A DNA stretch of 60,841 bases, the filler included, from Nemertoderma westbladi (lineage: Eukaryota; Animalia; Xenacoelomorpha), in the NCBI GenBank assembly GCA_032718475.1. It is 3 parts of 3 records of this genome, joined end to end, with 100 filler letters (N's around TTAATTAATTAA, not from the genome) between each part and the next. Parts side by side here need not be neighbours in the genome. Positions count along the whole stretch, not along the records: positions 28,540 to 53,721 come from JAUCBJ010005313.1; 2 more parts are not named here. One strand, written 5' to 3'. Shown one piece after another: positions 1-60,841 of this stretch. How positions within the stretch are numbered: the first letter of the stretch is position 1; the number at the start of each line of letters is the position of its first letter. The translations under genes were made by a program, and so were the position numbers. Under the pieces are notes generated by a model, which was given only the letters and a program-made list of their open reading frames with translations, did no database searches and was not told the origin of the DNA.

Positions 1-299
1 TAATTCTAGAATTAATTTCACTGTTGCCAAGCAACCAGCAGGTCCCTCGCAACCAAAACCTTGCATACACAACTAAGTCCGATAATAAACCTACCATCAA
101 AGTTTCATCCAACTCCATCAACATTAAGTGCAAGAAGTTGTGTGTACAAACAAACACACATACAAACAAACAAGCGTGAGAAATAAGCAGATGAAATGAG
201 ATGAAATAATGAGAAATATACATCCATGATGGATCCGTCCAATTAATCATTATCTGCAATGCGTGCATTGTCTTACATTATCTGTAAAAGCCATCAACC

Positions 300-371
300 A
301 GCAGAGTGGCGCAGTGGAAGCGTGCTGGGCCCATAACCCAGAGGTCCGTGGATCGAAACCACGCTCTGCTA
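300..371 (+). tRNA. tRNA-iMet: Initiator tRNA-Met (CAT)
   Basis: AGCAGAGTGGCGCAGTGGAAGCGTGCTGGGCCCATAACCCAGAGGTCCGTGGATCGAAACCACGCTCTGCTA. A1-T72 pair, CAT anticodon and initiator-type T-loop GATCGAAA; near-identical to metazoan tRNAi-Met. Confidence 0.97.
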
Positions 372-378
372 GGTTCCG

Positions 379-383
379 TTTTT
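379..383 (+). terminator. RNA polymerase III terminator (T5)
   Basis: TTTTT run starting 8 nt after the tRNA end. Confidence 0.75.
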
Positions 384-958
384 GCTTATTATAAACATGG
401 CAGCCTTCAACCCTAAAAAAAGATAACAGAAATTAAGTTTCTATCTGAGAACAAAACCATCCTAATGTTGATTCTGAAAGTCCTAGTACATTAATCGTAG
501 CCTTATTATATACGGCTGCGAAATCTGTGGATGTAATGTAAAGCTCCGAAAAAACTTATTACATACAGTATACACTAGTTCCTTCCCGTTCCACCTAAAT
601 CATCCATGGCGTTCCCTCCCATTCTGTCGAAATCACCAACAACGTTCCTTCCTGTTCCACCTATATCATCCATGACGTTCCCTCCCGTTCCGACTTATCT
701 CACAGAGTTATTTCTTCGAGTTGTTTTCCTTTGAACTCACTCATTCTCCCCTCTGAAATCAAAACCATGAGTTTTGAAACTTGAGAAACCTCAATTACAT
801 CGCTATCCATCTATACATTGCTATACATGTATATATATATATATATGTACATGTATATAAGTTTAAATTAAGTAAAGAAAGTTAGGGAATATGACTGTAG
901 GGTGTGAGATCAAGTTGTTTTAGTATAATAATATTTTAAGATTTCAAAAAGTGACAAC

Positions 959-1150
959 TTATATGATCAATCACTAAAAATTTATTTTTTTATTATTAGC
1001 TTTCGATAGCTCTCTCTATCTTTTTCAAATAAACGATATTCTAGAATTGAATTTATTCTAGAATTCTAGAATATCGTTTATTTGAAAAAGATAGAGAGAG
1101 CTATCGAAAGCTAATAAAAAAAAATAAATGTTTAGTGATTGATCATATAA
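959..1150. repeat. Long near-perfect inverted repeat (arms of about 88 bp)
   Basis: TTATATGATCAATCACTAAA...CGATATTCTAGAAT mirrored by ATTCTAGAATATCG...TTTAGTGATTGATCATATAA. Confidence 0.9.
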
Positions 1151-1194
1151 TATGTACATGTATATATATAATATATAATACGTATATACGTATG

Positions 1195-2727
1195 GCTATG
1201 GTGACTGAGCCATCCTTTCTCATTTTCTTTCAGGCTGACTAATTGACTTACAGTGGCACAATACTTACGCAACTTCGTAGTTCTAATAAGTATTGGCTTC
1301 TCACACTTTAATTCAACTGCCAGGGCACCAAGTAAATCGCCACCTTGAATAACTTTCTATTATTCTTATACTTATTTATCATCTAAGCCTTCACAAAGAT
1401 AAAGAAGGAGTTGTCTAACAACAGGTTTGATTAAAAAGGGGACAGGTTGACATTGCTTGCCACGTAACGTATAAGGGACATTCTTTTAATGAGCTCCTTC
1501 TCTAGGGGGTCCAATACAGAAATAACTTCTTTCATTACAGTCTCAACCCTTACATTCCCCGGCTCTCCACCATCTTTGCGTTAAAAATAATTATCTGAGC
1601 TAGAACTGCTTCATGTACAGTACCTTTCGGTAATTTCGCATTTCTCTTGGAACGTCTAACAAATTATCAAGTCGAGATTCCAACACCTTATTAATTAAAA
1701 CAACATCTTTTGACAGTGACAACTCATCTCCTTTATTAAATCTTTCCTTCCGAATTTCGTATAATAATGCACGACTTGAAATTCTGGTGGACCAGTCACT
1801 ACTATATGCAATAACAAAGTCTCCAGCCATCGCCTTTAATACTTCGTTTCCGCATTTAACAGCTTCCACCTGTGTACCTGCTGTGATTTCAACTGACTTG
1901 AATAAGGAAATTCAGATGTTGTCACCTCAGAAACTATATTAAAGTTACGAGGGTTAAAAAGATCAGCAGCAACACATTATTTTATGTGGAACACTTCATT
2001 TGAGTGTTGATGCAACTTCTTTATTAAGTGAGCTAAGATACGAAGAGCTTGTTTAATGGAAGACAAGATTCGTCTCTATCTTTTTTCCACGCAGTTTCCG
2101 ATCAGCATACAACATTAACAGATTATCCGATTTAATAACATCCAACTCATGTGACGATCTCATTTCTGATAATAGTCTCCACAGATCATCATTGTTTGGA
2201 GGAACTTGATGCATCATCAACATCTTATCTACGGTAAGCGAACCCTTGTGAGTAACATTTTCTGGTCTTCGTGTGCACGTCTTTGTATGAACAGCCAGAT
2301 GGTATTTTCGGTAGGTACCATAACAAAATTGGCATGTAACAATCATCTCCTCACTGGTTGAAGAACCTTGCTACAATCACTACATACATTACATAAAGTT
2401 AAACACCCAACACCGTGTTTCAGAACATCTTTATTATGTTCAAAGTTCCCCCTATTTCTCAGGTGATCTACTGTATAATTTCCATTCTGTTTTTAATCAA
2501 CTTTAAATCATTATCTGATCCACTATTCGGCGGTTTTATCATCTTGAAGTCAAGGTTTTCATCAATTTCCTGGCGAGCTTCTTCGCAAGATGTTTATCTG
2601 GATGTTTTAACTTGAAATGTCGAATTAAATTTGACTGTGGTATCTGGCAATAAAAACTCCATTGAAGCTTTACAGTAGAATCAGTTTTACACACTGTTAT
2701 ATTCGAAGTTGATGATGGCGTAGGCAT
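1195..2727 (-). pseudogene. Degraded tyrosine-recombinase (Crypton-like) element ORF
   Basis: Ordered motif fragments across frameshifts: FYCQIPQSNLIRHFKLKH, DHLRNRGNFEHNKDVLKHGVG, CQFCYGTYRKYHLAVHTKTC, WSTRISSRALL..RFNKGDELSLSKDV, LRGKQCQPVPFL and TTKLRKYCATVSQLVSL. These resemble the metazoan phage-integrase-like family (LRNKGNF.HN / RGKR.R.VPVL / STKLRKHIAT). Confidence 0.75.
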
Positions 2728-4944
2728 GACGAAATCATAGTCTCTCTTGTTTTCAACTAGGGATTCAGTTGAGGTTGCTTCTCTTATTTGCCGTAAATGG
2801 AAATTTCCTTAAGTCTCTAAGTAGCTACTTGTATTACTGGGAGGCACCAACTGATAGCATAGCTATAGTAAGTGTTGGTTCCCAAGAGAAAGAGTGTGTG
2901 TGGGGGGGGGGGGGTGTCTTATCATTAAAAAATTTGGAAGTTGTAGCTTGAGTTAAACATTCGGTCACTGTCTAATGGCGTTGGAATCCCACTTCCCGGT
3001 GAAATATTTTTGGTAGTAGGATTGGTAGTAAGCCATTGGAGGAGACAGTTCATGGGTTTAGTAGACACGGACCTTTGCGCGATTTTGCGCTTGTTCATAC
3101 TCATTTTATAAACTTTACTTTATATCATATACACAATGATCCGTAATGACACAGACCCCCCCCCCCCCCCCCCCCCCCCCATTACAGGTCTCTAGGACGT
3201 TTACAACAGCCAACAGCTAGCTGTCGATTACACTAACTAAACCTGAAAATTTAACCAACCGCTGTACCAACAGCTGTTGGGTATAGGTAGACTCAATGGC
3301 TGAATGGAACATTCGCTGCATGGCAGCATGGTAGGTACTGACCTGCTGACCCCCGACTGTGGACGGTGACGGTCTGAACTCTGAAGCACTGAAGGTAGTC
3401 TGGTTTCTCAGTTTTTGGTTTTGGTACTGGTTGCTGGTCACCTGGCCTGGTCCTGGCCTGGTAGTACGGGTAGCCTACTGTAGTAGTAGAAGTAGAGTAG
3501 AATAATTCCTGAATTCTGGAATTAACAGATTACTGGATTAAGTGATTGCCAGAGTGCACATACTGACATACTGACTGGCTGACACACTAAAATTTGGACA
3601 TATTTATTTTAGGCCTACTGCAGTACTGGCCTCCCTGCCTGCAGCGTTGCAGGCAGACCTATCTGCCTGTTCTGCTGTTACCGCTACCGGCAGCTGGGCA
3701 GTGGCGGCAGACCGGTAACAGGCCGCAGGCCCCTTTCCTTTCTGCCTTTTGCAGTTTTGCTACCACCCTCGCCCTACCTGCCTAGGCCTACCGCTAGGAC
3801 CGCCTACCGGCAGACCGGCTGACCGATACTGATATATTTGAGTCAGTGCCGTGCCGTGTTCTGGTAGGGTTTACCCTAAAAATAACAAACTTTTTTTTAA
3901 ACTCAACTTTTACTGTTTTAGACTGTTGGAGTTGGCCCCTGTCTCGGCGCTCGGCCTAGCCTGCCAGCCTGTGGCCTGCTAGCAGCCTGGGCTACTGCAG
4001 TACTGGCAGACTGGAATAGGTTTGGAAATTCTGAAATACTGAAATATCAATGGCAGCCGCAGCCTATTTCATATTTGGAATATTGACAAAAAGCGCGCCA
4101 CACGGGTTCTGGCAGTCTGGCTGTCTGGTAAAACGAAAAGCGCGCCAGCCATCATGCAGTCATGTCATGACATTCTGACATTCAATGCGCGCGCGCCAAC
4201 ATTCACCAATAAATTTTGCAATTATTAGGTAGGCCTACTGCCAGACTGCATACTGTCTGACTGCAGGACTGTATTATTGGCCTATACCTATTGCCTATAT
4301 TCCTGTATTCAGATATTGTAATAATTTATCAATTTATACTGCAGCAGACGTGCAGACCTAGGTGATCTGCAGTATTATAACATGAAAAGGCGAGCGTCGC
4401 GGGCAAAGAAATTTTGCAGAAATATTACGATTAATACCCTACAGTCAGACAGTCAGTCGGTGAGAAGTCAAAAATTGGACTTCAAGTCCAATTTTAGACT
4501 TCAAGTCCAATTTTGGACTCCAAAGTCCAATATTGGACTTTAGTACAACTCTAAGTGTACCCATGCTGCCATACTGTATATCGGTATTTCAATCAAAACT
4601 GCATCCCGTATCAGTACATATATATTACATAATTACAATGCAACATCATTTTAATTGTCAAATTAATTATTATAAGTATTATAAGCAGGGATCGCAGATC
4701 GCACACGTACAGTCAGACATCAGTAGTTACTTTTTGCGGTAGTGGTATGGCTTTGCGGTAGCCTTACTGCCTTAGTGGTGTATACCGCAGTAGCGGTAGT
4801 TGAGTTATAGCTGTATAGTTCATACATACCCATACCTGTGGTATTTTCGTATGGCAAAAATAAGACTACTGTAAACTGTAACCTATCGCTATTATGTTAT
4901 TGAGTTAATGTTTATTGACTAATTGTTTTGATTGGGTTCACTGC

Positions 4945-5303
4945 ACACTGTGTCAAGTACAATGCACACATCTCCAACCAGACACTATATAACATTGGAT
5001 GTTGGAGGTGTCTCATTAGTTCCCCCAAGCTTGACACTAGAACAAAGCCGCCTCCGCTTTGCAGGACATTGCTTTCGTCATGAGGAGGACCAGCCAGTGC
5101 ACCTCATGGAGTAAATAAGCATGGTGGACAGCCCATGACTTTCTTGAGACGCATCTTTCAGTCTTTCTTGTACTGTCTCAAAGGACACTGGCCTTGAAGA
5201 TGCGGATGATCTGATAGCAAATGTCATGGGTGATAAGGCTGTAAGAGTGTAAGGGAGTTGTGGAGGCGCACTTCTGTCAATAAGCCGGCACAGCATTCTT
5301 AAT
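4945..5303 (+). mobile_element. 3' fragment of RTE-type non-LTR retrotransposon (copy 1)
   Basis: LEQSRLRFAGHCFR..DQP motif typical of the RTE-clade ORF2 C-terminus; second copy at 47033-47357. Confidence 0.7.
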
Positions 5304-5643
5304 ATGGCCTATATATATAAAATGCAGCTGCAATGCAGCATGCCGATTGCTGGATTGTAGTTAGTAGTATGTGGTGATAGGGCTAAAGTCAAAAGTGGCC
5401 GTTTATTGTTTTAGTTAGAAAAGCCTGCCTCTGTCTGTCTGTAACCTGTCCCTTTCCCTCCATTGGTTTATGACGTGTGTTTCTTCTGTAGGCTACTTAT
5501 TATTAGGGTTCGACCGGAGCAATTTTATTTGCCGGAGCCGGGTACCGGACCGGAGCAACCTAAAAGTGCCGGAGCCGGGGCCGGAGCAGCATTGTTTGTT
5601 ATTTAGCCTTGAGTTTGCCGTAATTAATTTTGCAGATAGCTCA

Positions 5644-5682
<39 letters not shown>

Positions 5683-6158
5683 CTCTTTACTGCTTTACAT
5701 AATCAATTAACGGATATCTATCTGTCTATCTAGTACAGTAGTACGGTAGTAATAGCATAGATCAGATCTACAGACTGACAGACCTATACCTGTATAGGCC
5801 TACTGATATACAGATATAATATAATCTATATTATATATACGGCCATTCGGGTTCTGCCTGACAGCTGGACAGCCTGGCCGATTTTTCTAGCTAACTGGCA
5901 GACTGGATTGAAATGGAACTAATTCTGTTACTGCAGTACTGGTAGCAATTAACAGATTTAAGTTAGGTCTTGTAGTCTTATGGGTAAGTGGAAGACTGTC
6001 AGACTCATAGGCCTACAGCTGTACAGCGAAAGACAGTCAGACGACAGGACAATGCAACAACAATAGGCAGATAGGCCTACAGTCTTTAGCCTACGGCCAT
6101 ACTGTACTGTAGGGTTCGACCGGAGCTATTTTTTTTGCCGGAGCCGGGTACCGGACCG

Positions 6159-9011
6159 CCCTATTGAAAAGTTTTATTTTCTGCGCCGAGCGCGGCGCCG
6201 GGTGCCAAAAATCCTGCGCCGGCTCTGAGCAAAACCACGCCGGGTGCAAAAAATCCTGCGCCGGCTCTGTGCAAAACCACGCCGGGTGCAAAGAATCCTG
6301 CGCCGGCTCTGTGCAAACCAACGCCCATGCCAGGTGCAAAAATACGGCTCTGTGCAATGCAAAATGCTGCGCCGGGTGGAAAATAAAACATAAAATCTGC
6401 CTGTTATACTGTACAGTACCTGTAGTTTATTCGGTTATCTATAATACTGCAGCTGCACTAATCAATCCGAGTTTACTTAAACGAACGAAAGTTGTGGGTG
6501 GGTGAAATGAAAATAAGGATACAGAGACGGAAAACCTTAATAAAGACAAATGCAACAAGTACAGTAGGTACGTTGTTATATTCCATAATTGTAACATTAC
6601 GAAACAACTACTTAAGAAACACTGCATGTAAATTTTTGTTGTCAAGTAAAGTGTACATTTTTTGAAATTACTCAAATGTTACAATATGAATTATAGAAAG
6701 AATATTAAAGACTACTTCAGTTGGCCTACAATAGTCCTTGTATTTATGTACTACGTTCTACTTTACTACATACTACGTAATGTGGTCCAGTATACGTCTA
6801 TGCTACAGATACGGTATGTGGTATGTCTGAATAAATAATGACTAGCTGTATGTTATGTTATGTTATTAATATCGCCAGAATAACAATAAAATATTAATTT
6901 TTGCACATGTACATACACGTCAGCACGTACAGTAGATTAAAATAAAATGAACACATATCTGGCAAAGTACGCTAATAAGCGTATGTATGTACTATTGTAA
7001 GAAAAATACGGATAATGGTATTCAGGTAAAATTAGTAAAATATTTAAAATTATAGTTTATTTACAGTACAGTTGGTGGATATTAATTATTAAAAAAAATG
7101 ATATTACAGTAAAATTAAATTAAAAACCGGCAAAGCATACTTACAGTAGGTTCAAGGGCTTCAACAACATACAGTACTAAAGGCAAACATATTAATAAGG
7201 ACAAGTTTACAATACTCTATAGGATACAACACAACAATACGTAGTTATACAGAACATAAATTTGGTACCGTAGGTATGTCGCATAAGTAAAATATTACTG
7301 CTGAAATAAAACGCGCAAAGTAAAGTAACTACAAAAGATAGGAAAACAATTAAACATAAAAAAACACTATTTTAAAATTTAACACAAAAAAATGTTTTTT
7401 GGGATTGAAAAAATGAAAATAATAGGTACTGTAGCTTGATTTTAATATCGTTGTATCCGAAAGATATCGCTTTCGCTACTGCCACTTGGCGCACAGGAGT
7501 ATCACTATATTCATTTTAAGGGACATTTCGCAGTCTAGTCTATTTTTGAATATGCTCAATCATGGAGTACCAAGGGTATTACGTGCATTAACAACACTTT
7601 CCGGTAATGGTAAAGGATTCAAAATGTTTACAACGCTGTCTGCAAAGTTGTTGCGTGTTAGCATTGGTGGAGTTAGGAACGAAACTGGAAGAAATTATTT
7701 CGCTCAATTTTGTCAATCCCGTTGATAAACTTGTATGTTGTTATAAGGTTGGCTAGTACACGGCGATATATTAGTGTCGGTAGTTTGAGTGCAAGTAGTC
7801 GGTTTTCATATGACAACTCAGCCAGCGATAGTACAACTGTACAAGGCGAGTGACCACACGTTGTTGTACTTGTTTAAGACGTTCAATATTTATCATGTCG
7901 GAGGAATGGCGAACAAACAACTGTGTCGTATTCAAGGAGAGGCCGACAAGGGATTTGTATAACAGGGTCAGAGGGTAAACATCGGAGCTTCCAAATATGT
8001 AAAAGTTCTTCGTATTAAATGTACGACTCGCATGGCGCGGGCTGCAGTCTTTGTGCAGTGAGCTGTGATGCTGTGAAGGACAAGTCTGGTGTAAATGTAC
8101 TTCCAAAATCACGTTCCTCGGTTGCCGAGAAAAGTGTCCGTCCATTCATTGTGTAAAACGTTGCTTGGGGATTTCTAGAACCTAGATGCTTGCATGACCT
8201 TGCACTTGGAGTCATTGAACTGCAATTTCCAATGGTTACACATGTGTGTCGGTAATAAATTGTTTCATTATCAATAGTGCCATTGCCATAGTATAAGTCG
8301 TTTTGTTTTATTCACTGTTCAACTTATTCTGTCTGCCTGTTTTATTATATGTGCAGTTTTATTTATACGCTTCTATGACAGCGGTGTCTCCATCCAAATA
8401 ATATAATATAATATAAATATAGCTTATACTATACAGCAATATTAAGTAAATAAATAAACTGACTATGACCAATAGCAATAATGACTGATCAGCTGATAGC
8501 TGGAACTGTGATAGCCTACCTGCCTGCCTGCCTACTGCATAACAGCATAAGGTTAAATACGTAAATAAATGACCAGTTGCAGTCAGCCAGTGCTGCAGTG
8601 TGAGTTTCCTTTCTGCCTCCTGCATGGCCAGTTGTTATTGTGTTGCTGTGCTGTTGGTCTGATGAACGCATGTCTGCTGTCTCAGTCTCACTGTGCACTG
8701 TCTGCCTGGTGCTAGGTTCGGCTGATTTCTGCGCCAGGCAAATATGTACGCCGGGTGTGCTGGGCTGATTCCTGCTCCGGCGCCGGGTCAATTTCTGCAG
8801 CGTCGACGCCGGGAATATTTCGACGCCTGCTGCGCCGAGCGCAGCATCTCTACCATTGGCAGTGCTCCGCCGGCTACGCCGGCGTAGCACATCTCTGCGC
8901 CGACCCTTCCGGCTCATTGCCCGGCGTAGCACATTTCTGCGCCAGCTCCCGGCGCAAGTTCTAGTGCTGCGCCGAACGTGCTCGGCGTACATGTAAAACT
9001 TTTCAATAGGG
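6159..9011. mobile_element. Element C: non-autonomous TIR transposon inserted in the left end of B2
   Basis: 18-bp TIR CCCTATTGAAAAGTTTTA / TAAAACTTTTCAATAGGG. TSD CCGGACCG (6151-6158, 9012-9019); the empty site is visible in B1. GC-rich CTGCGCCGG subterminal repeats at both ends. Confidence 0.9.
7560..8230 (-). mobile_element. Degraded 3' fragment of CR1-type LINE ORF2 inside element C
   Basis: TEERDFGSTFTPDLSF, LLYKSLV and NIERLKQVQQRVVTRLV resemble the CR1 motifs EERDLGV..DL.F, LYKSLVRP and IE.LE.VQRRAT. Confidence 0.75.
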
Positions 9012-9771
9012 CCGGACCGGAGCAACCTAAAAGTGCCGGAGCCGGACCGGAGCAACATTGTTTGTTATTTAGCCTTGAGTTTGCCGTAATTAATTTTGCA
9101 GATAGCTCAGGCAGTCAGGGGGGGGGGGGGGGGGGGGGGTCTTTACTGCTTTACATAATCAATTAACGGATATCTATCTGTCTATCTAGTACGGTAGTAA
9201 TAGCATAGATCTACAGACTGACAGACCTATACCTGTATAGGCCTACTGAGTACTGATATAATATACCGGTAATCTATACTGCTATATTATTTTATTTATT
9301 TTATTTATTATTTTATTATTAACACCTCATATATTATACAATTATTAATAGAGGGAGAAAATCACCAAGGTTAAAAATTAACACTAATAGGTGAAAGACA
9401 ACACTAAATATCCTACAACTTAATATTAATCGATGTACAATACCGACAACTAACAATATTGCATGAATAGTCTCAGTCTAAAAAATATACAGTAAAACAT
9501 TAGTGTGACATAAAAACAAACATTAAGAAATGAATTTGATATAATTAAATTAGCCTACAGTAAGAAAATTTGATTTCCAACGTCTATGCAGTCCAGTAAA
9601 ATATAGTAAGACAACATACATTAAAATCGACTTGGCAGTCCAGTAAAACTTGTCCAGTCTAAAAAATAAAATACATACAGTATAAAAATACAGATACAAA
9701 TAATTACAATACAATACAATACAAATACAAATTACAATACAAATAATTGTCTAAAAATAATGAAATAAAAA

Positions 9772-12581
9772 TTATAACAATCGATTAAATTTACAATAGG
9801 TTAGTAGATTTGCCTCCTTCAATCTAGACGTAAAAATATCTTTGTTGGATGAGTTCACTATGTCATCCGATAAATTATTCCAAATTGAAACAACTCGGTT
9901 ACTAAAACGAAATTTACTAATTTGGAGTCTAGCGTGATATTGAAACAGTTTAAAATCATGACCTCTTGTGTTAAGTGTACTCGCACCAGTGAAAAAGGAA
10001 TCAAAATCCAAATCAACACAATTGTGAATAATGGAGTATGTCATTTTTAAATCGAAAATTAACCTACGGACTTCTAGAGGTTGTAAGTCCAAAAACTGCA
10101 AACACTCCATGTAGGTTATATTACCTAGTCGGCATCGAGCAAATAACCTACGCGTGAAATAACGCTGGACTCTTTCGATCAGATCAATGGAGCCCAGTTG
10201 GAAAGGGGACCATACGGGAGTACAATATTCTACCAGCGGCCGAACGTACGCTTTATATGCCGTTAATAAAGCTTTTACATTACTGGTATGGAAGCACCTA
10301 AAAATTAAATTTGCGATCTTAAAACCTTTAGCAGCTTGAACTTTACAATGTCGATCGAATTTTAAATTATCGCTAAAAGTTACGCCTAAATCTCTACATT
10401 CTGTATCGGGCTTAAGTAACCTACCGTTAAGAAAATATTGTTTCGGGACATCTATTTGTTTACTCACCAAAATGAACTACAGTGCACTTGTGAGCCGCTA
10501 TAGTAAGTTGCCATTCGGCTGTCCACTTCTCCAGACTATGAAGTGCTGCGTGAAGCAAATCGCTATCAGATGAACGCGCGTGTATTTTTAAGTCATCTGC
10601 AAATAGATCACAGGAAACGTTTTCTAGTTGTGCAGGAAGATCGTTTACATATAGCAGGAACAATAGCGGCCCCAGTACACTGCCTTGTACAGTACCAGAT
10701 ATAACCTTTACAAATTCCGAGGTACTATTACCAACAACTACACATTGTCTACGATCACTAAGGAACGCACCAATCCAAAGTAATAAGTTACCAGTAATTC
10801 CGTAACTAGCTAATTTGTGGATCAATTTATTGTGCACAACCGAATCGAATGCTTTGGCTAAGTCAATGTACACCACTTCAACTTTATGGCGAAAGTCTAA
10901 TACCTTAAACCATTCGTTTGAACAGGTTAAAAGCTGGGTGCATGTGGATCGACGTTTCATGAATCCATGTTGCGCCTTTGTTATAATTTTATTCGTTCGT
11001 AAGTAATCAGCTAGTTCGGATTTAACACAGAGTTCCATTAGCTTGCACGCTACACAGGTAAGTGAAACTGGGCGGTAATTGTATGGGTCAGTGGGGTTGC
11101 CCTTCTTAAATATCGGCACAATATTTGCAGTTAACCACACAGTAGGTAATGCATGAGTGACAAACGAGACATTAAATATAACAGACAACGGACTACATAA
11201 ACAACGAGCTAACTTAGAATACATGAAGCTAGGTAAACCATCTGGAGTATTACTCACTTTCGCATTAATTTTACGAAGTATAGTATACACGTTTAAGGGA
11301 GACAAATTGATTGTTGATTTACTAATATTATTAGGCACTCTATGATTAAAAATTGGTAGTGTCATTATCTAATGTAAAGTTTTCAGAAAAAACCTGAGAT
11401 AAAATTTTGGACTTAGTACAATCATCGACAACAGTGTCCCCTTTAAATTTCAAGGGTGAAATACCAGATCGGTTGTGTCTCTTACTGTTTACAAATTGAA
11501 ATATTGCATCCGGCTTTCCAGAACTAAGCACATGGTTTTCACGAATGCATTCAGCTCTAAACGCCGCTCTCGCAGTGGCTTTAGCACAACGTTTGTATTC
11601 AGACATTCCATTTATGGTGTGTCTGCGGCGCCATAATGCTTTTTTATTTTTCTGAAGTTTTCTCACATAGGCCGGTAACAGCTTAGTTCTGGAATTGACC
11701 TTGAACATTTTAAATGGCACAAATTTATCAATACCAGATTTTAGTGCATCACTAAGAACAGACCAGTACTCATTAACAGTATTACAATTACCAAACGCAT
11801 TTCGAAAATTATTACGGTCAATAAACTTTGAAAAATCTGCATAGTTAGCGTGTCTAAAATCATAATAACCTAATTTAAGTTCAATTGACTCTGTCTGATT
11901 AGGTGACAAAATACTAAAACACACACTAGAGTGGTCGCTAGTGGAAAAGGGCGTTGTGACAAATACATCAGAGATAAACAAATCATCTGAAGAAAAAACT
12001 AAATCTAATGTGTTGTCAAAGCGTGTGGGTTCATGTTGCAATTGAGTTAACCCATTTTCTAGAGAAAAATTAGCAAATAAATTATATAACTCGGTATCAG
12101 GATGATCATAATTTTTCCAATTCAACGACGGCAAGTTAAAATCGCCAAATATAGCTACGGGATGTTCAGTATCACATAGCTCAGTCAGGCAGCGACATAA
12201 ACTCTAGTCTTTAGCAGAAGACCATGATTCCGATGAAGTCTGGGGTCGGTATACACACACCAACCTAGACGGCGTATGTCCCACAAGATCCAAGGCTACA
12301 ACTTCAAGATGGGTAAAGTCATCTTTATCAAAAACAGATTTTATCTTAACGACTTCTATTCCCTTCCTTACCAAGATGGCAACCCCTCCTCCTGTAGTAC
12401 CCGAGCGATCCTGTCGATAGACATTGTAGTTCTCGCCGCCATTTATCATTCGATCTGTGAAGGACTCCATCATCCACGTCTCCGTAATTCCAACTACATC
12501 ATATTTACCCTCCTTTAGAAATAAATGCAGTTCCGGCAATTTATTTCCCAAGGACTGCGCATTAAAGACGGTACAGTCCAC
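9772..12581 (-). pseudogene. CR1 ORF2 (endonuclease-reverse transcriptase) with one stop and two frameshifts
   Basis: FNAQSL, VGITETW, GGGVAI, GDFNLP, LDLVF and SDH (APE); NYRPVSLT, QHGF, YIDLAKAFDSV, QGSVLGPLLF and LFADD (RT); YVRPLVEYCTPVWSP. Stop near 12204; frameshifts near 11350 and 10465. Confidence 0.93.
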
Positions 12582-13804
12582 GAATGGGCGGACGCGACTT
12601 TCTCCCTGTTTCAGTTTCCCTGGTTCGGTACGGTGGTATCTCGAGGTGTGGGAGGGACTGAACGAGGTGAATCCGATCCCGTTCCCATTCCCGATGCTCC
12701 GTCAAACTGAGAAGCTGGGGTCGATGTGTCGGTGTGGTTAGGAATGGGGGCGGCGGGGGGCAGCGAATTTAATCGAGCTGCGTTTTTAGGGCGGGATTGT
12801 CGACGGAGGAACGCCTGTTTGGACTGTAACTTAGTTAGATCATTGTCAATAAATATATGACTGGTGTTGGTTGACTTATTCAGTTTTACTTTTTCTTTAA
12901 GAACGCGAGACTTGCAGTCTATATTGGTAGCCTGAACAATAATCATTGACGATTTATTCTCGTATTGATGGCGCCGATATAGAACCTTTTCTACACAACC
13001 CTCGATGATCCCCAATCAGTAAGGGAAAATACCCCGAATTGGGGTACAGCTCTATACCCAGAATCGGTGTTATAGTGGAAAATAGTGACACCGATTCGAG
13101 ATTTTCAGTAGAAAGCTATACCCCGAATTGGTGTTCTACTAGAAAATCTCCAGGCAGCGGAAAAAATTAGGTATACCCCGAATCGGGGTATAGGAGTTAT
13201 TTAGTTCCCTGTGAAATCTGTAAAGTGGAACCTGTCAATCAATCATATTATGATTACAATGGCTATTCTTCATTGGCACTGGCTGACTGAGTGCCGATTG
13301 GCGCTATATTGTGTTTGTGTACATATAATACTGTAATATTATGGCGCAATTCCTGGTGTTAATTTTAACATACGATTCTAATAAATGACTCTTGTCACTA
13401 AAAGTGTTGTAAAATAAAATCAATCCTGAGTTAATTTCATTTTACGACTTTATAGATTAATTAATTATTGTGTACCTCTGGGTAGTGTATTATGTTAGGC
13501 CTATCAAAGCAATTCATAAAAATTAAAAGTAAATAATAATTAATTAGAAAAACTATCTAAAAAAATTATATTATTATTATTACATATTTGTATTTCCTGT
13601 TAGCCTACTCTTCTTACTGTCTTCTGGTCTTAGCAGAATAAATCTATCGAATAAATCTATCTATAGCTATCAGCTAGGTGCTAGGGCCATAAATCTATCG
13701 AATAAATCTATCTATAGCTATCAGCTAGGTGCTAGGGCCAATGTCAATATGTACATACATACAGCCAATATTGTGCACATACATACTTACATAAGCCTAC
13801 CTAC

Positions 13805-14425
13805 TCGGCTCAATCAGTTCGACTCGGCTCAATCAGTTCAACTCGGCTCGATTGGTTCGACTCGGCTGAATCAATCATGGTTCGACTTGGCTTGATTGGT
13901 TCGACATGGCTTGATCGGTTCGATTCAGCTCAATTGGTTCGTCTCCGCTCGATTGGTTCCATCAGGCTCAATCGGTTTGATCTGGCTCGATCAGTTTGAC
14001 TCGGTTCGACTTGGTTCGATCAGTTCGACTCGGCTCCTTAGGTTTGACTCGGCTCGATAGCTTTGACACGGCTCGATAAGTTCGACTCAGCTCGATAGGT
14101 TCGGCTCTATCAGTCCCACTCGACAGGTTCGTTCCAGCTCAATCAGTCCAAGACGGCATGATCCGGCTCAATCAGTTCGACTCTGCTCAATGGGTTCGAC
14201 ACGGCTCAATAGGTTCGACTTGGCTCAATAGGTTCGGCTCGGCTCAAACGGTCCGACTCATCTTGATCTGGCTCAATTGGTGTGACTCGGCTTGATGGGT
14301 TCGACTCGGTTCGATAGGTTCAACTTGGCTCGATAGGTTTGTCTCAGCTCGATAGGTTCAACTCAGCTCGATAGGTTCGACTCGGCTCCATCAGTTCGAC
14401 TCGGCTTGATTGGATCGATACGGCT
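13805..14425. repeat. Degenerate minisatellite of about 20 bp (GTTCGACTCGGCTCGAT...), roughly 30 units, inside element D
   Basis: Direct reading of tandem TTCGACTCGGCTC(A/G)AT(C/A)(A/G)G units. Confidence 0.85.
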
Positions 14426-14709
14426 TTCTTAAATAGCGAAATTTATTACCCTTTTTAATTATTATAATGTATTTGTAATAAATAAAAAAATATATTTTTT
14501 TAAATCTTATTTTATTTTTTTTTTAATTTTAATTTTATTTTTCAATTTATTTTTTTTGCTAATGTCTCGCAACACCGTTTGCGGCTCGGCCCGAGGAATA
14601 ACCATTATGCTAATTGTAAATGCGTCTTGGCTGCTTTTATGGCTCGTCCCAATAGCCACTCTGATCAACTAACAGCATGGGAAATAGCTTACAAATAAAT
14701 CAGGTAATA

Positions 14710-14919
14710 AACACAGTGTATGGATGATAGAAATGAAATAAAATATCGAGGGTCTTTAGCTGGTTTATTATATTAATTAAAGACAGAAAGATAATAGTCT
14801 GATGCAGAAACCGTTGAAAACGTTTACTAGTGTTATCTTTAATTAATATACTATAAACCAGCTAAAGACAGAAAGACCCTCAATATTATATTTGATTTCT
14901 ATCATCCATACACTATGTT
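14710..14919. repeat. Small hairpin-forming inverted repeat (MITE-like) inside element D
   Basis: AACACAGTGTATGGATGATAGAAAT... mirrored by ...ATTTCTATCATCCATACACTATGTT. Confidence 0.7.
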
Positions 14920-16707
14920 ACAGTTGTTTAATGCTTATCACGTAATCCGTTCGTGTAATAAACACAGTTCGTTGAACCTGCCGGCAATATGATATCTATT
15001 GTCAATACATTATTCATATTCAGTAGATAATAGTAGGTAGTTATTCAGTTATTAGTCTGTGATTGGATGGAAGCAAGCAAGATGGAGTTCTAGCTAGGCT
15101 GAATTAAGAAGGCTAATCTACCTATAAGTGGTCTATGGAAATATGTGTCCAGCGTGGATAATTCAACAATAAATATCACTTAAATCATTTCAATCAATTA
15201 AAAACATGCATTCTTAACATTAATTTCTTAAATTAATTAAAGACTTTGATGGAATGGGTTATAGAGATTAGAGACTCTAGCAATTTAATATTTATATAAG
15301 AATAAGTTATTCTTACCATGTAAAATAATTAGTTCCCACTTGTAGAACCGCTAAAAATCAGCTGAAATTAGTATTTTGTGCAAAAAGCCAAAACATGTAA
15401 ATTTCTCGACACCCTTTGGTCTAAGATTTTCAAACTTTTTTTTCACCAACTAGAGAACATTTCATTCGATACCTGTTTCACAGTGTTTCATTAAATGCTC
15501 GTGCGGCCAAGCCATTTTGTGGACAAACAAGGCCCTCCAGCCCGCCACATAGATAGATATATCCCAAATTTCTTTCAGCCTCCAACTTCGTACAAAAAGG
15601 CAGGTTCGTTATTACTTAATACTTTCCATAGCACACACTATTCTCCATTGCCCACTGAGACAGACATTAGGAGAGCCATCCCAGTTAACACATGGACTGT
15701 CATTATATTATTATTATAGTATTATAGTTATAATATTATTATAGTAATATTATATATAGATATAATTGCAATTTGTCTAACAATAAGCACTAAAACGTAG
15801 TATACATTAATTACAATGACAAAGTACGTATAATAACTAACAATAATACAATATGAAATCACCAAATATACTCGCATCGCAAATATATTAAATATTTTAA
15901 TTAATTTGTTACTTTATATAATATTAATTCTAATTAAAATATAAATTACATCAGGAAAATCCATTGAAAAATATAAATAACGACTAGAAAATATACACCG
16001 AATCGGTGTCTGAGTGGAAAAAAAGAGCCGATTCGGTGTATTTTCGAGAAAATTGAATTCCTGAATCGGTGTACTAGAAAATATTGACCCCGAATCGGTG
16101 CTCTGCAGGCTGTATGAAAATATCGCAAGCCCCGATTCGGGGTACAGGGAGTCCTGGATACCCTGATTCGGGGTACAATTTACATTAGATTTTCCGGTAC
16201 AATATTGAAGCCGGAAGATTTCATTATTACTCCAAAGTTTTCTTATTTGTAGAACATATAAATGTATATTCGAATATGTTAAAACGAAATTGCGGAATTA
16301 AAATCTTCACATGCGGAAATTAAGGAGAAAAAATGTCTATGGGAGACCCCAGAATCTGGGCATTACAAAACCCAGAATCAGGGTTTGCCTCTATGCCCCG
16401 ATTCGGGGTATTTTCCCTTACTGCCAATTCCGCGCTGATGAATTGGTTGACCACCCTGACGTCCGTCTCCTTATCTTCCGGGAGGGTCAGCCCCCGAATG
16501 ACAAAATTCTTCTCCCTTTTCTGTTGTTCCCGGAGTTCTATCCCAACGTCGTCAACCGTAATTAGGTTTTCCTGAGGGACAGTTTTTTTCCCGGTTCTTC
16601 CCCTGGTAGCTGGAGGAACCTCCGACTACGGGATTGCCGAATCATCGATTCTAGCCGACAGCTCACTTCTGATGGTCGTTCCGAGGGAACATATATCATC
16701 TTTTAAG

Positions 16708-17138
16708 TAGGGCTCGATCAGAGTTGGGATTTGGCCGGAGCCGGAGCAGGAGCCGGAGTTGGACAATTTGGCCGGAAAGTAAAGTCAGTAAATGGCTGCA
16801 GTGGTACAGTTACAGTGTACAATCATAGCATTTACAACAATTTTTTTACAGTAGGGCCTATCTGTAATAGTCTGCTAGTCAGCCAGCTGGCCAGTACCGG
16901 TACTGCAGTACAGTCAGTCAGTCATTGACTAAGTAAATACTGCAGTATTATGCTTGATAGTGAAGCTGTACTACAGTACTTAGGCCTATAGTGTAAATAA
17001 TTGTTCAGATTAGAATATGTATGAAATATAATACTTTATTAAAAAATTAACTCCGGCAATATTTTTACCGGAGCCGGAGCAGGAGCCGGAGGTGCCAAAA
17101 TGGCCGGAGCCGGAGGCCGGAGCTCCGATCGAGCCCTA
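16708..17138. mobile_element. Element E: hAT MITE (431 bp), relative of B, inserted in CR1 ORF1
   Basis: TIR TAGGGCTCGATC / GATCGAGCCCTA; 8-bp TSD CTTTTAAG (16700-16707, 17139-17146); CCGGAG repeats. Confidence 0.92.
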
Positions 17139-19561
17139 CTTTTAAGGTTGTCTGCATACGCGATAATAATTCCCCCATAGAAGTCGAGGATTCCGATTCA
17201 ACCGAAAGCTTACCCTTTGATTCGCATCCCGAGCACACGATTTTACAGTATTTACATTTCGCCAAAACTTTTAATTCAGCGACAGATATATTAAGGCACT
17301 CTGTGTGGATCCAGGACCCACAGATCTCGCACCCCAAACAGTTATTACCAACTACTGGTTTGCAGCAATGCGGACAGGTGTTGGTTTTGGAGCAACCCAT
17401 ATTATGATCTTCAAAAGCCTTTTTATCGACAAACAAGGCCGAACAGGAGTCACAGTTGAAAAGTTTCGACATATCAATCGATCTTGATTTGCGACGATCC
17501 GCCATAACCATTATATATCAAATACCAATATAATTTACAATTCAGTGTTAGGAGTTCAGTACCGGTATGCAATCGGTACATTCAGTTCAAACACGTATAG
17601 AAGATAATTTTATTATTTTTGTATTTCTATCTACGGTATATATATACGGTATATATACGGCCTTATATATACGGTCATTCGGGTACTGCCTGACAGCTGG
17701 ACAGCCTGGCTGATGTACTAGCTAACTGGCAGACTGGATTGGAATGGATAATTCTGTTACTGCAGTACTGGTAGCAATTAAAGTTAGGTCTTGTAGTCTT
17801 GGGTAAGTGGAAGACTGTCAGACTCATAGGCCTACAGCTGTACAGCGAAAGACAGTCAGACAACAGGACAATGCAACAGCAATAGGAATAGGCAGATAGG
17901 CCTACAGTGTTTAGCCTACGGCCATACCGTAATACATTCGGCAGTACAGTCTGCCAGTACACGTTGATCAGTTCGCAGACAGACGTCCGGTGTCTGGCTG
18001 TATGTTTGCCTTGCCTATCCATGTAGCTATGCATCGTGCAGCACAAATACTTTTTGCCGGAGCTCCTGCACCTAATTTGACCGGAGCCGGACCGGAGCCG
18101 GACATGCCAAGTCCGGCCGGAGCCGGAGCTCCGGTCGAACCCTACTGTACTGCCGTAATACAGTTGGCAGTACAGTCTGCCAGTAGACATTGATCAGTTC
18201 GCAGACGGACGTCCGGTGTCTGGCTGTATGTTTGCCTTGCCTATCCATGTAGCTATGCATCATGCAGTACAAATACTTTCTGCCGGAGCTCCTACACCTA
18301 ATTTGACCGGAGCCGGACCGGAGCCGGACATGCCAAGTCCGGCCGGAGCCGGAGCTCCGGTCGAACCCTACTTATTATGTGGAGACCCCAACACGTTAAT
18401 CAGTTAATCCCGTTTCATTATCCATCCGATTTCAAATACCCTCCCTGATGTATGGAAAAATTAGAAGAGATGGTGGTAGCATCAACTTGTAGTATTTCTT
18501 TCTGATAGGGCTCCCATAAGCTTAGACGAAATCGTAGCGTGTACCGGTACTGTAGTAAGCCCTAGCAGCAGCTGCAGTTGGCAAACCTGGCATTGCTACC
18601 AGTTTCCACCAAATATAATTTGTAATTAAATATTTCTTGTAGCATAATCTAATCTAGTCCTAAAGACTCTAAAGTCCTGGGTACATAAGGCTGTAAGGTT
18701 AGACATAACATGAATGTAAACTAAACAATATGCTAAAAGTAAATTACAAAGTACCTAGAATGCTAGAATGTACCATTATATTCTAAGTACAGTTACATTG
18801 AAGATACATACAGAGAGCTGCAAAGGTAACTTTCCATAACTTAATAGCTGTCTGGCTGTCTCTCATCTGTTATGCTTCATGTACATTTAAGTTAGATTCT
18901 CAATGTCGTGTCCAAAATTGGACGTAAAGTCCAATATTGGACTTTTGTAAAAATTCAAAGCCTTATAAAAAAAAAAGTTCCCCCTGGTGAATTTCAGGTC
19001 CCCCTGTTCAAAACTCTTATTTTTTGATATATTTTCGATTAAAAGAAAAAAATCCCGCCCGATCCAATTACCGAAGGCCCTGGAACAATTGGCTGATTTG
19101 AAGTCCAATATTGGACTCACAGAAGTCCAATTTTGGACTTGAACTGGAGTCGAAGTCCAATTTTGGACTCAAGTCCAATTTTTGACTTCTCACCGACTGA
19201 CAGTAGGCCTATCTGCCTATTACAGTATTACTTCTGTCAGTCTGTACTTATTAGTCAGATTGTCAGATAGTAGGTCAACGGGTCAACCGAGTGCCAGACT
19301 GTTTTTAAATACAGATGTGATTAAATTGCGAGCAGGCTGGCAGGCGAGCGTAGCGAGCTAGAAAATTTTAACATTTGTAGTAGGCCAACCAGCCTACCAA
19401 CCTGCCAACTGCAACTGTTTTTAAATACAGAATGTAATTTTGGATTAAATTAAGACAGTAAGAGCGTAGCGAGCATGAGAATGTCAGAATGTGGTTTTAT
19501 ATTGCTCTGTTGCTGTATTGGTTTGATTTGAACAATTGAAACAACTCATGCTGTCATGTAG

Positions 19562-22033
19562 GGGTAATTCCATCCAAATTCGACCAATCGCGGTGGCATG
19601 GGGTCATAAATTTCGTTTATTTTTGGATATATGGTCGGAAATGGTATAAAATGACACCTCATGAAATATTTCTGATGATGGTATATTGGTTTTCGAGATA
19701 TTGCAGTTCGAAGTTTGCGATTTATTCGAACATATTCCCAATGAAACCTACAGAAAATCTTTCTGACCGGTGGGTGGAGTGTCATTTTATGTTTATTGTA
19801 CACATAAATAGGTCTCATACACATTAAAACCTTGAATAAATACCACCCACTTGTCAGACCAACTTTTCTATGTGGCCAAAGATTGGACTTTTCGACAAAT
19901 TTTGTCTTTCTGAGGCTTGAGTTAGAGTGGTCTGAATAGTGGGTAGCCCAAAACATTTAGTAAATAGTTAGATATACCAAAGGGGTTTCTGTGGTACAAT
20001 TTTCATGTACCACCATCAAGTCAGACTTCCATACCACCATCTGGAAAATTGAAACTTTCCAAAATTGCCATACTTCAGAACATCACTGCAAGAGTCTGAT
20101 AAAAGATGGGTGCTTGAACCTTGAAATGAATCATGAGTAGTAACATGGATAAGGGAAACATGCATGACAAGTTTCGGATCCCACCCATGCCTTCTTCAGT
20201 ATATATTATTCAATTTAAAAGTTCAATTTTCAAAATTAATCGTCAGATTAAATACTTTAGAACCAAGGTCTGCTTACGAGGTTGTTCTCATAACCAGCAC
20301 ACATTAAGTATTTAAATGTTTTAGACACAATAAAAGCTGTTTTTTTCCCCACCCACTTGGCAGATATTTTATGTGTAACAAACAAAGGTAAATAATTTTA
20401 ACATATTATTGACTAATTTCAATACCCAATGAGTTACATACCTTCTGATACTATTAATTATTATATCATAATAGAAATAAAAGCTGTTTGAAGTTCCTTT
20501 ATGCAATTCCTTTATGAACAGTGATCGCAGACAATGATCTGATGATGATATAACGAGCCACTCCACCAAGATGAATCTCCGGTGTCAAGAAGTGGTGTCA
20601 CGTGTGGCAGGGACGCGGTCATACCATAGATATGATATTACTGCTGATGGGAAGCTGGAATGCCGAACTTTATCATCTTCTACAACGAAGAAAGTAAAGG
20701 CAGTTCAACGCAAGGTTGCTGTTGTCCCTTGTGTTGATGTTCCTACTGATCAGACAGATGAGGATGAGAATATCTGCTACAAGTGTAAAAAAACTTTGGG
20801 CCAGTGATACAAAAAAAATCAGAAGATTTGGGTGGTGTGCGATAAATACTGAAATAGTGGTCATGCACCAGCTGCCTGCCAGTTAATTTCGATTACGATG
20901 CAGAATTTGTCTGCGATCACTGTTCATAAAGGAATTGCATGATCTACAATACTGCTATACTCAATAATTGATCTATTATCTTTTCTACCATAATAACTAT
21001 ATTAATTATCACTGACTTGCCTCATCATAATGAACATACTGTATTACGTTCCATTCCCTGCTGCCCTTGGCCGGGATTAGGGAATTATATAGATGAACTT
21101 CAAACAGCTTTTATTTCTATTATGATATAATAATTAATAGTATCAGAAGGTATGTAACTCATTGGGTATTGAAATTAGTCAATAATATGTTAAAATTATT
21201 TACCTTTGTTTGTTACACATAAAATATCTGACAAGTGGGTGGTGAAAAAAACAGCCTTTATTGTGTCTAAAACATTTAAATACTTAATGTATGCTGGTTA
21301 TGAGAGCAACCTCGTAAGCAGACCTTGGTTCTAAAGTATTTAATCTGACGATTAATTTTGAAAATTGAACTTTGAAATTGAATAATATATAGGGCAGTAG
21401 GGGGCCTACTGAAGAAGGCATGGGTGGGATCCGAAACTTGTCATGCATGTTTCCCTTATCCATGTTACTACTCATGATTCATTTCAAGCACCCATCTTTT
21501 ATCAGACGCTTGCAGTTCCGAAGTATGGCAACTTTGGAAAGTTTCAATTTTCCAGATGGTGGTATGGAAGTCTGACTTGCTGGTGGTACATGAAAATTGT
21601 ACCACAGAACCCCTTTGGTATATCTAACTATTTATTAAATGTTTTGGGCTACCCACTATTCAGACCACTCTAACTCAAGCCTCAGAAACACAAAATTTGT
21701 CAAAAAGTCCAATCTTTAGCCACATAGAAAAGTTGGTCTGACAAGTGGGTGGTATTTATTCATGGTTTTAATGTGTATGAGACCTATTTATGTGTACAAT
21801 AAACATAAAATGACACTCCACCCACTAGTCAGAAAGATTTTCTGTAGGTTTCATTGGGGATATGTTCGAATAAATCGCAAACTTTGAACTGCAATATCTC
21901 GAAAACCAATACACCATCATCAGAAATATTTCATCAGGTGTCATTTTATACCATTTCCGACCATACATCCAAAAATAAACGAAATTGATGACCCCATGCC
22001 ACCGCGATTGGTCGAATTTGGATGGAATTACCC
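19562..22033. mobile_element. Sola2-like foldback transposon with inverted arms of about 1 kb
   Basis: GGGTAATTCCATCCAAATTCGACC termini; 4-bp TSD GTAG (19558-19561, 22034-22037). The centre encodes VAGTRSYH and a broken PHD finger (CYKC..WVVCDK..WSCTSC..FVCDHC). GRG ends, 4-bp TSD and long TIRs match Sola2. Confidence 0.75.
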
Positions 22034-22804
22034 GTAGGTCTGTAGGTAGGCCTATGTTAATAAACAGATACAGAAGCCTAATCTGCTAATACCTGAATAG
22101 GGATATTGAAATAATGACAGAATGGATATGAGGGAGGATATTTGCTATTATTTGTCTTTGTAAGTTTGTCAACTCAGCAACTCGTCAGCTCGTTACGAAC
22201 TGGATCTCTGGATCTTGCTGACCCCGTCTCTGTTTCAGTGTTTGTATCAATATTTTAAAAATTTTGTTACAGAATTATATAGCCTACTGGAACTGGAGTG
22301 GAGTGCGAGTGGATATACATTACATACAGATATTGCTGTATATGGTATAGAGCTATTATATTACTCATTACTGTAGGCCGCCCTATTACAGTATTACCTA
22401 TTATTATATTTACCGGTACCGGTACTGTATCAGTTTAGAATGTTTAGTTGATGCTGTCGCTATCAGGCTCTAGGCATGATATGCCTGTTATGATTATTGT
22501 CGATTGTGAGAATTATAATTAATAAACCTATCATTATTTGAAGAAATGCACCTGCGAAAACTTAACCGACATATGATTAGATCATGATGGATGTACCTAT
22601 ACAGTAAATTTATTTGAAGAGTTATGATTTGTAAATTATCCCTTCTTACAATCGTCATGTTACTGAGGACGGCCGTGTTTAACACAATCGATCTACATCG
22701 TTAATTTACTACCCTCATTAATGTTATTTTCGTTCACATATATATTAAAAATTAAAACATGTTTTATTTATCATTTTATTTATTGGAGGATATGTTTTGA
22801 TTAA

Positions 22805-22939
<135 letters not shown>

Positions 22940-24390
22940 TAATTTATTGATTACTTTTTCATAGTCTATTTAATGAGTCTAGCGCCACCCGCGACTTGAT
23001 AACAATTCAAAGTACCGGCTGACAGGTACCAGTATTAATTACCGGTAGTTTGTTAGCTGCAGGATCAGTTAGTAGGCTATCTAACATTATAGTTACAGCT
23101 ACTGTACCAGTATCGCTAGAATACGATTTTGTTAATGGTTTACTGGTTTAGCCCAGGCCGTTATCATTAATTAACTATACAGTATATACATACATACTAC
23201 AGATGCCGATATTTACTTAGGCTATCCCAAAACAATATATAGAATTGGCTCCAACCACACATATTGATATATTTGATATTGGATATCGAGTATTTTTTAC
23301 ATTATAAGCCGATTTTATTATGATTCCCATGCCGACCACAGCGACCCCTATCACACCGGACTGTTTCCTAACCGCACTACCTCCTCACATGAACTCCGAC
23401 CACCTAGACAGAGGAACACGACCGCATAAGCGCAAATTGCAACCTCCCATTGGGCAGGTGTACCTAATCCTCCTCATCGTTTCTCGCCCAGCCATGGCCA
23501 CATGTTGCTCATTATGTCGGTCTTTGCGTACCGAACTCAGTCAGTAGTTCTGAAATGGCACTGCGTCGGGTTTCACAAACGGACATTTTCTAGCGCGCTC
23601 ACTCTTCCATGATGCAATCTTCTTATCGAGCGGATTGTGTATAGTCGCGTCTAGGCTTGTGATCGCAATGTCATTCGACCAAACCTGTTGGCGATCACCT
23701 CACATCCCCGTCGTACACCTTGCGCAATGCGCAGTTCGGCTGAGGCTCGACTGAAATAAATTTGAAAATATAGGCCTAAATTATAGGGGCCTACTGGTAC
23801 GGTATCTGATTTTATTTTTCTGGGTATAATTGCTTTGGGGATCGTTGTATGAAACACTTTTTATATATCTGTATATAATATTTTGCTTATTTTATGAAAC
23901 ACAATTTTTTTTCATAAACATTCTTTTTTCATAAATAAGTAACACACGTCATAAACCAATTTAGGGAAAGGAGCAGGTTATAAAGGCAGGCTTTTCTAAC
24001 CAAAACAATAAACAACCACTTTACCAATTGACCGAAACAATATGGTCAGAGAGTCACTATTCCCACTCTATAACCAACAAATAATCAGGCAAACAAGCAA
24101 TAGGTACCGGTACGCAGCTGTAGAATGACAATTAGAAACGGTTGAAACAACGGTCCCCAAAGTAACAATCCCTATTTTTCTTGTTATACAATAATTATAT
24201 ACATACAACAAACAAGCTGTAGTAAGTATATCTATTTATAGTACCGTACCGGTATCCTATAAGCTGTAATTGTGTTAGTACTTACGTGTTCGGGGTTGAT
24301 AATCCGATACGTACGGTACATGATACCGGTATTATTTTTTATGTGCCCCAATGCAAGATATCATGCTATTATATAATTAATGTCATTTAG

Positions 24391-24514
24391 ATTGGAGGGC
24401 GGGACCTAGATGCCATCGGTGTAGAGACTCCGGAGCATAGACGTGATCTTCTCTCGGCCGTGATTCGGTTGCGAGATAGTTCAGATGATTCTATATACTT
24501 TACCTTGGACCCCG
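24391..24514 (+). CDS. SAMD5: SAMD5-like, exon 2
   Basis: TTTAG| [41 protein letters not shown] |GTAGGT; completes the SAM domain and has the YFTL.P motif; splice phases are consistent. Confidence 0.9.
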
Positions 24515-24625
24515 GTAGGTTGCCATGACTTTGTTCTCTCTTCTATAATTTGTTAACCAGTTCTAGATTTGGTTTGAAATACTCGACTATGTACTATTTA
24601 TTTATATAACTCATCATGGTTTCAG

Positions 24626-24828
24626 GTCTGGATTATGCCCTACAATCTCCGTCTGGAGGTATTGTGGAGCTGAATAGCAGTCAGATTGGGAACTGTAACG
24701 CTAAACCGAAAGGCGGGAAGAAACATCGTCAATCGTTGTCTAGTGGTAAACTGCGATGGGAAGTTATGGAACGGCTAGATAGGGATGGGTACTTGGGCAT
24801 CCTTAATCGCCCACCTTACACTGTAACG
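24626..24828 (+). CDS. SAMD5: SAMD5-like, exon 3
   Basis: TTCAG| GLDY..KLRWEVMERLDRDGYLGILNRPPYTVT |GTAAGT; resembles SAMD5 KLK.MIRDKLVRDGI.LSKPPY. Confidence 0.82.
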
Positions 24829-27193
24829 GTAAGTTATGGAGCGGCTAGATAGGGGTGGGTACTTGGGCATCCTTAATCGCCCACCTTACACTGTAACGGT
24901 AAGTTATGGAACGGCTAGATAGGGGTGGGTACTTGGGCATCCTTAATCGCCCACCTTACACTGTAACGGTAACTTATGGAACGGCTAGGAGTGGCTACTT
25001 GGGCATCCTTAATCGCCCACCTTACACTGTAACGGTAAGTTATGGGACGGCTACATAGGGGTGGGTACTTGGGCATCCTTAATCGTCCACCTTACACTGT
25101 AACGGTAAGTTATGGAACGGTTAGATAGGGGTGGGTACTTGGGCATCCTTAATCGCCCACCTTACACTGTAACGGTAAGTTATGGAACGGCTAGATAGGG
25201 GTGGGTACTTGGGCATCCTTAATCGCCCACCTTACACTGTAACGGTAAATTATGGAACGGCTAGATAGGGATGGGTACTTGGGCATCCTTAATCGCCCAC
25301 CTTACACTGTAACGGTAAGTTATGGAACGGCTAGATAGGGGTGGGTACTTGGGCATCCTTAATCGCCCACCTTACACTGTAACGGTAAGTTATGGAACGG
25401 CTAGATAGGGATGGGTACTTGGGCATCCTTAATCGCCCACCTTACACTGTAACGGTGAGTTATGGAACGGCTAGATAGGGGTGGGTGGGTACTTGGGCAT
25501 CCTTAATCGCCCCGCCCACCTTACACTGTAACGGTAAGGTATGGAACGGCTATATAGGGGTGGGTAGTGGGTACGTGGTAGAGTTGAAACAGAGACTTGT
25601 CACTGATCTCTGTTCTCTGGACTCTCCGGGCTATTTTTTGGTCTCTGGATAGGCCTCTGGTTCCCGGGTATTAAAAACAGACATTTTACACAGAGATCAG
25701 TGATTTTACAAATTAGAAATACATATTTAAAAATAGATCCTGTACAACACAAAATGTGAAATGAAGATAATTTTTCACAAATTTTTTACAATTAATTATT
25801 TCTTTAATTTTTAACTATTTTTCATACACCGCTTCAACACAATTATATATTCACTTTTACACTATTTATATTTCTAATAAATGTACCAATAATATTCTAT
25901 TTAATTTAAGGTGCGTTTAATTTTAAGTTAAATTAGCACCTAAAGATGGTTCTTATCTAAGGATAAGGGCGCTTAATTTGAGCACCCATAATGTTTAAAA
26001 GTGAAAGAAAGGGCTGATCTCCAGTCAATTTGTTATAGGATAGATAATATGACGACCAAATGGAGAGAACGAGCGTAACGAGGCTTGTAAATGAGGCGAG
26101 TAGAGCACTATACCTGTGCACTAAGTATTCGTAAATGACTATATGACTATGTATATTGAAATGTATATGATTTGAACAATTGTAAAATAAGTGCCTTTAA
26201 TTAACAAAGTACCGGTACCCATGGCGCAAAACAAATTTATATAACATATTATATTAACAATAACAAAATAAAACGAATTAATAAACAAATAACCAAATTA
26301 ATATTAATTAAGCCCCCCAAACTGTACGTGCGCTTATTTTCTTACAATGGGTAAGGGTTGAAATGGGTTGGATTTACTTTACTGTAATTGAACCATAGAA
26401 AAATAGTTAAGGCCGAATGTACAGTCTGTTTGTGCTATAGGGGAGTAATGAAATTGTAAGTACAAAAATAAGCGAAGTCTCTGATCTCCGGCTCTGGTCT
26501 CCGGTATTTTTCAAAATAATTCTCCGGGTAGGTCTCTGGTTTACCGGGATTAAGAAAAACAGGTCTCTGTTTCAACTCTAGTACGTGGGCATCCTTAATC
26601 GCCCACCTTACACTGTAACGGTAAGTTATGGAACGGCTAGATAGGGGTGGGTACGTGGGCATCCTTAATCTCCCTCCTTACACTGTAACGGTAAGTTATG
26701 GAACGGCTAGATAGGGATGGGTACTTGGGCATCCTTAATCGCCCACCTTACACTGTAACGGTAAGTTATGGAACGGCTAGATAGGGATAGGTACTTGTGC
26801 ATCCTTAATCGCCCACCTTACACTGAAACGGTAAGTTATGGAACGGCTAGATAGGGGTGGGTACTTGGGCATCCTTAATCGCCCACCTTACACTGTAACG
26901 GTGAGTTATGGAACGGCTAGATAGGGGTGGGTACTTGGGCATCCTTAATCGCCCACCTTACACTGTAACGGTGAGTTATGGAACGGCTAGATAGGGGTGG
27001 GTACTTGGGCATCCTTAATCGCCCACCTTACACTGAAACGGTAAGTTATGGAACGGCTATAGATAGGGGTGGGTACTTGGGCATCCTTAATCGCCCACCT
27101 TACACTGAAACGGTAAGTTATGGAACGGCTAGATAGGGGTGGGTACTTGGGCATCCTTAATCGCCCACCTTACACTGTAACGGTAAGTTATGG
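24761..27193 (+). repeat. 70-bp minisatellite, 20 units, each made of the 3' end of SAMD5 exon 3 plus its splice donor
   Basis: Unit AAGTTATGGAACGGCTAGATAGGG(G/A)TGGGTACTTGGGCATCCTTAATCGCCCACCTTACACTGTAACGGT; 11 donor sites before and 9 after a MITE insertion. Confidence 0.95.
25579..26580. mobile_element. hAT-type MITE (1002 bp) inserted in the minisatellite
   Basis: TIR TAGAGTTGAAACAGAGAC / GTCTCTGTTTCAACTCTA; 8-bp TSD GTACGTGG. Confidence 0.92.
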
Positions 27194-27245
27194 TTTTCTA
27201 AAAGCCCGTTTTTTACTTAAATTACCACGCCACATTAATCTTCAG

Positions 27246-27308
27246 GCTTTAAGAAAAATATATGCGATAGTGAGAATTTCAGGAAGCACTTTAATTCCGG
27301 CATCATGA
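27246..27308 (+). CDS. SAMD5: Candidate terminal exon 4 of the SAMD5-like gene (ALRKIYAIVRISGSTLIPAS*)
   Basis: Acceptor TTAATCTTCAG closing a 63-nt interval from the last donor; phase 0 compatible; no homology support. Confidence 0.35.
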   Translation, partial: ALRKIYAIVRISGSTLIPAS

Positions 27309-28439
27309 AATGTTATATCGTTTGAATGTTATTTGAAGTAAGTAAACCAAATCCTTTACATGTCATTGGAGGAGTCCAGGGCGGGGTTGAAACCCCACTA
27401 CCGCGTTACTTAAATTGTTGGTTCCAGGTTGGAGTTGTTGTAAGTTGTAACTTACCGTATCTGATGTGTTACACGATATTAGGGGCATCAGGGGTAGGCT
27501 GTAACTTATCTGATGTGTTACGAGATATTAGTGACCCCCAGGGTGGGGCTGTAGGATTACTGCTGCAATACAATGTAGGGGTATAACATATTTCCTCAAC
27601 TAAAGGTTCGACTATCACCTGGGTTTCCATTCTTCGTCGATCCAACATCGGGTGCGTAACGCCCAAATACCCCGCGGATGACTCCGCTTATTACTGTATC
27701 TGTGGGTAGCGTGGCTGCTGACTGAGACAGGCACCATTCTACACCCCTCTCATTGGCACCACAGAGTGTAGGGTATGTTGTTTGGAGACTGAAACACTTA
27801 TCCACCCCCCTTCCCTTTATAATAATGAACCACAAAAAGGAAGCAATGTCTTTGGGGGGGGGGGGGGGGTGTTGTCGACTTCATATGGGTGGGTTGTGAT
27901 GGATTTGTAGGTTATATTGTTGAGTGGTTAGCAGCTGTATCAGTATCATTAATGCGTTTATTATTAATATAAATAATTATGGTCTCATCTGCTGGCAGCA
28001 TCGCCTGCCTAGTTAGTATGGTGGGTTACATAGGCATTTAATAGAAGGTATAATAACAATTTCCATAGAGAAACAACAGACCCTAGTGGGTCCCCAACAC
28101 ATTACTAAATTTAATGCACTCATCACTCCACCCCAAACAGTTTATTTACTACGTTCCTTAAACAAATCGCAGCAAAGATCTTCGTAGCAGCATTATTGGC
28201 AGGCACACACTACAGCGTTATATTTTCCGCGTAATTATTGTCTCATAATAATTATCTGAAATTACTACATCACGAGTCCTTCCCAAATGGAGCTGCCCTC
28301 CCAATCCCAAGCAGCTGTTGGTTTCTCGATTAGGTTGGATAGCTAGAGTTTCCGTGAATTTTATCTGATTTAGTGATACCCTCGCTGACATTGTAACCAC
28401 CGCGGTCCCTATTCCCATTCTCTCAACTCGAATTCTCTT

Positions 28440-28539
28440 NNNNNNNNNNNNNNNNNNNNNNNNNNNNNNNNNNNNNNNNNNNNTTAATTAATTAANNNNN
28501 NNNNNNNNNNNNNNNNNNNNNNNNNNNNNNNNNNNNNNN
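28440..28539. other. Assembly gap with artificial TTAATTAATTAA spacer
   Basis: 100-bp N block containing a six-frame stop linker. Confidence 0.95.
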
Positions 28540-28819
28540 GGGGGCATATGGCGCCAGGCAAAAATACCCGGGGGTATTTTCGGATAGTGCCATAAATCCA
28601 TGACACGCCCCCCCCCCCCACGCCCCCCTAATTTTTCTACAAATCTTAATGAGATTGCATGAAATTTGAAACAGAGAAAGTTTCACCTCCCGACCACTGA
28701 CTGGGTGAGCCAGAATTTATATTTTTGCAGTCAATCTTTAACAAGACAAGCGTACAAAAAAGTGTCTCCTGCGATATTGTTCCAGTCCCACCGCATGTAT
28801 TCTTATACCTCATAGCTGT

Positions 28820-29630
28820 TGGGCGAGCCAAGAAAGTAAGCGAGCTTAGCATACAGGTACCACTAACACACTAGGTGCGTCTGTTATTCTGTTATTCTGT
28901 TGTTCTGCTATGTTCAATTTTTAACCTTAATAACTCAGCCAAATCAGGATAAAATCTATCCAAACTTGGTATACATGTAGTCTAGCAAAAGTTTATAAAT
29001 TATCCAAGTTGAATTTGCGTATAGGCGTCGAGTCCTTCGAGTCCTTCGAGAAGGTAAGATAAATTCAGTTAATTTATTAATTAATAAATGTTGGTTCGGG
29101 TAAACACAGCATATTCAACATGACTTTTAATGGGAATTATTATTTTAAATTATAATATATAAATGATTATACTTAATAATTATACAGCTGTAATCCCCAT
29201 ACCCTATTCCATTATACTGTAGTTTTAATTAGTTTAAGTGATTTACTTTAAAAAATCTGTTTTTAATTGATCTAAACGTAATTAAGTTATCGAAATGCAT
29301 CCCGTCACTCTATGCTTCCAGCTCCATCATTCCTTGGCATGCTTGCTATTGCCTATTAGTTTGGAACCAGTCCAATCATCATACCACCACTACTTGGCAA
29401 CGGGTAATTACATCTATAGGACATGAGGCAGGCACTACTAGTGTAAGGTGCCAGACTAATGAGCCAGCTTGCTTTATCTCGCAAAATGATTGCCGAGTAT
29501 TTAATCGTGATTCTTTAGAATAATTAGCAAAATAATTTCGTTGAGGTGTTGGCATGATAAATTAATATATATACTATCAATACTATCAATACTATCGGCA
29601 TAAGGTAAGTTTTAATAATTTTTACAAATT
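28820..29630 (+). repeat. Dispersed repeat of about 0.7-0.8 kb, unclassified (copy 1)
   Basis: Colinear with 51428-52110 (TTAGCATACAGGTACCACTAAC ... ATCAATACTATCGGCATAAGGTAAGTTT). Confidence 0.85.
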
Positions 29631-31685
29631 GGGTTGCCTCCACACCTACAAATATATTACTTTTAAAACACAATTTCCTGTTAATACCTCTGCCTTTCAT
29701 TAATCCTCTATGCTCCTTTGCGGTCGGGGTGGTGCAGATTACGTAAGAGGACGGTTGAAGCGAGGGGGGGGGGGGGGGGGGGGGGGGGGGGTGGGGACTT
29801 TCCTCTCTTCCTTGATGTATTCTAATTGGCGGTTTGGTTATTACTATTTACATACTTGTGTGTATAGTAGCACTTTACAGTGTGATTGTGATAATCCTGA
29901 GTGGCTCGGTTACACGAACGAACGTTAGTGAGTGAGTGAAAATAAAGCCACGAGGATCAGAACACTGTAAAGTATGTACTGCAACAAGTATGTATGTAGT
30001 TTTATTCCAAAATTTTAACATTACGAAATGATAGTACATATACATTATAAGAGATAGAAACTGCACAAATTATATTAGTTGCTGTATAAATAAATGTAAA
30101 AATGACATAAATTATGTTTATAATTAGTTAGCTTATATTTATGGTGGCGTTTGGAGCCATGTTAATAATATAGCTACTGGTTATTAATAGCTATACCCCG
30201 CCTATCGGTAGGTAATGGGTAATGCAGTAGGCTTTTCAGGCTTTCAGGTAAATCTCCACCTATTGTTTACGTGGTAACCAATGACGGCGTTAAGTAATGT
30301 CCACTAAGGGGACATTAATTAGTAACTACTACTACTAGGTCGAGCGAACTCGGACTTAATTAGTAACACCAAATCCAATACTAAATGTACAGGCCAATAC
30401 AGTACAATGCTGTAATGTCCTCTAAAGTTGCAAAGTGCTAAATAACAACTCGCTGTTAAATACTAACGGCGTTGGAGTAATGTTACAATTTTGGAATAAA
30501 ATTTCTTATTTATTTAATTAAATTTCTTAATTACCGATTTTAGGATAGAATTGCTCAATTTTAATATGTATCTGATAACTGAGTATGGTGCTGCGCGAAG
30601 GCCCCACGAACGAGTTTGTTGGAACCGATGGAAAGCTTGCCGTGGCAGCTTATGTAAATATGTAAAAAACATTTGAATATGTTAGGAAAACAGCTGAGAT
30701 AGGGGAATTTGTTGAATGCTGCTTTTATTTGCTTACACTTCAAGCCATTTATTTTATTTAACAAAATACACGATTCTAGAACAGCGAGGATAATTTATTC
30801 TATATAATAATTCATCATATTCTGGAACATTTTGTCATATCTCCGCTATTTTACAACGAAATTCAGATTTTGTTACATTTCGGAAACCTTGCACGCTTTT
30901 TAACAGTAGATAATTTTGGGGGCATGTACTTGAATTACGATACTATATTTGGACATGGTGTATAGACTAACATCCAAATTATTAATTACAGCTTCTAATT
31001 TATGCTGATTCGATCAATTACTTTTCTAAATTATCATGTATATTTATTACATACAGATTGGAAGAAAAAGGGAATACAAATGTGTATTTACAATTACATC
31101 AGATAAATGAACTTACAGTTTCCAATAGTTTTAATAATGGAAGAGGCTTTACTAGAATCCACATTATTAAAATATAATTCGATCAACAGAAACAAGCTAA
31201 AACAAAACTTCAATATGCTCAAATTGAGGTCTAATAATTTATTTCAAAAGATAAAAGTATAAAGCAATCTCTTTCCTGCCTCAGCCTACTTAACAGTTAT
31301 TATAGTAAAAACAATGCAGGCCATATCGTTGCTTGGTACAGTGGACTTTGTTCTACAAATAAATAAATGGCGCTCTGCACTAATGAATCATATTAATTAT
31401 ACGCGATAGCTCGCAAGGTGTGGGAGTTTGGAATTAAATAGTTCATTTGCTCAGCAACCGATTGTCACAAGTTAATGCAACTCGATATATTGGATCGTAA
31501 GCCTTTGGGTATACTTACCTAGGCGCAATAGGACGCAATCCCTATAAATAAAAATATTGCGATTGTTGTCGTTGGAAACCGATTTGCGAAAAAAAGAAAA
31601 CGATTTACATAAACGTGAAATGTTAAGACAGGCATAAATGCGAAGGGTTGGTTACAACACAAGTAAAAAATAAACAAACTACCAG

Positions 31686-31822
31686 ACGTCCTGTAACAAT
31701 GGAGGTAAGTTGGACAACCACCAACTGTCAGACGTTCTGTAACAATGGAGGTAAGTTGGACAACCACCAACTGTCAGACGTCCAGTAACAATGGAGGTAA
31801 GTTGGACAACCACCAACTGTAT
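31686..31822. repeat. Tandem repeat of about 46 bp, 3 copies
   Basis: GTAACAATGGAGGTAAGTTGGACAACCACCAACTGTCAGACGT repeated three times. Confidence 0.9.
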
Positions 31823-32741
31823 GTAAGACGTCCGTTTCGCAGTTAATTGAGAGGCGTTCTTGGGAGATGAATGTTAAACAAACGGTGAATGTTAAACAAA
31901 CGGTGAAAAAATTTACCAAGTTTTCAAAACCAGAAAGGAAATGCAAATGGCGGCAAAAGGTCAACAGTATCCACCAATAAAATGATCACGAACTCTTCCG
32001 AATACCTCATAATATAGACCTGGGAATTAGCTCTACTTCTTCATTTTCTTAAAGTAAATAAATTAGTTAATTATTAAATAATTATAATTATCGACCTAAA
32101 CGTGATACCCTCGTATTCATCGCATCGACGATAACTTCTGACATGGAACTCGCATATTATTTAATGTCAATAATAATTTATTATTATAATATAGATAGGA
32201 CTAAATGATGCATACTGACGTTATTGATGAAATAATGTTGCTACTTTTATTTAAATCGATATTTAAACACCTGAGGGTTATTGTATTTTAAAATACAACA
32301 AATCAAAATCATTATAATGAAAGAAAATTATAGATTGTAATTACAATATTATAAATAATTATCAAATAACTCTCTAATGATAGCCAATAATAATAAATCA
32401 TTACAACCATATCAAGGATTGAATTATAATTCAGGACACAGTTGTATGCGATCCAGTGCATTCAAGCTGTGGAATTTTCAATAAAGACTTACGCAAAGTG
32501 GGACATGCGAGCAAACATGAAAATATAGTTAAAAAACGCAGAATTAACTTTTAATCCAATAGGATGGATATTTTGAAGACAGCTTTATTATAGTGCAGCA
32601 AGTTAATAAATGCAACATAATAAATAAATATTATGATTTCAACACTAAAATATAGTAACGGCATTTTGAATTGCAGTTTCTCCAAAACAACCAACAAACA
32701 CTCTCGCAGTAGTCCAGCTGTTAGCATTACAACCAGTTATC

Positions 32742-35700
32742 TCAGTTGACAACGTCAGGTAGTTTCTCTATAGTTCGGCTTCGATTCAAACTATATCCTT
32801 GGCTCTTTCGCTCACCTCCCCGCCTCCTACGACCCGCTGGTCTCGACTCTCGGGCCAGACGCTTGGCAATGTCGTCATTGACATCCACACTGAGGACGTC
32901 GTCCGTGGAGTAATCCAAGAGATCGTTAATCTGGAACCCGGTGCGACGCCCCCTACGAGACACTTTGTGAACTCCGCCTCTCTCGTCTCTTATGTTTCCT
33001 TCCGCGACGCTAGATGGCGCTCCAGTTTTCAATAAATTATGCAACTCGGTATTTCGAACAGATTTTCCCGGGGACTTCTTGGCCCCGTCTGGTTGCGATT
33101 CCCTATTTTTGAGTTTAACTTTTTCATTGTGTTGAATTATTTTCTCTCGCATCGTCTTGTATTCGAGAGCAAACTCTATAATTGTTTTACAGAATTCTGC
33201 AGGTTTCACCGATTTGACAGCTGACACGGACATTCCGAAGTATAGAAGAAGTTTATAGAACCGACAATGTAATCGACGATGCACCGACTTCAACACGGCG
33301 ACCTTCACAGCGCAATCCTTCAAAAAAGCGGTCATTTGCTTCTTTTGCTTGAAGGTGCGGTCTCTCTTCACTATGCGGCTCAAATTTTCCCAAGAAACCA
33401 AACACTGATTCTCAACATTCGTCAAGTTGTCCTGAATTTGGTCGAAGTCAACATGAGAACATCTAACTAATCCCCCCAGCTCGGAATACAGATCGCGACA
33501 CTGTGGGTGACGCTCCATCATAAGGTTGACAAGATGGTAAATTAACGACTGTCTATGAACGGTATCTTTAACTTCGGTGGCTTTAGAAAGATATTCCAAA
33601 TGAAAACCGCACGCATCAGTGTTGTTCAAAAAGTTCCCAATAGATAGAAGCAAGCCGATGACCTTATGAAACGTTTGACAATGAACTAATTGATTCATAC
33701 CCATTTTTAAATCCATAAGTGGCTCTGCAATCTCCAATTCCAACGCGTCGTAATCCAACTTAAAGATCCACAAACGCAACCTCGCTTCCAACTCTGGAAC
33801 CATACTCAAAGTGATTAAGAACTTCTCCGCAGACCCAAGAGGCACTTCAGGGTTGGACATTTGAGCTTTACGTATCTTAACAACTTCTTCCTCGTCATTG
33901 GGAATGATACTAATAATTTTCTCTATACCTTCTCTGTTTAAAGCAATCATATCCATGTTTCCTATCGCCGTCCTAATTGTCCTCGGTAGCGGTAAACTTG
34001 ATAATGCTATATTGATTTGGTTTGATCGTTTGGAATCTAAAACTGTAGTCACCGTCTTCTTATCATCCTTCTTTTTATTAAGTTCTTTGGATTTGTTCTC
34101 AAAAAGATTTTCGATGGTCTCATAGTCTAACTGTTTTTCTTCACCTATCGTATCCCAGAGGAGTCCAGTACCCCATCGAAATTTCAAAGATTTCGGTAAT
34201 TTCTTCACTTCTTTCCAAAACAATCGAACAGTCTTCTTTGATTTATTAGGAAAGAATGACTTTCCAGTTGCAGATGATGCCAAAGGTGGAGGAGGTGGAG
34301 GAGGGGGAACAGGTACGTCACCGTGCAGTGGCGGAGGTGGTGGAATACTTGAGAGTAAGGGGGGAGGTGGAGGTGGCGGAGGAATACATCCAGCAACTAC
34401 TTGGGGGGCATTAGTAGGATAAGATTTCAGAAACCACTTATCAATATCCTCATCATCTGACTCATGTAAATCAGTAAAATCAAGATCACGAATTTTTAAA
34501 TGAAGACTTTCGAATTTCAAATTCTTAGTCAGTTCATGATCCTCAATACCATATTTTTTGGTTGTATCGACTTCTTCCATGGCCTCCATATCATCATTGG
34601 CATCATCAGCTGTAAATATTTTTCGAGGTGATCGTTTATTCTCTTTATCCGGCTCTGTTCCTTTATTATTTTTAAATTCTATTTTATTACAGTCTGGGTC
34701 TTCACCAGCACTGGAAGCAGCGTTTTCTTTTTGTTTTGTAGCAGCAAGGGATAATCTTCTATCGGCGACAGCACTCTTAGCAGCATCACTTTCTACCTTC
34801 AACATTTGGCTTGTAATATTTTTCTTCGCTTCCTGAATACCTGCAGTTGTCCATTTAGGCAAATCTAACTTGGTTCTAGGAACTGTCTTCGACTGCGCTT
34901 CTTTCTGCTTCAACATAAAACTATTAGCTAATTTACTTTTAACAGCTGCATGTTTATCATTAAATTCCTTATTTTGCATAATTTTTGGGGGCTGAGTTTC
35001 TCTAAATGACAGGTTATCTTTACAAACGTTAATTTGAGTTGCAGTGACTACACTATTATCTAGAACATTATCGCAAGTAGTCTGTAAGGAGTTGTTTTCT
35101 ACAATCTGGCAAAGATGGTTATGTATTGGCTTATCTTGAAGGGTACTTGTGGAGGAGCACTGCGCACTCAGTTGGTTTCCTGGTGTCTGTGCGAGCATAT
35201 CTATAACATGAAGCGGCTGTTCATTCTCACTAAGCACATCAAATTCACTTTCTAACTGAACAACCTCGGTTAGCTCTGCCAGTTGTAAGATTGTTGCTTT
35301 GATGCTAGAAGAAATTTCGTCAGCAGTCATGTGCTCCTGACTGGCTCGTTTTAAAACCTCAGCCACTTCATTCATCTTTGCTTTCACAGTGCTAGCTTTT
35401 GCAATACTAAGTGGGATTTTATTTCTTTTGATTAGAAAATCAAGTCCATCTACCTTCTTAGCAGTAGCATTAGTAGCATTCACTAGGTCGTTCCCACTAC
35501 CAGACACCGCGGATTCAAATTTTGATCCTTTGAGTAATTTCCGATGATATCGCTCCTCGCCATTTAATTCACCAGGGCAAGATTTTTTCAACAAGTATTC
35601 AACTGCCTGATCAAGTTTTTCTGTTATTCCAGATGTTTTTGCTCCATCACTAAAACATCTTTGAATCTTTCTCCCAGATAATGCATCAGTTTGTAATCCT

Positions 35701-38700
35701 TTTGGTTCGGCGTCACTAGGAAAAAGCCCAACCGTTGCAGCTTCTCCCTTAGCATACTTATTTGGTGGCGGCAATGCAGCTACCATTTCAGGAGTATTGA
35801 CAATTGGAACACTCATTTTTCTTATCACATCACCAGGTTTAATTTGATCATTCGATTGTTGTTGGCGCATTTCATTTAAATGTCTTAGCATTTTGTTAGT
35901 AGCACTCAAACTATCAGATATTTTTTTACCACTTTCAGTACCATTTGAAAAAATTATTTTCGATTTATCAGGCAGATTACTCTCAATATCTCTCTGAAGA
36001 TCCATATATCTATCATTTGAAACTCCATTGTTACATAAAGAAGACGTAATATTTGCATTGTCAACTGTCCCGTTTTTCAGATCCAAGTTCCTGGTGATTT
36101 TTGAACTCGTAGGAGATTCGTGAAGACTCATTTTTCTTATCACATCACTTGGTTTTATTTTATCTTTCACTTGGTCCTCTCGCATATCATTCACATAGCC
36201 TAACATTCTGTTAGCAGCTTTCTGAGCATCAGAATGTACCTTAATGTTTTGATTGACCTCTGTTGATTGACAATCTGATGAAGATATTGTAAGTTTCGCC
36301 TCCGGTACCTCAATGTCGGCTGAACTATTACTATGACCTTGATTTAATGATGTTTTACCATTCTGTTGTTTTTGTCGCATCTCATTTAAATATATCAACA
36401 TTCTATCTGTAGATCTCTGGGCATCAGCAGAAGGACCAGAAGGTGTTATAATATGTTCATTATCGTTAATATTTGCATGAAAATCTTGCAATACCATTCC
36501 ATTGTCAACAAACTTTTCAGATACAGCATTCCCAGACGATGGGGTTTTATTTAAAGTCTTTAAGTTTGTTGATGGATTTCTTTTCGCAATTGCCTTTCCT
36601 ACAGCCGAAGCTGAACCTGGACCACAAATAGCAGAATGAGATGATATTGGAACACTCATTTTTCTTATCATATCACCTGGCTTTATTTGATCTTTTGATT
36701 GTTCCTGACGCATTTCATTCAAATAACTCATCATTTTGTTAGTAGCTCTCTCAGCACCTGACGGCAACCCAGGTTGTTGATTAAGATCTTTAGCCTGGGC
36801 GGAATTCTGGGTTCTATCTTTCAATTCTGTTGCTTTATCTGTAAGTGAGTCGGAATTTAGGTTTTTTAGGTTGTTGATATGATTCTGTCCTTCATTAACA
36901 TCAGAACTACAAGTTGAGACACGGTTTTTGTCAGAATTTTCAAGATTGCCTGGATGTTTTATAGCTGAATTTGATTGTTTTACTGATAAATTCGCTTTAT
37001 TCTTGCTATTTAGATCTCCTGTGGTACTCATTTTCCTTCTCATATTACCTGGTATTGATTGTTCTTTCGGTTGTTCCTGTCGCATCTCGTTCAAATAACT
37101 GAGCATTTTGTTAGCAGCTACCTGGGCTGCAGAGGGTCGTTTATTTTCTAAACAATCTTTATTGCTATAATGAATACTTGCAGCTTTATCTACAAGTGGT
37201 TGTGTACTTGTATGCTTTGAATTAGTTTCTGTAAATATCTCTGAAACAATGTGATTATTAGGTGGGATTGAAACTTTATTAGATAAGGCAAAATTTGTTG
37301 AACCTAAAGATTTTGAACGTTCTTTCTTCAGAGATAAACCAGCACCATATTTAACACTTTTGGGTTTTCCGTGCATGCTCATTTTACTTATCATATCACC
37401 TGGCTTTATTTGATCTTTTGATTGATCCTGACGCATTTCATTCAAATAACTCATCATTTTGTTAGCAGCTCTATCAGAATCAGAATGACATTCAGGTTTT
37501 TGAGTAACATCATTGGACAGGGAGACATTTCTAGTTCCATCTTGTAATCCCATTGCTTTATGTGTGTCATGATTGAGGTTATTTGTGTTGATCTGCTTAT
37601 GCCCTTCATTAGTATTAGTACTGCTAGATTGGATATATTTTGCAGATTTATTAAAGTTAACGGGATGTTTTATAGCTTGAGATTTCGGAGATCCTATGTT
37701 TCTCATTTTCATTGGAACATCATCTGGTTTTGTGCAATCATTTAATTGTTCCCGTTGCATTTCATTCAAATTGCTCAGCATTCTATTAGCAGTAACCTGA
37801 GCTGGAGAAAGCGATTTATCTTTTAAGCAACCATCTTTTATAGATAATGCAACATTTGTTGGACATATTGGTTTCGAATTTTCCTCTTTCGTGGACAACC
37901 CTGCATTAAGTTTATGGTTTTCTGGTATTCCTTGCATACTCATTTTTCTTATGAGATCAACTGGTTTTGATTGATCTTGTTGTTCCTGTCGCATCTCATT
38001 CAGATAGCTCAGCATTTTTTTAGTAGCTATCTGGGCAGACGTAGGTGCATTGCTTTGTTCGGCATTTCTACTACATTGCGACATCATAGCTTCATCCACA
38101 ACTAAACCTGTACTATAATTATTGATAATTTGCTGCCCTTGGGTTCCAGGAATATTAGTCATATCCACAGATGGTGTCATCTTCTTACCCGCTATATCAG
38201 AGTTAGTAGCGCTCTTACTTTTGGAATTTGACTCTTTCACCGCCAATTCTTTATTTTTATAATTTCGGGGCACTGGAATTCTCATTTTTCTTGTTTTATC
38301 ATCTTGTTTTTCATTATCATTCAGTTGTTCTTGTTGCATCTTTTTCAAATAGCTTAGCATTTTATTAGTAGCTGTCTGGGCATCTGAAGGTGATTTGATT
38401 CGATCACTATCTTTAATGTGATCAGTAACAGCATCAGCTGCCAAAGCTATTCTATTGTCTACAACTACAGAATCTATAATGTTCTGACTGGAATTGGTCT
38501 CATTGCATCTTTCAGGTATATCATGCCTTGATGGTGACAATGGCTTTTTTTTAGAATTTCCAGTGGAATGTTTCATTTGCATATTTCCCTCTTCAACGGA
38601 ATCTGCTGAACTAACTTGAATACTCGATTTTCTCATACTATCTGCTGGTATGGCATGATCTTTCAATTGCTCCTGCCTCATCTCAGTCAAATACCGCTTC

Positions 38701-41700
38701 ATTTTGTTAGCTGCAACCTGAGCACCAGATAGCGATTTATCTTGTTTAAGGCTATCTGCTTCATTTTCACATTTTGGTATTATTATTACATTGTCTTTCA
38801 ATGCACTTATTCTAGACTGCTCACTAATGTCATTTGACACATTTCCTTTGGTAGAAATACTATCAGATACTGTTTTATTCTTGGAAACATCAACATTCCC
38901 TGTAATTATACTTTCTGAATTGGAATCTGTAGCAGGAATTGCACGACTATTATTATGCTTCTTACATTCTGGAATTATCTTTTTTCTTATCACATCTACT
39001 GAATTTGTTTCATTTTTAATTTCCTCTTTTTGCATGTCATTCAAGTGGCTTAACATTTTGGTGGATTCTGGCAATCGTTCTGTAATCGGAGAGATTGTTT
39101 CACTTTCAAGCATTGAATTATCAAATAATTTCAAATCAGTATTTTTTAGGAGACTATCTATCCCGCCTTCTGGCTCTTTGTGGTGCCTACCACATTTAAT
39201 TTTTGGATCCTTCTTTGTCAATGTAATTTCGAAATTTTGATCCTGGTCAGCTACATTAATCCTTTGATTAATATCACCGGGTTTCATTTTTTCCAGCCCT
39301 TGTTGCGGATTTAAATCAGTGCAGTAATCACGCGACTTAAAGCTAGCTGCAACTTTTGGGTCACAAAGAGTAGAATCTGACTTCCTTTGTACTTCTGATT
39401 TTATATCAGTCTGAGGCACAGTTACATCATCTTCTGGCCCTGATTTGCCAAAATTAGGCTTAATGAGAGATTGCTCATGTTTAAAAATCTTCTCAGTAAA
39501 TGATGCATTATTCACTGAATTAGCATATACTTTCTTATTATTTATATCCTTTTCTGTATCAACCAATTCATTCAACAGTTTGTTGGTATCCACTCTATGG
39601 TTTATTGAATCCCTTTGTTTCCCCGCAGGTTGAACAGAATCTACTGGGAATCTCTTCTGTAATTTTGCGCATTTAACATCATTTGCATCATGCAACAACA
39701 TGTTTTTACCCTCAGATTGTACTGAATGACTTCTATTTCTCGATATGGGAATATTTGAGTTTACCTTTTTCACTACAATTCTCCCTTTTTGGCTATCATG
39801 AGGTAATCCTGCACTTTCATTGTGTAATACGTGACTTGATTCTATAGAATGTTTCCCAGATTTATTGTGTCTTGGAACAGACATATCTGTGTACTTTTGC
39901 TTAGAATTAATGTCATTGGCTTCATCAGCAAATCGTTCTTTATCTTCAATGATATTATTTTCTGACAATGGCGATGTCTGGTTTTCAATTTCAGATTTAT
40001 GCATCGATTTATTATCTGATTGTACCTCTGAAATCTTCGCCCGTTTTTTATTTACAGTCTGTTTATTCTTGTGATGAGTTCGATGAGTAAGCTCAGAAAG
40101 TTGCTGAGATTCAGTATCAGATAAACTAATTTTTCGTGCTATATCCTTGGCTCTTTTAGTTTCAGTTTTCTGTTCATTTCTCATTGCCTCTAAAGATGCT
40201 TGCATTCGCTCTGCAACACTGGGACGTCTTTGTTCTGGACAAATAGAAGATCCCGGTTTTGATACATTCGTTATCTTTCGGTGTTCAATATTATCAAAAC
40301 GTTCAGTATAAGAACTAGACGGTTGATTTTGACATTTATCTTCTATTTCTTTGTTGAAATTAGCCTCGCCTTGAAAATCTGGTTTATTTTTTATGTCATA
40401 TTTACACTTTACACTTGAATTATTGATAAGAATGTCTGGTCTCCTGACATTATTATTTATATTTAAATCATCTACACATGTATCAACAGCTGATTCAGAT
40501 TCAAACTCCTTTGTCTTTGAATGTCTACTATCATTCATAACTGTAGTATTAGAAATATTTGATTGGGAAAGTACATCACTCCCATTATTGCTTTGGATAA
40601 ATTTCGATTGATATTTGGTAAACTGTGATTTAGAAATGGGCAATTCTTCAGCGGTAGCATCTTTGGAAACAACCTGTTTACATCTAAACCCAGTTCTGTT
40701 ATCGATGGTTTTTGGTTTATCAAGATAATCAACACTATTGTTACCAATTGTAAAATCATTCTTATCAAGAGTTGAATTTTGAGGTCTCGAAAGTTCTGTA
40801 GAATTTGAATCTTCTAATAATTGAAGGTTATCCTTTTCAGTCTTGTGGTCTGGAAGTACATTTGATGGAGTATCATAGCATATTTTATAAGCATTAGTAG
40901 GTACTTTAACAGTTTTAACAGTTCCATTTACACCACCTGGTGTATTATTTTTTGACAATGAATTAGATGCATCCGTTCCATGAGTCTGCTTACTAGGAAT
41001 ATTTGTTGCATGACTTGAGCTACCTTCAGTATCCAGCTGTGTAACATCATGAGCACATGTGATATTTCCATTTCTCAAATCTTTAGATTGCGTTGTAGTT
41101 TTGCTCTTAGACCCAGTCAATTTTCTTGATGCCGCAGCAAAATGTTGATGGAGAACATTCTTTAGAAGTTTTACTACTTTATCTTGAGAATCAGATAATC
41201 GCCGACTTAATGCGCCTTTATGTTTCGGCAAATTCCCTCCCTTATGACTTTTTATACTACCAGATTGAGGTAATTCCGTCTGTAAGGAATTGGAAGCAAT
41301 GGTATTTCCTTTATGTGAATTATCTTGCACTGCCGATTTGTTAGGTAGTGAGCTTGTACTTGGATTAGCAGATCTATTATCATTACTGGTATTATCTGAA
41401 CATGAATTGGAACTAATATTATCATAAGAAGGCACAGTGTCACTAGATAAATTGTTTCGCATTGAAATCGTGTGCTCATTGATACTTTTTTTATCATCAT
41501 CCAAGGATTGTTGTGTCCTCAACATGTAATCCATATGGAAAGGTTTCTTTCTACTTTCATTCTCGCTTTTCAGCATAGGACCTTTATAATTCGAATTAAT
41601 TTGGATTTGCTTAATTCCAGAATTCCCCAAGTTATCACAATAATTTTCTGATTTTGATGAGCAATTGTTTCCTCTGCCTCTTCTATAGATTTCAATATTT

Positions 41701-44700
41701 CCTTTTACAGAAGTATCATCATCTTCTCCAATTACAAAAACATCTGTTGACATCTGTGACTCTTCACCGTCAGATACAACAGGCTGTTTATGAAACAACT
41801 CAATAGATGCATCCATAGTTCTCATAAAAGACTCGTCTTGGTTTTGTGATAAACCGTTATTGTTACTTCTGCCATTACTGTTCATATTTATATGTTTCAT
41901 ATCCACATCACTAGCATTAGCCGTTGCGAAAGACATTGAGTTGTCTGAAGATGATTCAACAACGTCTTGAGGGACATTAAATTCGGCAGTAGAATTATTA
42001 CAATGCTTAGAATCAATAAATGTAGGGCCATTATGTTTTATTACATTAATCTCACAAACACTATTAATTGTATCACTTACATCTTTTCTCAAGGCAGATT
42101 GTTGTAAATTATCTGCTGGTTTGCTGTGAGCTTCTATACATTGACTGTCATATAATATTGACTCTTGATGCTCTACCTTTGCAAACTTTTTACTTTTGGA
42201 CGATTTACTTGTGTCAGAAGGCCTAGTAATTTCCCTAGAGCTTGTGCAATTTCTAGTTATACTGTTGTGGTTATCACATTGAGCCAGTGCATTCAAACTA
42301 GCATTACAATGTCTTTTCATTTGCTGATTGTCTAGAAATTGTTGATCTTGGCTATCAGTAGCATTATTAATAGGAACACACTGGATATCATTTTCATGTT
42401 TTGAGTATTCTTCAAGCTGCATCTTGAGGTCGGCAACACTGCCAAAAGACGTTGCCCGCACTATGTTATTAGAGTCACCAACACCTTCATTGTTATTGTC
42501 TGATGTCAATGATGACGACATCAATTTGTTGGATCTTTTAACATCTTGAGCTCCCTCAAGTGCCAGTGTGAGGTCAGCAACACTGCCAAAAGACTCAGTT
42601 TTTTTTATAAAAGAGGAATCTAAACTCTTTCCATTATCAGTTTGGGGTATAATTGTTTGTGATTGACTAGCTCCTTTCGCTTCCTCAATTTGTGTCTTCA
42701 GGTCAGCAACACTGCCAAATGACTCAGTTTTTCTAATATTAGAAGAATCCAAACTCTTTCCATTATCAGTTTGGGGTATAATTGTTTGTGATTGACTAGC
42801 TCCTTTCGCTTCCTCAATTTGTGTCCTCAGTTCAATAACACTGCCAAATGACCTGGTTTTCATAATTTTACTTGATTCCACAATGTTGTCATCATCAATT
42901 ACATCAGCTACAGAAGCAGATAGCACTTTGTGGGACCCATTGCTATCTTCGTGGTCTTCAAATTGTGTTTTCAAGTTAGCAACACAGCCAAAAGATTTTG
43001 CTCTTTGTCGATTGTTTGACTCGAGGATGTTTTCATCTACAGCATCAGATGTAGGAGCTGGAATCATTGCGTATGATTCATCTACTTCTAACACGTCATT
43101 TGGTCTACCATTGCACGACCTATCTACAAGACCACTTTCCTGTAACATGGTTTTTAAGTTTTCTATTTGATTGATGTTCATATTTTCAATTCCAATTTGC
43201 ATGATATTTGATTTAATGTTAGGGTCACAATTGAAAAGTAAGGCCTTTAACTCATCAATATGTGTAAAACTATCTGATCGTTTTACAGGCTCATATTCGT
43301 CATCACAGTTTTCGATTGAGCCACCCTGTGTGCTAAGCATAGACACTTGACTTTGGATATTCTCGGAACTCTGCAATAATTGTGTATCCAGGTCGTTTAT
43401 GGTTTCAAACTTCTTGGATTTTGGGAAGTAGAATTCCTTTTGTGAAATTGCTTTGCCTATTTTGCTATTCCCAGTCATATCTAGACTGATAGAGCCATTA
43501 CTCCTCACAATATCGTGTAGATGGTTAGACTGAGACTCACTAGAAATATCATACAAGTTTAACTTTGAAGATCCAGCACTTAATTCTCTTTGGTTATCAG
43601 AATGTAAACTCTTTGAGTGATTTACATTTTCAAATGCATTTTTAATGTCACTTACTAACGATGTCTGGATAAGTTTTCCATTTGAATCGGTGTGAATATT
43701 TTGCTTCATTTTCTCCGATTGCAAACACATATTCTTCAATTTACCACCAACCTCCATGTGACCACCAGTAGTGCCACTTTGTTTCTTTAAAGTTAAACCT
43801 TCTTCAAGTTTGCGTTTCCTCTCCTTCAAACTTAAATATGTCTCTTCAAATACCCCACTCTCATCGTTGTTAAGATTGCTATTTTTAGGAAGAGGAACAG
43901 GTGGCTTAGAAGGATAATTCTTTGAAGGATATGGTAATCCTTCTTGTGCCTCAGTGGTTGTAGCGTTTCCATCAAGATTAAGAATAACTCCATCTTGTAA
44001 AGTTTCACAATCATTATTGTTCTCATTGGAAGTCAATCCCATAATATTATCGAAATACTTCAATGATGACTCAAATAATCGTTTTCGACGTTCTTTAACA
44101 TCAATAGCCTGTAAACTGCTTCTTCTTTGATCAATTGATTTCGAGGTTAACTCTAGCTGTAATTTCCTTTTCCGCTCTTCAATGCTACCAATGTCATCAT
44201 TGTCAGCAAATGCATCTTCGCCACTTAGAGAAACATCATCACTGTCAATCTCACACAGTTTGCAAAAAGTATTTGCTAATTCCTCCGTAGGAGGCATGTG
44301 AGACAAAATATCTGAAATTGATAAAGAATCCTCTCCAGTCTCATCTATAAATTCCTTTAAAACAGAGGCTAAGGCTGTTGAAGATTGATCGTTTAAATCG
44401 ATCTCACACATGTCCTCATGTTCATACGAGTTACCAAGATCGGTTTCCTCATTATCAGGAAGCACATCTCCATCTTTACACTCGACAGTATGATTGCTCA
44501 ACACATCTACTGTATCGAAGCCCTCCATCATATCACTGATTGCAAATTGGATTGCACTGCACATGAGTAGAACGTCCTCATGAACACTACCCCGTGACAC
44601 TGGTGGTGAAGGCGTCACTTGAGATACTGCCATACTTAAAACATCATACTCATTGTCATGTTGCGGGGAAATACTTCGCTCAATTGCTCTGTGCAAATAA

Positions 44701-46045
44701 AATGGCCGTTCAGATGCATCTTGGTAAAGAAGTTCATCATTATCTTGTAATGGATCTATTGTGTCACTAGGGAGAATATTTGTCAATTCATTTGAAGACA
44801 TGACGCTTTCTATCTCACATGATGACACTGGGGAAATCAAATCACGTGAAAGTTCATTGGCAAACCTTGTAGGTGCATTCCCATTCATTGCTTCTGCGAT
44901 TTCATCATCGCAATAATCATCATTATTTGGATCACTATCATTGCAAGCAATATCGCTTCTAATAAAACTATATTCGCTGGCGTTATCTATGTCATTGGGT
45001 TCTCGTATACCAACATTAGAAACCTGAGAAATTGAACTGAATCTGCTAGTATTATCTGGAATGTGATCTTCCAAAATCTCATACATAGATGAAGTTCTAC
45101 TAATTGGTTGGTCAGACTCACTGCAATCCTGATTAAAAGGAAAGTCATTAAGTGTTAAACAAGAGCCACCTCTACTCATCATCAATCCAGACTCACTGTC
45201 TGCGTATCGTGATTCTTCAGAAATGTACCCTGAAGGTCGCAAACACTGGTTGAGACAAGAAATCGAGGAACTGCGACTTGGTGCTTCATCCAAGGCATCA
45301 TGCCATTCATCTACATCTTCATCATCCAAACCAACCAGAGAGTCATAATGTGAAATCAAGTTATGTTTGCGGTGGTTGTGATTCTCCATTGGTAGTGGTA
45401 TACGTAGACCTGTCGCAGGCATAGAGCCAATACTGCGTCGAGACTGACCAAATACCCCATCCTGACAACCAACGCGTTTTCTATCTGATCTCACCTCGTT
45501 CCTATGCCTGGATTCCTCGGATATCGAAGAACATCGATCACGACGTCTACAGTTTGGTACACTGATGGTACAATCCGAGGTTCTAGAATGCTCTTCCATT
45601 TCGCTCCCTTCACTACCTTCAGTCGCAGTTGATAGAAAGGTGTCGTACGATCGACGTCGATTCGAGGCACGTTGGTAAACAGTTCGACTGGACTGAGAAA
45701 CCAACGATTTTCTCCGCAATTGTCTCTCAGCCCGGCGCTTTTCTCGCTCGTCGAGTTTATTCCTACGCGACTCCTTATTAGCAGAATGATTCCTCGATGA
45801 ATCATCATCGTTGCGTCTCGAAGTTGATTTCGGTTCATCCATAACATCATTGTGGTCCGAATTCGCCCCATGCAATTCATTTACAATTTGTTCCCTTAGT
45901 CGCTTGTGATTGGCTATCTCTCTGTCTATTTCAAGCAGAGCATCCCGATATTCAATTTTCCTACTCGACTTTTGTTCTTCCGTTTCTGGAAAACTGAAAC
46001 TTCTTGTGTGCAACATGTTGTCGTTATTATCTTTGAATTCCATAG
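32742..46045 (-). CDS. FHOD: FHOD-family formin, giant terminal exon (13.3 kb): long low-complexity repeat region, FH1, FH2 and DAD-like tail
   Basis: Uninterrupted ORF; acceptor GTTTTCTAG|CT in phase 1. Polyproline FH1 at about 34280-34385. FH2 with FHOD signatures KKTVRLFWKEV, LDSKRSNQINI, PLGSAEKFL, ELEARLRLWIFKLDY, EIAEPLMDLK, EVKDTVHRQSL and EFALEYKT. Basic C-terminus. Confidence 0.95.
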
Positions 46046-46695
46046 CTAGAAAACATAAATATAACCAATATATGATAAAATTCCATATAGATATGAATTG
46101 ATCCATCTGACCAATTTACACTTTAATTTACTCCAATGCTTGACTAAATTATCAAATATATAGATAGAGTCATTGGGGGTAAAAAAAAGAGACCGCTTTG
46201 TGGGGTATAAAAAAACACTGCATAGCATAACTCAAGTTCACTTAAACGTGAGAAAGTGATATTAATACCATTTGAACGTTTTTTATTAGCTTAGCCAGTA
46301 TCCAATCAAATCACCCCAGCCTACAATATGACGTTGTTATCCAGCTGATTTAATGTTGTTATTCTTTTGGCTGGTGGAGGGTTCCAACCACAGTATTTCC
46401 CAACCATGAATTCTATTGGTTGCTTCGAATTCACCCTAGTTACCCACCTAAAATGTATGTGTGGGGTAAAAAAACAGGGTGATTCCAGCCGTTTCACACT
46501 GTTGAACAATACAAGTCTGAACTCAGCATGCCTGAGGTTGGCTAAAAGTATAATAATCTGTGAATACCTTATATATACGAGGTTACAGGTTTCAAAGGTT
46601 GATGTGATACCAAGGCATTCGCGCAGCACGAGGCTAAGATCAGAAACCAGTCGCCAGATCCGGTGGTCCTGGCAGCCCGGTATGGGAACCACGTA

Positions 46696-46848
46696 GGACC
46701 CGGACCCGGACCCGGACCCGGACCCGGACCCGGACCCGGACCCGGACCCGGACCCGGACCCGGACCCGGACCCGGACCCGGACCCGGACCCGGACCCGGA
46801 CCCGGACCCCCCGGACCCGGACCCGGACCCGGACCCGGACCCGGACCC
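46696..46848. repeat. (GGACCC)n hexanucleotide microsatellite in a FHOD intron
   Basis: About 25 near-perfect units. Confidence 0.95.
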
Positions 46849-47032
46849 GTAGGACCACACTATTGTACTAGTCAGAACATTTTCGCATATATTGTTAGAT
46901 TGTATCTCCTCATGTATCTTTAAATAAATAGACGCTGCGGGGGGGGGGGGGGGGGGGTACACGATCTAAACAACTACCCGAGCCTGATTCCCAGACTGCA
47001 TGATTCGAGTCTGATCGAATGCTACGTCGGTA

Positions 47033-47357
47033 CTGTGTCAAGTACAATCAATGCACACATCTCCAACCAGACACAATATAACATTGGAGGTGTCTCATTG
47101 GTTCCCCCAAGCTTGACACTAGAACAAAATCGCCTCCGCTTTGCAGGACATTGCTTTCGCCGTGAGGACCAGCCACTGCATAATCTTGTACTTTGGCAGC
47201 CTCATGGAGTGAATAAGCATGGTGGATAGCCCATGACTTTCTTGAGACGCCTCTTAAAGGACACTGGCCTTGAAGATGCGGATGATCTAGCAAATGTCAT
47301 GGGTGATAGGAGTTGTAGCGGCGTAATTTTGTCAAGAAGCCGACACAGTATTCTTAA
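47033..47357 (+). mobile_element. RTE-type 3' fragment (copy 2)
   Basis: LEQNRLRFAGHCFRREDQPLHNLVLWQP..TFLRRLLKDTGLED; similar boundaries to 4945-5303. Confidence 0.75.
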
Positions 47358-48469
47358 TGCGCGCTGCATTGGCAAAACTATTTTTGTTAATGTTATTTTT
47401 GTAAATTTTAGCAGCAAGCCTATTATAGTAGTGGATCGAATTTTCATTCAACCGATTCACCACAGAGTAGTTTCTATTAGCCTCAATCACCGAAATCCAT
47501 GTCAAATATGCGGCCTGATCCTTCGGTTGTTGCGTGATTTATAACAGAGGCATCAGATTAGGCAGTTAGGTAGGACTACTACACTACTGAGCTGATGATT
47601 CCACATTTGAAACTATGTTTTTTATTTACCCACACTTTTTTTTTTCACCCCATTTTGGGGTAAAAAAAATATCACTTTTTTTACCAGAATTTCTTTAAAT
47701 ATATGTTCGGTGATATTGTTTGATGATCATTAAGTTACATTTTTTATTAGTTTTCAGACAATACAGTACCAAATTTATTTAAATCCATGGAATATTAACA
47801 ATTTTATTGACAAAAAACGGAAATTGTTTTTTTTACCCCCAATGACTATAAATGGTATTTTGAATTAATGGTTAATATTTTTTTAGGTAATGGCTAAAGG
47901 GAATATTTAAAAAAAAAAATACAACAATGAGCACATATAATGCTATAAGGGCACATTTTATTTCTAAAATTAGCCCATTATTTGGAGACAGGGGGGGGGG
48001 GGGGGGGGGGGGCTGGACGCAAAACCCGCCTTGGCTAATTAATATCCCGCCTCAATGTTAAATTCTCAATTTAGGGAAAGGAGCAGGTTACAGTGGCACG
48101 TTATTTTAACCAAAACAATAAACTAAACACAATAGAACAGGTTACAGTGTCATTTTTGAGAGTAATCAACTGTTATTTGCGTCGAATTTCCCCTGGAGAG
48201 GGATTCATTTGTATTGCGTCCAGTCCCCCCCCCCCCCCCCCCCCCCATCTGAATATTTAAGGTTCCACTTGTTCAGCTCGAAATTCTGTATAAGGGTCAA
48301 AAATTTCATGGCAATTGGATTTACAGATCTCGAGAAAAGGGAACATGAATAAAATTACCTCCGCGCTAATCGCTAAAGGAGTAAACGGAGCTGAAAGTCA
48401 AAGCTCGTATATAAAAGGTGCCATATTATTGCTTAAAAGTTTTGAAGGATTAGGATTTAGGTGATGTGA

Positions 48470-49020
48470 GTTGGATTATCGGAATCCACATAAACATCGA
48501 TAATATCGATATCGACTTGTTCTGTTAGGATATGAAGCAGTCCTTTATAAATGACAGGTTGAATGATTCTGAAAAGACCAATATTGATACGCTGGTTAAT
48601 AGTTATAATACAACTCTGATTACTGATCTCAATAAACATGCCCCAGTTATAACAAAGAACATCACTTCTAGACCCACGTATCCCTGGTATAACGAAGATA
48701 CAGTATAACAAAGAGGAAAAGACTGAAAAGAAAGCTAGAAAGGCAATACCAAAAAGACATGACAGATCTGCATCTTGTGCATCTGTTTCGAGATCAATGC
48801 AAGGTGGTATGCAATACTATATCACGTGTCAAACAGGAATACTACTGTACAGGTAGGTCTCAAGTGAATGAAAGTAGGAAGGACACAAGGACAAGGATTC
48901 AAAATCGTTAATAAGGTGCTATATCGCAATCGAGATATAAAACTGCCAGATCACGATTCTGAAGAAGTTCTGGCAAATGAGTTCTGGCAGACTATTTTGA
49001 ATAAAAAATTAGAAATTATC
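48470..49020 (+). mobile_element. L2-clade LINE ORF2 internal fragment
   Basis: LVNSYNTTL..LNKHAPV...RPTYPWYNED..KRKLERQY..KIVNKVL..LP..EVLANEF, the typical region between APE and RT in L2. Confidence 0.75.
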
Positions 49021-50093
49021 CGATAAGAGACTATGTCCGAGATTTCAAGGTCCGCTTTGGGACGTTGGGGGGGGGGCACCACACAGTCACTCACCAGCTG
49101 ATTCTGGGACAATCGCTGACTATTTATTTGTAAGAGGTTTTAGAAATTGCTGATTTATGTTATTTTAAATCGTCTGATAATTCTGACCCACTAACTCAAT
49201 CACCAATCTTTAGCGAGTTTCTTCCCACAGGGTGTCTTCACTATATACAATACACTACACGTTTGTGGGGCCTTCGCGCAGCACGAGAGCCTGTATTAGA
49301 AAGTACATTATACTAATTTCAATTAGATATACGAAAACAGTCCTTCGCCAAATATATATGAGTGAAGGCGATGCTATCAGTTTGCGATAAATTAGTTGTA
49401 AAAACAGAGATCGATTTCACTTTGTCCTTACACACTTTAACTGTTATTTGTAAACCTTCTAACTAGGGCTATTTATGTTAAGTACGACATTTTTAAATTT
49501 ACAATACTCTTCTCCTTCACTAGCCTCTGTTGTTGTCTGAAAATAATTTCCCTAAACGGAGACTAACGACCTTTGTAACTGTGCAAAGTCTCGAAACTGT
49601 GAGAGTAACTGCTGATTTATGGCAGATGGATACTCGTATCCACTGTAAACTCGTTGCGTTCGTTCGTTTTTACCAAATTTCCAAATCTTTCTAAACTTTT
49701 GCCGGACTACATATGTTAGAAGTTTCGTTTATTTTCATTAAGGAATAACCGAGTTATTAGCGATCAAAAATTTACGACGACGACGACAGACAACTCGTTA
49801 ATGGCACCCATATGCGAACCCTTCGCTCACTTCGTAGCTCGCCCCACATAGTGTGTCTCCCATAGTGGTTGAAACGGAGAAGAGGGGGAGGGAGGGGGGG
49901 GGGGGGGGGGGGGTTCTCATTGGCAGACTGTACCAGATCGCCAAAAAAAGCAAACGGTTACAACGTGACAAAGGTTACAAAATTGTACCTTTAACGCATA
50001 CTGAGTCGAAAATTACAATTAGCAATCCAAAGGTTATTATTACACACGAATTTAACACACGAAAACCACGTTGTCTTAGTTAATGTGACTCAC

Positions 50094-50316
50094 CTCCCAA
50101 ACTCCGCTGACGTTTGAACATGGTGGAGTCATGACTACCAGTCTGGAGTTCGGCTGATGTTGGATTGTTAATACAAACGGTGTTAGGAATATCAACATGT
50201 TGTTGAAATATAATAAACTGTTCAGTTAGACCAGCGTCTATGGTTCCACTGCATCGGGTATCATCAATGTAATGCTGGATGCCTTGTTCCATTAATGAAT
50301 TCATTACATCTTTCAC
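50094..50316 (-). CDS. FHOD: FHOD formin exon (end of FH3 region)
   Basis: TTTCAG| VKDVMNSLMEQGIQHYID..LTEQFIIFQ..SLG |GTGAGT; phase 0 to 1 joins the giant exon in frame. Confidence 0.85.
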
Positions 50317-50821
50317 CTGAAAGGTTAAATCCGAATTAATGTCCGGGGGGATTCTTTGGCTGAGAGTTGAATTCCGTATAACCATACCGTTTGGCGCATT
50401 ATTGATAAGTCTAATTTTGTAATGGACAGAAAAATGCGAGAAATCCTTTATTAGTTTTTGTTTGCTTTAAAAACTAAATACAGTATGTTTAAAAAAAGGT
50501 TGCAAAAAGTTATTGAATTTAATTGAAAATTAATGGAAAAAATTGAATGGTCTGAAACTCACCTTTACAGGATCGAATATCGTATTGCTTTTGCATATGA
50601 AAATTATTGGGCGTGAAATTTGATCACTTTTAGGAAAGGCATTGTATTGTATACGCAATGCGTTGTATACGTAGGGTTACAACGTCTTATCTGCCGGACT
50701 ACAAGCATTATACAAAACAAAATTCTGAAGAATTAAAAGAAAGACTGTAAGGTCCAAAAAGTCGTACTTAAACTTAATCTTAAAATAATTTTCTGAAAAA
50801 AATACCAATTAACATACTTAC

Positions 50822-51071
50822 CATACTTCCAGATGTACCACCACCTCCTTGTAAACCACAAAGTAATTTATTAATAATTGTCATTCCTTTGATGTTTATC
50901 TGAACATCGTCCTGGTAAAGCAACTCGAACACATTTACCAGGAGTTTCTGTCCGCATTTCGTATCATATTGGACTATACTAGACATCAGATCGTGGCAAT
51001 GGCCTCTAACATTGTCGCCGGCTTCAACTAGTAGATGGAGAATGAGTTTCACTGCAGAATTCCGAACCAAC
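50822..51071 (-). CDS. FHOD: FHOD formin exon (FH3)
   Basis: TGCAG| RLVRNSAVKLILHLLVE..GMTIINKLL..GSM |GTAAGT; resembles FHOD RLVVKTALKLL and AMTLINKTL. Confidence 0.85.
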
Positions 51072-51427
51072 CTGCATTGAATTAATATACAATTGTTTGG
51101 TATTTTATTTCTATGGAAATGGCAGGCCTCGACCCTTATAATATTGATCTAACTTATTATTAAACGCAACAAACAATCTATCCTTGACAATTTGAGGATT
51201 CGGACATTACAGTTGTTTTTTACAAACTGCAAAAAAAAATATAATCTTAAAATCATGTAAAACAACACAACTTCAATCAGAGTAAACAATATAATTTGAA
51301 CGAACAGAATTGGAAACATTTTTCAGCGAGGTTGCCAACAACTATTCTGTAGAAGTCTCCAGTACCAATTAGCATATTATATTGCCATATTTAACAAACA
51401 CAGAAAAGTGGCTAACATCGGAAATGT

Positions 51428-52110
51428 GGGGCGACCGACGAAAGTAAGATAGGTTAGCATACAGGTACCACTAACCCAATCGGTGCGTCTGTTGCTCTGT
51501 CGATCTGTTGTGTTCAATTTTAAACGTTAATAACTTAGTCAAATCTTAATGAATTCTATCCAAACTTGGTACACATGTAGTCTGGCAAAAGTTAAGAAAT
51601 TTTCCACGTTGAATTTCCGTGTGGCCTTCGAGAAGCTAAGATAATAGCAGTTAATTAGATAATTAAGTTGATTAGAGTAAAAACAGCAATTTCAACCTGC
51701 CTCTTAAAGGATATTAATTATTTTCTAGTATAAGATTTAAATAATTATACTTAAAAATTATACAACTGTATTCCCCATACCCTATTCCATTATAGTTTTA
51801 AATTAGTTTAAGAGATTTGCTTTAAGAAATGTGTTTTTAATTGATCTAAACGTAATTAAGTTAAAATGCATTCCTCATACTTCCAGCTCCATCATTCCTT
51901 GGCATTCTTGATATTGCCTATTAGATGGGAACCAGTCCAATCATCTCACCACTACTTGGCAAAGGGTAATTACATCTATAGGACATGAGGCAGGCACTAG
52001 TGTAACTAATGAGCCAGCTTTTTGCAAGATAAAGCATCTTGCAAAATGATAGGCGGATATTTCAGTATCAATACTATCGGCATAAGGTAAGTTTAATTAC
52101 TTTTTACAAA
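51428..52110 (+). repeat. Dispersed repeat, unclassified (copy 2)
   Basis: Colinear with 28820-29630. Confidence 0.85.
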
Positions 52111-52578
52111 TAAGAGTGAAAATTCACTTTTCATGGAAAAAATTTAAGTCTCTTTACTTTCAACGGCGACAAACAAAACAAAAAAGATACATATACAGTA
52201 CCAAGGCAACAAATAATTGTATAATACTCATCACAAAGCCCGCGGTCAACGGGCCACAGCTGGATTACAAGTGATTTTCTACACTACATGGTTGATTTTA
52301 AATGAATCTATGGTTTCTATGAAGCATACGATAAAAAATACTTCTCTAAAAACCGTGCCTCCGCAAAACCTATTTAACCACGTGTATGAAACTCATATAG
52401 TTGCAACATAATTCAGTTTCATTATTCAGCACTAAGCAGGACACGTCATGTTTTTGGCGAAGAAAAAAGCCAGTCGAAATTAACCAATTATCACTATGGA
52501 ATTTATGGAATTTTTTTGCAGACGATACATAAACTGTAAACAGACTAGTCAGACTGTATTCATTCTCGCATCTCTAAC

Positions 52579-52889
52579 CTGTATATACTACCAACGGCAC
52601 AATACACCCACTGTAGACATGTGTTACTCTTAGCAACGGCCAGCATGGTCGTAGGATGGTCTAACAACTGAGCTAGGGCCCGTAAAGAGTAGGTCTGAGT
52701 GTTGTGGTCGGAGCTGGAAGATCCAATGTCAACCAGGTGATCCACACCATTAAGGTTAATAAACTCCTCAGCTATGCTGTGGTTGTGCTCGAACGTGTTC
52801 CTTATAGTGAACAACAACTTCCTCAGTTCTCTGTCCCGAGAACTGCACAAACTTTTAATGATATCTCGCGCAGTTTTTCTGCTATCCAT
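52579..52889 (-). CDS. FHOD: FHOD formin, first visible coding exon (GBD/FH3 armadillo region)
   Basis: RELRKLLFTIRNTFE..EEFINLNGVDHLVDIG..HNTQTYSLRALAQLL..LQWVY resembles FHOD RELRRALFSLKQIF..NYQNYILRALGQ..IQWLY; donor AG|GTTAGA in phase 2. The start codon is uncertain. Confidence 0.85.
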
Positions 52890-52999
52890 TATCAATTATT
52901 CATATTATCTTAAATAGTAAACACATAGCATATATCGTTAGTTTTTATTGTTTGTGTATGTTGCTAGACGATTAACAGGTTAATGCTAGAAAATTTGTC

Positions 53000-53111
53000 A
53001 TTCTTTACTGCCGTAAAACTATTATGATATATATATTCCTTAGGAATATATATATCATAATAGTTTTACGGCAGTAAAGAATCATTTATCACCAAGGACC
53101 TTGGTGATAAA
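53000..53111. repeat. Two adjacent perfect palindromes (83 bp and 27 bp)
   Basis: 53000-53082 has 41-bp arms around one T; 53085-53111 is TTTATCACCAAGG-A-CCTTGGTGATAAA. Confidence 0.95.
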
Positions 53112-53721
53112 ATTAAAGTATGTCAACTGATGAAAAACTACAGAAGCGGTAACAAATAACAAACCAACAGCATGCAAAAGTCACTAAATAAGAAAATCAG
53201 AAAAAAATTATTACAGTACCGTACAACAATAATCAGGAAATAGTTTTATCATTTCGAAAAAATATACATAATGCAAAAATGTCAACATTAATTAAAAACA
53301 AAGAAAGGGCTGTAACATAATTGAATTCCATAAATCTTCCTTTAACAACTATCGTACGATAATTAAAATGAGAGAAGAAGTGAATAATACAGGCATATAA
53401 ATATTACTTGTAGTGTATGTGGAACACCCACGATACAATAACAATGTAAATTCTAGGCTGAGAGGCAAGAATTAGCTAAATTGGACGAGTTGCTTGAACC
53501 AATCCAGGCTTTAGTATACAGACTGAGCCATATACCAAAGAGTCGTCTATCTCTACAGTCTGACCTTTTATGTGTCACGGTCGGCAGACTTAAAGGAAAA
53601 CATACATTGCCTAAACCTGTTGAGCAACACACCGAATCCTGATTAGTTCGAATTGAGAAGCAGATTAATGAACATCAAATGGAAGGAATAATAACAGGGG
53701 CGGTTCATCAGCCGCTCTGAT

Positions 53722-53821
53722 NNNNNNNNNNNNNNNNNNNNNNNNNNNNNNNNNNNNNNNNNNNNTTAATTAATTAANNNNNNNNNNNNNNNNNNNNNNN
53801 NNNNNNNNNNNNNNNNNNNNN
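53722..53821. other. Assembly gap with artificial TTAATTAATTAA spacer
   Basis: Same layout as the 28440 gap. Confidence 0.95.
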
Positions 53822-54394
53822 TTAATAGCGATAATAGCTATGCTTTCTATAATTTTGCCTACTAATGTTCTTACAAAAAAGGCAGAAAACATTTCGCTAT
53901 CTCAACACGGTCTTAAAACACTGATAATAAAGTCCTAAAAAATCATCACAAAAGTCCCGTGACTTTAGCTCTCTTATTTTCCAAGAATCCCGTTCAACAC
54001 ATGTAATCAGCAGTGAGACAGGATAATTTCAGTTCAGTAGCTCGGGATTGGTCGAAATCAGAACTAACTCAACGCAGGGCTATGGGTAACTGGGGCAACC
54101 TTCCCAAGCCGGCTGGCCAATCGAACAGCTCAGATCCCTCCTAAAGGATTCCAACGCCTTGGAGGGGGGAACTGGTTAGCAAAGAAAACAAATCAGTCAT
54201 ATCCCAGAAAAACCTTTACAGTAGGTTTCAGAGTATTTTAGCGTATGGGGGAAAAACTGGGTTGCGGGGCGAAGGACCAGTTACATCCCACAGAAGCTTT
54301 TACAGGTACCCACTTTTCGGTAGTACCGTGCCAGTTATTTAGATTTGATATCTTCTTTTTTTGTTCCTCGGTTAGGAATCCATCATAGCGATAT

Positions 54395-55127
54395 TGTGTT
54401 CCAGCAAGATGGTGCACCGCCACACTGGGGGCTTATCGTTAGGAATTATTTGGACTGTCATTTTAACGGACATTGGATTGGCAGAGATGGACTTCTATTT
54501 ATGGGGCCACATTAAGAACTTAGTTTATAGCCAACCGATTGAATCCTTGGCCCAACTTCGTCCTGCTATTACTGAAGCCTTCAACGGAATACCGAAAGCC
54601 CATGTTCAGAGATCCTTTGCAGAAATGATGAGTAGACTAGGAAATAGGAGGTGGCCACATAGAAATTTACAAATAGATACCGGTACAATAATAGCATTAA
54701 ACTTCTAGTGTCTAATCTAACTCTTAGATTCAATTACATTACAAGTACATTACAATTATTCCAGGTTTATTATATCGTCACAGGCATTATTTATTATTTA
54801 ATGCTAGAGTGTGTATGCATACATACAGTATTGCATTGATTGTATACTTTATTTGTTTGTCAGATTAATATGTTGAATATTGGCACAAAATAAATTGTAA
54901 TAAAATAAATAACCAAAAATAATACACTTTATGACCACCGTTCCTCGAATTTTATCCTTATTCAATTGGCTGTATTTTGTTTCCATGACAACGTTGAGTT
55001 TCCAAACACAGACCAAATTCTAAGTTACAATATTGGCTTTAAATTGTTATAAAAAACTTATATTTTATCCAACATACGTGGGAGTTATATAAATTCAAAG
55101 TAGTAACAAATTTTATGGGACACCCTG
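54395..55127 (+). mobile_element. Tc1/mariner-superfamily transposon remnant (3' part and right TIR)
   Basis: FQQDGAPPH and DFYLWGHIKNLVY..LRPAITEAF motifs; ends TTTTATGGGACACCCTG followed by TA. Confidence 0.8.
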
Positions 55128-55129
55128 TA

Positions 55130-55570
55130 TAATCAGTTTGACGGGGTGGCAATGGGTTCGCCGTTAGGTCCAGCGTTGGCAAACGCATCTCTGTCTTTCC
55201 ATGAGAGTAACTGGTTATGTGACTGCCCTGCTCATTACAAACCGAAACTGTATAGTAGATATGTGGATGATACTTTTCTAGTGTTTGATAACAAGGTTCA
55301 AGCAGATCAATTTTTAACGTACCTTAACTCGAAACACCCCAACATAAAATTTACGGTTGACATCGGAAAATACAGTTCCCTGTCATTTTTGGATGTCCTC
55401 GTAACAAAAACAACTGATTTCAGCTTTTCTACTAACGTGTACAGAAAACCGACCTTTAATGGGCTTTATACAAATTATTCCAGTTTCATGCCCTTAGTGT
55501 ACAAAGTAGGTTTATTGTTTACACTATTTTGGCGTTGTTATTGTATATACTCTAGTTATACTCTTTTCAA
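55130..55570 (+). mobile_element. Penelope-like element reverse transcriptase fragment
   Basis: QFDGVAMGSPLGPALAN, YSRYVDDTF, LNSKHPNIKFT, LSFLDV, VYRKPT. Confidence 0.85.
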
Positions 55571-56818
55571 AATCAAGTCTCCCCTAAAGTCAAGTCTCCC
55601 TCACTCACCCTACACCTTGGGTTCCCATAGTTTGACCAACTTTTTTTCAGAAGAAAAAGGCTTTTATCATGATGTTTTTTTTTTCTATAACAAATATTTC
55701 ACCTTCTGACAGTAGGGTGGTAGCTAATAATTTTGATTTTGTGTTAGCTAGTACTTTATATTAGCTTGTGAAAAATTAAATTTGAATATTTTTTAATAAT
55801 TTTTTCTTGTGAAAATGGCGTTTATCATGAGTTTTTGTTCTAGAACAAATAATTTTCCTTCTGTCAGTAAGATGATAGCTAGTAATTTGGATTGTGTTAA
55901 CTAGTACTCTTTATAAGATATAAAAAAAATAAACATCAAACACAACAACTGTGTTTGTGTATTATTATAAGTTCTAAATTCAAAATTCTGCAGTTTCTAA
56001 GAGGTATGTCTATGTCTAATCATTTAAAATAGGACGATGTTTTTTAATAAGTGTTGATGTTTTTAATAAGGGTTATATGATGATTCCTATACTATTTAAT
56101 TGTTTTTCCAAAAAAATGTGCTAGAAAAAAAAAGTGTTCTAGTAACATTTATAAAAAATAGCTAAAACTAGCTAGGATAAAAATCTGGTCAATGGGTACT
56201 AAAGGTGTACCAATGCCATTAAAACAAATAATAGGCGAGTCAATCTATAATAAAACCCAAAAGTAATTCGCAATCAATACGGACCACGTTTTTCAATATC
56301 CCTATATCCCTATGTATATTGTACCAGCAAAATTGGTAATAAAGATGATTGGACATATTTCCATTGCTCTGGAACATTAGCCGATATTTTATTAAAGGTA
56401 GCTAGCTAAGTTAGGTAGTCAGTATTTTTTAAGTTATAAAAATATTTTATTTTATTTTATATATTATTTATTAAGGTGTTTTTAGTTTCCTTTACTAGCT
56501 AGCTCGTAGGATATTTTGTAATTATAAAATATTTTGTGAAAACAAAGCATTATGATGTGCAATATCTCTTTCGTAACAATTAGAATTCGTATAATATATA
56601 TCGTATTCATAACCCTATGTATTAGCTATTATTCTAGGATAGTAATTTAGGCTTAATTAACCCAGCAACAATAGAGGCTTGTTAAAACCAACCAACCAAC
56701 AACAACTATACATACGCAACATTAAAAATATATGTTTTATACATTTGAAATACGTATGTACTTACGTACATATGTAATTACGTATGTACTATCGTATTAC
56801 AATACACCATAACCCTTA

Positions 56819-57802
56819 ATAGTCGAGTCAATCTAGCAAAAAACCCATCGCAATCGTATTTCGCAATCAATCCGAACCACATATTTTGGATTCTATATTA
56901 CCTTATAAATGACCGAAAAAAAGTCTATAAAATTTTATTTTGCGGATCATATGTATATTAAAGGAAATTCTGCGTAAATTTGCATAACACAAGCCAAACA
57001 AAAGGAATAGTAAGGAAAAGTAAGTAGCAAATTAGTAATGTTCCAGAATAATTTAATTAATTTCACAATAAGCTGTGATTCAATAGGAAATTAGTAATAT
57101 TTACACTGGCGTGTTACACATTAATTGCTATATCTCGGAAACTAGAAGTCGTATCAATTTTTTAAATATATCAAAAACTTCACGATATATTAAGCTAACT
57201 TTTGTAAAAAAAATTATACAATTCCACTGCAAGGAAAGTTCATAATTTCCATTAATGTTAGTGAAGATTTTTCACATACTTAAATTATGATTGCTCTATT
57301 GATTTTAGGTGTAATTTATTTATTTGTTTTAGTTTAGAAACCACAATATTTTATCATATAACAAATAAATTTTTTGGGGATAAGGGTTTTTGAGGTCGAT
57401 AAATCCGATGGGCCAGGTTACATCCACCCGTTTAGTAGAGAAGTTGTGTAAATAAGCTTCCTATATTGTACCAGCAAAATTGGTATTAAAAATGGTTAAA
57501 TTATGAGACAAATTTCCGTTGCTCTGGCAACTAAATTGGTAACTATATAGAAGTGCATACTTCTGTCAATCGATAGTCATTAGAGTAAAGTTTGTCTGTA
57601 CCAAATTTGGAGAAAATCCAACCAATAGACCCCTTGTTGCTATGTAAAATCCATGTTGCTAAGGAAAGAAACAGGAAATTGAAGGTGATCCGCATAATAT
57701 ATTTTTATAGACTCTTTTGGGGGTATTAACAAAAATTGGTTTGGATGAATTGCGAATTTGTTATGGGTTGACCCCCTTTTTCGGCTAGATTGACTCGCCT
57801 AT
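56819..57802. mobile_element. TIR-bounded MITE, with an extra left-end copy at about 56231
   Basis: ATAG(G/T)CGAGTCAATCTAG at 56819, a near-identical end at 56231, and CTAGATTGACTCGCCTAT ending at 57802. Confidence 0.6.
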
Positions 57803-58655
57803 AATACAACAACCATTTTTAGGGGGTCGGAGCCCCCCCCCCATAATTTTTTTTTCAAATTTCAATAAAATGCTACGAAATTTGGTATGATGATAGATCG
57901 ACACCTTTTCTTACTGGTGGCCTGGCCGGATTTTTCAATTTCTCAGTTATTTCCATACAACAATCCCTTAAAAAAGGTCTATGTAGCAATGTTTAACAAC
58001 CTCCGTAGACTTTATTTTACTTCTTTGAAATGTAATCTAGATATCATTCGAAGCGCCTTCGTTTGTAGATTCCGAATCTGAAAACCGTTTGAAATTTAAC
58101 CAAAAATTGGTAAAGATATTATCAAAAGACTAATGTGTAAATTTAGAGACGTAAATCGCTATAATTCTGATGTTTTGTTGTCTTTATTCTAGAATATTAA
58201 TTATTATTTAGCTGAGCGTTTAAAACTCTCCATCTTGTTTTTTCATTACCCTTAATTAATATTCTAGAATTGAGTAAAAAAAAAGCTTTAGAATTATAGC
58301 GATTTACGTCACAAAAATTTACACCTTAGTATTTTGATAATATCTCCGGAAGTTCTTGGTGAAATTTACAACGGGTTTTATATTCTGAATCTGCAGATGA
58401 AGGCGGTTCTAATGATATCTAGATTTCATTCCAAAGACGAAAAATAAAGCTGACGGAGTTGGCTAAATATTGCAAGATAGACGATTTTTAACGGCTTGTT
58501 GTATCGAAATAGCTCATAAGTTAAAAAATCCGGCCAGGCCACCAGGTTTTGATCTATCATCATACCAAATTTCGTAGCATTTTATTGAAATTTGAAAAAA
58601 ATTAGGGGGGGGGGGGGAGGGGGGCTCCGACCCCCTAAAAATGGTTGTTGTATTA
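57802..58655. mobile_element. Foldback MITE of about 850 bp, almost wholly palindromic
   Basis: TAATACAACAACCATTTTTAGGGGGTCGGAGCCCC mirrored at 58621-58655; the arms stay complementary to a hinge near 58230. Confidence 0.85.
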
Positions 58656-59504
58656 AGTGTTATGGTGTAGTAATATTATATTATAATATTATATTACGTA
58701 ATGGTAATAAAATATTAACTAGCTCCATAAAAACACATGCTACAATAGCTAATAATGCGCTAGAACACAAAAATATTTTTATTAGACGGTAGACAATAGA
58801 ACTATCAGATTGATTACGTGTTCTAGAACATAATAAAACGGTACTGTTTCGATACGCGTACCTATCCTTGCGAAATTTTTTATACGAGCTAATTTCTTAA
58901 TAAAATACATCACATTGTTGTTATGGTAACAAAACTTTCTAGATTTATTTACACGCAGAATTTACGCATAAGTTTTGTGATACGTTGTTGCATTGTAGCT
59001 ACTATAGCTACAGTTACTATAGCAACCTCCAAGGCATACTTTTAAGATATAAATAAAGATCTAAATATTGAGGAGATTGCTTCAGCTTTTTCATATGCAA
59101 AATATAATTTTAAAAAATACTAGTTAGTACACAAATACTAGCTACTACCATATTTCCAAAACGTAACTTTTGGAGATAATTACTTTGGGGACCGTCTTTT
59201 TTATATACTGGTAATACTAGTATATATATATAGCGTTAGGCACGTCTTCACTTTTGACAACTTGTGTTTTTTTAATGTCCTTTATTTAACTCTTTGAAAT
59301 TACAGTAGCTTATTTATTCTAGAATTATTTAATTCCAAAGGAACAAAATTGTAAAATTATATAATACACATAACTATAATTATTACCCTGTTGTTTTGGC
59401 TGCAGATGATGGTATTGACAGATACCGACCATCATCTAGGCATATTGAAGTAAACTGCGGACATACAAGCTATTAGGAAGTTTTTCCAGGTCTAACTTTT
59501 ACCC

Positions 59505-59620
59505 GAGACGCTATCGGAATGTTTAGGGCACCACATTTCCAACCTAACGGGTCACCAGTTCGATCCCACCTTGACGTCATTGCCGACTTTGCAAAAGCCT
59601 TGCCCAACGAGTGTTATAAT
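59505..59620 (+). mobile_element. Possible tRNA-derived SINE head, degraded
   Basis: A-box-like TGTTTAGGGC and B-box-like AGTTCGATCCC at tRNA-like spacing. Confidence 0.25.
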
Positions 59621-60841
59621 AATATGAAACCATTAATTCATTATTCAATATCATCAACCCTCATGCCTTTTTAAAGAAGATTCGGCATATATTTTCTCAT
59701 ATGCTGGCCATCACTACTTGGAATACTGATTCACTACGAATACTACTACTACGATCGGCATGCTGCATTTTTGCTGCAAATGCTAACTGTATACAGAAAT
59801 CTTATATTTTTATCAGATTATCATTCAATTTCAGTGCATATAATATTTGTTTACAATATTATACAATATTTGTATACAGCTTGCCAACACAATTGTTACT
59901 ATCTATAATATTTGTGTCTTATGTGTATTGAATAGTCCATAAAGTTGTTTATATGTTGTGTTACGATATGTGGCGCTGTGTACTGAAGCGGCCCATTATA
60001 CAGTATAAAGTATTTTAGATAAGTCATAATAATGTACAGCCGTGATTAGATAGGGAAAATAAAATATCCAAGTTTATATATTTCATCTGTTTTTTTGTAC
60101 AGTATGTAGTTTGCTTATGTAATTTTATAATAAAATCTTAGTAAATAACATTTATGGTGGCAAACTTTCATAAAACTTTAATACGAATTTGCCGTTTATC
60201 TATATTGACTGAACTAATTGTGTATTTGTGTTAATTTCCTTTATATTTCTCCCTAAATTGACTTTATATCGAATTTATGCTTAATGTGCTTTAATAATCG
60301 CGAAATTAATGTTATGGCCAGCAACCTATAAGCCCACCGGGACAGATTTCATTACCATATATGGTAATAATTTGTGAAATGGGGGGAAAGGGATCACAAC
60401 CCAGCTTCCCCATTGGCCCAGCTGTTTTAGGTTAGTCTAATGGTGGCAGGGTTTGCTGGACCAATGAAACGATTATTGCGTCATACTTATTTCGTCAGCT
60501 ATAAATTTGCAGTGCTTCAGTATCTTATTACCGTTTTCCCCGTTTTTCTGTACCCGTTTCCGTTTCTTTATTCTGTATGATTTGAATTCTTTGCTATTCT
60601 CTTTCTTCTAATTATGTAAATCGTTAATGCTGATTCCTCTGATTACTTCTTGATTACAATTTCGAATAATGATTTCTGCATTGACTCTTGATTTCTATGT
60701 AATTAAGATGTGATAATCCTTACGGGGATTTCTTTTCAACTGTCAGATTGTTTGCGAATGCATGCACCGATACGGTAGCTATTTGTTTTAGCATGGAGGG
60801 CTAAGGGTACCGGTAGGCGCAGCGGGCGCACCGTGGAAGCG

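What the first reader, a model, noticed from the sequence alone, without database searches (positions are those of the whole stretch)
32742..52889. Giant FHOD formin (about 4695 aa) with a single 13.3-kb coding exon
Seen: four exons (311+250+223+13304 nt = 4696 codons including the stop) splice in frame with canonical sites. FH3 is separated from FH1-FH2 by about 3900 aa of Ser/Asn/Asp/Lys-rich sequence with no stop and no recognisable transposon, although the neighbouring introns hold many insertions. Known: FHOD1/3 are usually about 1200-1600 aa with FH2 split over many exons. Inference: a selected giant, largely disordered spacer or scaffold form (analogous to giant-exon ankyrins), possibly a long-range actin tether or ruler. 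The intronless FH2 suggests intron loss by recombination with cDNA.
Basis: partly seen in the sequence, partly recalled or inferred. Interest (0 to 1): 0.8.

Follow-up and report, generated by a model that had tools for sequence, protein, structure and literature searches.

The report
Giant one-exon actin-bundling formin copy
An animal gene codes a 4,695-residue FHOD formin whose last 4,434 codons sit in one unbroken exon; it is likely a processed, fast-evolving gene copy that has lost its off-switch and gained a huge floppy middle with repeated motifs predicted to grip actin filaments, an extreme form of the long FHOD proteins already annotated in crinoids, acorn worms and crayfish.

Summary
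In detail: four exons on the minus strand with GT-AG borders give 4,695 aa, and exon 4 is 13,304 nt without a stop. Size alone is not new: 105 FHOD proteins of 2,438-4,717 aa turned up, 96 with a long N-terminal extension and 9 (echinoderms, hemichordates) with a long FH3-FH1 spacer. This gene differs in four ways. Its FH3-to-FH2 distance is the longest seen (3,971 versus at most 3,353 aa). Spacer, FH1, FH2 and tail share one exon, and its three introns are not at the usual FHOD positions, so it is likely a retrocopy. It lacks the N-terminal module, and both halves of the autoinhibition switch are eroded. The spacer has no detectable relatives but holds five copies of a motif like the short F-actin-binding motif (SFM) and eleven helical repeats, both under moderate purifying selection. 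Best reading: a likely unclamped, multivalent actin bundler or tether. No transcript was seen, and shorter splice forms are not excluded. The scan had not noted this before.

The parts
52579..52889 (-). Exon 1 (311 nt): ATG and first part of FH3/DID armadillo domain (aa 1-104); no SRBM/GBD2 module in front; in-frame TAA 9 nt upstream of the ATG
50822..51071 (-). Exon 2 (250 nt): FH3 middle; the column of the DAD-binding valine (FHOD1 V228) is His here
50094..50316 (-). Exon 3 (223 nt): FH3 end (about aa 235) and start of the spacer
32742..46045 (-). Exon 4 (13,304 coding nt): spacer, FH1, FH2, C-terminal tail and stop
42411..44183 (-). [quoted passage not shown]
   Evidence: pattern classes taken from Suppl. 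Table 3 of PMC13364712
42411..43000 (-). Repeat A: five copies of SFG[SC]VxxLxxx[FIL]E at aa 1283, 1331, 1374, 1417, 1465; the first is a strict VxxLxxxFE; includes a young 129-bp tandem duplication (42571-42852)
   Evidence: pN/pS 0.47
35805..39080 (-). Repeat B: eleven copies of a predicted helix (core KMLSYLNEMRQEQ) at aa 2591-3646, spaced 65-125 aa, six followed by R-K-x-S; no relative found
34743..34769 (-). Nine residues (aa 4021-4029) that align with the predicted SFM of human FHOD3 (745-753); loose alignment
34467..34500 (-). FHOD-typical pre-FH1 motif (DLDFTDL, aa 4115); the only spacer part with detectable homology
34284..34382 (-). FH1: three polyproline tracts (P8, P5, P8; aa 4150-4182)
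33150..34247 (-). FH2 (about aa 4195-4560): 108 of 128 conserved columns kept; folds as FH2
32745..32890 (-). DAD-like tail: basic stretch kept, hydrophobic core eroded
32584..32589 (-). First AATAAA, about 150 nt after the stop (candidate polyadenylation signal)

Best explanation
This is an intact FHOD-type formin gene of 4,695 codons, likely born as a processed (retro) copy of an FHOD transcript that began at the FH3 exon, whose FH3-FH1 region then grew by internal duplication into a 3,900-residue, likely disordered arm that would bind actin filaments at many points. Shown: the reading frame, the domains, the absent N-terminal module, the eroded FH3 and DAD, the two repeat families and their excess of silent changes. 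Inferred: (1) retrocopy origin with three introns gained later in the FH3 part; (2) the FH2 dimer still binds filament ends and bundles, as its key residues are kept; (3) autoinhibition is weak or lost because the DAD-binding valine and the DAD core are both changed; (4) five to ten SFM-like helices near the N-terminal end of the arm grip filament sides, multiplying the weak actin-binding site that ordinary FHODs carry in this region; (5) the eleven repeat-B helices dock an unknown partner, perhaps under kinase control through their R-K-x-S sites. The product would be an always-available bundler or tether for a specialised actin structure.
For: Open frame far beyond chance. pN/pS 0.44 (95% 0.30-0.64) for repeat B cores and 0.47 (0.27-0.78) for repeat A, against 0.83-1.5 in shifted frames; 0.61 pooled over 47 DNA-defined repeat pairs, 46 of 47 offset by a multiple of three, 33 of 51 gaps multiples of three. 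FH2 keeps 108 of 128 conserved columns, FH3 only 39 of 92; the Ile and Lys that align with the mDia1 actin-contact residues are kept (mDia1 roles recalled). V228 column is V in 33 of 34 homologs and H here; V228E blocks DAD binding (bioRxiv 2020.06.19.161299, passages); a DAD core pattern matches 213 of 279 homolog tails and not this one (tail shown). Homology starts at the residue where alternative first exons join in 5 ambulacrarian species; many isoform borders of relatives fall inside what is one exon here. The FHOD region between FH3 and FH1 binds F-actin weakly and hosts muscle splice inserts (PMC10192571, passages); human FHOD3 745-753 is a predicted SFM (PMC13364712 Suppl. Table 3). 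One strict VxxLxxxFE match (shuffle mean 0.012); repeat A copies resemble the listed DENND1C and NAV2/3 motifs. R[RK]xS occurs 13 times in the spacer against 2.9 in shuffles (maximum 8 of 300).
Against: No transcript or protein evidence. Selection was measured only between internal repeat copies, which are not independent; motif windows were chosen by amino-acid likeness, which biases pN/pS down, and the youngest duplication is near neutral (pN 0.17, pS 0.22). About 2,500 spacer residues have no test beyond the open frame and codon-position bias. The SFM excess (14 versus 7.0, p 0.011) disappears when repeat A is counted once (10 versus 6.6, p 0.125), and the 861-1480 window was chosen after seeing the matches; four of five repeat A copies have I or L, not F, at position 8. 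No parent gene could be looked for. Usual FHOD intron positions rest on isoform and gene-model indels plus recall. Nineteen in-phase acceptor-like sites lie inside exon 4; the last (36274) would give about 1,440 aa (crude score).
Confidence: 0.5

Rival explanations
1. A functional formin with a tolerated, mostly neutral spacer: the frame is kept only because FH2 lies at the end of the same exon, and the repeats are by-products of duplication.
For: Any stop or frameshift upstream of FH2 would be lethal to the gene, which alone explains the open frame and in-frame indels. No relative of the spacer was found. Linkers between motifs diverge fast and pooled pN/pS is only 0.61. FH3 is strongly relaxed.
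Against: Repeat cores keep amino acids while silent sites diverge (pS 0.58, pN 0.25); eleven copies keep the same helix and six the same R-K-x-S site.
Confidence: 0.22
2. The species' only FHOD, changed in place: a fast-evolving lineage expanded the spacer as echinoderms and hemichordates did, and lost its introns by recombination with cDNA.
For: Same position of expansion as in 9 ambulacrarian proteins; FH2 groups with the deuterostome rows (99/95); most species have one FHOD (PMC4601495, first third read); a bryozoan FHOD is almost as divergent (FH3 34%, FH2 49% median identity). Upstream exons could lie beyond the N block.
Against: No homology to the ambulacrarian spacers and none of their DAD-like repeats; the three introns are off the usual positions; an in-frame stop 9 nt before the ATG bars a coding upstream exon at the obvious acceptor. 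The tree holds no cnidarian, acoel or tunicate rows and the branch is long (1.64).
Confidence: 0.16
3. The giant form is minor or absent: transcripts use an acceptor or start inside exon 4 and make a protein of ordinary size.
For: 19 in-phase acceptor-like sites at or above 4.5 inside exon 4, where the real acceptors score 4.7-8.4; strong acceptor-like sites are about as dense in exon 4 (0.53 per kb) as in non-coding DNA (0.54-0.94). Relatives splice their spacers in many ways.
Against: A skipped 10-kb stretch would not stay free of stops and repeats. No strong donor (score 5.5 or more) lies inside exon 4, though one real donor scores only 3.7.
Confidence: 0.12

Closest known systems
Long-spacer FHOD isoforms of crinoids, starfish and acorn worms (RefSeq models, e.g. 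Anneissia XP_033112303.1 4,064 aa; Antedon XP_071958933.1; Ptychodera XP_070574072.1)
   Same: Expansion between FH3 and FH1 (1,610-3,353 aa); low complexity; isoforms that start at the FH3 exon without the N-terminal module.
   Different: Those keep a conserved FH3 (about 70% identity) and DAD, are spliced from many exons, and carry a different repeat; no spacer homology. They are annotations; no paper on them appeared in the listings.
Drosophila Fhos long isoforms and other protostome long FHODs (PMC5061545 passages; PMC4601495 first third; crayfish 4,717 aa)
   Same: A long low-complexity addition to an FHOD; in the fly it sends the formin to the Z-disc and is needed in flight muscle.
   Different: The addition is N-terminal to the SRBM-FH3 module (96 of 105 long hits) and is an alternative 5' part of a conventional gene.
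Vertebrate FHOD1/FHOD3 (PMC10192571 passages; PMC3002041 passages)
   Same: FH3, disordered region, FH1 with three polyproline tracts, FH2, basic tail; FH2 46-51% identical.
   Different: FH3-to-FH2 distance about nine times the 426-aa median of the other long hits; no SRBM; eroded DAD switch; FH2 in one exon, whereas human FHOD3 reaches exon 26 at the end of FH2.
[quoted passage not shown]
   Same: VxxLxxx[F/L/I]E helices in disordered sequence, in several copies.
   Different: Only one strict match; binding untested; joined here to an FH2 domain.
Giant-exon ankyrins (search listing and abstract starts only; the rest recalled)
   Same: One very large exon coding mostly disordered sequence with short binding motifs.
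   Different: In ankyrins the giant exon is an optional internal insert; here it is the terminal exon and includes the catalytic domain.

Membership tests
FHOD formin subtype (by descent) | FH2 domain closest to FHOD FH2 | tested here: met
   42-52% identity to 36 FHOD FH2 domains against 16-23% to solved mDia1, DAAM1, FMNL3, INF2, Bni1; the tree held FHOD rows only
FHOD formin subtype (by descent) | FHOD-type FH3/DID armadillo domain | tested here: met
   PF24959 matches in exons 1 and 2; BLAST E about 1e-20 to homologs; 22-34% identity
FHOD formin subtype (by descent) | FH1 polyproline tracts and the pre-FH1 DLDFTDL motif | tested here: met
Canonical autoinhibited, nesprin-binding FHOD | N-terminal SRBM (GBD2, ubiquitin fold) | tested here: not met
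   No tblastn match anywhere in the window with 9 full-length homologs; in-frame stop before the ATG; DNA beyond the N block may not be contiguous
Canonical autoinhibited, nesprin-binding FHOD | DAD core and DAD-binding valine (FHOD1 V228) | tested here: not met
   H where 33 of 34 have V; DAD core pattern in 213 of 279 homologs, not here. Nesprin site A is R, K, F against R, R, F
Canonical autoinhibited, nesprin-binding FHOD | Actin bundling, capping or nucleation by FH2 | not testable with these tools
   Only sequence and fold: 108 of 128 conserved columns, FH2 fold
SFM F-actin-binding motif | Consensus VxxLxxxFE in a disordered region | tested here: inconclusive
   1 strict match, 4 paralogous copies with I/L at position 8; excess not significant once the copies are collapsed
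SFM F-actin-binding motif | Binds F-actin, lost on P1/P8 change | not testable with these tools
   needs co-sedimentation or cell localisation
Retrogene | Parental introns absent | tested here: met
   No intron at the FH3 start border or at the many spacer, FH2 and tail borders seen as isoform indels in relatives; positions are indirect
Retrogene | Intron-containing parent elsewhere in the genome | not testable with these tools
   no genome held
Retrogene | Poly(A) remnant or target-site duplication | tested here: inconclusive
   none seen by eye in 1 kb after the stop; not expected in an old copy
Giant-exon ankyrin-like isoform | Optional internal giant exon in an otherwise conventional gene | tested here: not met
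   exon 4 is terminal and holds FH1, FH2 and the stop

The most novel reading that the evidence does not exclude
A lineage-specific retrogene turned an FHOD formin into a 520-kDa, switch-less actin tether: about ten SFM helices hold one filament or bundle at one end, the FH2 dimer holds barbed ends at the other, and eleven phosphorylation-gated helices in between dock a partner lattice, giving a titin- or nebulin-like organiser of up to micrometre reach built from a formin.
Probability: 0.15. Interest if true: 0.78.

Novelty: new variant of a known kind. Interest (0 to 1): 0.47.

Why it matters
The FH3-FH1 region of FHODs is where vertebrate muscle isoforms insert targeting sequences and where weak filament-side binding resides, but how it works is unresolved (PMC10192571, passages). 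This gene is a natural amplification of that region, with candidate actin-binding motifs in several copies and without the usual switch, so short peptides from it give a direct test of whether FHOD side-binding is SFM-based and whether copy number turns a formin into a tether. It also shows that long FHODs arose more than once and at two positions: before FH3 in protostomes, after it in echinoderms, hemichordates and here. If the spacer is neutral, the gene is a curiosity.

Tried and rejected
RNA: no RNA holder was listed for window 33000-42900, which is no evidence either way; no reads could be laid. Genome search for a second FHOD: no genome held. Spacer relatives: none for the 1,100-aa repeat B region among 1.84 billion representatives; none for the first 1,250 aa of exon 4 among 7,984 scored candidates under 2,438 aa; no usable Atlas hit for repeat A or B; about 1,100 aa (1510-2570) were compared only with the FHOD hits and Pfam. 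No close ortholog: the best FH2 hits are about 50% identical in both length classes (only the best 120 of 4,129 listed). Complex prediction of an animal-type actin with the first repeat A copy gave no answer (score 0.21, mark 0.34), which is neither support nor evidence against. A by-eye likeness between aa 3786-3860 and a hemichordate spacer helix failed shuffling (p 0.16-0.84). Repeat B as a copy of the DAD or of the ambulacrarian spacer repeat: rejected, profile scores within the null. Pfam Cation_ATPase hit on repeat B (E 4e-4, under cut-off): treated as chance. Single-sequence fold of aa 3520-3870: pLDDT 41, separate helices, no domain; too weak to search. SFM excess in 8 other long FHOD spacers or extensions: none (p 0.10-1.0). 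Protein self-BLAST printed nothing; repeats were found by pattern and DNA self-alignment. Pfam scan of 118 further open stretches found only FH3 exon 2 and one weak chance-level hit. Supplement file 1 of PMC13364712 could not be read.
Full report
OBSERVATION. The longest open stretch in the window is 4,457 codons on the minus strand, 46115-32745. Joining 52889-52579, 51071-50822, 50316-50094 and 46045-32742 gives 14,088 nt, 4,695 aa and one stop, with GT-AG at all three introns. The other frames of exon 4 have 143-624 stops; about 324 would be expected in this frame by chance. The computed mass is 523 kDa. FH2 is one uninterrupted Pfam match (E 6e-70) and one uninterrupted tblastn match to each of nine homologs. 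Interspersed repeats shared with the rest of the window cover 43% of intron 1, 9.5% of intron 3 and none of exon 4. Two 100-base N/linker blocks (28440-28539, 53722-53821) bound the contiguous piece. No RNA data were obtained.

SIZE IS NOT UNIQUE. Searching with FH1-FH2 among proteins of 2,438-7,760 aa gave 106 hits, 105 of them FHOD-like, up to 4,717 aa. In 96 of the 105 the extra length lies before the FH3 module (arthropods, molluscs, nematodes and others); in 9 it lies between FH3 and FH2 (starfish, crinoids, acorn worms; 1,610-3,353 aa; one of the nine models lacks FH3, so its whole N-terminal part was counted). The window's distance is 3,971 aa; the median of the other 96 is 426. The fly's long N-terminal form is known to target Fhos to the Z-disc (PMC5061545, passages; PMC4601495, first third). 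I saw no paper on the long-spacer forms in the listings.

A DIVERGENT COPY. FH3 is 30% identical (median) to 34 homologs that are 67% identical among themselves; FH2 is 48% against 60%. FH3 keeps 39 of 92 conserved columns, FH2 108 of 128. No FH2 hit is closer than about 52%. In an FH2 tree of 37 rows the gene falls with the 16 deuterostome rows (99/95) on a branch of 1.64; with no cnidarian, acoel or tunicate rows this does not fix the lineage. The FH2 model is confident over the domain and matches mDia1, DAAM1, FMNL3 and INF2. The Ile and Lys aligned with the mDia1 actin-contact residues are kept (their role is recalled, and given for FHOD1 I705 in PMC10192571).

LOST PARTS. Nothing in the window matches the N-terminal SRBM/GBD2 module, and a TAA lies in frame 9 nt before the ATG. 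SRBM and FH3 bind nesprin only together, and FHOD1 V228E blocks DAD binding (bioRxiv 2020.06.19.161299, passages). The V228 column is V in 33 of 34 homologs and H here; a DAD core pattern is found in 213 of 279 homolog tails but not in this tail, which keeps only the basic stretch. I infer weak or absent autoinhibition; this is untested.

INTRONS. Homology begins at the residue where alternative first exons join in Ptychodera, Anneissia, Antedon, Asterias and Glandiceps, so module-less isoforms exist in relatives and that border is an intron position; here there is none. Isoform indels in relatives mark many borders in the spacer, one in FH2 and some in the tail, and human FHOD3 is at exon 26 at the end of FH2 (PMC3002041, passages). 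Gene-model insertions fall before human FHOD3 residues 135, 203 and 272, in line with recalled exon borders. The window's intron 1 lies inside the codon matching R204, five bases away, and intron 2 ten human codons after 272. So the usual introns look lost throughout and the three present look new. A retrocopy of a module-less transcript is the simplest account, but the positions are indirect and the parent could not be sought.

THE SPACER. Only the pre-FH1 motif and FH1 have detectable homologs; searches for relatives of the rest found none. Repeat A has five copies at aa 1283-1465 and repeat B eleven at aa 2591-3646. Between copies pN/pS is 0.47 and 0.44, against 0.83-1.5 in shifted frames; on 47 repeat pairs defined by DNA alignment it is 0.61, with 33 of 51 gaps a multiple of three. 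The pairs overlap, the motif windows are biased toward conservation, and the youngest duplication is near neutral. Purine excess at first codon positions (0.62-0.70) is like that of FH3 and FH2. Order-promoting residues are 20-25% against 36% in the folded domains.

CANDIDATE MECHANISM. The SFM consensus is VxxLxxxFE (PMC13364712, passages and section 7). The first repeat A copy is a strict match (shuffle mean 0.012). The paper's table lists motifs with L, I, M, W or Y at position 8, close look-alikes of repeat A (DENND1C, NAV2, NAV3), multi-copy XIRP proteins, and human FHOD3 745-753 as a prediction. That FHOD3 site aligns across invertebrate FHODs and, loosely, with aa 4021 here. A relaxed pattern matches 14 times in the spacer (7.0 expected, p 0.011), ten of them in aa 861-1480, but counting repeat A once leaves 10 against 6.6 (p 0.125), and eight other long FHOD regions show no excess. 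So multivalent filament-side binding is a lead resting on duplication and conservation of one motif. Repeat B is predicted helical (low confidence), is not a DAD copy by profile, and six copies end in R-K-x-S; this pattern occurs 13 times against 2.9 in shuffles (its reading as a PKA-type site is recalled). Fully stretched, 3,900 residues would span about 1.4 micrometres, but a free coil is only tens of nanometres (recalled scaling), so a tether is plausible and a ruler is not supported.

AGAINST THE GIANT FORM. A crude score finds 19 in-phase acceptor-like sites inside exon 4, the last of which would yield about 1,440 aa, and no strong internal donor. A routinely skipped 10-kb stretch should have gathered stops and repeats, so the giant form is probably made, but shorter forms are open.

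VERDICT. Real, intact, FHOD by descent, not a canonical autoinhibited FHOD. New variant of a known kind: the longest FH3-FH1 spacer seen, one-exon C-terminal 94%, eroded switch, candidate actin-binding repeats. The scan's earlier notes held nothing on this locus or on a like sequence.

Noticed in passing
P0002, P0003, P0007, P0009, P0024, P0110 (hemichordate and echinoderm FHODs): Their long FH3-FH1 spacers hold 32 copies in 6 proteins searched of a motif like D-D-[IV]-[ML]-x-L-L-S-x-G, shared by both phyla and resembling the DAD core by eye; it could bind FH3 or another partner many times. A profile of it scores true DADs only at null level. Absent from the window's gene.
   Followed up: partly
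human FHOD3 745-753 and aligned sites in invertebrate FHODs: The predicted SFM of human FHOD3 aligns with a conserved G/S-x-V motif about 60-85 aa before the pre-FH1 motif in amphioxus, echinoderms, hemichordates and several protostomes; it may be the weak filament-side site of the family.
   Followed up: partly
window 24626-27193 (+): A plus-strand exon-like stretch (about 24626-24828) is followed by a 70-bp tandem array made of its 3' end plus its GTAAGT donor (11.4 and 8.7 copies), of the 'mirage' kind noted elsewhere in this genome; host gene not identified, no Pfam match.
   Followed up: partly
window 25579-26580: A 1-kb element with 18-bp inverted ends and an 8-bp duplication splits that array; likely a non-autonomous hAT-type DNA transposon (read).
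   Followed up: no
window 8519-13015 (-): LINE with endonuclease and reverse transcriptase matches, broken into several frames; a short RT remnant also at 55107-55706 (+).
   Followed up: no
window 17068-17517 (-): 150-codon open stretch with a weak PHD-finger match (E 0.007, under cut-off), possibly a LINE ORF1 piece.
   Followed up: no
window 28440-28539 and 53722-53821: 44 N + a 12-base six-frame-stop linker + 44 N: assembly joins, so DNA across them may not be contiguous.
   Followed up: no
window 51425-52020 and 28817-29470: A 600-bp repeat, 79% identical, lies both in intron 1 and 3 kb downstream of the gene; a (GGACCC)26 array lies in intron 3 at 46696-46849.
   Followed up: no

What the first reader, a model, noticed from the sequence alone, without database searches (positions are those of the whole stretch)
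35810..40230. Unrecognised protein repeat of about 38 aa, about 12 copies, inside the giant formin
Seen: consensus S.AQ.AANKMLSYLNEMRQEQ.KDQ.KP.D.IRKMS recurs about 12 times, from SVAERMQASLEAMRNEQ..DIARKIS to SATNKMLRHLNEMRQQQSNDQIKPGDVIRKMS. The copies are separated by divergent linkers, so the motif is conserved while the spacers drift. It reads as an amphipathic helix followed by (I/M)RKMS. Known: WH2 actin-binding motifs are a helix plus LKKV/LRKV, and RKxS is a PKA-type phosphosite. Inference: a multivalent, phospho-switchable binding array, perhaps WH2-like with a longer linker, feeding or anchoring the FH2 domain. I do not recognise it as a named domain.
Basis: partly seen in the sequence, partly recalled or inferred. 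Interest (0 to 1): 0.8.

Follow-up and report, generated by a model that had tools for sequence, protein, structure and literature searches.

The report
Twelve-helix array in giant FHOD formin

Summary
In detail: exactly 12 copies lie on the minus strand (35811-40217) in a 4,457-codon frame. That frame is the giant last exon of a divergent FHOD formin, with FH3-like exons upstream and FH1-FH2-DAD downstream. The copies sit in FHOD's disordered linker and arose by tandem duplication of ~115-residue units. Each has a predicted amphipathic helix (Met-x3-Leu-x2-Met), a 13-14-residue spacer and a basic tail. Only the helix shows purifying selection (pN/pS 0.29, against 0.70 for tail and linkers). 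No family or relative was found in Pfam, PDB, 1.84 billion representatives or 120 FHOD homologues. WH2 membership fails: 0 of 12 copies match the published pattern, and the linker is 13-16 residues against 4-10. SFM/Lifeact and DAD membership also fail. My idea that the unit derives from conserved FHOD linker motifs did not beat decoys. A separate five-copy array upstream does match the F-actin motif VxxLxxx[FIL]E. Best reading (0.4): a lineage-specific multivalent tether holding the formin on actin bundles. The partner is inferred from context and pattern only. New variant of a known kind; interest 0.38.

The parts
40125..40217 (-). Repeat copy 1 (outlier, 383 residues from copy 2; helix plus tail with RKxS)
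38976..39068 (-). Repeat copy 2 (tail without Ser)
38622..38714 (-). Repeat copy 3 (RKxS)
38280..38372 (-). Repeat copy 4 (tail without Ser)
37938..38027 (-). Repeat copy 5 (spacer one residue shorter; RKxS)
37701..37793 (-). Repeat copy 6 (degenerate tail)
37377..37469 (-). Repeat copy 7 (93% DNA identity to copy 9; no RKxS)
37026..37118 (-). Repeat copy 8 (RKxS)
36654..36746 (-). Repeat copy 9 (RKxSxP)
36321..36413 (-). Repeat copy 10 (helix only, tail lost)
36126..36218 (-). Repeat copy 11 (RKxS)
35811..35903 (-). Repeat copy 12 (RKxSxP)
42411..43007 (-). Separate array of five SFM-type motifs (VxxLxxx[FIL]E; one perfect VxxLxxxFE), each preceded by SFG[SC]
   Evidence: definition in PMC13364712
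43629..43655 (-). Single SFM-type motif (VxxIxxxFE)
32742..46045 (-). Giant last coding exon (likely acceptor TTTTCTAG ending at 46046); encodes linker, FH1, FH2, DAD
   Evidence: the splice site is inferred from sequence
52579..52889 (-). FH3/DID exon A (33-36% identity to FHOD FH3; possible start ATG at 52889)
   Evidence: tblastn E 5e-15 to 8e-12; HMM 66.9 bits
50852..51071 (-). FH3/DID exon B (splices in frame to exon A at an Arg codon; 3' end approximate)
   Evidence: HMM 22.1 bits; junction read
50194..50313 (-). Possible FH3 exon C (weak; matched stretch only)
   Evidence: HMM 5.6 bits, i-E 1.3, colinear with A and B
34467..34487 (-). FHOD-family DLDFTDL motif before FH1
34281..34388 (-). 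FH1 polyproline region
33156..34247 (-). FH2 domain (Pfam PF02181, E 5.8e-70), intron-free
32796..32879 (-). Degenerate DAD plus basic region
   Evidence: FHOD DAD profile ranks it 5 of 4,443 windows, below the shuffle maximum; supported by position

Best explanation
Twelve copies of a short motif in the long linker of a FHOD formin likely form a multivalent tether: each predicted amphipathic helix would fold on binding a cytoskeletal partner, most likely the hydrophobic cleft of actin, and together they would hold the formin along actin bundles. Shown: copy number, position between FH3 and FH1, duplication origin, selection on the helix. Predicted: helix, short second helix in the tail, disordered linkers, no tertiary fold. 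Inferred: the partner is actin; single copies bind weakly and gain avidity in number (24 per FH2 dimer); the basic tail adds electrostatic contact; phosphorylation of the RKxS serine tunes some copies.
For: Host is a FHOD: the best-scoring FH2 hits are named or structured as FHOD-type, FH3 exons lie upstream, and the tree places it among deuterostome FHODs on a long branch. In FHODs this linker binds F-actin weakly, is needed for localisation to bundles and is phospho-regulated (PMC10192571 passages); human FHOD3 745-753 is a predicted SFM (PMC13364712 Suppl. Table 3). The same linker has amplified five SFM-type motifs (5 seen, 0.12 expected, 0 of 2,000 shuffles reach 5). Helix pN/pS 0.29 (0.18-0.51), differences by codon position 0.22/0.09/0.32 (9 of 12 copies used). 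AF2 gives ~20-residue helices at block pLDDT 71-87 in disordered surroundings, pTM 0.19. Hydrophobic spacing fits cleft-binding helices: 7 of 12 copies match >=4 of 6 WH2 helix positions, against 2.1% of all 6-mers; in SFM register P4 is L/I/M in 12 of 12, P8 hydrophobic in 11 of 12, P9 E/D/Q/N in 10 of 12. The helix-to-RK distance is 14 in 8 copies and 13 in 1, including the distant copy 1.
Against: The hydrophobic spacing is that of any amphipathic helix, and the copies share one ancestor, so they are not independent matches. SFM anchors fail: P1 V/I/L 0 of 12, P8 aromatic 0 of 12, and P1/P8 are the essential positions. The full WH2 pattern matches 0 times. The repeat profile does not prefer conserved FHOD linker motifs over FH2/FH3 helices. 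FHOD linker inserts are also known to bind a non-actin partner, cardiac myosin-binding protein C. The motif boundaries were chosen for protein conservation, which biases pN/pS down; the tail is no more constrained than linkers.
Confidence: 0.4

Rival explanations
1. The helices are a multivalent docking site for a non-actin partner (a thick-filament or Z-disc protein, an EF-hand protein, a kinase regulatory subunit, or 14-3-3 at the phospho-tail) that places the formin in a muscle or cortical lattice.
For: Cardiac FHOD3's linker insert binds myosin-binding protein C; a long N-terminal extension sends fly Fhos to Z-discs (PMC5061545 passages). The motif fails both known actin-cleft consensuses. 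The protein already has SFM-type motifs elsewhere. RxxSxP, a recalled 14-3-3 pattern, occurs in 2 of 12 copies.
Against: No named partner consensus was matched by a tool; the 14-3-3 pattern is in a minority of copies and the tail is not under detectable selection.
Confidence: 0.3
2. One reading: atypical long-linker WH2 motifs that bind actin monomers and deliver or nucleate them for the FH2.
For: Helix then basic tetrapeptide, in WH2 order; 3-4 of 6 helix positions match in most copies; the two basic positions match in 9 and 11 of 12. WH2 motifs can be phospho-regulated (PMC8102491 passages).
Against: Leu anchor 0 of 12 and final V/T/A 0 of 12; linker 13 or 16 against 4-10; no Pfam WH2 hit at E<=10. 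Spacing of ~115 residues is far wider than in tandem-WH2 nucleators (recalled). The tail is predicted helical, whereas LKKV extends along the monomer. Formin WH2-like motifs are described C-terminal to FH2 (PMC5047451).
Confidence: 0.12
3. The helices bind each other or the protein's own FH3/DID (oligomerising stickers or extra autoinhibitory elements).
For: Met-x-x-[YH]-Leu-x-x-Met echoes the DAD spacing MDxLLxxL followed by a basic region (PMC4111664 passage). The protein's own DAD and FH3 are divergent.
Against: A profile of FHOD DAD cores (41 of 47 homologues) ranks the copies 184-1,901 of 4,443 windows. A single-sequence model of three copies shows no packing (pTM 0.19; weak, no alignment).
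Confidence: 0.1
4. Neutral or near-neutral internal duplication, homogenised by gene conversion, with no function of its own.
For: Copies 7 and 9 share 93% DNA in the motif but about 75% over the unit, which suggests conversion. The tail has low pS as well as low pN. No homologue has the array.
Against: Helix pS 0.52 is as high as in linkers (0.43) while pN is 0.15 against 0.30; second codon positions are the most conserved. The pattern survives in copy 1 at 40-52% DNA identity.
Confidence: 0.06

Closest known systems
FHOD formins (FHOD1/FHOD3, fly Fhos); PMC10192571, PMC5061545 (passages read)
   Same: FH3 - long disordered linker - DLDFTDL motif - FH1 - FH2 - DAD order; FH2 46-52% identical to 23 FHODs; linker used for localisation and weak F-actin binding.
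   Different: Linker of about 3,900 residues in one exon that also holds an intron-free FH2; divergent FH3 (33-36%); no N-terminal nesprin-binding module found in the window; the 12-copy motif is absent from 120 of 120 homologues (best 9.1 bits, single stretch).
SFM / Lifeact-type short linear F-actin motif, VxxLxxxFE; PMC13364712 (text parts 1-3, Discussion part 1, Suppl. Table 3 read)
   Same: Single amphipathic helix in a disordered region, sometimes repeated (XIRP, PLEKHG3, SORBS); P4, P8 and P9 chemistry is compatible.
   Different: The 38-aa repeat lacks Val at P1 and Phe at P8; by my reading no entry of Table 3 has Ala or Pro at P1. It adds a fixed spacer and a basic tail. The upstream five-copy array does fit the SFM.
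WH2 motif (Pfam PF02205 recalled; pattern from PMC3298513, passage read)
   Same: Amphipathic helix followed by a hydrophobic-basic-basic tetrapeptide.
   Different: Longer linker, Ile or other residues instead of the Leu anchor, Met instead of V/T/A, Tyr or Asn at conserved helix positions; no full-pattern match.
DAD of diaphanous-related formins (MDxLLxxL plus basic region); PMC4111664 (passages read)
   Same: Met/Leu helix spacing followed by a basic, phosphorylatable segment.
   Different: Lies N-terminal to FH1 in 12 copies and scores poorly against FHOD DAD cores.

Membership tests
FHOD formin (host gene) | FH2 domain closest to FHOD-type FH2 | tested here: met
   Pfam FH2 E 5.8e-70; best hits FHOD-type. 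The tree had no other formin subtype as outgroup.
FHOD formin (host gene) | FHOD-type FH3/DID N-terminal to a disordered linker | tested here: met
   Two clear and one weak upstream exon; joining to the giant exon is inferred, not seen in a transcript.
FHOD formin (host gene) | N-terminal spectrin-repeat (nesprin) binding module | tested here: inconclusive
   No minus-strand, colinear match upstream of exon A for profile positions 1-103; it may lie outside the window or be lost.
FHOD formin (host gene) | FH1 and C-terminal DAD with basic region | tested here: met
   Polyproline region; DAD is degenerate, identified by position and profile rank 5.
WH2 | [quoted passage not shown] | tested here: not met
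   Best single copy 5 of 6; none 6 of 6 in either register.
WH2 | Linker of 4-10 residues | tested here: not met
   13 (12 in copy 5) or 16 residues (range).
WH2 | L[KR][KR][VTA] motif | tested here: not met
   Per-position passes 0, 9, 11, 0 of 12.
WH2 | Pfam model match | tested here: not met
   0 of 12 copies at E<=10.
WH2 | Binds G-actin at the barbed-end cleft | not testable with these tools
   Needs a binding assay.
SFM (38-aa repeat) | Hydrophobic P1 (Val) and aromatic P8 (Phe) | tested here: not met
   P1 V/I/L in 0, 0 and 1 of 12 in three registers; aromatic P8 0 of 12 in all.
SFM (38-aa repeat) | Amphipathic helix within a disordered region | tested here: met
SFM (upstream five-copy array) | VxxLxxxFE | tested here: met
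   V, L and E in 5 of 5; P8 is F in 1, I in 2, L in 2; I and L at P8 occur in Suppl. Table 3.
SFM (upstream five-copy array) | F-actin binding | not testable with these tools
   Needs co-sedimentation.
DAD | Similarity to FHOD DAD core | tested here: not met
   Ranks 184-1,901 of 4,443 windows.
Copy of conserved FHOD linker motifs | Profile similarity above shuffles and decoy helices | tested here: not met
   Copy scores 3.7-5.8 in the expected register against shuffle maxima of 7.9 (helix) and 4.5-5.5 against 9.8 (tail); decoy FH2/FH3 helices score higher.

The most novel reading that the evidence does not exclude
This is a giant (~4,700-residue) FHOD that has dropped its nuclear anchor and instead amplified two different actin-binding arrays in one exon: five SFMs and twelve copies of a new class of actin-binding short motif (helix, fixed 14-residue spacer, basic phospho-tail) at ~115-residue intervals. 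The formin would then be a titin- or nebulin-like scaffold that caps a filament end while cross-linking or measuring along a bundle.
Probability: 0.15. Interest if true: 0.7.

Novelty: new variant of a known kind. Interest (0 to 1): 0.38.

Why it matters
How FHOD's disordered linker holds the formin on actin bundles is not resolved in the review passages read. A natural protein that has multiplied short helices in that linker marks, by duplication and selection, which elements matter. The repeat is a cheap peptide-level candidate for an actin-binding motif outside the WH2 and SFM consensuses. Limits: it is seen in one species so far, and amplified short motifs in disordered regions of cytoskeletal proteins are a familiar theme.

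Tried and rejected
Co-folding one copy (43 residues) with an actin nearly identical to fly Actin-5C: no answer, score 0.01 in 2 of 2 runs; alignments were not used, controls were not folded, and peptides are untested for that tool. It is not evidence either way. Family searches: Pfam on the array and on each copy gave only sub-threshold hits (Cation_ATPase, GA, TcA_TcB_BD, one copy each). PDB gave p115RhoGEF at E 0.8-1.1. The profile found 0 hits at E<=0.001 in 1.84 billion representatives (a single diverged copy would be missed). The repeat region scored 0 of 1,589 candidates of 2,451-7,800 residues (shorter proteins were not searched with that tool). The Atlas gave no usable hit twice. Origin from conserved FHOD linker motifs (a Trp/Phe-Met helix and an SFM-like motif) looked good by eye but failed against shuffles and decoys; the tail's best linker column was the SFM-like one, ranked only 13 of 995. 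A DAD origin was rejected. RPEL and AKAP patterns were considered from recall only and not tested beyond the Pfam blank. Expression: no RNA holder listed. Run X4 (kind guessed as DNA) left parts of the exon, including copies 3-12, without cover, which proves nothing. No genome is held, so paralogues and the organism's own actin could not be searched. Literature: 0 papers hold all of FHOD, tandem repeats, disordered, formin and lineage-specific; the listings showed no description of this motif (titles and abstract starts only for papers not opened); one search returned 0 and one unrelated paper. Supplement file 1 of PMC13364712 could not be read and file 3 was cut. Earlier scan notes: none nearby, by words or by sequence; the 8 shown of 19 from this genome did not bear on this.
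Full report
Observation. The region lies in a minus-strand frame open for 4,457 codons, 46115-32742. A five-residue core pattern finds 12 copies, against a mean of 0.096 and a maximum of 2 in 2,000 shuffles; an HMM of the copies finds no thirteenth. Copies 2-12 are spaced 65-124 residues apart, and copy 1 lies 383 residues upstream. Two Met are invariant. The helix columns read Met 12 of 12 at position 1, Tyr 8 at position 4, Leu 11 at position 5, Met 12 at position 8, Arg 9 at position 9 and Gln 11 at position 12. Copy 10 lacks the tail. R[RK]xS is present in 7 of 12 copies, and the helix-to-RK distance is 14 residues in 8 copies and 13 in 1.

The gene. Pfam finds only FH2 above threshold. 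The 120 best FH2 hits listed, of 253, all carry FH2 and mostly the FHOD N-terminal families. FH2 identity is 46-52% to 23 FHODs, which are 53-88% identical among themselves; the query sits on a long branch among deuterostome FHODs, its sister group weakly supported, with no outgroup. FH3-like exons lie upstream on the same strand: 52889-52579 (66.9 bits), 51071 to about 50852 (22.1 bits) and a weak third (5.6 bits). The first two join in frame at an Arg codon, and a pyrimidine-rich acceptor ends at 46046. The long frame is therefore likely the giant last exon of a divergent FHOD, and the repeats lie in the linker between FH3 and FH1. The joins are inferred. Length differences seen inside the coding region in other runs keep the frame: 24 nt missing in the linker after copy 4 in X3, and a 129-nt skip in the upstream array in X2 that may be an assembly collapse (X2 and X3 are one sample, X1 and X2 may be the source, and some rows were not shown).

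Origin and selection. DNA self-comparison shows that whole units, linkers included, were duplicated: units 7 and 9 align over 312 nt at 75%. With 9 of the 12 copies (1, 2 and 10 left out as too divergent or truncated), the 16-codon helix has pS 0.52, pN 0.15 and pN/pS 0.29 (bootstrap over columns 0.18-0.51). The tail has 0.70 (0.40-1.21), the spacer 1.28, the flanks 0.81-1.06, and 96 alignable linker codons 0.70 (0.49-1.06) (first pass). The helix is thus constrained as protein, and the tail is not demonstrably so. Two caveats apply: the boundaries were chosen for conservation, and pairs share history. Copies 7 and 9 are 93% identical in the motif, which suggests local gene conversion.

Shape. 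AlphaFold2 on copies 7-9 from a single sequence gives a ~20-residue helix per copy (block pLDDT 71-87), a 5-7-residue helix in two tails, low-confidence linkers (one with two further helices) and pTM 0.19. Hydrophobic moments exceed the 80th percentile in 11 of 12 copies. This is the anatomy of a fold-on-binding motif, not of a domain.

Relatives. None were found. The profile search of 1.84 billion representatives gave 0 hits. The 120 FHOD homologues gave at best one 9.1-bit stretch in amphioxus. Pfam and PDB gave only noise. FHODs do carry single conserved motifs before FH1. One of them corresponds to human FHOD3 745-753, listed as a predicted SFM (PMC13364712 Suppl. Table 3). I tested whether the repeat is an amplified pair of these motifs. 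Four helices ranked in the top 14 of 3,834 windows in the expected register, but below the shuffle maximum, and FH2/FH3 helices scored higher as decoys. I do not claim that origin.

Known motif classes. WH2: the pattern from 1,080 WASP-family domains (PMC3298513 passage) matches 0 times. The helix reaches 3-4 of 6 positions in most copies, the tetrapeptide passes 0, 9, 11 and 0 of 12 by position, and the linker is 13 or 16 against 4-10. SFM: VxxLxxxFE with P1 and/or P8 essential; the repeat fails both anchors in three registers, though P4, P8 hydrophobicity and P9 fit in one. DAD: the spacing resembles MDxLLxxL, but a profile from 41 of 47 homologues ranks the copies 184-1,901. Kinase and 14-3-3 patterns used are recalled. 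The motif works, at most, like these cleft-binding helices; it is not a member of any.

A second array. At 43007-42411 five copies of SFG[SC]VxxLxxx[FIL]E occur (5 against 0.12 expected, 0 of 2,000 shuffles), with one more VxxIxxxFE at 43655. These fit the SFM. Their core pN/pS is 0.50 (0.23-1.02; 4 of 5 copies). This shows that the linker of this protein has amplified at least one recognisable F-actin motif.

Mechanism. FHOD's linker binds F-actin weakly, is needed for localisation to bundles, is switched by phosphorylation, and in the cardiac isoform binds myosin-binding protein C (PMC10192571 passages). A long extension targets fly Fhos to Z-discs (PMC5061545 passages). I therefore read the array as a multivalent tether. 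I put 0.4 on actin filaments as partner, 0.3 on a non-actin partner, 0.12 on WH2-like monomer delivery, 0.1 on self or FH3 binding and 0.06 on no function. The partner is inferred from context and pattern only.

Verdict. The repeat is real, selected, unnamed and so far confined to one species. It is a new variant of a known kind, a short binding helix amplified in a FHOD linker. Interest 0.38.

Noticed in passing
window 43007-42411 and 43655-43629 (minus): Five tandem SFM/Lifeact-type motifs, each after a basic-x-x-Ser site, plus one single; the middle units are a recent 43-residue duplication (86% DNA identity over 201 nt), and run X2 shows one unit fewer.
   Followed up: partly
window 46045-32742: A 13.3-kb coding exon that includes an intron-free FH1-FH2-DAD; FHOD FH2 regions are normally split by introns (recalled), so part of the gene may derive from a retro-copied or intron-purged template.
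   Followed up: no
window 52889-50194: Divergent FH3 with an in-frame stop just before a possible start ATG; no nesprin-binding module found, and the C-terminal DAD is degenerate, so nuclear tethering and autoinhibition may be altered.
   Followed up: partly
window 35435-32147 and 40192-39027: One contig of run X4 covers 32147-35435 and ends 30 nt past an AATAAA (32182-32177); another covers 39027-40192 with an 18-T loose end at an A-rich site. This looks like oligo-dT cDNA, but the run's kind is only guessed (as DNA): a weak hint.
   Followed up: partly
window ~44200-43800 (aa ~645-775): Three short charged motifs of the form [IVL]xERKRxL, possibly another degenerate repeat.
   Followed up: no
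window 34949-34815: Degenerate single copies of two conserved FHOD linker motifs remain at their usual place before FH1 (profile ranks 2 and 21, below shuffle maxima).
   Followed up: partly
window 9772-13015 (minus): LINE-like retroelement in several frames: endonuclease-like and reverse-transcriptase-like stretches, read by eye from the translations.
   Followed up: no
window 55107-55709 (plus) and 54376-54708: Fragments of a reverse-transcriptase-like element and a transposase-like stretch, read by eye.
   Followed up: no
window 46168-46400, 46697-46852 and 28900-31000: High-copy interspersed repeats flank the giant exon (very high summed depth); a GGACCC-type microsatellite lies in the upstream intron.
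   Followed up: no
window 24900-27200: Tandem or dispersed copies of a short repeat seen as recurring spurious ORFs.
   Followed up: no
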